From positions 2,696,822 through 2,754,619 of the forward strand of contig BFEA01000030.1 of the NCBI GenBank assembly GCA_003427395.1: DNA of 57,798 nucleotides, read 5' to 3'. The stretch is from Chara braunii. Taxonomy: Eukaryota > Plantae > Charophyceae. The translations under genes were made by a program, and so were the position numbers. The notes under the pieces were generated by a model that did not search any database, was not told the origin of the DNA, and saw only the letters and a program-made list of their open reading frames with translations. The first letter of the stretch is position 1; every line of letters starts with the position of its first letter. Shown here piece after piece: positions 1 through 57,798 of this stretch.

Positions 1-3000
1 TATTTTCTTCGATTTCGCCCTTACCCCCCTAACCAAAAATTATATTTTTTTCGTTTTTTTTTGCCTGATGGGGTGGGGCTGGGGTTGCGCCGCCACGTGG
101 CGCTTCCCGTTTCCCAAACCCCTTTCCCCAGCGGCCGCCACGCGTCCGCGAACACGCACGTCCGCGCGGACGCGTCCGAGGGGTCGCGGACTAGGCCGCG
201 GCCGCGGACTTGGTCGTGCCTGTCCGCCGCTGAGGGGGATTCATAGGAGATGAGGTCCTCCAGACTGATCCGGTCGCTTTGCTATTTGCTTAAGACATTG
301 AAATGGGGCTGGAGATGAGGTCCTCCTGACCGATCCGGTCGCTNNNNNNNNNNNNNNNNNNNNNNNNNNNNNNNNNNNNNNNNNNNNNNNNNNNNNNNNN
401 NNNNNNNNNNNNNNNNNNNNNNNNNNNNNNNNNNNNNNNNNNNNNNNNNNNNNNNNNNNNNNNNNNNNNNNNNNNNNNNNNNNNNNNNNNNNNNNNNNNN
501 NNNNNNNNNNNNNNNNNNNNNNNNNNNNNNNNNNNNNNNNNNNNNNNNNNNNNNNNNNNNNNNNNNNNNNNNNNNNNNNNNNNNNNNNNNNNNNNNNNNN
601 NNNNNNNNNNNNNNNNNNNNNNNNNNNNNNNNNNNNNNNNNNNNNNNNNNNNNNNNNNNNNNNNNNNNNNNNNNNNNNGGTCCTCCTGACCGATCCGGTC
701 GCTTTGCTGTTTGCTTAAGACATTGAAATGGGGCTGGGGATGAGGTCCTCCAGACTGATCCGGTCGCTTTGCTGATTGCCTAAGAGATTGAAATGAGGCT
801 GGAGATGAGGTCCTTCTGACCGATCCGGTCGCTTTGCTGAATCGGTCAGTTTTGCTTGTTGACCAAGGGTCTGACTCTTCTCCTTGTGAGAATAGTTCGG
901 GCTAAGCGTGTTAGTGATTGCATGGGGTTTGACTGAGAACAACTTGGAAGGTTAATGAACTAAGTAAGATACAAGACTTATGTTTTTTGTGATCAAGATA
1001 AGCAAAAGATAAAAACTTTGGATGAACGAACCCTTGTTTTGAATTTGGTTGAATGCATTGTTGATGTGACATGCTTGTTGGCAATGCCTTGTCTTTTGCT
1101 CAAGCTCTGTTTATCTTCTGCATTATAGGGTAGTCTGTTAGTGCTCGCCTTATGCTTGAGCGATAGGCAGGCAGATGCTCACCTTTGTTTTTCGCATTTA
1201 TCTTCTTATGCATGATTGTTTTTTATAGGACTTTGGCTAGCCTCTGAGATAGTGGAAGTTCTAGAAGCCTCTTTTCCTTAGGGGAAGTGCTGCCGAAATT
1301 TCTGCTAAACATTCAGGGTTAGTCAAGTCTCGGAGATGTCAACTAGGATAGGATATAGTTTGGTCTTTTGGAGTCAATAGGAATTTTGGAGGCCTTCCTT
1401 TCTAAAGGAAAGGCTGCCGAAATTTCTACCGAAACCAAAGAGTTAGCTTATTTTCATATATTTTTTTGAATCTCGAGTTTTCTTTTCAGATTTGGTATAA
1501 TAAATATTTTGCGAGCACAGTTCCCGGAAGTGCTGCCGAAATTTTTGGGATTTTCATATCGTTACTGGACGCAGCTGCTAAGTAAGCTTAGAGTGCGTTA
1601 CGGAGTTGAACTCCGTTAACTCGACAGGCGATGCCTGCCTTGATTATTGTGGCGCAGGTCATTGCTACCTGCGAGAGTTTCTTCGAAGTCTTGAGCTTCA
1701 TCAACTGCTGCTATCACCTGATAGCAGGTCGGTTTGCGACTCAACTCCTACCCACCATGATACCCACGCCCAAATGTCTGTGACCCTGTAGGCGAAAGAC
1801 ATTTTCGTGTGAAAGAAAACCTACCCTTGGTACCTCTCTTGAATGACCACCCAAAAGCTGTGCGAATCGGGACGGGCGGATATGCCTTTGTTGAGTGGGG
1901 GTCGGAAAGGGGCGTATGGGACATGAACCTAGGAGCTGAGGAGTTGACCACGTTTTGTAGCATATGCGTGTGGATTTTCATTGGATTCCATGTGTGTGCA
2001 GGTATGTATGGGAGCGATGGCTCGCTCCTGGATTTGAGAGTGGTACGGATGAATGAAGGCAGGGTGTGAGTGACAAGGTTCAACGATGGCTGTGAGAATG
2101 ACTCTCCCTGATTTCCCTGAGACTCGCCTTATTTTATATTTTGCTTTTGCCGCACGCATCTAACGAGCAGGCATGAGTAGCCAAGCGCAAGGTTTAGCGC
2201 TCGACCTTAGATCGGACTAAGACTTAGTTTGGGTACGGCGAATTGCTCGCCAACCCGTGATTACTCGTATTTTCCTTCCGCAGGGGAAGGACGAGCGTAC
2301 CTCGTCTCAAAGTGGTCTTGTTTTTTTTCGATTATTTGTCGGACGTTGGTCCTGAGCCTGGAATTCGAGGTCCTTGTCCAGGACATCCCAGGCTCTGGTC
2401 CAGCACAATAAGTTGTCCCCCTTGAGCCGGATCTGCGCCCCTTGCTTATCGTCATCCACTGCCTAAAAAACAGGGGTGCTGCAAGGGCCGAACAACTTTC
2501 CTTCAGCCGTGCAATATCGTGAAGGAGAAACCCTTCACGATATTTTGCTTTCGACATACGCAACCATGGGAGGTTGCACGGATGTGGGTAACGCATGAAG
2601 CGTCGCCATGATAGCAGACTAAGTGAGAACACATGACTGAACGTTATGGTTCCCATGGCAGTGACATTCTTTTTATGCAACTCTGCACGGACCTCGCTCA
2701 GTCATATTGGCAGTTCTGAGTTATGGGTCAGGACGTATGAAAAAGGGACTAGGCTAATTTGCTTGTATGAGTTACTTTGTTTCGTCGTGTATCACGTGGT
2801 TGAGTTAGGATGTCCTAGTCGACTGACTCGCACGTGGGAGATCAGCGCCCCAGTGTGACGGTTCGCGTATGAGTCCGAGCTAGGCGTGGACCGCGCGTAC
2901 CCCCTATGCTACAGCATACGAGAAACGCCCTCGACTGAGCCACCTCCGCGATTGCAAATAAAAGATTTCACGTGTGGTTCAGTAGCTCGGCGGGGATACG

Positions 3001-3213
3001 CCCACCCAAGAGATGGTGACAGCTCCCGCGGGTGAAGGTAAGTTGTACCTCGCAAGACCCTATCCTGTCGTAGGGGCTCCATGGAGGTATAGCTGACGCA
3101 CTCGGCCGGAGCGGCTCTGCCAATTCCCTTTTCGTGAAGCGACATGCGAATTCTGCCAATCCTGCGTGACGCGGCCAGGAAAGGTTCCCCTAGCGGGGAC
3201 CGTGCGCGCGACA
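1..3213 (+). mobile_element. 3' portion of a giant LTR (family A), related to the LTRs at 13727-18232 and 24351-32086; left boundary not visible
   Basis: Ends GCGCGACA at 3213 (relatives end GCTCGACA). From ~1270 to 3213 it is colinear with 16200-18232, sharing the TGCCGAAATT trimer and near-identical blocks such as ACCGCGCGTACCCCCTATGCTACAGC. No PBS follows, so it is a 3' or solo LTR. Membership of 1-1270 is assumed. Confidence 0.75.
247..850. repeat. ~64-bp tandem repeat spanning an N gap (344-678), two alternating variants
   Basis: Unit GGAGATGAGGTCCTCC(A/T)GAC(T/C)GATCCGGTCGCTTTGCT..TTGCTTAAGACATTGAAATGGGGCT seen at 247, 311, ~679 (partial), 737 and 801. Confidence 0.9.
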
Positions 3214-3268
3214 ACGCCTTATTTGAAAACAAAAGAAAAAGAAGAGAAAAGCGAAAAAGACCGTAGAA
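3214..3268 (-). repeat. Stub of the Gypsy 3' LTR
   Basis: Matches 13352-13406. Starts TTCTACG on minus (TGCTACG in the other copy) and stops exactly at the CA end of the family A LTR. Confidence 0.65.
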
Positions 3269-3272
3269 GAAG

Positions 3273-3284
3273 TTGTTCCCCTTC
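3273..3284 (-). promoter_or_regulatory. Putative polypurine tract (PPT) of the Gypsy element
   Basis: Minus-strand GAAGGGGAACAA (GGAAGGGGAAAAA in the 13411-13423 copy), 4 nt before the inferred LTR start. Confidence 0.5.
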
Positions 3285-3292
3285 GGCGCTCG

Positions 3293-5170
3293 CTAAGGCG
3301 TGGGCCCATTGTCCCAAGGTCCATAACCACCACCGTTGGCGGGGATAGGCGGGGGTGGATCATTCGGGAGAGGCGGTAAGAAATTCGCCATCCCCATCAC
3401 CGTTTCCGGGAGCTCCTGGTACCTGATGATGCGATGGATGCGGGGGAAGCAATTTTCGCCTTCAGGGAGGGAAGCAAGATAATCGGGATAGAGGGTTGAG
3501 AAGGTGCGAAACAGCGCCGCACGAAACTGCTCATGATCTGCACACACGGGGATAGTTCCCGAGAGGATGCAGTAGACTTCAATGACGTCCTGGTCTCACC
3601 ACACGGCGCTGATCAGAAGGACGTGGAGATAGAAGGAAGAAGAGACACATTGGGTGGCGGGGTGTGGATATACATCGGCGACGAGGCGGGTGGCGTAGAA
3701 TTGGTGGAAGGTCGAAGGAGGAAAAGGATTGGAGGGGAAAGAGCGCGGAGTGTCGATCTGTCGGAAGGTGATGTAATCAAGGGGACGGCGGGATAGGGAA
3801 CGGAGACGTAGCCCGATGTCCCTAATTGCCACGAGCTCGAAATGAGGGACGGGGGGAAGGGGAGGGGGAGTGGGATCGCCTGTGCGTCGCCGTGCCAGAA
3901 GTCTTTGCATGAGGGTGCTCATCTTCCTTGGCCGGCGGCTCGGGATCTTTAGTCGGGTCGCCCGGAACACGCAGGTCAACTCCTACCAACAGTTCCAATG
4001 ACTGCTTTCCTTTTGCGATGGCCGTCCTACGCCGTTCTCTCTTCGGATCCTCCTCCTGGGCTTCCGTCTGCTCCGCTTCCCCTTCTCTGGCCGCTTCTTC
4101 TTCGGCCTCCTCCCGCTCTTCTACTTCTTCTTCTTTGCTCACCGCCCCCGCCTCATGCTCACTATGCTCGCTATAATCCTCGTCCTCTTCGGAGGCCTCT
4201 TCCTCGGTTTCTTCCTCTTCCTCGTCCTCCTCCTCCTCCTCCTCCTCCTCTCGTCCGCTCACCAGGCTGAAGAGAGCGTCCGTAATCATCCCGGGATTCA
4301 GGCAGCTGTGCGATGGGTAACACGCGTTGTCATCATCGCCTTCCAGGCATGCTGACCATTGCAGATACGGTACCAGGCGGCGCGAGAGGATGTGTGGTAC
4401 TGGACTCTTGTCGGAGTGCGAGATGACGTCAAGCGGAAGGTCGTCGAGTAGCTCGGTCTGAAGGATCGGTAGATCGTTTATGATCGTCCGTCAATGGCCC
4501 GACTCGACTGATCCGAAGACGAATCCTAGAAAATCCCCCTCCGTGACCGCCTTCCAAGCCTGAATGAGTAGCAGCTCGACGTTCTCACTAACAACTGGCT
4601 GGTCACCCTCCTTCCACCACGTCAGATCGATATCGATCAAGCACAGCGAAATAGTCACATACGTCTGCCACCACCTTAGCCACTGCTCCAGCTTGATCTT
4701 GGGAAGCATAAGCGGGCGTACACAGAAAGAGAGGCGGGGATGGAGTGCGGATTGCCAGAAGAGAGGAAAGGTAGAGGGGAGACTGAAGGTAGAGAATCTG
4801 GAACGATTCATTGGGGGCACAGGAAGGGGACAAGTTCGGGGATGAGCACCGCTGGTGCATGCCGAGAGAGGCGAATGCTGTCTGTGTCAATACTGTCGGT
4901 ATTGACGATGTTCTCCCCCCGCTGCACGAGCATCTGACTCCACACCCTCGACAATTGTGCTCCCCACGCTCGCAACGAGTCAAGGATGGTCGTATGCGCT
5001 CTGGGATCGAGCGGCGTAAGATCCCCGCTGAAGATGATGACTGTCGAGATGTGAGCAGTTCTTGGCGCTGAGAGCCGGCGGTAAGCCGAGGCTTCGTCCA
5101 ACAAGAGTGACCTACTATTGGGGATCGCAAACCGAAACTCTACCTCCGCGTAGAATCCCGCTGTACTGAA
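3293..5170 (-). pseudogene. Extra coding region downstream of pol, unknown function, with a poly-Glu tract; fragmented
   Basis: Consecutive minus-strand ORF pieces 4808-5104, 4491-4820, 3822-4289 and 3293-3547. The 4491 and 3822 pieces join in frame through one TGA (ELLLIQAWKAVTEGDFLGFVFGSVESGH*RTIINDL...EEEEEEEEDEEEE). Confidence 0.6.
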
Positions 5171-5289
5171 GAACTAGGCGAAGCGGAGAGCGTCCGAGTT
5201 GATGTGCGGCTGATACACTTGCCGAATCAATGAGATATGCCCACCTGGCGCCAACATGCGTTCACTGAGTACCTGCTCTGTGGAGAAAC

Positions 5290-6482
5290 TCATGGCGAAG
5301 AGGAGGGAGAAGATGAGCGAGTAGGAGAGAGAGAATGAGGCTCGTCGCTGTCCCACTCAGACTTCGAAAGCGACCCAACTGGAGAAGGAGGGGAGGAAGT
5401 CGAGAGATGGGGGAGGTAGGACACGTGGCGGACGATAGGCCTAGCCGACCGGCTACCGGACACCTCAGGAGCAAGCCACACCGTGTTCACGCCGTTAGGA
5501 CCGAGCTCGATCACTCTGAAGCATCCGTGGAATCGTGGCACTAGCTTGCCCTGGCGCGCACATTTCCTTACCTTCACCAAGTCCCCCAATTTGCACTGGG
5601 GCCGAGGGCCAGCATTCCCATTTCGGGCCTCATAACTCCGGACCTGGCATCCGTGGGCCAATTCAGTCATATGCTGTCTTTTCCGGGCCAATCTCGGAAG
5701 GGCCCGTTCCATAACGTCCAGATGGCGCTTGGCCTTGTCCTTGGCCGTCGCCCGTGTGGGACGTTTGTCCAGCGTCGTTTCATTATTTAAGTTCGGTATC
5801 GAGACACAAGATAGACTGTTGGTACGTACCTGGAAAGGTGAAAGTCCGGTAGATTCATGCGGGGTGCCTCGGTGTATAGCCAAGATGTGATCTACGATAA
5901 TAGGCCACTGTCGCGTGTCCTTAGCTGCAATATTCCGTCGAAGTGCCGTTTTAATTACCCGGTTGGCATTTTCTACGAGGTCGTTCGATTGAGACATATG
6001 GGGAGCCGTATTACGAATAGACACCCCGTGTACGACCAGGTTCCTCATGACTTCTCCCCTGAATTCAGCTCCGTTGTCGGTAAGGATTTCTTCGGTGTCC
6101 TGATGCATCCCGAGGAAACGGTTGACATACCGCGCTATTTCCGCCGTCTGTCTTGTCCAACATGGGTAGGCCTCGATCCACTTTGAGAAGTGGTCGACAA
6201 ACACCAAGAGAATTGAATATTCACAACTATTCGGTCCAGGGGGGACGATAATATCTGTCGTGTCCATGCTAACCCTTTGAAATGGTCGTTGGACTACGGT
6301 GGGCACTATCGACCTAGGTGGCTGAATCGGTGCCTTGTCGGCCGCACAGTCAAAACAATTTTTAACAATATATTTAACATCGTCCCTAATGTTGGACCAA
6401 TACCATTCATTCTTGTCGATGGCAGATTCGGTGATCCTGACCGCGAAATGGGTTGCTGTCTCTTTGTGGGTTGCTTTAACCC
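5290..6482 (-). pseudogene. pol: Gypsy integrase (zinc finger, DDE core, GPY/F-like tail); 5' part lost in the N gap 6483-7452
   Basis: HKETATH...CFDC zinc finger; PFQRVSMDT; VDHFSKWIEAYP; ILTDNGAEF; LVENANRVIK; FHGCFRV. Confidence 0.93.
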
Positions 6483-7452
6483 NNNNNNNNNNNNNNNNNN
6501 NNNNNNNNNNNNNNNNNNNNNNNNNNNNNNNNNNNNNNNNNNNNNNNNNNNNNNNNNNNNNNNNNNNNNNNNNNNNNNNNNNNNNNNNNNNNNNNNNNNN
6601 NNNNNNNNNNNNNNNNNNNNNNNNNNNNNNNNNNNNNNNNNNNNNNNNNNNNNNNNNNNNNNNNNNNNNNNNNNNNNNNNNNNNNNNNNNNNNNNNNNNN
6701 NNNNNNNNNNNNNNNNNNNNNNNNNNNNNNNNNNNNNNNNNNNNNNNNNNNNNNNNNNNNNNNNNNNNNNNNNNNNNNNNNNNNNNNNNNNNNNNNNNNN
6801 NNNNNNNNNNNNNNNNNNNNNNNNNNNNNNNNNNNNNNNNNNNNNNNNNNNNNNNNNNNNNNNNNNNNNNNNNNNNNNNNNNNNNNNNNNNNNNNNNNNN
6901 NNNNNNNNNNNNNNNNNNNNNNNNNNNNNNNNNNNNNNNNNNNNNNNNNNNNNNNNNNNNNNNNNNNNNNNNNNNNNNNNNNNNNNNNNNNNNNNNNNNN
7001 NNNNNNNNNNNNNNNNNNNNNNNNNNNNNNNNNNNNNNNNNNNNNNNNNNNNNNNNNNNNNNNNNNNNNNNNNNNNNNNNNNNNNNNNNNNNNNNNNNNN
7101 NNNNNNNNNNNNNNNNNNNNNNNNNNNNNNNNNNNNNNNNNNNNNNNNNNNNNNNNNNNNNNNNNNNNNNNNNNNNNNNNNNNNNNNNNNNNNNNNNNNN
7201 NNNNNNNNNNNNNNNNNNNNNNNNNNNNNNNNNNNNNNNNNNNNNNNNNNNNNNNNNNNNNNNNNNNNNNNNNNNNNNNNNNNNNNNNNNNNNNNNNNNN
7301 NNNNNNNNNNNNNNNNNNNNNNNNNNNNNNNNNNNNNNNNNNNNNNNNNNNNNNNNNNNNNNNNNNNNNNNNNNNNNNNNNNNNNNNNNNNNNNNNNNNN
7401 NNNNNNNNNNNNNNNNNNNNNNNNNNNNNNNNNNNNNNNNNNNNNNNNNNNN

Positions 7453-10217
7453 GTCCTCGAAGCACATTCGACCACGTGCTCCCGCCCGTCTTTCCCCTTC
7501 TGAGTTAGGATTGCGGAGATAGCCTCGGGCTGCCAGTCAGTAATGAGTAGGAACTGGCGCTCGGGATCGGGCCGGATTAAAATAGGGGTCGAGGTCAGGG
7601 CCTCCTTCAAAGTGCAAAAGGCCTGCTCACACTCCGCGTCCCAGCTCAGCGGCTGGTCCTTCCGCAGGAGGTTCGTCAGGGGTCGAGCGATTGCCGCAAA
7701 TCCCTTGATAAACCGTCGATAGAATGAGGCCAGTCCCCGGAAGGCTCGAGCCTACGTCAATGACGTGGGCGTGGGTGCTTCCCGAACAGCCTCGACCTTC
7801 CTCGAATCCGGTCTCAAGCCTCCTCGGGTTGCCACGTATCCCAGGAACGAGATCTCGGACAGGAAGAATTCGCTTTTCTCCAACGCAATCTTGAAACCGG
7901 CATCCCGTAGCGAGCCAAGTGTCCATTCAATATGCTGCGCGTGTCCATGGAATGATTCAGAATATACCAAAATATCGTCCATGTACACGATAACGCAAAA
8001 ATTGATCACGCCCTGAGTTAACTTGGTCTTGTTCACGAAGTTCTGGAAAGTGACATTCATTGCCCGCTGGAAAGTTGCCGGCGCATTGCATATACCCATA
8101 GGGCATTGAACCCACTGCCACGTGCCCTCAAACAAGACAAACGTCGTCTTCGGTCGATCTTCTTCCCTCACAAGCATATGGTGGAACCCGTGCCGAATAT
8201 CAAATTTACTGAAATAATTCGCACAGCCAATCGCATCCAGTAGATCATCAATTCGAGGGAGGGGGTACACATCCTTGATCGTGATGTCATTCAATTTCCG
8301 ATAATCAATGCAAATGCGAACTGATCCGTTCTTTTTCGGAACCAAAACTACTTGAAAGGACCAAGGACCGATATCGGGCTCTATCCAACCATTAGCCTCG
8401 AATTCCTGGATTCGCTCGAGTGCCGCCTTTCGTTCTGCCAATGAGTATCGATATGGTTTGCAATGAATCAGCGGGTGATTGCCGGTCTGAATCTCGTGTT
8501 GGATTATTAAGGATAACCCAATGTTTGCGTCATCAATGCTGATAGCACCCCGATATTCCTGTACGATCTCTGCAATAAGTTGGTGGGTTCCGTCGGGCAG
8601 GTATTCTGGCACGTGCAACTCGTAAGGCCGCCCGTGTATATCGACTGTAACGTGTTTGGTACGTACTGCCTTAGAGTCCCGGGGCGGCGGGGAAGAGATG
8701 AAAGAGTTGTCCGACCGCCACGAGAACACGGTGGCTACCATCAGGGCTTCTTCCTCTCGGATGGCCACGTGTTCTTCGGGGGTTATTCCATCCTCGATAT
8801 CCCAGGGATCCACCGATTTCTCAGCGATTCTTATCCCGACATCAAACATCGAGGCTTCGGGGCACCCAGGAGGTTCCGGAGCCTGTACTTCCGCTCCTAG
8901 ACGCAACAATCGTATCTCCTTGTCTGTGGTAAGAAGCGATCGGGGAGGGGGTTCCGTGACGTCGCAGAAGGACCGCTTATCTACGTATCGGGGAAGCAAG
9001 GGAGTAGCGTCCTCGTACAGGGTCCGCGTGGGTTCCGAAGAGTTGGGAATCCTGGACACCTGTACCAGGGGTTCTCCTATGATCAGAGCTCGCGTTCGTT
9101 GGACATTCTCTTCGGTCCACACGAACGTTTTCGTCGTTTTCTGCTGGACTGGGTAACGAATTATCCTTCGTGTCAACTCTTGAACCACCGGGTCTATCTC
9201 ATCCTCGCTTTCCGAATCCTCGAGGAGCGGGGACGCGTGTTCTTCGTTGCTAGTCTCTGAGTCCTCTAGGAGTCCGTCCCAGGTGACTGTCTGAATCGGC
9301 CCGCCTACCTCTGGGTGAGATCTACGTGGCGGGTTGGTAGTCGTGCGGAGGGTGAGGCGCATGGGGACTGCATACGGCTTAACCCCGGTATTCTTGATAA
9401 CCACCTCCCGCCGCTCAAAGTGTAGATTGGCCTGGAGGGCGTCTAACGCAGGCAGTCCGATGAGTACGTCGTACGAGTTCACATTGAGAACCACCACGTC
9501 TCCCAAGGCGTGAACTTTTCCCAACTTAAAGGCGACGTTTGTCATTTTTCCTACTGCTCTGATCCTCTCCTCATCGGCGGAGATCAAACGGTCTCCTTCG
9601 TTGAGTGGGATCAAATCCTTCCTTCTTCCGGCCCGTTCCACTACTTGCAAAGATATTGCCAACACCGCTGCCCCGGAATCAAGGATCGCGCTGTATGGGA
9701 CTCCCCAGATCTCCACGTTACACTCCGTGGACTTCCACGGGATGGTTTTGACGCGCAGAAAATGGTCGCTTTTCTGGAGAAGTCCCAGGCGTACAGGCTC
9801 TGAGGGTCCGGGTGCATCCGACTTTGTCTCTTTTACGGGAGCCTTTCCCCTGGCCGTTGCCAGCTTGGCAAGTGCGAATCGTTTTCGATTGGCCTTGCAA
9901 TGCTGGAGCATGCGATCATTGGCCTGTTCCGATATGGACAACAGGTGGCCGATCGGAAGCGGAATGCGGTGGTCTAAGGCTCAGACGATGTCCAGAACAT
10001 CGATCTTTCCAGTGACGAACTCAGGACCGCCGGATTCCATCTCCCCAGGGGATGGTCGCCATTCCGAGATCTCGCGCTCATCGTCCGCGGGCTGGATTGC
10101 CCCTATCATCCCGAGCCCCGGATATCCCAAGGAGAGGAATTGATCCAGTGGGATGAGCTCTGCGACTTCCTCGACTACCCCTGTATTCGGTACTACCATG
10201 TCCGTTTCTTCTACCAT
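7453..10217 (-). pseudogene. pol: Gypsy pol: aspartic protease, reverse transcriptase and start of RNase H, with premature stops
   Basis: AILDSGA (protease); RICIDYRKLN, YPLPRIDDLLD, PMGICNAPATFQ, YMDDILVYS (RT); FLLITDWQPEAISAILTQ (RNase H). In-frame stops at ~9981, ~7752 and ~7627. Confidence 0.95.
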
Positions 10218-11025
10218 GGTTCCTACTGTATTCGGTACTACCGAGCCGCAAGGCTGCCACCTGTTCCAGATAGGTAACAGGGTCTGACACGAAGCCCATA
10301 TTTTCGAACTTATGTTGCAGGGCGGCTAGTTCCATCCTTGCGCGGGTCAGTTTCGTAGAGTCACCTTCTTTAGCGCGATCTTCCCCCTCGAGGAAGCTAG
10401 CAGCGAACTTTCGCTTCATCTCTTCTGCTGCGTCCATGATTTGCGTCAAGGTGAAGGTGATGGGGGAGAACTGTTTTCGTATCTTAGCTCGTATAGCTCT
10501 TCTTCGAAGTCCATCTATAAAAAATTATCTTCCTACCTTCTCGTCTCTCGGAGATTTTACAAACAGTCGGTAAAACCGACTATGGTATTCCGCAATAGAC
10601 TCGAGGGGCTTCTGCACTCTGTCTTTGATCATAAAGAATGCTTGCTCTGGATGTATGTAGTCAAATCGGTGTAAGAAGTCCCTCTCGAAGGTAGGAAGGT
10701 CAGTCCATATGTCGGTGCTAAGCCAGTGATGGGCGTCGCCTCCTAATCGGGCTGGGATGTTAATCCTGGCTTAATCATTATCGTATTGTTGCGCTCAGAG
10801 CGTGGCAAGCCAAGCTCCTGCCAGGTGATGCGCTGGATCGAACAAATACAGATCTGGCGGGGTTGCTGGAGTGCGGGCACGTGCAGGCTGGGGCACGGGA
10901 TGAGGCGCAAGCCCCGGGCCGCCCCCTGCCCCGCCTTGTGCTTGATTGGCTGGGGCCTGATTGGCGTTTGCCTGATTAGCATTCATGTCGTCTACCGATC
11001 TGCCCACAGACCTGCTCCTTGTCAC
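10078..11025 (-). pseudogene. gag: Gypsy gag, with frameshifts and stops
   Basis: ATG at 11025 just after the PBS. Manual translation gives FERDFLHRF..VQKPLESIAEYHSRFYRL..FFIDGL, typical of retrotransposon capsid, continuing into ORF 10078-10449. Confidence 0.75.
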
Positions 11026-11140
11026 TACAGGTTCGCGTGCCGACTCGTTCCTTTGCGCAGACCGTCCCTGTTTTGGGGTCGCTAGATCGGTTGAACTAGA
11101 GAGCCGAGCAACTTGTCAATCCCTGGGCTTGACACGTGTC

Positions 11141-11153
11141 GGCTCCGATACCA
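11141..11153 (-). promoter_or_regulatory. Primer-binding site for initiator tRNA-Met
   Basis: Minus-strand TGGTATCGGAGCC versus the canonical plant TGGTATCAGAGCC (one mismatch); lies ~115 bp before the gag ATG. Confidence 0.8.
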
Positions 11154-11155
11154 AC

Positions 11156-13406
11156 CTCACGCCCAACGCGGCTTCCTGTTTTCGGAGTGTTAGTGGGCCT
11201 GGAAGCGCGAAGAGGGGTGTGCCAAGGATTTTTGGAAAGTGGGGGTGGAGTTCCAGGTTGGAACTGGAATCTCTTGTGTCAAGTTTCAGGGGTAGAAGTG
11301 CAATTGGTTCCTCTAGCTCAGAGTTGGGGTGGGGGCCGTTCCCACGGCCGGGACCGGGGAAGAGCCGGGTGCATGAACGGGGTGTTGAGCGCGTCGCTGT
11401 GGGAATGCTCATACCTCAGTCGTCCGACGCAGAACTAAGAGTCTGAGTCTGATGAGGAGGCTGGGTTCTCGTCGTTCTCTCTGGGGAGGAGTCTGACGCG
11501 TGGCCTTCGTCGGTTCGCACTCGTTGGGCTGTTGGCACTCTGGGCACATAGGCCGGGGCCAGAATTGGGATATGGAGTCCCAGGGGGTAACTAGCAGTCG
11601 GTGATACGGAAGAACGATGTAATGGGAAGGGAAATTGGTCGTGAATCGTGATAGCGACGAAGCCTGGGGTGATAAAGCATTGCTCGAGTCTCCTGTCGGG
11701 ATACTCGGGAATTCGGGAGTCCAGGTTGATTGCCAACTGGAAATCACCCCTACACAGTCGCTCGCGTTCGGTTTGGCAGGGGTAATCAAGGTTCCGCAAG
11801 TTTTGCTGTCGTCTGATCCGTTGCTGTCGGACTTGTTGTCGTCAGATTTGTTCCCTTTCCCAATGTGTCCTATACTCGGGATCTCTCAGACTTTCACGGT
11901 CGATGATCCAAAAAGGAGTTTCGACCGCCATATCCGGATCAACAGGATTCACTCACCCACATCGTTCCTACGTGGCTGGATCGTAACCAGCCCCTGCATG
12001 CGTGCGTGTAGATAGCGAATCCGTTGACGGATTGCTGTCTTCCCCGCGCGTACGCACTGGCCAACTAGTTAAGTCCTAAGCTACGCATCCTGATGGCGGA
12101 ATAATCTATTGACGCTTGGTCTGATTGGGCATGTAACCCCGTTCCCAGAACAGCCCCTCCCTGGTTATACTCGCATGCATCAGAGGAAAGAGGGCATCAA
12201 ACATTCGAAGAACAGACATATATTCCCAGCAACTCCCGTAATTCTTACTCGAACACAAGTGATTGGGCTAATGGTGAGCGCACCAACGCGATTTGCGAGA
12301 ATTCCGACTCATAAATCGATACATGCGCTGTGATGTCGAAATGCCGAAAAAACAACGAAGTTAAAACCACACCAATCTACTGATCACAACAAAATGAAAA
12401 AGCAAAGACAAATTGCGAGAAAGGATGCGAGATCTTTCGTCACCATACATACATACATGCATTCCAACAAAGAGATCTGAGAAGATTCACACTGGAAATC
12501 CAAAAAAATGCCGCAACAAAATTGGCCAACGTTGGAATCAAAATTTATATAGAAAGGAGGGAGGAAAGGACACACGGTTCCACCATATCCCTCGTATCTC
12601 TCTCTCTTTCTCTCTCGATGCGGGCAGTCCGTCGCCACGCATCCCACAGACCTCATAGAGTCGTCACCCTGCTTAGCCTGAGCATGCAAGCCAGGTTCGC
12701 CCACGTGCCACAGTCCCTCGCGGCCACGCGTCAACCCCGCACACTCAGCACCAACTCGAAAGATCGCCCAACTCTCTACTCACCGTCTTTCTGCTCGTTA
12801 GCCAATCCTCTCGACCTCGCTAACTCCCAAGTAGGTTAGAGAGAGAATTAATCGCACTTGCAGAATTTATAGCTTGCTAATCAGCGCGCGATAGTCGGGA
12901 TTGCCAGAGGAAAATGAAAGAAGAGAGAAGGAAGTGCCTAAGAGTGCATGACTGGGATGCGGCGTGGGGGACGTAGCCTCACTCCACGCTTCGATCCAAC
13001 CATGCAACGATCCGGCTCATGAGATAGGACGTGAAGTACGCATGCAGTGAGGGAATTTCAAGAACGGGAAAGATTACGGTTACACCTGCATAGCGGGGAA
13101 GGAACAAGAAGAGATTACAGTTGAGATTAGAATCTGGGCATGGCGGGAACAGAGGGCAGGTCCCTGTGCAGCAGAGCGCGTGCGCAAGTAAGAGGCAATG
13201 TGCAGTTACGGGCAAAAATTCCAACGTACCCAATTTCCTACTCTAATTAAAGTCCTAATTACGAAAAGAAATTTTGAAAGCCCGCATAGGCTCATTCCAA
13301 ATTCAAAAATTCCGAAGAATTACCCGCGTGATTATTGCGCCAAAAAGTCGGACGCCTTATTTGAAAACAAAAGAAAAAGAAGAGAAAAGCGAAAAAAACC
13401 GTAGCA
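11156..13406 (-). repeat. Gypsy 5' LTR (~2.25 kb)
   Basis: Begins TGCTACG and ends ...GGGCGTGA(G) just before the PBS, with the terminal CA degenerate. Only the first 55 bp can be checked against the other LTR. Confidence 0.6.
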
Positions 13407-14439
13407 GAAGTTTTTCCCCTTCCGCGCTTGCTAAGGCGCGGGCCCATTGTCCCAAGGTCCATAACCGCCACCGTCTCTTCCCGAAGGACCAAGGAGAAAA
13501 CTTCGAAAAATCAAGAAAGAAGGACCGCCATGCAATTTATCCCCGATCGCTCTGTGTACCACCAATCCCGGTTACGCAGAAGATGGCGCCTTTCAGACAG
13601 TAGTTCGTCACAACGTTGGGCCCCGTTCCCAGCACGAGCTGAACCTTGTCGTTTAAGTGTTAAGATGTCAAGGGACGCTGGACCCGGTTTCCAATAGGTG
13701 CAACTCCCCACCAACGGAATAGCCGCTGTCGGCGCGAATACCCTTACAAGGGTATCCGCCCTGGGTTTTGCAAGTGACAAAAATTAAGTTTGAGTTGGAA
13801 TTTTTGAGTAGACTGCGTGAGTTGTAGCAGTCTATCGGCTGAAAGTTTGACTAGAATGTCTAGAAGCAGAGAGTGAGTGCGCGAGCGAGTTTAAGGCGCG
13901 TGTGATATTTTTTTATTTTTTTTATTTTTTTTATGACTGAAGGGTTGGCGTGATCACTGGCCGGAGCCTTTTTCTGCTGGTTACTTATTTTCTGATTAAG
14001 CTAGGATTAAAAAGATTACGTCCATTGATTAGTGTGCTTACCTGTTACCTATGCGTACGTGGGGAGGACGACATCGACAACGAGAAGGCTTCGAAGTATT
14101 TGTGGTAGGTCTACGCGTTGCGTAGGATAGGTTTGATTTAGGTGTCCGTTAGAGCTAGACCCAGTTTGGGCCTAGCGCTAGCAGTTGCAGTGGCGGATGT
14201 TCATCAAAGAGGTTCACGGATCGAGATCGAGCGGGGGCAACTCGCGGATATCAGAGTAACGCGGAGAAGACCAAGCGGTTGGCGGCGGCGACGCGGGGCT
14301 ATCCTCATTGGTCTACCATTGGAGGTGTCGGAATGTTGCTAGCATATCCTAACGATTAGAAAATCATTAAACTATTTTATTATTGTCATAATTTTTATTT
14401 TTATGCGTCAGGCACTCCTTGACTTGGACGCTACGTCAC

Positions 14440-14770
14440 GGTTAGTGGCCGGCGCGGCGGCCGAGGACCTTGAGTGTGCGCCTCTTTCCGCGGGCCTGTT
14501 CGGGTTCCTGCGCGTACGGGATGCTGGTGGAATTCCTCAGCCTTGCCCGTCTCGAAGCACGGACCAAGGAGTCAATGTGCATACAGGCCGGCGGGTGGGT
14601 AGTGCCAAGTCGAAGGAAACGTGGGAGGCGAGGGCCATTTGTCGGCGTGCCGCCCACCAGACGCGAGTCTGTTGCGGGAGGGTTGAGTGCGTGCGTGCCC
14701 ACTGGGACATAAAAATGGCGGGGCTTGCATCAGGGCGGGCCACGAACTGTAAGGGCCGCCCGCACGATGC
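14440..14770 (+). pseudogene. Diverged 25S (LSU) rRNA-derived segment (D2 end to D3 region) inside the 5' LTR
   Basis: CCCGTCTCGAAGCACGGACCAAGGAGTC (14546-14573) matches 26/28 of the universal LSU motif CCCGTCTTGAAACACGGACCAAGGAGTC. Flanks are colinear with LSU as recalled: GGATGCTGG upstream, GGGTTGAGTGCGTGCGTGCC..GGGAC..AAAATGG downstream. Confidence 0.8.
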
Positions 14771-16209
14771 CCTTTCCCCACCGCGGCCTTCAGAGTCCCC
14801 CTCTGAGCATCTGTTAATGCAAACCAAGAGTCGTACCGAGGCTGATTCATCAAGGCCCATGCTCCAAGGTAGGCCTTAGAGCAGGCCCCATCCTCAGTCC
14901 GCGGCTAGCCGTATGATTGGGGCCTGGCTGTTGGGAGCCTGAGGGGGCAACGGGCTCTGAGCAGCGTAGGAAAGGCTGTTGCGACCGCCTCCCGGGGAAT
15001 GACCGAACGGGGGGAAGGGCTGGCCGGGCGGCGCAACTCAGAGCAACAACAGAATGGTTGGTGGAAGACGGCGGGCGGACCTGGACGGGGAACCGCACCG
15101 GGTACATGCGCGGAAGGGCCAGCGGTATATCCCAAGGTAGTGGGCGACGGGCCGGAGGGAGCAGGCTGGAGGCTATAACGGGCCGTAGCGGACTGGTAGC
15201 GGAACCAGCCGGGTGCAAGGCTGTGAGCCAGGCTGTCGGCCACTGCGTAGGGGTGAAGGACTATCCGGGTCACCCGACGGGAAGTCTTACTAAGTGCTAC
15301 AGCCGTCGGGCAGGTCGCGGAGGGGTGGGCATTGTCGGGTTGAAGAAAGCGAGGAGCGCAGCGGTGAGAGGCGGCAGGAAGGAGGCGGATGAACTTGGCC
15401 GACGAATCGCGCCAGGTGCGTGCACATTGGGGAACGGGGATTGGCAGAGGAGTGAGGACGAGGAGACTCGCACATGCTGGAACCCAATGGGTATAAATTG
15501 GCTATACTATATTACTATTCTATCTACGAACAGGCTAGCCAGGCGCGGGCTCCATAAGAATGGACAGCCTGACTATAGCTTATCGTAATTCGAAGAGAGT
15601 ATAATCAAGAGATATAAATGAAGGTAAACTTGGGCAGGCTGAACAACATTCTAAGATGAGCGACTCAGCCCTATGTTCATTTGGAAGACTAAGTGCAGAA
15701 AGGTATATATAACTTGGCTATTTAAACAGTTCAGGGCGACTAGAGTGGTCTAGTCATGGGCCCAAAAAAAAGAGAAGTAGTAGTGGCCTCTGTTTGTGTA
15801 TACTTGGCTAAGTCAGAACGCTCCATAAGCTTAGGTATTCTGACTTTGGGTCTGGCTAAGTTGGGCGCGCTCTGTAAGTCCAGGTGGCCTGACCTATGCC
15901 TTATGTAAGTTGGGTATAATGGGATAACTCATAGAGAGAGCATGAACTATAATTTGTTAAAAGACTTGGGATGGTGAGAGTACTTACCTTTGTGGTTTGG
16001 CCTGCATGCGACTGAGTGAGGCTACTACTTGGTTTGAGTTTGAGGTTGATAGGTAGTTGCTTTAGTCGCTCGCCACGTGCTAGAGCTATAGGAGTTAGTT
16101 TCAATTCCTGCATTTTCTGAGCTAAGTTTTTTTTTCACTTAGATCAATTCACACATTTTCTGAGATTTTTTGTTGTGCTTGGCCTTGTATAAATTTTGGT
16201 AAGCTACTT

Positions 16210-16500
16210 TCTCTACAGGAAGCGCTGCCGAAATTTCTACAGATCCAAGGAGTTAGTCATTTTTTTGACTCTTCAAAGTTCAACTAGTCTAAAGTTCATA
16301 TATGGCTTAGTAACTATCTGGAAAGTCTCATTTTCTAAAGGGAGTGTTGCCCAAATTTTTGCTAACTCAACGAGTTAGACAAAATTGGACTTTGAAAGTT
16401 CAAAGACTATTTATGTTTTCATATTCGGACTGATATAAATTTTGAAAAGGCACTTTTCCTACGGCAAGCGCTGGCGAAATTTTCTTGATGTAGAGGAGTT
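16210..16500. repeat. Three ~123-bp subrepeats with core GGAAGYGCTGCCGAAATTT
   Basis: Cores at 16226, 16348 and 16472; equivalents at 30072/30194/30318 and 1291/1415/1534. Confidence 0.75.
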
Positions 16501-18234
16501 AGATTATATTTTGACAGGTTTTGATTCTGGCAATTCACCCTGAATAGGGGAGATTTTAGGTTATATTTTGACAGGTTTTGATTCTGGCAATTCACCCTGA
16601 ATAGAGGAGATTCTGCCATTAGTCTACCTTTGTTTTTGGCACTAGCTTAGAGGCAGGCTTAGACTTAGTTGGCGGGTAACTTTGAGTGAGAATGTGGTAT
16701 GGATATTCATCCCCCTTATGCTGATAACTTAGCTTGGGCATTGACATGTCTTATGGTACAGGCCTCTCTTGGACATTCGATTCGGGACTTGGACTAGATT
16801 CAGCTTGATCCTAAGGGGATCATCCTCTGTTATCACTGATAACAGGTCGGTTGACGATTCGTCGGTTTACGATTCAACTCCAATTCACTCCTGCCACTCA
16901 ACCTAAAGGCTTTAGCCTCGTGATTGAACTGTTTTGTTGTGTTTTCACCCGGATTTTATTGAATGGTCATCCAACAAAAGTACTGAGTATTTATTTGAGA
17001 GTTTCACGAGTGAGGCTTGTATGGCTAAAGCGAGGGACATGAGTGTAAGGAATGGTTGAAGTTGACCCCATGTAGTGCGTTGACTTTTGATTTAATCTTT
17101 GATGTGATTGCAGGTATGGTTGTGGTTCGGCTTCCGGATGTGGCTGCCTGCGATTACATACATATATGGTTGAGAGGAGTCTCACTGTGACTGTGAGAAG
17201 TGATTGTCCTATATAAATAAGCCTTATGTATATAGTTATATGTGTCTTAGGTATGTGCGCGACTTACTTAGATCGTGCACAAGGGTTAACCAAGCTATGA
17301 CTTGAGAGAAAAAGGGAGATCTCCTTTTATCCTTTGCTTCTTAAAGATTTCCATGGCCGGACGTTGATCCTGGGCCGAGATTCAAGGTCTTTGTCCATGA
17401 CATCCCAAGCCCTAGGCTCTACAGGGAAGGAATCTGCCCCCGTGCAAAGCCTATTTGCCTTGCCTACCGAGACGCCTCGACCAAAGGCCAGAGGTCTCGC
17501 GGCAGCTGCACGACTATTCCTTCAGCCGTGCAATGCCGTGAAGGATTAGACCCTCACGACACTTCGAGTCTGACACTTGAGTGTCATAAGCGGTACTCGG
17601 ATCCACGAAGGACCGCTTGATTATGGGCCCTACATAGTACGTCATCATTGCGACTGCTTGCGTACGCTTGCATTGCGAGGCGGTATGCCCTGCGTCCGCG
17701 GAGTTTAGTACTGATTCTCGCGCACGACGCTTATCTGATTTCCGCGTTGGAAAGTTATGGGATGGCTACTGAGGGACTAAGAGCGTTGTCACGTGTTTGT
17801 ATTGCGTCGTTTGTGCGTATGTGTGTGTGCGTTTTGTTTTTTGTGTTCGTAAAGTGGTGTACGCGTGGTGTGTGGGATGCGTTCTAGTCGACCGACGACG
17901 GACCGCGCTTGGGACTTCAGCCCCCCAAGATGTCGGTTCGCATGAGGGTCTGATAGGCGTATTACCGCGCGTACCCCCTATGCTACAGCGCACGAGAAAT
18001 GCCATCGGCTGGTCCACCTCTGCGATTGCAACTGATTAGCTTTCGTACTGTGGACTGGTAGCTCGGCGGGGATACGTCCACCGATGGGAGGTGATAGCTC
18101 CCGTAAGGTGGAGGTAAGTTGTGCCTCGCGTAGGCCCTATCCTGTCGTAGGGGCTCGCGAGAGCTATGACTGGTGCACTCGGCCGGAGGGTTCCGCGCCG
18201 CCATGTGCGATGCCGGACCGATGCGCTCGACAGG

Positions 18235-18252
18235 TGGCACCGTTGCCGGGGA
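18235..18252 (+). promoter_or_regulatory. Primer-binding site for tRNA-Asp(GUC), Athila-type
   Basis: TGGCACCGTTGCCGGGGA, 2 nt after the LTR-terminal CA; 17/18 match to TGGCGCCGTTGCCGGGGA, the complement of the plant tRNA-Asp 3' end. Confidence 0.9.
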
Positions 18253-20488
18253 TAACGGCTACCTACCGTTGTCCCTGGTGGAACGACATCCGAGTATGAA
18301 AGTGAGAAATAGGCAACTCGGAAGTTTTGATAGGCTTGTATGAGTGATTGGCTAATATTTTGACTATCGCTGGGAGTACCGTGAGGACTGAGGGGTCCCT
18401 AGAAACCGAGCCTTGATTCGAGGCAGGTTGATAATCCGTGGAGAATAATTGCATCTGCTCTATTGACCGGATTAGGAGAAAGTGGTTGATCGTATAAGGT
18501 ATTGGATAGAGCATGAAGTGAGGGTTAGTTCTGCGAGTGGGGTTTGAGTGATGCAGTAAGGGTTGCTTGAGATCGATAAGCGCCTTGACTATACGCAGTG
18601 AGCACTGCCTAGTATGCGATTAACTGGAGTTGAAAGGCTCTTTGACTTTAATGATTGATGAGTTTGGGTAATGCCTTGTAGGCTCGATTCGGCTAGGAAT
18701 GAGCAAGGTGGTACTGGCGTTGCTAAGTATGCCTGTTATTGGAGTTAAAGGCTAATTGACTCGTTACGTGATTGTTGTGCAGAGCCTGCCGTGGAAGATA
18801 ATCAAGTTAAGGCGGAGCGTCTCTCCTAGTCATGTGACTCCTACGTTAGAGGAAGTTGCCGATACGAGGGCAGCACGGGTGAGGGGATGATTGATAAAGT
18901 GCGAAGTAAGGAGGTTAATTTTAAGGATATTTCCTTGAGCTCAGGCTGGGATATGATATGATAGGTAGTACGGCCAGTACGGTGCTTAAACTCGTCGATA
19001 GCGTGAGTTGATGATGATTTGAGTCGCTTGCGGACTGTTTGGCTAACTATTGATAGATCTCGAGAAGTAGTGGCCACTAGGATAGCGGTTTGGCTAGTCC
19101 GAAGAGAGACCTATGTGTTAATTATATGTGATATATGTATATATGGCATTTATGATTGTTTGTTTAGTTGTCTCTATATATGTACTTTTATTATGTTCTG
19201 TTTGATGTTTGATTGATGGTGTATGTATGGATTGCCTTTCACAGACACATAGATTCTGCGTTTCACATTCACCCCTGGCATGGGACCAGGGGTGAATGGG
19301 GTGACTTACTTCTGTGGAAGGTGGTTCTTTCGAGAAGGAGTTAGTCGGCGTGTATAATTTGTCCTTAGTGGAAGTGCATTCTTGAGTTGTTACTCCCTCG
19401 ATGAGGCTTAAGGAAGCGGTTATTCGTCTCGGAACTGATAGTGAGACCCATGCCGGAACTATGCTGCTGGTCCATTAGTGGGGTGTTGTTGTCTTTCCTG
19501 TAATGGGAGAGTAACTACATTATCTGTTGAGGGAGGAGGAAAGGGCTTGCTACCTCACTGAGGCTGTGATGGCCAGGTGGAGCAGCTACTGCTTAGTGAG
19601 AGCGGTCCAGGAGTAGCGATCTGGGTTCGTCTCGCATTAAGCAAGTAAGGGCACAGACTCGCTATCCATTGTCCTGACAGGTATGAATAGGCCTGACTAT
19701 CTGACCATGATTAGTCAAGCGCTGAAATGAGAGAGGGTTGCGGTGAGGCTTGATCTTTAGAGCGGGGCTCGGGAGTCAAGATGTTATCTCAAGAGGATCA
19801 CACCGCCCCTCTGTATTATATGCTTCGCTTAAGAGATGAAGGGGGTATCAATTGTATCATGCTAATCACTCATTGTAAGTCTTAGTCTGTTTTGTATAAA
19901 CTAAGATATGTTTTGAGAACTATGTTGTTATATAGCTGGCAGTTGAGTTGGCTTTGTGTGGTTATGTACAAAGCATACTGGGCTCTTCAGTTACCACCCC
20001 TGCAGATAAGTTGTGCTTATTACGTTGTAATCGTGATTACGAGTATATCCTAGTTATTGTGGGTTGTACTGCATTTTGGGATGAAGGTTTGGGGTACTCA
20101 CCTATATGACATGTATATTGTATTTTTCTAGATGGTGAAAGTGATATCTGATTAAGGTCGGAGTTATGACTCGAAGGCTTTATCGACAGGTATTTGGTGT
20201 TCTACTGCCGATGAATATTTGTGTGAAGGACTCTCTTCGGTATAGCCGATTGTTGGAATAGACTTTCTACGTGCGTATGCAATAAGTATCGGGATGATCT
20301 TAGCAGGGCATCATTGGCGTCCATTCTTTGAGTAATGTACCATGTTGTATGAATAGTCACCATTAGGAAGTCGGTGTTTGTGCAAGGGGTATTACCATGG
20401 TATATTACCATCGATATCTTCCTAAATTGGGCGGTCGCAAACGCTGGAAGTGGATGGTTTTAGGGAAAGATGATCTGAGAATAAGGGT

Positions 20489-21656
20489 TTGGGGATAAGG
20501 TGGTACAGTATGATTGCCAATAGAATAACGGAAGGCGCATGCTGGACGTTTTTTCTGTCATGGGCAGAGCCCAGACCGGAGCAAAGGCAACTCAGGATGC
20601 CTTATGCGAAGGAAGATCCCAGTGTGACCCTGCCTGTCAAGGGGGAAGATGGGCTTGAGATTTTCTTGCCGAGGCGAGTCAGGGAGGGAGAGTACATCTC
20701 TTCCTTGTGGGGCGCACCGATAGGCAAGGATATTTTTACCTAGATCGAGTCCGACTTTGATGATGGCCAGGACGGTGCGATTGTAAGAGTGACTTTGTAT
20801 GCGCCTTCTTCGTTTTGGGCTTTACATGGGATTGAGCTGGCGCTTGGGCATGAGAGCCTGTTGGCGAGACCTTTGAGGGTAGCTGAGGGAGCTGAAGCAA
20901 AGTGGACGAATGACAGGGTCCAGGAAGGAGAGGAGCAGGTGGAGACCCGTATAGAGGTCAAGCATGCTGAAGAGTTTGCACTTCCCTCAGTCCCATTGCG
21001 AGTTGTCCTGCCAGAATTCATGGTAGAGGCATGTTTTGGGGGACAGGCGAGGGTGGAAGACGCTGCAGAGGCTGCCGTGAAGGTGCGAGAATGGGGATAT
21101 GCACAGTACATGTGCGAGTTGATAAATGGGTTGTATCTAGAACGAAGGTTCTTGTCCCATAGCCAGGAACTTAGGAACCTGGCCACTGTAATGGATGCTT
21201 ATGCAAGTTCGCACAACCCAAATGAAGGAGTTGTAGACTGGGATGAGGTTCGTGCCACAGTTGGCCGATAGGGAGTGTCCATGTATCCTGCTAGGGGGTG
21301 TTTTTCACAGACAATGTGCACATAGGTGAAGATAAGGGCTAGGGTGGCAGGCCAACCAGTTGTATGGACTGAACCCCTTTATGTTAACTGGCAAGATGCA
21401 TCAGGATGGGTTGCAGGGGTAAGCTGTGAAGAAGCCAGGTCTGGGTGGGATGGGCCTGGAAGTTTGAGGAGACTGCAGAGATAAATAAGAAAACCCCATT
21501 TGAATAGATACGACGTGCAAACGGAAGGGGGTTTTCATTCATAATGGTTCGGTAAGACGGCCCGAATTATAGGCAAAAGGGACCCCAATAGAATAGTTGT
21601 ATATGGGGGGGGTATGTTTGGTCTGCATCGGATCGTGCTATCGATATGTTTCTAGT
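20489..21656 (+). pseudogene. Decayed ORF of unknown function in the interior of the giant element
   Basis: ORFs 20489-20743 and 20789-21271 share a frame that continues to 21656: ~390 codons with only five internal stops, all TAG or TAA. Confidence 0.55.
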
Positions 21657-22876
21657 AACTAGGGCTGGGAGATGAGTTTTAAATAAGGGTTTATCTCCCT
21701 AGACCTATTGATTGAGAAAAGAAGAGACGAGACCTAGGCTCTGTTTTAGATCCGAATGGTTGTATATATGAGAGAGATCTGAGGGGCTTGAGGGGAAGCC
21801 TTGATGTGGGAGAAGGTAGACCCCCTAACCTAGGGGTGCATTGCGGGAGACTTGTGTATATATGATGGATCATAGGAGGCTCCAGGGTGGGGCTGGGGAG
21901 ATACCTTTCTAAGGCTCCTGCGACTAATTGAAGGTAGGATAGCAAGAGCATGGCCCAAGCATGGAAACGAGCCTCACGCATGGACGGATTGCTGAAGGCA
22001 AATATGGATGAGGGTGTGGCTTAGAGGGCCCGCTTGTGTGCTTGGGAGATCATGCGAGATTTGACTCCTTCTAGATCGATGTTCTAGAAATATTGCCCTA
22101 GGATACAGGGGAGGGGCTATGTCTTGAAGGATGGATTTCCTCATGGCCATACTACCCGGAACTACAAGGGCGTATACATCCATGCATTTGTGTATAGAAT
22201 GTGCGTGGAACCTTGGTAGGCTTGGACTTAAGTTTCAAGTAAGCGGGGACAATATGTACAGTGTTTTGATTCTAGACCAAATTTTAGTCTCGAGCGAGTG
22301 AGACACGGGAGGGGCTTGGTCCTACTTTGTCCAAGAGTTAAATATGTCTGGAGTTACTTGGGTCCCTCTGATTTGAGGGGTATGATTACATCATGACCAG
22401 GACTGTGTTAGTATTAGTTCTTGTTAAGGAGGGCGCGATTTTCGTTGTGTGATGCTAGTACCAGGTTGAGTTCGAGATTGTTCGACTCCATGTGTACATA
22501 TGTAATTCGAGACCATTCGGTTTGCGTTTGAGTTGGGATATCATACCCCTGGGTATATATTGAATTGAGATCTTTATCTGAGGCTATTCCTTGTATATGA
22601 CGATCGCGATCATTCTCACATGTGTGGTTTTATCCTAATGTATGATGATTCTGTATGAGAGAAGTATGAGGAACATCTCATGAGTTGTGTGGATTTTTGT
22701 GAGAATGAGTGGATGTGAATTGTCTACTCTTCGGTATACTCGTGCGGTCTGCTTACGAGCAGGACAGGGCCGAGTATAAGGAGAGGAAGTGCGGTCTGTT
22801 ATTGTGAAAGCGTGAGAATCCTAAGGGATTTTACGAGTCTCTGAGACTCGAATACTTACCATGTCGGATGTTGTAC

Positions 22877-23045
22877 GGTTGGGTTGCGAAGAGGGCCCAT
22901 AAGCAGGTCCCTCAGTTTGAGTTGTGTCGCGGTTGAGTTGCGAAGAGGGCCCATAAGCAGATCCCTCAGTTTGAGTTGTGTCGTGGTTGGGTTGTGGAGA
23001 GGACTCATAAGTAGGCCTCTAAGTTTGAGTTGTCTTATGGTTGAG
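22877..23045. repeat. Three copies of a 54-bp tandem repeat
   Basis: GGTTGRGTTGCGAAGAGGGCCCATAAGCAGRTCCCTCAGTTTGAGTTGTGTCG at 22877, 22931 and 22985 (third copy more diverged). Confidence 0.85.
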
Positions 23046-25064
23046 ACCCCTTCAGATTAAGGAAGGTGGTAATGTAGGTTATTGGGAGACTCATCTCCAG
23101 AAGGAAGGTGTTTTAAGAAGGGTCGCGTGATAGCCCATCCTAAAGAGAGAGGGATGGCTGGGAGACCTATTGGGAGGGACCTCCTTCGTGTGAAAGGTGG
23201 CTAACAGATTTAAGGGCATGATAAGCAAAGTTTGAGTTGATAAAGTCTGACGAAAGGAACCAGAATTACGGATTGGATCATTGGTGGAATTGAGAAGGTC
23301 GCAAGTCAGTGCATAGTCGTGGGATATGTGATCTGTTGTCTCTGATCAAGTCAACGGGCCACGGCCTTGTGTGTGAGCCTGGCAGTGGACCTGTTTGTGA
23401 TTGTGAAAAGGAGCCATGCCTTCTATGGCGTCCCATAGGGAGCTGGTAAACGTTTTTAAAGTGAGACAGACCCCTGCGTAGTCCCGCAGTGGGCCTGTAG
23501 TCTGTTTTGCGACGCACCGTCTAGACACTTGTGCTAATCCCAAGGCATATTAAGGAATACCAAGCTAAATGGTAAAGGTTAGCACCTCTAGGGCGCAACC
23601 CCTATTGGATGACTGCAACCCAACACAACCTGGTTGCGGGCCCACGTCTACCAACAGGGTAAGAGTTTAAGGGGTTATGCATGCCCCAGAGAAATTACCC
23701 CGGTGGGATGGCGGGGGATATGAGTCGAGACTTTGGGTAGTCCTGATTCAATGCTTATCAGGAGAAAACCTATCGTTGCATAACCAACGAAGGAACTGCC
23801 GTTAAAATAACAATGCGGTAGGCCGTAGATCTGGCTTGATCAACCAGACTATGGTGGACCGAGATGGAGACCTAGCACTTCTTTACTAGACAGCAGAAGA
23901 GGCGGAGATGAAATTTGAGTACATATATATGTATATATGCCTGATTGGGAGGGTTTCGGCGAGGAAGGCGAGAGTGCCTTCTGAGGTCTCGTTTAAGGCC
24001 TGCGTCCCTGGGTATGACTCTGCTTACGAGAAGGAGTCTAACAGGGGCACTCAATGAGAAGCCGGCGTTTGTCTAGGACGAAGGAGAGAGGACGGTTTAG
24101 AGGGCCTTTGGAACTTATGTTGTAGTATCGATGTGTAATACACAAGAGTCCTAGTGTCAGGACGATGGAGACTCAGGTAAAAACCCTGGCGGCATATAGT
24201 TGTGTGGGGACGGATTGTTGGAGGCCTCGAACCTGAGTCTGTTTGCTAATCGGATTGGTTCCTTTCTCGTCAGCATTTGGAGTGCGGATGAATTTATAGC
24301 TTCTGATTTAGCGAAGCGACGGGGACGTCACTTAATAGGGTCCGGTAAGTTGTCAGCGCGAATACCCTTACAAGGGTATCCGCCCTGGGTTTTGCAAGTG
24401 ACAGAGATTAAGTTTGAGTTGGAATTTTTGAGTAGACTGCGTGAGTTGTAGCAGTCTATCGGCTGAAAGTTTGACTAGAATGTCTAGAAGCAGAGAGTGA
24501 GTGGGCGCGCGAGTTTAAGGCGCGCGTGATATTTTTTTATTTTTTTTTATTTTTTTGATGACTGAAGGGTTGGCGTGATCCCCGGCCGGAGCCTTTTTCT
24601 GCTGGTTACTTATTTTTTGATTAAGCTAGGATTAAAAAAATTACGTCCGTTGATTAGTGTGCTTACCTGTGACCTATGCGTATGTGCGGAGGACGGCATC
24701 TAAACCGAGAAGGCTTCGAAGTATTTGTGGTAGGTCTACGCTTTGCGTAGGATAGGTTTGATTTAGGTGTCCGTTAGAGCTAGACCCTGTTTGGGCCTAG
24801 CGCTAGCAGTTGCAGTGGCGGATGTTCATCAAAGAGTTTCAGGGATCGAGATCGAGCGGCGGCAACTCGCGGATATCAGAGTAACGCGGAGGAGACCAAG
24901 CGGTTGGCCGCGGCGACGCGGGGCTATCCTACTTGGTCTACATTGGAGGTGTCGGAATGTTGCTAGCATATCCTGACGATTAGAAAATCATAAAACTATT
25001 TTATTATTGTCATAATTTTTATTTTTATGCGTCAGGCGCTCCTTGACTTGGACGCTACGTCAGG

Positions 25065-25393
25065 GTTAATGGCCGGCGCGGCGACCGAGGACCTTGAGCG
25101 TGCGCCTCTTTCGGCGGGCCTGTTCGGGTCCTGCGCGTACGGGATGCTGGTGGAATTCCTCGGCCTTGCCCGTCTCGAAGCACGGACCAAGGAGTCAATG
25201 TGCATACAGGCCGGCGGGTGGGTAGTGCCAAGTCGAAGGAAACATGGGTGGCGCGGGCCATTTGTGGGCGTGCCGCCCACCAGACACGAGTCTATTGCGG
25301 GAGGGTTGAGTGCGTGCGTGCCCACTAGGACATAAAAATGGCGGGGCTTGCATCAGGGCAGGCCACGGACTGTAAGGGCCGCCCGCACGATGC
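25065..25393 (+). pseudogene. Diverged 25S rRNA-derived segment inside the 3' LTR
   Basis: Same LSU motif at 25169-25196; counterpart of 14440-14770. Confidence 0.8.
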
Positions 25394-26259
25394 CCTTTCC
25401 CCACTGCGGCCTTCAGAGTCCCCCTCTGAGCATCTGTTGTTGCCACCGAGAGCCGTACCGAGGCTGATTCATCAAGGCCCGTGCTCCAAGGTAGGCCATA
25501 GAGCAGGCCGCATCCTCAGTCCGCGGCCAGCCGTATGAGTGGGGCCTGGTTGTTGGGAGCCCGAGGGCGCAACGGGCTCTGAGCAGCGTAGGAAAGGCTG
25601 TGGCGACAGCCTCCCAGGGAATGACCGAACGGCCGGAGGGGCTGGTCGGGCGGCGCAGCACAGAGCAACGGCAGAATGGGTGGTGGAAGACGGCGGGCGG
25701 ACCTGGACGGGGAACCGCACCGGGTGCATGCGCGGAAGGGCCAGCGGTATGTCCCGAGGCAGTGGGCGACGGGCCGGAGGGAGCAGGCTGGAGGCTATAA
25801 CGGGCCGTAGCGGACTGGTAGCGGAACCAGCCGGGTGCAAGGCTGTCGGCCAGGTTGTCGGCCACTGCGTAGGGGTGAAGGACTATTTGGGCCGCCCGAC
25901 GGGAAGTCTTACTAAGTGCTACAGTCGTCGCGCAGGCCTCAGACGGGTGGGCATTGTCGGGTTGAAGAAAGCGAGGAGCGCAGCGGTGAGAGGGGGCAGG
26001 AAGGAAGCGGATGAACCTGGCCAACGAATCGCGCTAGGTGCGTGCACGTTGGGGAACGGGGATTGGCAGAGGAGTGAGGACGAGGTGACCGAGCGGGCGC
26101 TGCATAGAGCGGAGGTGAGGAGGACGAGGCCGGCGGATAGACCACAGCGGGGTGCTGCCGGGACGTTGAGGTGAGTGAACCGAGACGTAGGCCTGCACCA
26201 AGTGCTTTCGGGGATGGAAATGGCAGAAAAGGGGATCGGGCGCAGTCAGGGGAACTTAG

Positions 26260-27165
26260 CTCGCTCGATTCGTAACGGAATCGAGCGGGAAAGATCACTA
26301 TTTTAGGGGGTTTGTGGTCATGTGAGCGTGATAGTTGGGTTAGATTTGGCATTAGAGTAGCGGAATAGGAGTTAGAGGTGAAAGAGGGTGCAACGAGCTA
26401 TGGTGGAGGGGAGGAAAGACGGAGGGAGAAATCGAGATGCCACTCGATTCCTGATGGAATCGAGTGAGGAGGGTGCCAAAGTTGGGGTTTAAGGGAGATG
26501 CGAAATCAAATTCGTCGTTAGTTGGGGCGATCAGTGAGTATATAAAAAGGGTAGGAAGAAAGTTAGTGCGTGGGAACTTTGTGAAAGTGGCTATGGCCGA
26601 ATGAGGAAAGCGAAGGTCTCGCTCGTTTCCTGATGAAAACGAGCGAGCGTGGAGTCATTTCGGAGGCTATGAGGGAGGGCGAACCCTTATGTGATGTTAG
26701 ATTAGGAAGATGGTTAGTGTATGAGCAGTTAGAAGTGAGAGGGGCCGTGCTGAGCTATGGCGGAAAAGCGAGCATGGTGAAATGAAAGTCACGTAGTTTC
26801 CTCGATTCTTAGCAGAATCGAACAAACTGAGAGGCATTTTGGGGGTTCTGGAGATCGGCGAGGCTGAATACGAAGTTAGATTTAGTAGAGAGTTAGCGTA
26901 GAGGAAGTTAGTAAGAAGGGGGCCTGCGCGGAGAGTCGGGGGAGAGAGCGACAGCGGGAACTAAAAACGAGTATCCTGCTCGTTCCTACACGGAATCAAG
27001 CAAGGTAGGAGGGTAAGCAGAAGTTTGTGGATACTACGAATCCGATGACGTGGTCGGATTAGTTGAGGGTGAGGATTCATTGCCGTGCGGTCCGCAGACT
27101 GCGACGGGGGGGGGGTGAGCTCGAAAAACAGAATGTATCCGCCTGTGTTCTAGCGGAATATTCAT
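26260..27165. repeat. Diverged 179-bp tandem array anchored on the palindrome CTCGATTC-N6-GAATCGAG
   Basis: Palindromes start at 26264, 26443, 26622, 26801 and 26979, with a degenerate sixth near 27143. Weak shared motifs between them (GTTAGATT, GCTATGG). Confidence 0.85.
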
Positions 27166-28789
27166 TCGATTTTGTTCATCGCTGGAGGTAGTGAGAAGGT
27201 GGCTGTGCGTTGGAAACCCACCTGTTAGCCGGTGCGTCGCTCCGCCAGCCGATGGAAGAATCCCCTTCGCTCTGCCCCTCGAGTAGGCACTCGACAGTTT
27301 TCGTGCACCCGACTATGTCTTAAGTGAGAGATTCATCCGATCTTGCTCGTCGTATCACCGGTGACAGTGGGAGGCCGACTGCAGGGTTGGGGACTTACCT
27401 GGTAGGGGGCCGCTCGGGTCGGGATGTCTGTGCTGCCTAGCTCAGTAGGCAGCAGTCTGCGGAGTCCTATCGTGATGTGAGATGGCCGGGTGCTGATTTG
27501 CCCCGTGTTGGAGATGTGGACGTTCCCGACTGGGCTCTGCTGCTACCCTGCTGCCCGTGCCCGGTTGCCTTCACCAGAGGTTCCTTGCAGAGCGATGTGC
27601 GCGCTGTACGGTGTAGCCGTATTGCTGCTATTGCCACGTGCTCTGCCGCTTCGCTATCGTGCCGTCCGTGGTTGCTGCTCGTGCACCTGGGGGTTGGTTG
27701 CCTTGCTGTTGGTGCCCTGTGCCGCACTGTTGCCCCTGGCACGGCCGGTACTACGCCATTTCTGAGTTATTTGTGGCCCATCAGGTGGGAGGAGGCAGCG
27801 ATTGTGTTGTTGCGCACGGCCGCCCGGGCTTGGGCTGTTCGATGTGGTGTGCTGCTACGGTGCCTTTCCTTGTTGCACACAAGTGTTGAACGCGCTGGGG
27901 CATTAGCGTTATTGCCATTGCCACTGCATTTCGGGCGTTGTGCGGTTACAGCGAAGTGCTAGACTGTTGCTGGGTATAATTACTAGACATAGTTGTTGGG
28001 CACCAATGTTGAGCGGACTGGTTTAGCCATTGAAGGTTAACTTTTTAGGCTGTGTAGCGGCAGACCGGTCAAAAGCTACAGCGAGAGAATAAGGGAGGAG
28101 GGGGCGTACTCTATGGAACTCAGTCTGACTAGGCTGTGTAGTGAGGGTTTGGACTAGGGACGCGGCATCGTAGCTTGAGGAAGAGGCGCTATTGCTGCGA
28201 ACTAGGAGGTCATCAGAAAGTCAGCAACTAGCGGTTTGACTTCAGTTGACCAGCGACCGCGTGCTTTGGTCATCATTGCGGGGCCCTCAGGCGACTGAAG
28301 GTATCAAGGCCCTCTCGCACGAGTTTGAGGGCACCCTTCTTGTATCTGAGCGACTCAAACTTTCTCTCTCTGCCCCTCTTACTCTAAGTCTAGTCTGTTG
28401 GTTCTGAGAGGAAGGCGGCAGGCGGGATTGCAACCCGTAATCCGCGCCAAGGCATTCGTGGGAGGCCCGCCCCACTGATTGCGGGAGCTCTGCCGGGACT
28501 CAGGAGAAGTCCTGGAGGCAGGGAACTGAGTGGTAATTCCCTGACTCCGCTTATAAACCCAACTATAACCCCTATCTGTACGTTCTTCTATGGTTTGACA
28601 GGGTGTATTGCGTGAATCCTGTACTCTAATCTTGGTTTGACTTTCAGGACTTGAACTCAGTTGAAGTAAAGGAATGCGTGTGAAATGTCAGTTTCAGAGT
28701 TGTTGGTTGCCTGAAAGCAGATTATGAACAAAAAGGGTTGCATCTGGGGAAAGGTTGGGAGGAAGGTAGTATTGTGTGCGGGCTGATTG

Positions 28790-29300
28790 GGTCGTTAAGG
28801 CTGGGAGGTCCCCATAAGTTTGGGGNAGCCCAGCGCTTTGTTTATTTTGGTTTGCATGAAGCATCAGGCNGCTCTATAAGTTTAGGTAGCCTGAAGCTCT
28901 GAGGCTGGGAAGTTCCCATAAGTTTGGGGAGACCTGGTGCTGTGAGTTGCGTGGAGGGTCAGGACGCTCTATACGTTTAGGTGTCCTGACTGCTCTGACT
29001 TGCGAGGAGCTTGACTGCGATTGACTTTCAGGAACTCGGGGCGCTCAATAAGTTTTGGTGCCTTGGGTTGCCTTGTTTTCTTTGGGTTTTCTTAGGCTTC
29101 TTTGTTTTTCAAGGGAGGGGCCGAGCTGTTCTGTAAGTTTAGGTGGCTCTGTCTCTTCCTGCAATTGTTTTAAGGGGATGAACCTGACAAAGGGCAGACC
29201 CTTCTGTAAGTTCAGGGGGTTTTACTGGATGCCACACACATGAAGGCTCAGAGAGAAAGGAACCAGGTGGAGAGGCAGACCCTTCTGTAAGTTCAGGGGG
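28790..29300. repeat. Degenerate short subrepeats (~50-100 bp spacing) with core CYRTAAGTTYRGG
   Basis: About eight recurrences, such as CCCATAAGTTTGGGG, CTCTATAAGTTTAGG and TCTGTAAGTTCAGGGG; further copies near 29400, 29670 and 29720. Confidence 0.65.
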
Positions 29301-32300
29301 TTTAACTCAAAGCCTCGCACATGCTGGAACCCAATGAGTATAAATTGACTATTCTGTATTACTATTCTATCTACGAACAGGCTAGTCAGGCGCGGGCTCC
29401 ATAAGATTGGACAGCCTAACTGTAGCTTATCGTAATTCGAAGAGAGTATAATCAAGAGGTATAAATGAAGGTAAACTTGGGCAGGCTGAACAACGTTCTA
29501 GGATGAGCGGCTCAGCCCTATGTCCATTTGGAAGACTAAGTGCAGAAAGGTATATATAACTTGGCTATTTAAACAGTTCAGGGCGACTAGAGTGGTCTAG
29601 TCATGTGCCCAAAGGGGAAGAAGTAGTAGTGCCCTCTGTTTGTGTATACTTGGCTAAGTCAAAACGCTCTATAAGTTTAGGTATTCTGACTTTAGACCTG
29701 GCTAAGTTGGGCGCGCTCTGTAAGTTCAGGTGGCCTGACCTATGCCTTATGTAACTTGGGTATAATGGGATAACTCATAGAGGGAGCATGAACTATAATT
29801 TGTTAAAAGACTTGGGATGGTGATAGTACTTACCTTTGTGGTTTGGCCTGCATGCCACCGAGTGAGGCTACTACTTGGTCTGAGTTTCATGTAGATAGGT
29901 AGTTCCTTTAGTCGCTCGCTACGTACTAGAGTTGTAGGAGTTAGTTTCAATTCCTGCATTTTCTGAGCTAAGTTTTTTTTTCACTTAGATCAATTTTCTC
30001 ATTTTCTGAGGTCTTTTGTTATACTTGGCCTTGTATAAATTTTGGTAAGCTACTTTCTCTACGGGAAGCGTTGCCAAAATTTTTACAGAACTAAGGAGTT
30101 AGTCATTTTTTTGACTTTTCAAAGTTCAACTTGTCTAAAGTTCATACATGGCTTAGTAAAAATCTGGAAAGTCTCATTTTCTAAAGCGAGTGCTGCCCAA
30201 ATTTTTGCTAATTCAGGGTGTTAGACAAAATCGGATCTTGGAAATTCAAAGACTATTTCTGTTTTCATATTCGGACTGATATAAATTTTCAAAAGACATT
30301 TTTCCTACGGGAAGCGCTGCCGAAATGCTTGATTTAGAGGAGTTAGATTATATTTTGACAGGTTTTGATTCTGGCAATTCATCCTGAATAGGGGAGATTC
30401 TGCCATTAGTCTACCTTTGTTTTGGGCACTAGCTTAGAGGCAGACTTAGACTTAGTTGGCGGGTAACTTTGAGTGAGAATGTGCTATGGAGGTTCATCCC
30501 CCATATGCTGATGATTTAGCTTGGGCATTGACCTGTCTTATGGTACAGGCCTCTCTTGGACATTCGATTCGGGACTTGGACTAGATTCAGCTTGATCCTA
30601 AGGGGATCATCTTCTGTTATCACTGATAACAGGTCGGTTGACGATTCGTCGGTTTACGATTCAACTCCAATTCACTCCTGCCACTCAACCTAAAGGCTTT
30701 AGCCTCGTGATTGAACTGTTTTGTTGTGTTTTCACCCGGACTTTATTGAATGGTCATCCAACAAAAGTACTGAGTATTTATTTGAGAGTTTCACGAGTGA
30801 GGCTTGTATGGCTAAAGCGAGGGACATGAGTGTAAGGAATGGTTGAAGTTGACCCCATGTAGTGCGTTGACTTTTGATTTAATCTTTGATGTGATTGCAG
30901 GTATGGTTGTGGTTCGGCTTCCGGATGTGGCTGCCTGCGATTACATACATATATGGTTGAGAGGAGTCTCACTGTGACTGTGAGAAGTGATTGTCCTATA
31001 TAAATAAGCCTTATGTATATAGTTATATGTATCTTAGGTATGTGCGCGACTTACTTAGATCGTGCACAAGGGTTAACCAGACTATGACTTGAGAGAAAAA
31101 GGGAGATCCCCTTTTATCCTTTGCTTCTTAAAGATTTTCATGGTCGGACGTTGATCCTGGGTCAAGATTCAAGGTTTTTTTCCAGGACATCCCAAACCCT
31201 AGGCTCTACAGGGAAGGAATCTGCCCCCGTGCAAAGCCTAGTTGCCTTGCCTTCCAAGATGCCCATACCAAAGCCGGAGGTCTCACGGCGGCTGCACGAC
31301 TATTCCTTCAGTCGTGCAATGTCGTGAAGGATTAGACCCTCACGACACTTCGAGTCTGACACTTGAGTGTCATAAGCGGTACTCGGAGGACCGCTTGATT
31401 ATGGGCACTACATAGTACGCCATCATTGCGACTGCTTGTGTACGCTTGCATTGCGAGGCGGTATGAGTCAGCCCTGCGTCCGTGCGGTTTTATACTGATT
31501 CTCGCGCACGACGCTTATCCGATTTCCGCGTTGGAAAGTTATGAGATGGCTACTGAGGGACTAAGAGCGTTGTCGCGTGTTTGTGTTGCGTCGTTTGTGC
31601 GTATGTGTGTGTGCGTTTTTGTTTTTGTGTTCGTAAAGTGGTGTGCGCGTGGTGTGTGGGATGCATCCTAGTCGACTGACGACGGGCCACGCTTGGGACT
31701 TCAGCCCCCCAAGATATCGGTTCGCGTGCAGGGCCGATAGGCGTATTACCGCGCGTACCCCCTATGCTACAGCGAACGAGAAACGCCCTCGGCTGGTCCA
31801 CCTCTGCGATCGCAATTGATTAGCTTTTGTACAGTGGACTGGTAGCTCGACGGGGATACGCCCACCGATGGGAGGTGATAGCTCCCGTAAGGTGGAGGTA
31901 AGTTGTGCCTCGCGTAGGCCCCATCCTGTCGTAGGGGCTTGCGAGAGGTATGGCTGGCGCACTCGGCCGGAGCGGCCTAAGGAAGTTCCATTTGTGTGTT
32001 CGAGGCAAGGTTGGTCCAACTCCTGTGTGACGCGGCCGAGAGGGTCCCGCGCCGCCACGTGCGGTGCCGGACCGATGCGCTCGACACCGCTCCCCAGGTG
32101 TTAGTGGTGTCTGCTCTTATCAGCATCACTAACACAGACTGGGTCCTGCTCAAAATGCTGTCACCGGAGGCCACATCCCTGCATGACAGGATCCTGCCTC
32201 TGCATTGGGAAGAAATCAGGAGGCTGATCATCGGGAACGACCAAATAACTAAGACAGTTAACTACTATGACACCCCAGATAAGGTGGGCTGGAAACAGGT

Positions 32301-32594
32301 GGGTAAGGTAGTGGTTAAGCTACCAGTACTTGGCCCAGCTATCGATGCCGAGCCTGAATATGCCCTGCGCGCCGTTTCGCGCCAACCCGCCAGCAAAACA
32401 AAACAAAAAAATATTTTGGCTGGTGGCGTCAGCCTTTCAGCTCTGGTACCCCGGGCCTCCTAAACTTGCGGGGCGTTAACGACAATATCCCACAACCGAC
32501 ATATGGGCCAAGTACTGGTGGTTTAACACTGGTCTTTGGAAGACTCCAACTGCAATGGGGATTCAAACTCTGAGTCCAGCAGGGTCTGTGAGGA

Positions 32595-32720
32595 GGTCTA
32601 TAACCTGTTGCTGAGGCTCCCTCCACAAGGGCAGGGTAAGGAGTCTGTACAGGGGTTCATAGCCCTGCGTTGTACGGACTCCGTATCCTTGCCTTGTGGA
32701 GGGAGCCTCAACAACAGACC
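32595..32720. other. Long imperfect inverted repeat (fold-back, ~50-bp stem)
   Basis: CTGTTGCTGAGGCTCCCTCCACAAGG..GGAGTCTGTACA pairs with TGTACGGACTCC..CCTTGTGGAGGGAGCCTCAACAACAG. Confidence 0.85.
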
Positions 32721-32800
32721 TTTTTTTTTTTTTTTAATAAAAATTGCTCCATTCTATTCGTGGGGAGCATCACGTGCTGGGGACCGGGCCCAATGTCCCT
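32721..32800 (-). repeat. Short poly(A)-tailed stem-loop repeat, possibly a retroposon 3' end
   Basis: Minus strand AGGGACATTGGGCCCGGTCCCCAGCACGTGATGCTCCCCACGAATAGAATGGAGCA followed by A15; homologous to the copies at 41300 and 13671. Confidence 0.6.
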
Positions 32801-32849
32801 TATAATGAAAATACATTAATGATTGACAATTGATGAAAATTTAGGATGA

Positions 32850-35800
32850 TTGAGGATCATTTTGGATGATTTAGGAGGTGAGAGTGGGTGATTGAGGTCA
32901 TGAAATAAAGCCTCATCAACAGACCTGGCAACTGGGACTGCAAAAAAAAGGCAACCTGGCACAATACAGTATGCACCGGAACCAACTGTTGGGTGGCCTC
33001 ATGGGCCTCACAGTTAAAGGATGGTGAGGGAGCTATCATAAACCAGAGGCGTTGTGGCTGGCAGCAGCAGCGGTGACATAGAACAACGATACGGGGGGCG
33101 TGGGGCTGGTGATCCACAGGGATCATCCTTTCTCGAAAGGAATCTCTCTGGTCGCCATTCTGTACGATTACAAACAAACACAAAATACTGTAACAATTGA
33201 CACCTCCTCACTGCTCCGGTTCTCGCGAGAACAGTTGGGGGAGCTGCAGGTGACAAGGCTCAAATCAAACTTAGCATGGCGGCTGCCGCATATCCATGCC
33301 CTTATGCAAGCAATATTGGAGGAGGACTTCTTACGGGCGGCCAACACATGGGATGACCCTCCCTCTGTGAACAAACAGTGAATTGATCTGCTGAGACAGT
33401 CTCCATAAAATGAATTCATTCCAAATGGAGAAACAACCCCTTCACAGTAGAGACTGCTCCCATGCAAGTGAGCCAATACCCCACCTCACACAAAACCTGC
33501 TTCAGCTAGCCTACCCTCCTTCATCTACTCGCCAGCAACAACCACAGCCGCGCCCTGACCCTCCTCCACCCCATATGCCACCTCCACTAAGAAGACCCCC
33601 ACTGTAGGCCAAGAATTTGGCTCAAGCGGACCTACACATACGCTCACTAGACGTAAATGGATTACTAACACCAAACACACAGAAAATAGAGGCTATTTGG
33701 AATGAGATCAAACACCGAGACACAACGAATTGGCCTGATGCAATTTGTGTGCAAGAGACACACCTCTCACACACCCCAGGTCATGATGCCAGACGAAGAA
33801 TGGTTTGGCCCCATACAACATATTCAGCTCCTGCAACAGAAAGGACATCGTCCGAAGTGGACATTTGGCTTCCCCCGTCCTCCTGACTGAAACCAATAGA
33901 CTATGATTACGGCCGTCAAGACGCCAGGTGGGTGTATCTAAAAGCGGGATTGGGGGAAGAAATAGTGTGTATAGCAAGCGTGTACGACCCCAATGACCCA
34001 AACGAAAGAGTGTTGTTTCTTCAAAACTTGCATCGGGCTTTGCCTATAGACTGCCCCCTTATCATAGCTAGGGACTTCAATATCACCCCTGACCCGATGA
34101 TGGACGACCGATCCACATCCCACCCTGTAAGGGGAAACATGACATTGGACATTATCGCCCATACTCAACTGCTTGAAGAAAGATAGATGACCGATATCTA
34201 CAAGGGCCTCCATCCATCCAAAAACGGTGCATACGTGCCTCCCGTCCAAGGGGGTATCTGAACTCTCTAACTCACGAATCAACTTCTTCCCAGTATCCCA
34301 GTCTCTGGCCCCGCGGGTGACAATGGCAGAAAAACAATCCATTAGCCTATATCGGGCATTTGACCATAAGGGGATAATTCTAGGCCTATCACTCCACCAG
34401 CGTCTCTCACGCGGCCCGAGTTTTTACAAGTTTAACACCTCGCTGCTGAAATTGTGATCGCTGAACAAACTGGTGGAGGAATACTGAGGACATTGAAAGA
34501 TACAAAAATAGGACCATCCCTCCTAGGTGGACTGGTTCAATATCGGCATAGCCAACCCAAGGGAACGAGTAAAAAAGTACTCGGTAGCCCACGCTGGGGA
34601 GAGAAAGGCCACGATAGAATAATTGTTGCATGCGCTGGAACAATGGGACCCGAAAATGTTAAACAGGCCCTTGGATCAACAAACATTTGAACACCTACAA
34701 CAGGTCAGGGACCACCTTCAGGAACACCTAGACCACCAGACAGAGGCATGGCGAATAAGAGCAAGAATCAAGAAGTCGGACACTGAGGGCACCATGTCCT
34801 CAACTTTCTGCAATAAAACAAAAAGTAGAGCAACACAAAATCGTGTGGCATCCTTACACTACCCGCTTGATCCTCGAAAAAAGGATGCCACCAACCCAAA
34901 TGGGATAGTTGGTCTGCGACGCATAGTGCTTGCTACTAGAACCTCTTCACCTCAGAGAACGCCCAATAGGAAGAAGAGGTATCGGTGGGTGCAAGGCACG
35001 CACTGCTGCAAAATCTTACCGCACTGTTATCCCAACAACAAAGATCAACACAGGAAGCCTCGATCACGATCCATGAACTCCTCTCAGTGTTGCAAGATAT
35101 GGAAGATGAGAAAGACCCCCGATTGGACTCCTTCCCTAAAGGATTTTGGATTCACTTGGATGAGGTATTCCATCATAATTTGTTGTTGTACGTTCAAGTC
35201 GTCCAAACTGAGGGCAGATTTCGGGATCTCATCAGTCAAGGGGTAACTACATTATTGTACAAGAAGGGAGACAGAGCCGAGATAAAAAAATATCGACCAA
35301 TTACCTTGCTCCCCCTCTCGTACAAGATGGTAACAAAAACACTATGTAATAGACTCCCATGACTCGCCTTATTCACATGGACCAAACGGGTTTCATGCCA
35401 CATAAAAATATCTAAGAAAACATTATTTTGGTCAATGAAACAATTAAGTATGCTAGGCAATGGAAGAGAGATGTGGCGATTCCATTCATTGACTTCGAGA
35501 AGGCGTATGACCAGGTGGACTGACAATTATTGGACTTATGCCTCAAAAAGATGAACTTTGGGTCGAGTTTCATACAATGGGTCCGCACCTTCCACCGCTT
35601 GGCGACAACTAACATTATGATGAATAATCACATCTCACACCCCTTCCCCTTCCAAAAGTCGGTAAGGCAAGGGGACCCAATAGCGCCATTGCTCTTTGTC
35701 ATAATCACCGAAGCACTAGCTTCCCAAACCAGAGCGAATCCTTAAATAGAAGGAATAAATATTCGAAAAATACCACCACATCTGATCCCGGTCACGTCGT

Positions 35801-37140
35801 TGTTTGCATATGATTTTACAGTCCTCATCAAAGCTTAACCCACCAGTATGAGAGTTATGGCGGACACGATCCATCTCTTCCCCATCGCTGCAGACATGAA
35901 GGTCAACTGGGGCTCCAGAATTGACCGGTCATGGCTCCAAACAACAAACGAGCTCCTACCAGACACCTCGCCAGTTAATTGGAAGCCCAAAGAAGAGGCC
36001 ATAAGAATACTGGGGGTCAGACTCACGACCCTTGGCCCACCGAAAGACCACGCAGATCGTTTGGGCCAAACGATGATCCAAGCTATGGCCAAATGGCAAG
36101 GACTACATACATCGTTGGTGGGAAGGGCCCTGACCATCAATAATGTCATCCTGTTCACCATTTGGTACAAAACGGCGTTCTGACCGCTACCTCCAAAACA
36201 ACTGGTAACCCTTACTAAAGCAATAGCGGGCTACCTGTGAAGAAACGACTATGAACTGCGCACCTGTATAAAAAGGGCGGTGTGAGCACAAATAACACTA
36301 CCAAGAGTCAAAGGAGGACTGAGGATCATTGACCCAAAAGATGAAATAAAAGCACTCATCCTTAAGAAGGGGGCAACGGGAGTCTATCCTCAAGAAGGGG
36401 GTCTTAATTGGTCAAGCTTTGTCCGATTGATGCCCACTGTCCAACAGGCATTACAATGGCAGATCATTTATCGCTACCTACCAACACCGGATTGGTTTGT
36501 GTCAAGATCGCACCTAGAGCAAAAGGGTATATTGTCACCCGTATGCTCTTATAGGGGGAAGTCTTCCTATAGGCATATCGCTGATTTGAAACACTGCCTA
36601 CTAGACTGCCCTATGGCAAAACAAATATGGCATTGGTGGGCGGTTGCATGGAAGTACGTAACAGACAAGGACGTACCATGAGACCTTAAAATTATATTGC
36701 TAGCCCAACCATCGCCCTCTCGGGCTACATGGTCAACCTTCCAACTAAATATGCTCGGATATACAAGGCTGGAAGTGCTGATGGCAGTGTGGAGGGCTCA
36801 CCATTCTCATGAGAGGGATGGACACAACTTTGGTTACCTCCATGCCAAACATCATATTACAGAAACAGTGAGAGCCAACACACAAAAAGTATGGAAACAC
36901 CTGAAAGAAAAGATCATAGGCACCACGAACGGGTCCAAAATAAAAGAATAAACTGCCACTATTCGAACAGATGTGGCTGGACCCGTCATAAAAAATAGGG
37001 TTGTTCGACGGACAAGGAAATCTACATTGGGAATTTTGGTGGAAGGACGAACATAGGTAGCAATGGAGAACACCACCGTCATATGCCTGACAATCACCGG
37101 GTGAGCCATTGGTGGTACTCGCCCGACTTGACCAAGTCAA
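32850..37140 (+). mobile_element. Decayed L1/Tx1-type LINE; ends approximate
   Basis: APE endonuclease, RT and zinc-finger remnants in order, preceded by possible ORF1 remnants at ~32850-33600. Confidence 0.85.
33617..37100 (+). pseudogene. LINE ORF2 (AP endonuclease, reverse transcriptase, C-terminal Cys/His region), many stops and frameshifts
   Basis: SLDVNGL, ICVQETH, SVYDPN, IIARDFN, FDHKGI (endonuclease); YKKGD..YRPITLL, IDFEKAYD, VRQGDPIAPLLF, LFAYDF (RT); HCLLDCPMAKQIW. Confidence 0.9.
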
Positions 37141-37467
37141 TCATGACCCTAGCCAGACAGGGAACCTACCAAAAGAATCAGACACCATGAACCCTCCGCT
37201 CCCAGATATACCTCCTTCGCTCACCCCTTCGCCTCCCTCGTCATCCACCCCCCCCCCCAACCTGTGGAATCCACAATGGCCATGTGCAGATTGAGACTAC
37301 AAGTCCCCCTATGCCCCCCAAAGCTCTCGGAGGGATCCCCACCGTAGACCCCCTCCCCCCCTCCTGATTCACCACAGATCTCACTGGTCCCCTTGACACC
37401 CCCGTCGTTATTAGAAGAAACCCCACCGCAGACTCTCTACGCCCCTCCCCTCGAATCTCAGACACCA

Positions 37468-37601
37468 CCCCCGCACCCCCCTGGCCTTGCCTCTCCCACC
37501 CCTCCGCCACGTCCGCCTTCCCATCCCAGCCGCCCACTTCGCCCGCTCGCAAATTCGTGGGCCTCTCCTCCGCCTCTGCCTCGCCCCCAAAACGGTCCCG
37601 G

Positions 37602-37633
<32 letters not shown>

Positions 37634-37732
37634 ATGAGGAAACATGTCGAAAAGAAGCATGCAATTTCAGCAGGCTCCCCCGCACCCCCCTGGCCTTGCC
37701 TCTCCCACCCCTCCGCCACCTCCGCCTTCCCA
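37468..37732. repeat. ~55-bp C-rich direct repeats flanking a (CT)n(AT)n microsatellite
   Basis: CCCCGCACCCCCCTGGCCTTGCCTCTCCCACCCCTCCGCCAC at ~37468 and ~37677. Confidence 0.8.
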
Positions 37733-38233
37733 GGGGAACCCCTACCTTCCCCCCCCTCACCCCCACCCCCCTCTGCCCCTCTTTGACATCTGACCCTACG
37801 CTGCTGTTGTAGTCAAGTCCTGCCCAAGCGACGCCTATGACAAAACATATACTCAACTGGGATACAAAATGGTAAGCGGAGATGTCGAACATCGGATTCG
37901 AAGACGGGGAACAACCTGGAAATCCAACAGGAACAAGGACCTCATCCACATACGGCATGGGCAGTCCAAGGGACACACAAATGAAAAGCATGTGGAGAGG
38001 GAGAGGGGGAGACTGTGATGTTATAACCTTATGCCCTGGTCTGTCTTCCGGTCGGAGTGATAAGTTGTGCGGAATAGGCCCTGAAAGACAGTAAAACGGG
38101 GTGTGCCAAGGACTTCTAGGAACTTGAGAGTGGGGACACAGACGAAACTCAAGTCCCCCGAGTGGTTTTAATTGCGGGGGAAAGGAATAAACACGCGTAA
38201 TTTTCAAACATCCATTCAATCCAAAAAGTATCA

Positions 38234-38719
38234 CTAAACCTTCGCGTAGGCTACTAGTCGTCTTTTAGAGTGGAAGGGCGAAGGTACACACGTGGGATCT
38301 CGTTCCCGAAACAGATCCCGACAATGCTCGTTACAGAGCTCGGAATCCGATGTGAATAGCCTCAACTGGGCTGCTCGTTCCTTGTGTTCGTCTTCGGCAG
38401 GTGTTCGGTAGTGGAACCCCCTTTTCCAATCACGCTCTGCGTTGCGACAATCGCTACACAGAGTGTTGGGCCAGTGGGTTGCTATCGCCGCCCACGGGAT
38501 GACGATCAACTCGTTAAAAGGCAATAACAATGAGCATGGAGGGAAGTGAGTATCGATAATGATAAAACCAGTGTCTACGAATCCAGAGCACCTTGTCTCA
38601 GGTGGAAAGTAATAGCGCCCACCGCTCTTGACGACGGCTTCTCGTACGTCCCACTCGCAGACACGTGTCTTTTCCTCGTTATACGGGAACAACCGCGATG
38701 GGTTTGCAGGAGTCAGCAC
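38234..38719 (-). pseudogene. Cys/His-rich ORF of unknown function, paralog 1 (pseudogene or exon)
   Basis: 161 open codons without ATG; clear protein-level paralog at 42080-42920. Confidence 0.55.
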
Positions 38720-39178
38720 CCATACGGGTCAGAATAATCAGTTCATATGGCACAAGCAAATTATGAGTACATGAGTCTACCCAATCGACTCTTCAATCAC
38801 AAAAGTAATAATTTGTGATACTATAGACTTCATTGCATTTTATCCATCCGGCGAACCGATCAAAAAGAAGGTGTGAGTTCGATCCCGTCACATCAACAAT
38901 CATCATTCATCAAGGGAACGGCAAACATGCATTCCCATAACCTCAGCAGGATTCTTACTTAGTTAGCCCAGCCAATATAAATGCACATCATATCTCACAT
39001 ACACGATTCTTCAGATGTTTGAGAGGTGCGTCAACACATAAAACCGATAAGAGCTCCTTAGGCTCAGTGGTCTTGTTGAGTTCAATGATACTCGCTTGTG
39101 TGAGACCCGATTGAATTCAACAGGAGCGAGACAGATCAAGGTTTCAAACATTCACGAGATAGATAAGAGAAAGGAACA

Positions 39179-39187
39179 AGAGAGAGG

Positions 39188-39241
<54 letters not shown>
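39179..39241. repeat. (GA)n microsatellite
   Basis: Seen directly. Confidence 0.95.
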
Positions 39242-39242
<1 letters not shown>

Positions 39243-41299
39243 GAAGGCGTAGCTTGACCGAAGACGGGAACAAAGGAGAGAGGGAGAGAACTGTGGTTAT
39301 ACAGACAATCTTCAGGAGGGGGACACCCGACCATTCCCCGTGAACTTAGCTTCTAAGAACAAAAGGAAGAAGAATCTGAAAATCAAGGCGCACCGGTCTT
39401 CTTGTTTATGATCATGACCCTGGCCATGCAACCACTCGTATACACATACTCTTCTCACTTAGGTACTGACGATCCCGGTCGCCACGTACCAACCTCCAAA
39501 CCACAGCGATCGTTAACCCGCCAACTCAGCCTTTGCACCAACTCACCCAAATCCCGCAGTTCATCGTGGCCACTCGACGCACAGTCATGCATACACTGCA
39601 GTCTGTCCGTCAGGACTTTCCAACTCCCTACTTGCACATCACCTAGCAACGACTTCCCTGATGTTGGCGGATAGGTTGAGAGAGAGTTTTTCGGATGCGC
39701 TTGCGGATTTTATAGTTGCAAAGAGGGGAATAAAAGATGGAGGAGAGTGAGGTGGAGATAGGAAGGGGTGAGGAGGGATTTTGGTTTAATCGCCTAGGGA
39801 AAGCCATATCGATCCCCACAAGTTTCTTCGCAGCCAATCGGATCACGGTATGCGGGGAGTATCCTCCTTACACGACGTCGCTTGACGACTTCGAATACTT
39901 TGAGGGGGATCGGTACAGAGTTTCGGTACGGGGATGAAGGTGGGAAGAAAGGAGAGCGTGAAAAGTAGTGCGGAGCAGGACCAAGATTCATATGAGAAGG
40001 AGTAAGGGCGAAACGCGAGAGAAGAGGGGAGGGAAAACAGTTACGGGTGAAGAAGAGAAGGCGTGAAGAGGAGGAGCCTTAGGGTGAAAATGACATCTAT
40101 CTATCTTCCTATAAAAACATCACGGATCTTTCAAGGGTGTGTGCGGGAACATGCATTTGCAAGAAAGGACAGGTCAACGGGAAGAGCGCCCGTAAATTCC
40201 GGAGTTTCCAACTGTGGAGCAAACATTACGGCGCTCTTGCTAAGACCGAGTAATTCCTACGTAGATGTATGGATTGCCGAAAGAAAATTGCAAAGAAGTC
40301 CAAAAGAAACATCGTTTCATACATGAGCGGGCCTGGTTGGCTTGCGATTCCCTGGACTGGGGATATAGCAAAAAAAAGGGGTACCCGAAAAGAGCCCAAG
40401 AGAAATCCGAAGAGTCAGTAGCCCAAGAGTAATCCGAAGAGTCAGAACAACAAAAGCAACTCGGGGCTTCGGAAGATCGTTTGGGTATGGAAGTTGGTAC
40501 GTCACAGGACTCCGCAAGAGCGCACAAATACAAAAAGAAGGGAGACAATATAGCAAATATGGCCCTGTGCACGGACATGATCACAGGGTTGGCAGCACCT
40601 TACACGGTTCGGCTCAGCAAACCTCCTGGACACGGACACGATCACAGAGCCACTACCACTACACACAGGTTCAACTCATTAGGCCTCAATTGCGCCTGCA
40701 CCAGATAGAGTAAAAGGAGAGACAATGCGACTAATATGATCCTGAATATGGCCACAAGGGCGGGAGCACACTACAAAAAATTCCACCAGTCATACCTTGA
40801 CCGCCCCAAGAGTCTGCCACAATTGCAGCCACTATGGAATAGTGAGACAAAGTGTACCATCCAGTAAGTGAAGGGTGGGGATAGGGGAGAACGAGGCAGA
40901 CTCACCTGCTGGAAGTGGAAGTAGGCAGGCAATTCGGTCTGCTGGAGATCTTTGCCTGCCAAATTTTACCTTTAGTTTATTTATGAAGGATGAGGGTTTG
41001 GGGAATGGGAGGTTTGCTTGCCTACATGGACTGAGGGTCAATTATAGGTGGTAGCTGCGAGATGGGGTCAATGGCTGGGTGAATGGGGAAAAGCAGATCA
41101 CACCTCAGAATCTGAGTCCAACTCTGTTAGCAGCAGCAGAGGACTCATGTATACTAGCACTTACCTTAGGCTGCCATGTAGGTGATCCATTGAGGCTGCT
41201 ATGTAGCTTTGTGTCTCAAATTTCCTTCTTTATAAGTGGTTCATGCAGCTGGTTACCATTACAGTTGCACGTTTATTAAATCAAACAATCACAATGTTC

Positions 41300-41444
41300 A
41301 GGGACGCTGGACCCGCTTTCCAGCAGGTGATGCTCCCCACCAATAGATGGAGCATCCCCGAGAGTGCTAGCGGTGCCTGCTCCTATTAGCATCCCTAGCA
41401 TCAGCTTGGCTTGGATTGCTTAAAAAAAAAAAAAAAAAAAAAAA
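41300..41444 (+). repeat. Short stem-loop repeat followed by A23
   Basis: Homologous over ~100 bp to the rejoined 13671-13726 + 32091-32140; poly(A) at 41422-41444. Confidence 0.6.
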
Positions 41445-42079
41445 GGACGTGGTAGCTGGGTAGAGTTGTGGCGTCGCAATGGAGAGGTTGTAAGTTCAAT
41501 TTTGTCGGCCGTCAGCCTCCCTTGTGCACAATCAGTTAGTGTTAGATTGGTACCCCACATCCCTCAGTCTAGTGCAACTCATAAATATTATCCTTGTAGC
41601 TTGGGTTTGCACTACAAGCTGTATGGATACTGTAAAAGGGGTTGACAGTATGAATCTGATTGGGCCAGGTAGAGCATATTGCACCGAGATAGTTGGAGGC
41701 AGGCAGGGATATTGTAGAGAGATTGACCACGTTAGTTGGTTACCTTAGGGCTTTGCTTTGTGGGGGGCAAGGCCACATGTGGGATGAATTGGGGGGTCCC
41801 GTTAGCGGAGAGATTAGGTAGGAGAGTCCCAAGATAGGGCCTCCCCGAGGGAAGACCAGAATACGGTCCAACCGATGACCAAATAAGAGGAACGGATGGT
41901 GGCGTAGTACACACCAATGACTAAACCGGTGCTGCTCTAGTTAAGGAATCTAGGGGGAATCTGCAGTCGGGGTTGTCTCCGGGATAGATAGTCTGGAATG
42001 GACTCCTTCCCACTTTGATAAAAATCAACCAAAGTAGGCCTACTTAATGACGGAGGTAAGGAAGGACGAATGGTGGCCT

Positions 42080-42920
42080 AGTACCTACCAATGACAAAAT
42101 TTAGGGGCTTCTCTCGGTGATGACAACCTATAACATAACGATTGGAGGGGTCTAGTTGATGATCGAGGGGAAGGGATGGATGGTGTGTGATGCTCAACCT
42201 CACGCCCTGTTGTGTTTCCCTTGCTGGAGTGACTAAAGCGTAAAAAGGGGTCCGAAAAGCGACGAAATGGGATGTTCCAATGATTTTTGGAAAATTGAGT
42301 CTGAAGACAAACATGATTGAAATCTCTCGTGCACTCCCATATATGGAGAGACGGACAATAGGCTGAGAGGATAAGGAGGCGGACCCTTCCTCAACGACTA
42401 CCTAATCGAAAAAGTATCTTTGAACTACGATGCGGGCAACGCGGTGTCTTGTTTTGGGTCGAAAGGGATGAGGAGCGCACGTCGGATCTCAGTTTTGCAC
42501 AAGGGACCGACGTCACTCGTCACAAAGTTCCGAATCCGAATAAGAGGACCGCAGTCTTAATGCCTTTTGCTTGTAGTCCTCCTCGCCACGTGTTCGATAG
42601 TTGAACCCTCTAGCTTGAAGGTGCTCCATGCGGCGACAATCGTTGCACATAGTATAAGGTGAATGGGGTGCAACTGTCAGCCACAGGATGACGATAAACT
42701 CGTTGAAGGCCCGGGGAGTAAAACAAAATAAGGGGGGAAGTAAGTATCAGCAATCACAAAATGAGTGTTTAGAAATCCTGGACATCGTGCTTCGGAAGGG
42801 AAGTTATAAAGGCCGCCTATCTTGGTGACAACTTCTCATACGTCCCATTCACAGACACACGTCTTGTCCTCGTTGTACGGGCAGGGCCGTGGCTGGGGAG
42901 GTTTGAGAAGTTGACGCCCC
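42080..42920 (-). pseudogene. Cys/His-rich ORF, paralog 2, with stops and a frameshift
   Basis: PYNEDKTCVCEWDV*EVVTKIGGLYNFPSEARC versus PYNEEKTRVCEWDVREAVVKSGGRYYFPPETRC; MCNDCR versus LCSDCR; SDSELCDE versus SDSELCNE. Confidence 0.65.
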
Positions 42921-45900
42921 GATGGCTCAGTTGGTTCATTTCACATGACTGATACACATGCATTCACCATTCACAAGACAAAATAATCAAATCTTATTAG
43001 TTCTGGGGGTTATTTCTGTGTCAGAAATTAGTTAACAAGAAATATTTTTGCTTTCGATATTCCATAGGGGTGGGGGATTACCGAGGACACTAATGAACGA
43101 GTTTTGGAAGAAGTTCTTTCGACCTCATTCGTGTCGATTTCTCGAAGGGAGAAAGGCGGGGGTCGAAGATATGCTTCTGGTGACATCAACAAAAATTTAC
43201 AGAGAAGTACACTACGTCTGATATTCTTAGTGACAAGAAGAGCAAAGATCTTGACGAGTGGAACAATCGTCGAAAATGCTTATTCAGGAGATGATAAAAA
43301 TTAAAAAAGTGAGGAATGTCGGGAGAATTCCGTGCTTTTGATCGATCGAGACACGACAAAGTTCATAGTTATATCCTTCAATATGATATTGAGGAACGAG
43401 CCGGGTGGATCAATCGAAAGCGCATAGAATATCTCCGACAAGATCGTCAATAAAGAAAAATAAATTGAAGTTGCATATATCCATCATTAGCACATTACTT
43501 CCAAAAGAAAGGGATAAACACGCATCATAACCACTGAACTAGCGTTGGTCCTTGTGCTTCAACGATCGTCGTCCGACGAAATTTTTGACAACACGAGGAC
43601 AAACACTTGCAACTATTCACACATTACCACACACGCATAATCATACATTTACTCATCCATATATAAAAAAAAGGGAAAGAGGAGAAAAATAGAAAAAGAG
43701 ATAAATAATATACACTCGCTCAAAATCGGAGAAACATTTGGCATATCGCCATACACTTAGCTCCCAAATATAACCGGCAGAGGAACCGAGAAAACAAGAC
43801 GCAAGACCTTTTGCTCTCAAACTATAGTCCCGGACCATCCATCCAATCAACCAGTCTTCCCCTACTCGGACACCGACGATCCCGACCATCGCATGCCCAA
43901 TACTTAGACTTAACGGCAGTCACCCCGTGCAATCAACTACTGCACATATTCACATGGATCTTGCAGGCTGTCACAGTGATCCAACACGCAATCCCATAAA
44001 GCTACAACTGACTTGTCAGAACTTTTCGAAATGTTAATGACCACCTCATCTAGCCACTACTCCTCCAGAGTTGGCCGATGCATTGCAAGAGAAAGAGACA
44101 CACACACACTTGCAAGATTCATAGTTGCGGAGAAGAGGGGAAATGGAGAGAGAATGGTGATAATATGAAGAGGAGGAGAGGAGGGGAGACACACTTTGAA
44201 GGCCATGGCGATCGGCGTGAAGTATTTTGTAATCAATCAGGTTGCAGCATAAGGTTTTCAGAGCCTTTTTACACATTCTCGTCTAATTTCTACAGATACT
44301 TGGGGGATTAGTAGGGCCTTCCTACGTGTAGACGATTGTGAGAAGGGAGGTCACGAAAGATAGAGCATAGGAAGACCAAGATTCAACGCAAGTGAGGAGA
44401 AAAAAAAGCGTGAAGAGAAGGGAAGGAAGACAATTACAACTTAGTGTTAATGGTGCGAAGAACAATATTGAGAAGTGAGGAAAAATTGCTAGAGGAAACG
44501 CGACGAAGAAAGATGCACGCACGTAAAATCTAAAACGCACCAAAACAGTATCACGAATACCTGTGAAGTCACGCCTAATCTCTAAAACGGAATTGAAATT
44601 TAAAAGTTCGAAAGAAAATTTCGTGCACGTAATATAAAACAAGTGAATTCTTAGGCCTATTCTAATTCATTAACAAAAATTACACAGGGTTTGCAGGGGT
44701 ACCTTTACATTTGCTCAAGGAAAGGATTTGTTTCCAAGTATCCTAACAAGCATTTAGAAACCTAAGGGAAAAAAAAATTCAAGCGTGCTCGTTAAGACGC
44801 ACGCGAAACCTACGTAAAGGTACAAAAATAAATTTTGAAAGTTGTAGAAGCAAAGGTTATGATTAACCGACGTATCCAGCTTATCGGGGACAAGAAAGGT
44901 CAAAAACACAACCGAGATATGCTGAGCTCGTCACGTTGTTCACCAAGAATGCAATCTGGACCTGGTAAAGGATTTGGAACTGGATTGGATCAACCCCGGT
45001 TACTGGGCGGGTAGAAAAAAAAGGAAGGGGCTCAAAAACTCGCTCATGCACAGAAGTTCGTGCGTCACAGGTGGCCGTAGATCCGCGCCAATGGAAGAGG
45101 CTAGAGCACCTCTAGATGACATACAACTAAGAACAATCAGTTAGAAGAACACCAGTACAACCACAACAACGTGAGCATAGAGAGGTCGAGCGGGGACATC
45201 TATAGGTAGAGTGGCAGATGGTGGTCGTACATCTACTGATAATAGGCTAAGACCTCTAGGTTGTGATTACAAACAACAACAATACATATCATGAATCATA
45301 CAACAAAAATACAATAAGAACAATCAATAATAGTTGTTTGCTGAGCAGACCCAGGTTACTCAAAGGAAATCATGTATTAGACTTTATTTAAGGTACATCT
45401 CGACATATACACTAGCAACCTGTGAATCTGGGATGGATCACTGCGATATTAGTTGCCCGAGGGATACCTAACCTTGATAGTTGGGACCATGGGGTTATCA
45501 ATGATGAATAGGTGAGTCGGGAGCGGTAAATGGGACACCGATGATGATGGAATCAACACGAGGTTTTGTAGTAGGGGTTGTGGGTGGTATAAAGAACCTC
45601 GCACTTGGGGTTACATGTAGCAAGGGTTCTCAAGGGTTGAGTTTGGTACGTAGGTTGGGACCTATACATGGAATGTTGATAACGAGAGAATCAATGAGGG
45701 GCTCTGTAGTAAGGATTGAGGGTGGGTATAGGACCTTGCACTTAGGGCTATGGACAACCATCTGGCTAAATCGGGCTTGTGTTTTAGGGATAACTACGCG
45801 GCGGTTACAAAAACAATTTGAAACTATATTTGGCACAATGTTTCTACAATCAAGTCAGGCAGGAAGTTGAAAATGCACTTGAAACTCGGCTTGGCAGAAG

Positions 45901-46098
45901 AGTCGTTTGGTATAGTTTCTAAACTGAAGTGTAGTTTTCCAAATAGCCCGTGGTCCATGGTCTGCCCGTCGGTCCTGGTCCGGGGTTCGAAAAGGCAGGA
46001 AGGCAGGAAGGTGACGGGCGGTCCAGGTTCGAATAGGTAAACCCGTAGTCGTTCGAATTTCACCGTCTCCCTCTTCCTCCCCTTTTCCGTCTCCCCTT

Positions 46099-46101
<3 letters not shown>

Positions 46102-46186
<85 letters not shown>

Positions 46187-46652
46187 NNNNNNNNNNNNNN
46201 NNNNNNNNNNNNNNNNNNNNNNNNNNNNNNNNNNNNNNNNNNNNNNNNNNNNNNNNNNNNNNNNNNNNNNNNNNNNNNNNNNNNNNNNNNNNNNNNNNNN
46301 NNNNNNNNNNNNNNNNNNNNNNNNNNNNNNNNNNNNNNNNNNNNNNNNNNNNNNNNNNNNNNNNNNNNNNNNNNNNNNNNNNNNNNNNNNNNNNNNNNNN
46401 NNNNNNNNNNNNNNNNNNNNNNNNNNNNNNNNNNNNNNNNNNNNNNNNNNNNNNNNNNNNNNNNNNNNNNNNNNNNNNNNNNNNNNNNNNNNNNNNNNNN
46501 NNNNNNNNNNNNNNNNNNNNNNNNNNNNNNNNNNNNNNNNNNNNNNNNNNNNNNNNNNNNNNNNNNNNNNNNNNNNNNNNNNNNNNNNNNNNNNNNNNNN
46601 NNNNNNNNNNNNNNNNNNNNNNNNNNNNNNNNNNNNNNNNNNNNNNNNNNNN

Positions 46653-46722
<70 letters not shown>
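46102..46722. repeat. (CT)n then (CA)n microsatellite spanning an N gap (46187-46652)
   Basis: Seen directly. Confidence 0.95.
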
Positions 46723-46724
<2 letters not shown>

Positions 46725-49700
46725 GAAACAATTTTTCATAGGATGCCATTGTAAAGTATCATAGTATCACTCATCCAATCAAATTACTTCCAATAGGATT
46801 GCAAGGACTGATTGTTGATAGTTGATTACCATAAACTAGAGTGTTAATCTGAAGGAGGTGATGAACTATGTACTTGAAACGATGCGGTGCAATTACTATA
46901 TTTCCAAAGAGCTGGTGAAACTATTATCTACCCATAAACAACTTTTAATCTCCTTCCGTCAGGGTGGCTCCGTATAAGTCCCTCATTGCCCATACACATA
47001 AAAAACAAGAATATCGTTTTCTTTTCGTTATATCAGACCAATTAAAAACAAACCTTGAGAGTCCCCACCTTCAAGCAGGGTAGTCCCAAAAATATGGAAC
47101 AACATGTGAAGCAATGCGTCCACCAATCAAATTTACTATACACCAATTCACACCTCACCCCAATACTCTCTGACCCATGTGCAATTTTTCATGATTTTGT
47201 TTTGTTTTACTAGTTTCTTGGACGATAACTATAGTTTGATCAAAGCATTGTAACAATTTGTGACTATTTTTAAGTCTTTGTAATATGGCAATGGCATTAT
47301 ATCATAATATATATATGTATATTATTTTTTTCAACAATTATAATCAACTTTTTGTTTCTCTTCATAACTTTAAAAATCCAATACATTTTCATAACTCGAA
47401 CATAGAGATAGAGACATATGATAAGGAGCAACCAAGTTCTCGAACAACGATAAAAATGACAAGGATCAATAACATCCAAGACACATATTATTTTCTCTAT
47501 ACGCATACTTCATCTTTTTATTCACTACAAAACCTCTCTTACAACGGTACTTTATAAACCATTTCTTCTTTCTCTCTTCCCTACTCCGAAATTTCTTCCT
47601 AAACCATGATGTCTCTCATACCCACCTTCACAAACCGTCATAAGAATTCTTGATGTCTATCTTTTTCATTCCACGCATACCCACTTATGCTTGACCCTCG
47701 TTGTCGGCTCAATCCCCACTTGCGGGTTGCCTAGCCTAAAGTGTCAGCCAATTCCTTCCCTTATCATTGTTTTTGGAGAGAGTGGATATCGTCGGTACAG
47801 TGAACCCTCCCTAGTGAAGCTTTACCTCCCCATTGCCATACTCTGTGCTGCTTTTCTCTTTCTTTTACCTCCATCACAAATTTTATCCCCATTTGCTTAT
47901 CATCATTTTGCTTGCACTGAGACCAAGATGTGCAAATAGTTCATTTTGATTTTTCTCACAATTCTCATCTCCTTCCGCTCTCTCTCCCACCCTTAGTGAG
48001 CGCCATACTCCCAACCACAATATGCACACATCGCAAATAAAATTACCTTTTTGTACCGATCTCATTTTCCTTGCATAATACAATCTTTCCCCGCAGTAGT
48101 TGCTCATGCTCTTAAGAGATACTAGGCATCTTCACCTTCGTATTTGTCCCAACCTCTTTGAGCCATATCATTGAATGAGATCCTGTAGTTGTTTTGATGG
48201 ATGGCGTAATTACGATACAGCTCTGTGTTGTATTCGATATTATAATAATTGTGTAAGGCATAGTTGTATATGCTTATGTATTTTCTGTTGTAGCAATTAT
48301 TGTAGTTTTGGTCATTAACCTACTTTATTCTTCAAAATTAGTAAATTGTATAAATGGTTGATTTATTAATCTTCAAAGGCCGACTCCTCCCTGATTGTTG
48401 ATCAACTAGTTCATCATTTTGTTCGACGAAATTCCTTATAACAAACTTTAACTTGGCCACAATAGAAGGGGATCTTTCACAAAATGACCTAATGTATTGA
48501 TGACTTCAAGCTCGCGAGCCGATAATTGCATAGGGTAAATTTTTGTATCCCTCCCCTATAAAATAAGGACGGAGTACATTCTATAAATTAAAAATATATT
48601 CTCATAAGTTGTAACACTTTCGCACTATCAACATCGTCTTCAATGCTCTTCATCGGATGAGTTGTTAACGTCATCATCTTCATATCAATTACTTTTCTTA
48701 TGTTAGATTAGTTACGATAAATGCGAAGAGATTTGCTTCAACAACAAGTCAATTATGTACATTATTTTCTCTCACAAACATTGAAAGACATAATAATAAA
48801 CTTACCTTTCAGTGTTATTATGTAGACAAGCACAACGTGTCCGACTCACCTTTACGACGGTTTGTATAGTGGAGGGATCCACATGAACACTCTCTCAATG
48901 TAAGAGAAATTGACAGTGTTTTTAACTTAACAAGCGTATTTACTGATCGTATGAGGGGTGTGGGACAACCTGTCCCCGACATGCACAGGTGGCTAGGGAA
49001 AAAAGGATGCACTCTTAGTACAAGGCTCAACAGTATTTACCATTCTCACTATTATTTATTGAATCCTTGAATGTTTTTTGCCTCCAAAGTCTATAGTTTC
49101 TAATATCATTTCAACCAATACCTAACATCATAATCAACAAAGTGATAGAAAATGTGGTGCACGTAAATAGATAAATATCAGTATTAATACGGAAGTGCGC
49201 CGAGCATCCCCAAGCCAAAAGGTTCCCCACACAAGTTCCCCCCCAAAACATCCAGCAACTAGAGTGAAAAAGGTGAGCAAATCGCCTATTTTGGTACTAA
49301 TCTTGGAATGTAAGTGAAACTCTAACTAGAGAGTGACATGAGTTGGTCCAATCACCTGTCTAATGTTGCTTAAGCATACAAACACATAAGCTAGTTTAAG
49401 GGTTATTCAACCCCAATATGTTCTTATCATCACCTCAAGGTTACAATGAGGCACATACTATAACCTAAGACACACATGTTTTTCCACCGAGTGCGGAAGA
49501 GGCAGAGAAGAACCGTTCTAGTATATACTTTTTTCCTCACACACGTGCTTTCTAACCCACTACCATAACTATGCTCATCTATGTTTTCATGATCTTCACT
49601 CATAATCTCATATGTCCTGACAGTGTTCGTTGCCCAATAATCTCGATTGACCCTTATATCTGTTCGTAGCAATGCGAATTAACTACCATGTCAATGACAT

Positions 49701-50027
49701 TTTCTACATTCCGTGAAGAAATCTCTGATGAGTTGAACCAACAAACGTGATCACCTATCCGTATGGCAAGCAATGATCTCACAAAGTTTACCTCTCATGC
49801 AACTAAGTCTTTAAACCATCAGTACGCTTCCCAACCAGTTTGCAAAAATGTGTCATGCATGCATGCACATGGAGTCGTGCGGGATGTATGGCCTACCAGG
49901 GTTGATAAATATTGTCTTTGATTGCAAATTGGTTGGCAATGACCAAAAGGTAAAGGTGGATATAATCTTCAACGAGTTTGAGTTGATATGTGAGAGTTTC
50001 ATATTTATATGTTGAAAGAATGATGGT

Positions 50028-51015
50028 TCAAGTGTGTGTAGTTATGAGGGGTAACTTTCTGAGCACATTAAACTCATAGAACTTATAGACGATATGAGTT
50101 TGCATTAAGTTTGCGTCCTGATTCTACCTCCTTTTGATTGCAGAAGATAAAGAGAGGAATCATTACCAACATGTTGCAACGTACTTGTGATGCATTTTAT
50201 TTTTTTGATGATCCTAATGGGGATTACCGCACTCAAAGTGCAACTTAGATAGTTGCATTACCCTACGTTGAACTTGTTTTTTTTGTGAGGTGTTGATGTT
50301 GTTTGTCAAAAATGTCAAAAGCCTCCTACAATCATTGATTAACCTTTTTTACCACTTCCGAAACTAAAGAGGACGAAGGTGGTGTCAATTGTCAGATCCT
50401 ACATTAAGTGACAACGAAGTTAGTATGTATCTAATCTAATTATGGTCATAATACTTATTTTTCAAGTGTGTGTAACTATGAGGGGCGACTTTCTGCTCAA
50501 CTTATAGACGATATGAGTTTGTTTTAAGTTTGCTTCCTGATTCCACCTCCTTTCGACTGCAGAAGATAAAGAGAGGAATCATTACCAACACATTACAGGG
50601 TACTGGTGATGCAATTTGTTTTGTTGATAATTGTGATGGTGATTACCACACTCAAAATGCAACTTAGACAGTTGCATTACCGTACATTGAACTCGTTTCT
50701 TCGTGAGATGTTGACGTTATTTATCAAAAATGTCAAAGGCCTCTTACAATCATTGATTAACATTTTTTACTACTTTCTGATGGTGATTACCACACTCAAA
50801 GTGCAATTTAAACAGTTGCATTACCGTATATTGAACTTGTTTCTTCGTGAGATGTTGACGTTATTTGTCAAAAATGTCAAAGGTCTCTTACAATCATTGA
50901 TTAACTTTTTTGCCACTTCCAAAACTAAAGAGGATGAAGGTGGTGTCAATTGATAGGTTATGCATTAAGTGACAAAAAAGTTACTTTTTATCTAATGATG
51001 GTCGTAATACTTATG
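50028..51015. repeat. ~433-bp tandem duplication; second copy has an internal ~143-bp duplication
   Basis: TCAAGTGTGTGTA..TATGAGGGG at ~50028 and ~50462; TGATGGTGATTACCACACTCAAA at ~50633 and ~50778. Confidence 0.85.
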
Positions 51016-53687
51016 TACTTTGATTTAAACCACTAGTAAAAGGTTTCTCTGCCTTAATACGATTTTAGATAAATAAACATGTTAGTGACAACCGGTTCAC
51101 CTTTCCACCAGCATTCACTGAATGTGTGTAATGTTTATCCTTGTCACAAAGGTGAAAGAGTGATCAAACTCATAACAAATGATCAAAAGATCTTATGAAA
51201 GTTAATTGACATACGCCGAATCCTTAATGCTCTGGGCGATAAGATCACTGATTTTGCCACGGGTCATGACAAACACATTCCCAAACCGCTTGTTTGCATA
51301 GACATTGAGGATCCATCTCACTATTGCCTCTTTTCATTATGTGGTAAGTTTGTAAACGTTTTTTTTTTTTTTAAGAAGAACATCTTTTGAGGAAATCTCT
51401 ACCTCGAGGGTGATATGAGCACCTCTGCAATGTAGGTTTGCCGCACACAATGGTCCCTGCCTATTGGTGGGTAGCTGGCCCTGTTTGAAATCAAATTAAT
51501 TTTGAGTACCAATACTAGATACATAAACCACATTTCGAATGATCATGGCGACATTGTTTACCTTTGAAATGAAAGAGGACTTATGTGATTGAGAAAACTC
51601 TACGATTTGTTTTTGTCACCTTCAATCAAACACGTTGGATTTCCTTTTTGTCACCTTCAATCAAATATGTTGGATTTCCTTCAACTACTATCCTCTTCTC
51701 AGAGTATGAGGCCGTCATACGGAGTTGAACCTGCTAAAGTCATCTATGCTCAGACTATTCAAAGGAGAGTAACCAAATAAATCCGTTGTCGGCCTAAGGC
51801 AAGTTATGTGTGGGTGGTCCAGTCCTGGAAGCTTAAACCACCTAAACATCTTCCCGGTATTAAAAACATATGTGTCTTGCATGCAGCCGCAACTCTTCGG
51901 GCTAGGCCTTTGAAGCAAAATAACTAGCGGCGCCAAACAAAAGGAGACCTGCACCGGTTTGTTTCTTTTTGGTGCACAGGGCATGTCCAACTCCGGACAA
52001 AAGTGCCTCGGACTTTACTAATGGTTTGAACCACTAGTACCTCACCCACACATCGACTGGGGCCCTCACCTCAACTTTCAAAGACCCGAAATGTCACAAC
52101 GACCGCCGACGAAATTTATCAACGACAGACCGCCTCAAAAGTTGAGGCCGTTAACGAGACGCGTCTTTGAAAAATGGTTGTGAAATGTACTAGTGGTTTA
52201 AGTTGGGAACCCCCCCACTCCATTTAGGAACCAAACCAACTTTCCTTGCCTAGTCATCATCGAGCCATTCTAGAGGAAAATTAGACGTTGTATTTTATAT
52301 TACTTCTTTTCAGTATATTAAATCATTAGTAGATTGCTCAGTCTTTCTAAGAACCCCTAACATGAAGTCATGGAAAAGCTCAGAGTGCTCGTAGAAAAAA
52401 GTCTGACAGCTTTGTAGGGCCTAACCCTGTTAGACTTTCGAGCCTGCGTCGACCCCACTGCGGGTCCCATTTGGCTCGACCCGCCCACACTCGTGCTCAG
52501 GTTGCGGGCCAGTCGTCACGAGGCCACCCCCACCTAGTGCTTTGAGATGGGTGGGGATGGGTCATTTTGCGAGAGAACTTTGACATTGGGGACGTAGCTC
52601 CGCCCTCTCGCTGGATAGTAGTCTCGCTAATCTTTTCATCAAACGCGGTTTTCTTAATACTTTGAGATATTATCATGCAATAGCTCCTTCCGATACTTAC
52701 GCAGTCTAGGGAGTTTATTGAAAGTCCGTCTTCTTTTATGCGCAGGCCAAGCGTTCTCCTTCGGCCGCACATGCATTCACTAAGCGGTGAGTCCTTAAAG
52801 CCTTGTTGAGCTTGCGGCCGCCGTTCGACTCGGGTCCGCGAACCATGTCTCGCGGTCCCCCTACGCCTCCCTAAGGTTTTACCTGCTTCCCTCTTCGGCC
52901 ATCCTACGCGTAACTTTCGTTGTCGCATACATCATGCATGTCTACCTTTTGTTCAACCTTTGCATTTGTCCTACACACCCCTTAGCCTTTTCGGGGCCCC
53001 ATCCCGCGCCAATTTTTTCATTTCAATCTAGGCGGCCTTCTCGACCGCCTTGTGTCTTTGCAGTTTGCTATAGCCGACTTTGCTTTGCACAAACATGCTC
53101 AAGAACATATTCAAGGGCAAGGGGTTAAGTCCACAACCCGTTTGACCTCAGTCTCACTTTCTCTTTGTCGCCCGACATACCCGAGACCGAATCCCTCTCA
53201 ATGACTCCTTAGGCTACTCACCTGCACATTCCATACAATTTATGCAACGCACCCCCGACATGGGGTCAACACATAATCCTTCCCACAAGCCTAGGTTCAC
53301 TTTTCCTTAGCTCTTTGTGCTTTTCTTTTTTCCTTTCATAGTCTAAGACCAATCTCTTATCTTAGTCATGCAGTCGGGGTAATGGTTGAGTCAACTAATC
53401 TTGCTTCAAATTATCAAATTTTTCTTGTCCCTTCCCGAACTTGCCTCCTTCCCATTTTTCAAGTGCCTTTTTCTTCCCTTCTTGGCGGCACACGGGACCG
53501 GCAGCCCTTCCCATGCTCACTTTCTCTACCAAGTGAGGACAGACTCCTTTCACCGTTCGTTCCCTGACAATGTAACAAGTGAGTGAGAAGGGTTAGTTAT
53601 ATGCCAAGAGGAGAGGGATGGGGAGAAAGTAAGGCCAAAACTTTAGGATGTGGGACACAGACGATGACGGGAAAAGGGAGGCAGCGG

Positions 53688-53703
53688 AGAGAGAGAGAGA
53701 GAG

Positions 53704-53781
<78 letters not shown>
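53688..53781. repeat. (GA)n microsatellite
   Basis: Seen directly. Confidence 0.95.
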
Positions 53782-53787
<6 letters not shown>

Positions 53788-53949
53788 AAAAAAAACAAAG
53801 ACTCCCTACTCCTAATCAAACTTATCCCCTACTTGTCCCACCGTCCTACCTAAGGTTCCCTTTCTATACCTTGCTTTTTTTGTGCCCCTTTGGTCATGGC
53901 CTTTGGTTGGTGAATGAGGTGAGCGGGGAAGGGGGTGTGAGGCAGTTGG

Positions 53950-56900
53950 AATTGGAGGATGGTTCAAGAAGATGGAGGAGGACGATGGTGCGAGATGGTT
54001 AGCTATGGTGGATGGGTGAAGAAGGTCGAGGAGAAAGAAAATGCGAGGTGACTGACTATGGTGGATTGATGAAGAAGATGGAGGAGGAAGATGGTGCGAG
54101 GTGCTTGGCTATGGTGGATGGGTGAAGAAGATGGAGAAGGAAGATGGTGTGAGGAGGTTGGCTATGGTGGATGGGTGAAGAAGATGGAAGAGGAAGATGG
54201 TGTGAGGTGGTTGGCTATGGTAAATGCAGGAGGAAGATGGAGGAGGAAGATGGTGTGAAGTGGCTGACTACAGTGGATGGGTGAGCAAGATGGAGGAGGA
54301 AGATGATGGAGGTGGTCGGCTATGGTGGATGGGCGAAGGAGATGGAGGAGGACGATCGTGTGAGGTGGTTGGCTATGGTGGATGGGTGAAGAAGATGGAG
54401 GAGGAAGATGGTGTGAGGTGGTTGACTATGATGGATGAGTGAAGAAGATGGAGGAGGAAGATGGTGTGAGGTGGTTGGCTATGGTGGCTGGATGAAGAAG
54501 ATGGACAAGGAAGATGGTGTGAGGTGGTTGGCTATGGTGGATGGGTGAAGAATATGGAGGAGGAAGATGGTGTGAGGTGGTTGACTATGGTGGATGGGTA
54601 AAAAAGATAGAGGAGGAAGATTGTGTGAGGTGGTTAGCTAGGATGTAGAAGATTGAGGAGGAAGATGGTGTGCGGTGGTTGACTATGGTGGATAGGTGAA
54701 GAAGATGGAGGAGGAAGATGATGAGAGGTGGTCGGCTATGACGGATGGGTGAAGAAGATGGTGTGAGGTGATTGACTATGGTGGATGGATGCAGAAGATA
54801 GAGGAGGGAGATGGTGTGAGGCGGTTGGCTCTGGTGGATGGGTGAAGAAGATGGAGGAGGAAGATGGTGTGAGGAGGTTGGCTATGGTGGAGTGGTGAAG
54901 AAGATAGAGGAGGCAGATGGTGTGAGGTAGTTGGCTGTGGTGGATGGATGAGGAAGATGGAGGAGAAAAATTATGGGAGGTGGTCGGCTATGGTCAATAG
55001 GTGAAGGAGATAGAGATGGTGTGAGATGGTTGGCTATGGTGTATGAGTGAAGAAGATGGAGGAGGAAGATGGTGTGAGGTCGTTGGCTATGGTGGATGGG
55101 TGGAGAAGATGGAGGAGGAAGATGGTGTGAGGTGGTTGGCTATGATGGATGGGTGAAGAAGATGGAGGAGGAAGCTGGTGTGAGGTGAATGGCTATGGTG
55201 GATGGGTGAAGAAGATGAAGGAGGAAGATGGTGTTAGGTGGTTGGCTATGGTGGGTGAGTGAAGAAGATGAAGGAGGAAGATGGTGTGAGGTGGTTGACT
55301 TTGATGGATGGATGGAAAATATGGAGAGGGGAGATGGTGTGAGGTGGTTGGCTATGGTGGCTGGGTGAAGAAGATGGAGGAGGAAGATGGTGTGAGGTGG
55401 TTGGGTAAGGTGGATGTATGGAGATGATAGAGAAGTAAGATGGTGTGAGGTGGTTGGCTCTGGTGGATGGATGGAAAAGATGGAAGAGGGAGATGGTGTG
55501 AGGTAGCTGGCTATGGTGGATGGGTGAAGAAGATGGAGGAGGAAGATGGTGTGAGATGATTGGCTGTGGTGGAGGAATGAGGAAGATGGAGAAGAAAGAT
55601 GATGGGAGGTGGTCGGCTATGGTCAATGGATGAAGGGGATGGAGGAGGAAGATGGCGTGAGGTGGTTGGCTATGGTGGATGGGTGAAGAAGATGGAGGAG
55701 GAAGATGGTATGAGGTGTTTGGCTATGGTGGATGAGTGAAGAAGATGGATGAGGAAGATGATGTGAGGTGGTCGGCTATGGTGGATGGGTGAAGAAGATG
55801 GAGGAGGGAGATGGTGTGTGGTAGCTGGCTATGGTGGATGAGTGAAGAAGATTGAGGAGGAAGATGGTGTGAGGTGGTTGGCTATGGTGGATGGGTGAAG
55901 AAGATGGAGGAGGAAGATGGTGTGAGGTGGTTNNNNNNNNNNNNNNNNNNNNNNNNNNNNNNNNNNNNNNNNNNNNNNNNNNNNNNNNNNNNNNNNNNNN
56001 NNNNNNNNNNNNNNNNNNNNNNNNNNNNNNNNNNNNNNNNNNNNNNNNNNNNNNNNNNNNNNNNNNNNNNNNNNNNNNNNNNNNNNNNNNNNNNNNNNNN
56101 NNNNNNNNNNNNNNNNNNNNNNNNNNNNNNNNNNNNNNNNNNNNNNNNNNNNNNNNNNNNNNNNNNNNNNNNNNNNNNNNNNNNNNNNNNNNNNNNNNNN
56201 NNNNNNNNNNNNNNNNNNNNNNNNNNNNNNNNNNNNNNNNNNNNNNNNNNNNNNNNNNNNNNNNNNNNNNNNNNNNNNNNNNNNNNNNNNNNNNNNNNNN
56301 NNNNNNNNNNNNNNNNNNNNNNNNNNNNNNNNNNNNNNNNNNNNNNNNNNNNNNNNNNNNNNNNNNNNNNNNNNNNNNNNNNNNNNNNNNNNNNNNNNNN
56401 NNNNNNNNNNNNNNNNNNNNNNNNNNNNNNNNNNNNNNNNNNNNNNNNNNNNNNNNNNNNNNNNNNNNNNNNNNNNNNNNNNNNNNNNNNNNNNNNNNNN
56501 NNNNNNNNNNNNNNNNNNNNNNNNNNNNNNNNNNNNNNNNNNNNNNNNNNNNNNNNNNNNNNNNNNNNNNNNNNNNNNNNNNNNNNNNNNNNNNNNNNNN
56601 NNNNNNNNNNNNNNNNNNNNNNNNNNNNNNNNNNNNNNNNNNNNNNNNNNNNNNNNNNNNNNNNNNNNNNNNNNNNNNNNNNNNNNNNNNNNNNNNNNNN
56701 NNNNNNNNNNNNNNNNNNNNNNNNNNNNNNNNNNNNNNNNNNNNNNNNNNNNNNNNNNNNNNNNNNNNNNNNNNNNNNNNNNNNNNNNNNNNNNNNNNNN
56801 NNNNNNNNNNNNNNNNNNNNNNNNNNNNNNNNNNNNNNNNNNNNNNNNNNNNNNNNNNNNNNNNNNNNNNNNNNNNNNNNNNNNNNNNNNNNNNNNNNNN

Positions 56901-57072
56901 NNNNNNNNNNNNNNNNNNNNNNNNNNNNNNNAGGAAGATGGTGTGAGGTGGTTGACTATAGTGGATGGATGAAAAAGATGGAGGAGGAAGAGGGTGTGAG
57001 GTGGTCGGATATGGTGGATGGGTGAAGAAGATGGAGAAGGGAGATGGTGTAAGATAGTTGGCTATGGTGAAG
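53950..57072. repeat. 53-bp G/A-rich tandem satellite spanning an N gap (55933-56930)
   Basis: Unit GATGGAGGAGGAAGATGGTGTGAGGTGGTTGGCTATGGTGGATGGGTGAAGAA; period checked at 54131 and 54184. Confidence 0.95.
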
Positions 57073-57764
57073 GAGACGGTGCGAAGAGTCCGATACTCTC
57101 TAAGCGTCTTACTCCGTCTCTCTTAATTTTCGGTAGTTCCGGACTTCAAAAAGTTCAGACTTGCAGCAACTAGTCCTACAGCAGATATGCAGAAAACACA
57201 GACTTGCAAAAAAATACATATTTAAGAATACGCAGTCTTTGCAATTTTTTGTCGTTTTTGTCTAAATAGGGAGAACTGAAAAACACAGGCTTGCTTTTCC
57301 TAACCCAAATGATGTAAGAATCAGTCTTAATTTGGTGGGCTCTCTGTCTGTACCCTATGGAAGACCACCATGAAATTTGGAGTGATTTCGTTGCAGTCTG
57401 CCCTTACTTGCCCGTTTCGGGCGCTGTCCGTGTCTCAAGGCGAACAGTTCAGTGAAGTCCATTTCCCATTTTTGGAGAAAAATGGACTCAGATGACCTGC
57501 AGGTTCTGCAGATCATCTGTCTATGCCTAGGAATGAGGTCTGAGAAGTCCCAGCCCTCATATCCTTTGCTTGTCGGAACTTGCCAATGTCCCCCCCCCCG
57601 GTCGCATTGGCCCCTTAGTCCCTTTTTGGGATGGGCCCGTTGTCGGGCGGCTACAATGCTACAGGGACAGAGAGAGAGAGAGAGAGGGGTGGCGGGGGGG
57701 GGGGATGGCAAGGCGCCTGCGCCCTGCCACACCCTTCCCCCCACCACCTTTTTTTTTGGGGGGG

Positions 57765-57765
<1 letters not shown>

Positions 57766-57798
<33 letters not shown>
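57766..57798. repeat. (GAAA)n microsatellite
   Basis: Seen directly at the window end. Confidence 0.9.

Follow-up and report, generated by a model that had tools for sequence, protein, structure and literature searches.

Both LTRs of an 18.4 kb LTR retrotransposon in Chara braunii carry two pieces of sequence derived from large subunit (LSU) rRNA, one in the sense of the element and one antisense to it. We consider it likely that these pieces are decayed 25S/LSU fragments from the host lineage, which were gained before the last transposition of the element and have been passively copied since as passenger cargo, without a function of their own. The LSU origin of the sense segment in each LTR, its presence in both LTRs and its orientation were confirmed over approximately 250 bp, and this segment has been retrotransposed at least once. 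The two LTRs have their diverged state in common, which shows that the fragments were already in the ancestral LTR before the last transposition. The LSU cargo is therefore older than the insertion and has been propagated with the element, as the original prediction had claimed. All positions below are those of the window, the whole 57,798 nt stretch of DNA that was analysed.

Architecture of the retrotransposon

One complete LTR retrotransposon insertion occupies 13727-32086 on the plus strand, and is either non-autonomous or fully degraded. Its features are as follows.

13723-13726: target-site duplication CCGC, left copy; the same four bases occur at 32087-32090
13727-18231, plus strand: 5' LTR, 4505 bp, TG...CA (self-BLAST against 24351-32086; ends read)
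18232-24350, plus strand: internal region, 6.1 kb, no gag/pol detected (ORF list and Pfam scan)
18234-18250, plus strand: PBS-like site TGGCACCGTTGCCGGGG, 2 nt past the end of the 5' LTR, beginning with TGG
24351-32086, plus strand: 3' LTR, 7736 bp (self-BLAST; ends read)
32087-32090: target-site duplication CCGC, right copy (read from the sequence)

Both LTRs begin with TGTC and end with CGACA, and alignment by self-BLAST showed the pair to be 94.3% identical over 4433 aligned positions. The PBS-like site is a candidate assignment, in which TGGCACCGTTGCCGGGG would be complementary to plant tRNA-Asp. No clear polypurine tract was seen just upstream of 24351. The internal region contained no ORF longer than 160 aa, and Pfam matched none of the nine ORFs scanned there and none of the four scanned in the LTRs (0/13 in all); no gag/pol coding capacity of an autonomous element was thus detected in the internal region. 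Tandem repeats were observed in the internal region at 22876-23033 (54 bp, 2.9 copies) and in the LTR at 16499-16626 (57 bp, two copies).

The 3' LTR contains two stretches that are absent from the 5' LTR, at 26090-29310 (3.2 kb) and 31973-32043 (71 bp). The borders of the first show neither TG..CA ends nor a clear target duplication, and for this reason the 5' LTR may have lost this stretch, as opposed to the 3' LTR having gained it by insertion. No known RNA was identified in 26090-29310 by Rfam at E<=1. The loose ends of many contigs of the family, and of RNA reads, past 18188 resemble the 71 bp stretch, so most members of the family own these 71 bp and the 5' LTR represents a deletion.

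Divergence between the LTRs was 1.3% over 600 bp at 16727-17326 (approximately 30514-31110 in the 3' LTR), compared with approximately 4-10% in all other 300-bp bins. This low-divergence stretch could be due to local gene conversion between the LTRs or to constraint. At an assumed 1e-8 substitutions/site/year, for which the actual rate of this lineage may differ, the 5.7% difference between the LTRs gives a rough insertion age of approximately 3 million years. Two other repeats were observed in the window. Approximately 300 bp at 2808-3115 match the LTR's 3' terminal part (17896-18188 and 31659-31976) at 78% identity and have the appearance of the terminus of an LTR that is related but more diverged. 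A satellite with a period of 53 bp occupies approximately 53818-55900 as a long tandem array, in which at least 37 overlapping register copies were counted.

LSU-derived pieces in both LTRs

The pieces derived from LSU rRNA, and the evidence by which each was placed, are listed here.

14462-14715, plus strand: sense LSU-derived piece, 5' LTR copy, from the end of D2 to approximately position 822 of the Rfam LSU model (nhmmer, local covariance model and host-type reads)
14546-14573, plus strand: conserved 28-mer core, 5' LTR copy (26/28 against the eukaryotic LSU consensus)
14771-14869, minus strand: antisense LSU-derived piece, 5' LTR copy, approximately positions 1400-1505 of the Rfam LSU model (nhmmer with single loci, E 0.003; z 15.5)
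25085-25338, plus strand: sense LSU-derived piece, 3' LTR copy (nhmmer and local covariance model)
25394-25492, minus strand: antisense LSU-derived piece, 3' LTR copy (nhmmer profile, E 0.012; single loci, E 2e-4; z 18.7)

The sense piece starts approximately 715 bp into each LTR, in the sense of the element; the original prediction had placed it in this orientation at approximately 0.7 kb. Its core is the 28-mer CCCGTCTCGAAGCACGGACCAAGGAGTC, present at 14546-14573 and 25169-25196, which agrees with the consensus of 59 eukaryotic LSU fragments in all but two of its positions (26/28), exactly as predicted. These 59 fragments came from metagenome contigs and were fetched by the inner 16-mer of the 28-mer. 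Two of the reference loci were checked with the Rfam eukaryotic LSU model, and scored 820.6 bits over the whole locus (L009) and 216.9 bits over a 231-nt stretch (L005). The inner 16-mer occurs exactly twice in the window, for a chance expectation of 0.03 at up to two mismatches.

Similarity to LSU rRNA extends beyond this core. An nhmmer search with a profile of 48 LSU fragments matched 14457-14708 (E 3.1e-10) and 25080-25331 (E 3.9e-10), and nothing else in the window. A local covariance model of 166 positions and 46 pairs, for which the Rfam structure at model positions 647-822 was mapped on 40 LSUs, matched 14545-14711 with 51.2 bits and 25168-25334 with 52.2 bits (E approximately 1e-15), covering the model from its first to its last position. 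When the core was excluded, the 200 nt downstream still scored above dinucleotide shuffles, with z 6.7-7.3 (best of 107 references). The upstream flank scored weakly against foreign LSUs (z 0.4-3.2), as expected since the D2 segment is variable, and it matches host-type reads. Past approximately 14715 no LSU similarity was found on the sense strand (z -0.1 to -0.9). Of the colinear, diverged flank of approximately 300 bp that had been proposed, colinear LSU similarity over approximately 250 bp was therefore borne out, while an extent of 330 bp was not.

Other searches were silent or not significant. With the 28-mer masked, nhmmer returned the correct places only at E 6.5-8, which is not significant alone. 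Rfam cmscan with the full LSU model gave no match in the whole window at the gathering score, and none in 13500-16500 or in 14400-14800 (401 nt) at E<=10; a scan of the whole 3' LTR at E<=1 returned no LSU, U6, tRNA or 5S. We attribute the full-model result to the limits of a 3401-position model on a short, decayed fragment. The original prediction had made its case for an LSU origin depend on a hit beyond the 28-mer, and here the full Rfam model finds nothing, whereas nhmmer and the local covariance model both detect the flank. The copies of the sense piece differ from each other at 13/313 sites, compared with approximately 65-70% identity to foreign LSUs and approximately 86% to the host-type sequence over 104 nt. 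The two LTR copies are thus closer to each other than to rRNA, in agreement with the earlier claim.

The antisense piece is an addition to the original prediction. It was found by nhmmer of the window with 20 long rDNA loci, taken one by one, several of which independently matched at 14771-14869 and 25394-25494. The reverse complement of 14771-14869 gave a local alignment score of 32, compared with 12.9 +/- 1.2 for shuffles, at approximately 69% identity over 101 columns; over both copies the scores were 32-35 (z 15-19), and the sense strand of the same stretch scored at the level of shuffles. This piece is approximately 100 bp long, lies 55 bp downstream of the sense piece, and comes from a different region of the LSU. 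Each LTR therefore carries both a sense and an antisense LSU piece. No further rDNA-like piece was found in the window by BLASTN and nhmmer of whole rDNA loci.

Donor, copy number and expression of the captured sequence

The donor was examined with sequencing data carrying the same species label. Two DNA runs, as contigs, and two oligo-dT RNA runs, as raw reads, were mapped on 13700-18300 at a likeness of at least 88%. This revealed a sharp spike in depth at 14470-14623, where deep DNA contigs cross-map on 14478-14538. DNA depth in the spike was 65,594 and 36,807 in the two runs, compared with approximately 14-22 for single-copy contigs, and RNA depth was 601 for first mates mapping to the minus strand but 1.9 for the plus strand. 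Nearly all records in the spike carry fixed letters that differ from the LTR, at 14475-14477 (TGT>CAC), 14489 (C>G), 14497 (T>C) and 14513 (C>T), with further fixed letters at 14516 (A>T), 14528 (T>C) and 14530 (G>A). Past 14538 these records continue as TATCCTGCCCGTCTTGAAACACGGACC, the canonical LSU core, and the canonical core that they reach includes CCCGTCTTGAAACACGGACC. Since they are abundant, strand-biased and homogeneous and lead into a canonical core, we read the spike records as the 25S rDNA and rRNA of the host itself, although in the strict sense a very abundant rDNA-like repeat could also give such records.

The LTR copy is identical to this host-type sequence at 89/104 positions (approximately 86%). 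The first half of the 104-nt stretch had no match in 117 foreign LSU loci, as expected because D2 is lineage-specific. The match of the D2 part to the host-type reads therefore identifies the 25S of the host lineage as the donor. The 117 metagenome loci include no LSU reference near to the host, and decay downstream of the core was gauged at near-universal columns only.

Mapping also showed that the 5' LTR is a mosaic. Positions 13727-13783 and approximately 15400-18231 are common to a very abundant family, with summed contig depths of 1e4 to 1.2e6, whereas the 1.6 kb between them (13784-15393) is low-copy, with summed depths of 54-1900 over 13854-15393 and of 54-78 over 14624-14777. In each DNA run 80 contigs leave the sequence at 13783, where the other LTRs of the family diverge; loose ends were also seen at 13727. 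This 1.6-kb block, low-copy and variable, lies close to the LTR's 5' end and is probably U3. The window's own letter at 14516 had a DNA depth of 37-42, equivalent to approximately 2-3 copies, and the variants of a depth-14 contig at 14737 and 14745 are exactly those of the 3' LTR. Together this suggests approximately 2-4 copies of the cassette, roughly both LTRs of the 13727-32086 element and little else; these figures are summed Logan contig depths at a minimum of 88% identity, which are not a true copy number and leave copies more than 12% diverged uncounted. The LSU cassette is not a hallmark of the family, most of whose LTRs do not have the 1.6-kb block. Many contigs of the family also show internal deletions, for example from 16236 to 16491 (approximately 254 bp skipped).

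Next to no RNA could be assigned to the cassette. In the oligo-dT libraries at most 3 of approximately 1490 reads carried the LTR's letter at 14516, so the RNA-seq coverage that had been proposed as a check did not reveal transcripts with the LTR's own letters beyond these. In the same libraries, the only ones used, 14624-14777 and 14932-15239 had no RNA coverage (depth 0), and as far as 15393 the depth was otherwise no higher than 1.4. The common parts of the LTR, 13727-13783 and 15400-18231, had oligo-dT RNA reads on both strands, at depths up to 186.

The cassette lies in a G+C-rich island. G+C content is 61-69% over 14400-15450, with a dip to 54-59% at approximately 14750-14900, compared with 46% for the window, and the island reaches approximately 600 bp past the LSU pieces. 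It contains chance ORFs on both strands, and Pfam returned nothing for the two plus-strand ORFs scanned. Apart from the host-type spike, the island is not rDNA-like at a minimum of 88% identity. A 158-aa ORF across the cassette (14403-14879) was rejected as spurious: it has no Pfam match, is interrupted in the 3' LTR, and found no homologue among 5.8 billion proteins.

Route of entry, decay and comparison with known elements

The fragments would most likely have entered the LTR by aberrant template switching of the reverse transcriptase onto co-packaged rRNA; alternatively, recombination with another LTR lineage that already bore such scraps could have brought them in. After entry they would have been copied passively with the element and have decayed. 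rRNA is an abundant candidate template for such switching. Entry of foreign sequence into LTRs by abnormal template switching has been described for Veju and BARE-2 (PMC13317346, PMC1950507).

Acquisition at the level of DNA, without a direct template switch, is the strongest of the rival explanations, and we think it improbable. An orphan rDNA fragment or an rRNA pseudogene may have been inserted or used as repair filler, or the block 13784-15393 may have been recombined from an LTR family bearing LSU sequence. The mosaic LTR, with its low-copy 1.6-kb middle between parts of a very abundant family, would suit this route, as would the patchwork look of two distant LSU regions in opposite orientations. 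However, a non-exhaustive look around the pieces revealed neither a target duplication nor a poly-A tail, and no termini of an element. The data fit both the DNA-level route and template switching by reverse transcriptase, and the outcome of either is the same, a passive cargo.

The decay of the pieces is uneven. The 5' 104 nt of the sense piece are approximately 86% host-like, and the remainder is approximately 60-69% LSU-like; the antisense piece is approximately 69% LSU-like, without cross-mapping of rDNA at the 88% threshold. A single capture followed by uniform decay fails to account for this pattern. The pattern would be explained if part of the LSU-like stretch had later been rewritten through copy-choice with real 25S rRNA, or through gene conversion from rDNA. 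We also considered a broader and more speculative reading, to which we give some credence but which we do not favour. The giant LTR elements here may have a hypervariable slot towards the 5' end of the LTR, with a 57-bp terminus on one side and a 2.8-kb 3' part on the other, both of them conserved. During reverse transcription this slot would repeatedly take in co-packaged host structural RNAs, in the present case LSU rRNA, and the LSU stretch could then be partly rewritten by homology-guided copy-choice with 25S rRNA. Such a rewrite would account for the host-like 5' 104 nt beside the more diverged rest.

The original prediction raised the possibility that the captured sequence is retained as a structured module (for mimicry, nucleolar targeting or silencing evasion), and it likened the case to the 5S sequence of Cassandra. 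We regard a module of this kind, maintained by selection as an LSU equivalent of that sequence, as very unlikely. The sense orientation in both LTRs and the conservation of the core at 26/28 positions speak for it, as does some retention of structure: for the LTR pieces the structure-aware model scored 10-13 bits above a sequence-only model, of six double changes in helices 2-9 four keep a pair, and three double changes in the 13-bp long-range helix preserve pairing. However, the 51-52 bits of the LTR pieces on the local covariance model are under half of the 115-132 bits of genuine held-out LSUs. Among columns with a conservation of at least 90% across the 59 LSUs, the LTR piece keeps 24/26 in the core, 21/36 in the next 200 columns and 16/36 beyond, so that 42% of near-universal columns downstream of the core are changed. 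The LTR copies keep 46-47 of 77 Rfam pairs, whereas the same positions in 59 genuine LSUs are 91.8% paired with strong covariation. By helix, 34/46 pairs are kept in helices 1-9, 6-8 of 12 in helix 10 and 2/8 in helix 13, and helix 12 is deleted. Measured against the eukaryotic LSU family of Rfam (RF02543), the piece has neither a score at the gathering level nor a preserved secondary structure in the covered region.

Tests for selection on the piece gave the same picture. The minimum free energy of 14457-14770 was -128.2 kcal/mol, compared with -136.6 +/- 5.3 for shuffles (z +1.57), so it folds no better than shuffled sequence. Differences between the LTRs numbered 13/313 in the sense piece and 239/4120 elsewhere (p 0.26), which gives no sign of slower divergence in the piece. 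Surviving pairing is what is expected of a partly decayed copy whose donor had its own covarying helices, and we see no evidence of continued selection, although a weak constraint on pairing would be compatible with these data. The proposed structured module thus fails on its decay, its loss of helices, its folding, its unreduced divergence and the lack of RNA with LTR letters in the oligo-dT libraries, and the cassette is moreover low-copy and absent from most LTRs of the family. To our knowledge, LSU rRNA is a Pol I product with no internal promoter to donate, and the promoter is the point of the 5S sequence of Cassandra.

A chance or compositional resemblance, in which a G+C-rich LTR stretch holds a short LSU-like word, can be discarded: although the full Rfam LSU model is silent even at E<=10 and the general profile is not significant with the 28-mer masked, such a resemblance is refuted by the profile (E 3e-10), the local covariance model (E approximately 1e-15, colinear over 166 model positions), the flank (z 6.7-7.3), the adjoining antisense piece and the cross-mapping of host-type reads on the D2 part.

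The likeness to Cassandra is therefore limited. Cassandra, Ajax and Helenus are miniature, multi-copy elements whose LTRs contain sequence of 5S or tRNA origin, including a functional Pol III promoter (Kojima 2024, PMC10886601; Maiwald et al. 2024, PMC10853983). The present element resembles these (TRIMp3) in being non-autonomous and in carrying host structural-RNA-gene sequence in both LTRs, at the same offset, copied with the element. However, in Cassandra, Ajax and Helenus the internal Pol III promoter is conserved, is used by the element and tracks changes in the host promoter, whereas the cargo here is LSU sequence made by Pol I. No Pol III module was found: Rfam returned no 5S, tRNA or U6 in the LTRs at E<=1 (the 5' LTR up to 16500) or in the window at the gathering score, and ARAGORN found no tRNA. 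The present element is 18.4 kb long with LTRs of 4.5 and 7.7 kb, and its cassette has, by a rough estimate, approximately 2-4 copies and no expression. A module of the Cassandra or TRIMp3 type would be conserved and near-intact among copies, unlike the two scrambled and decayed pieces here, which most LTRs of the family do not have. On promoter, conservation, size and copy number alike, the view of this element as an LSU counterpart of Cassandra is not supported.

A further parallel is provided by the Veju_L TRIM and BARE-2 (Sabot and Schulman 2007, PMC1950507; PMC13317346) and by the host gene fragments in Bs1, where an unrelated RNA joins an LTR element during reverse transcription and is then propagated. 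Uptake by template switching of this kind would explain both the presence of the LSU pieces in both LTRs and the mosaic LTR. The donors in Veju_L, BARE-2 and Bs1 are RNA of other retroelements or mRNA fragments, with no LSU rRNA donor listed, whereas the donor here is LSU rRNA and the mechanism is inferred.

LSU sequence is also part of the mobile element body in SINE28 of mammals, which is derived from 28S (Longo et al. 2015, PMC4994717; Table 2 of PMC10946416). SINE28, however, is a non-LTR element (a SINE) that LINEs mobilise, and it forms a defined family with multiple copies, whereas the present fragment is located in the LTRs of one individual LTR element. Like the orphan fragments of rDNA and the rRNA pseudogenes scattered in genomes (Robicheau et al. 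2017, cited in PMC10946416), the pieces are decayed and apparently silent; unlike such fragments, they went through a retrotransposition cycle, and the D2 match shows their origin in the host lineage. The table of rDNA-derived sequences in transposable elements in that 2024 review lists 5S, IGS and one 28S-derived SINE, and no LTR element with LSU sequence (PMC10946416). The same review considers that most rDNA-related modules probably bring no benefit to the transposable element (PMC10946416).

The present case is thus of a known kind, the capture of foreign RNA into an LTR, and its LSU rRNA donor is a small addition to the table of that review. Taken alone the element carries little weight; its contribution is a case with LSU rRNA among the known routes by which foreign RNA is acquired by LTR retrotransposons. 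It also gives reason for caution, as an rRNA-like match in a repeat-rich algal or plant genome can represent LTR cargo instead of an rDNA locus. If the tentative reading of a hypervariable slot were true, the uptake of cargo would be recurrent and lineage-wide, and not a single accident. If pieces of host RNA were confirmed in LTRs genome-wide, they would form a natural record of the RNAs that such elements have co-packaged and copied.
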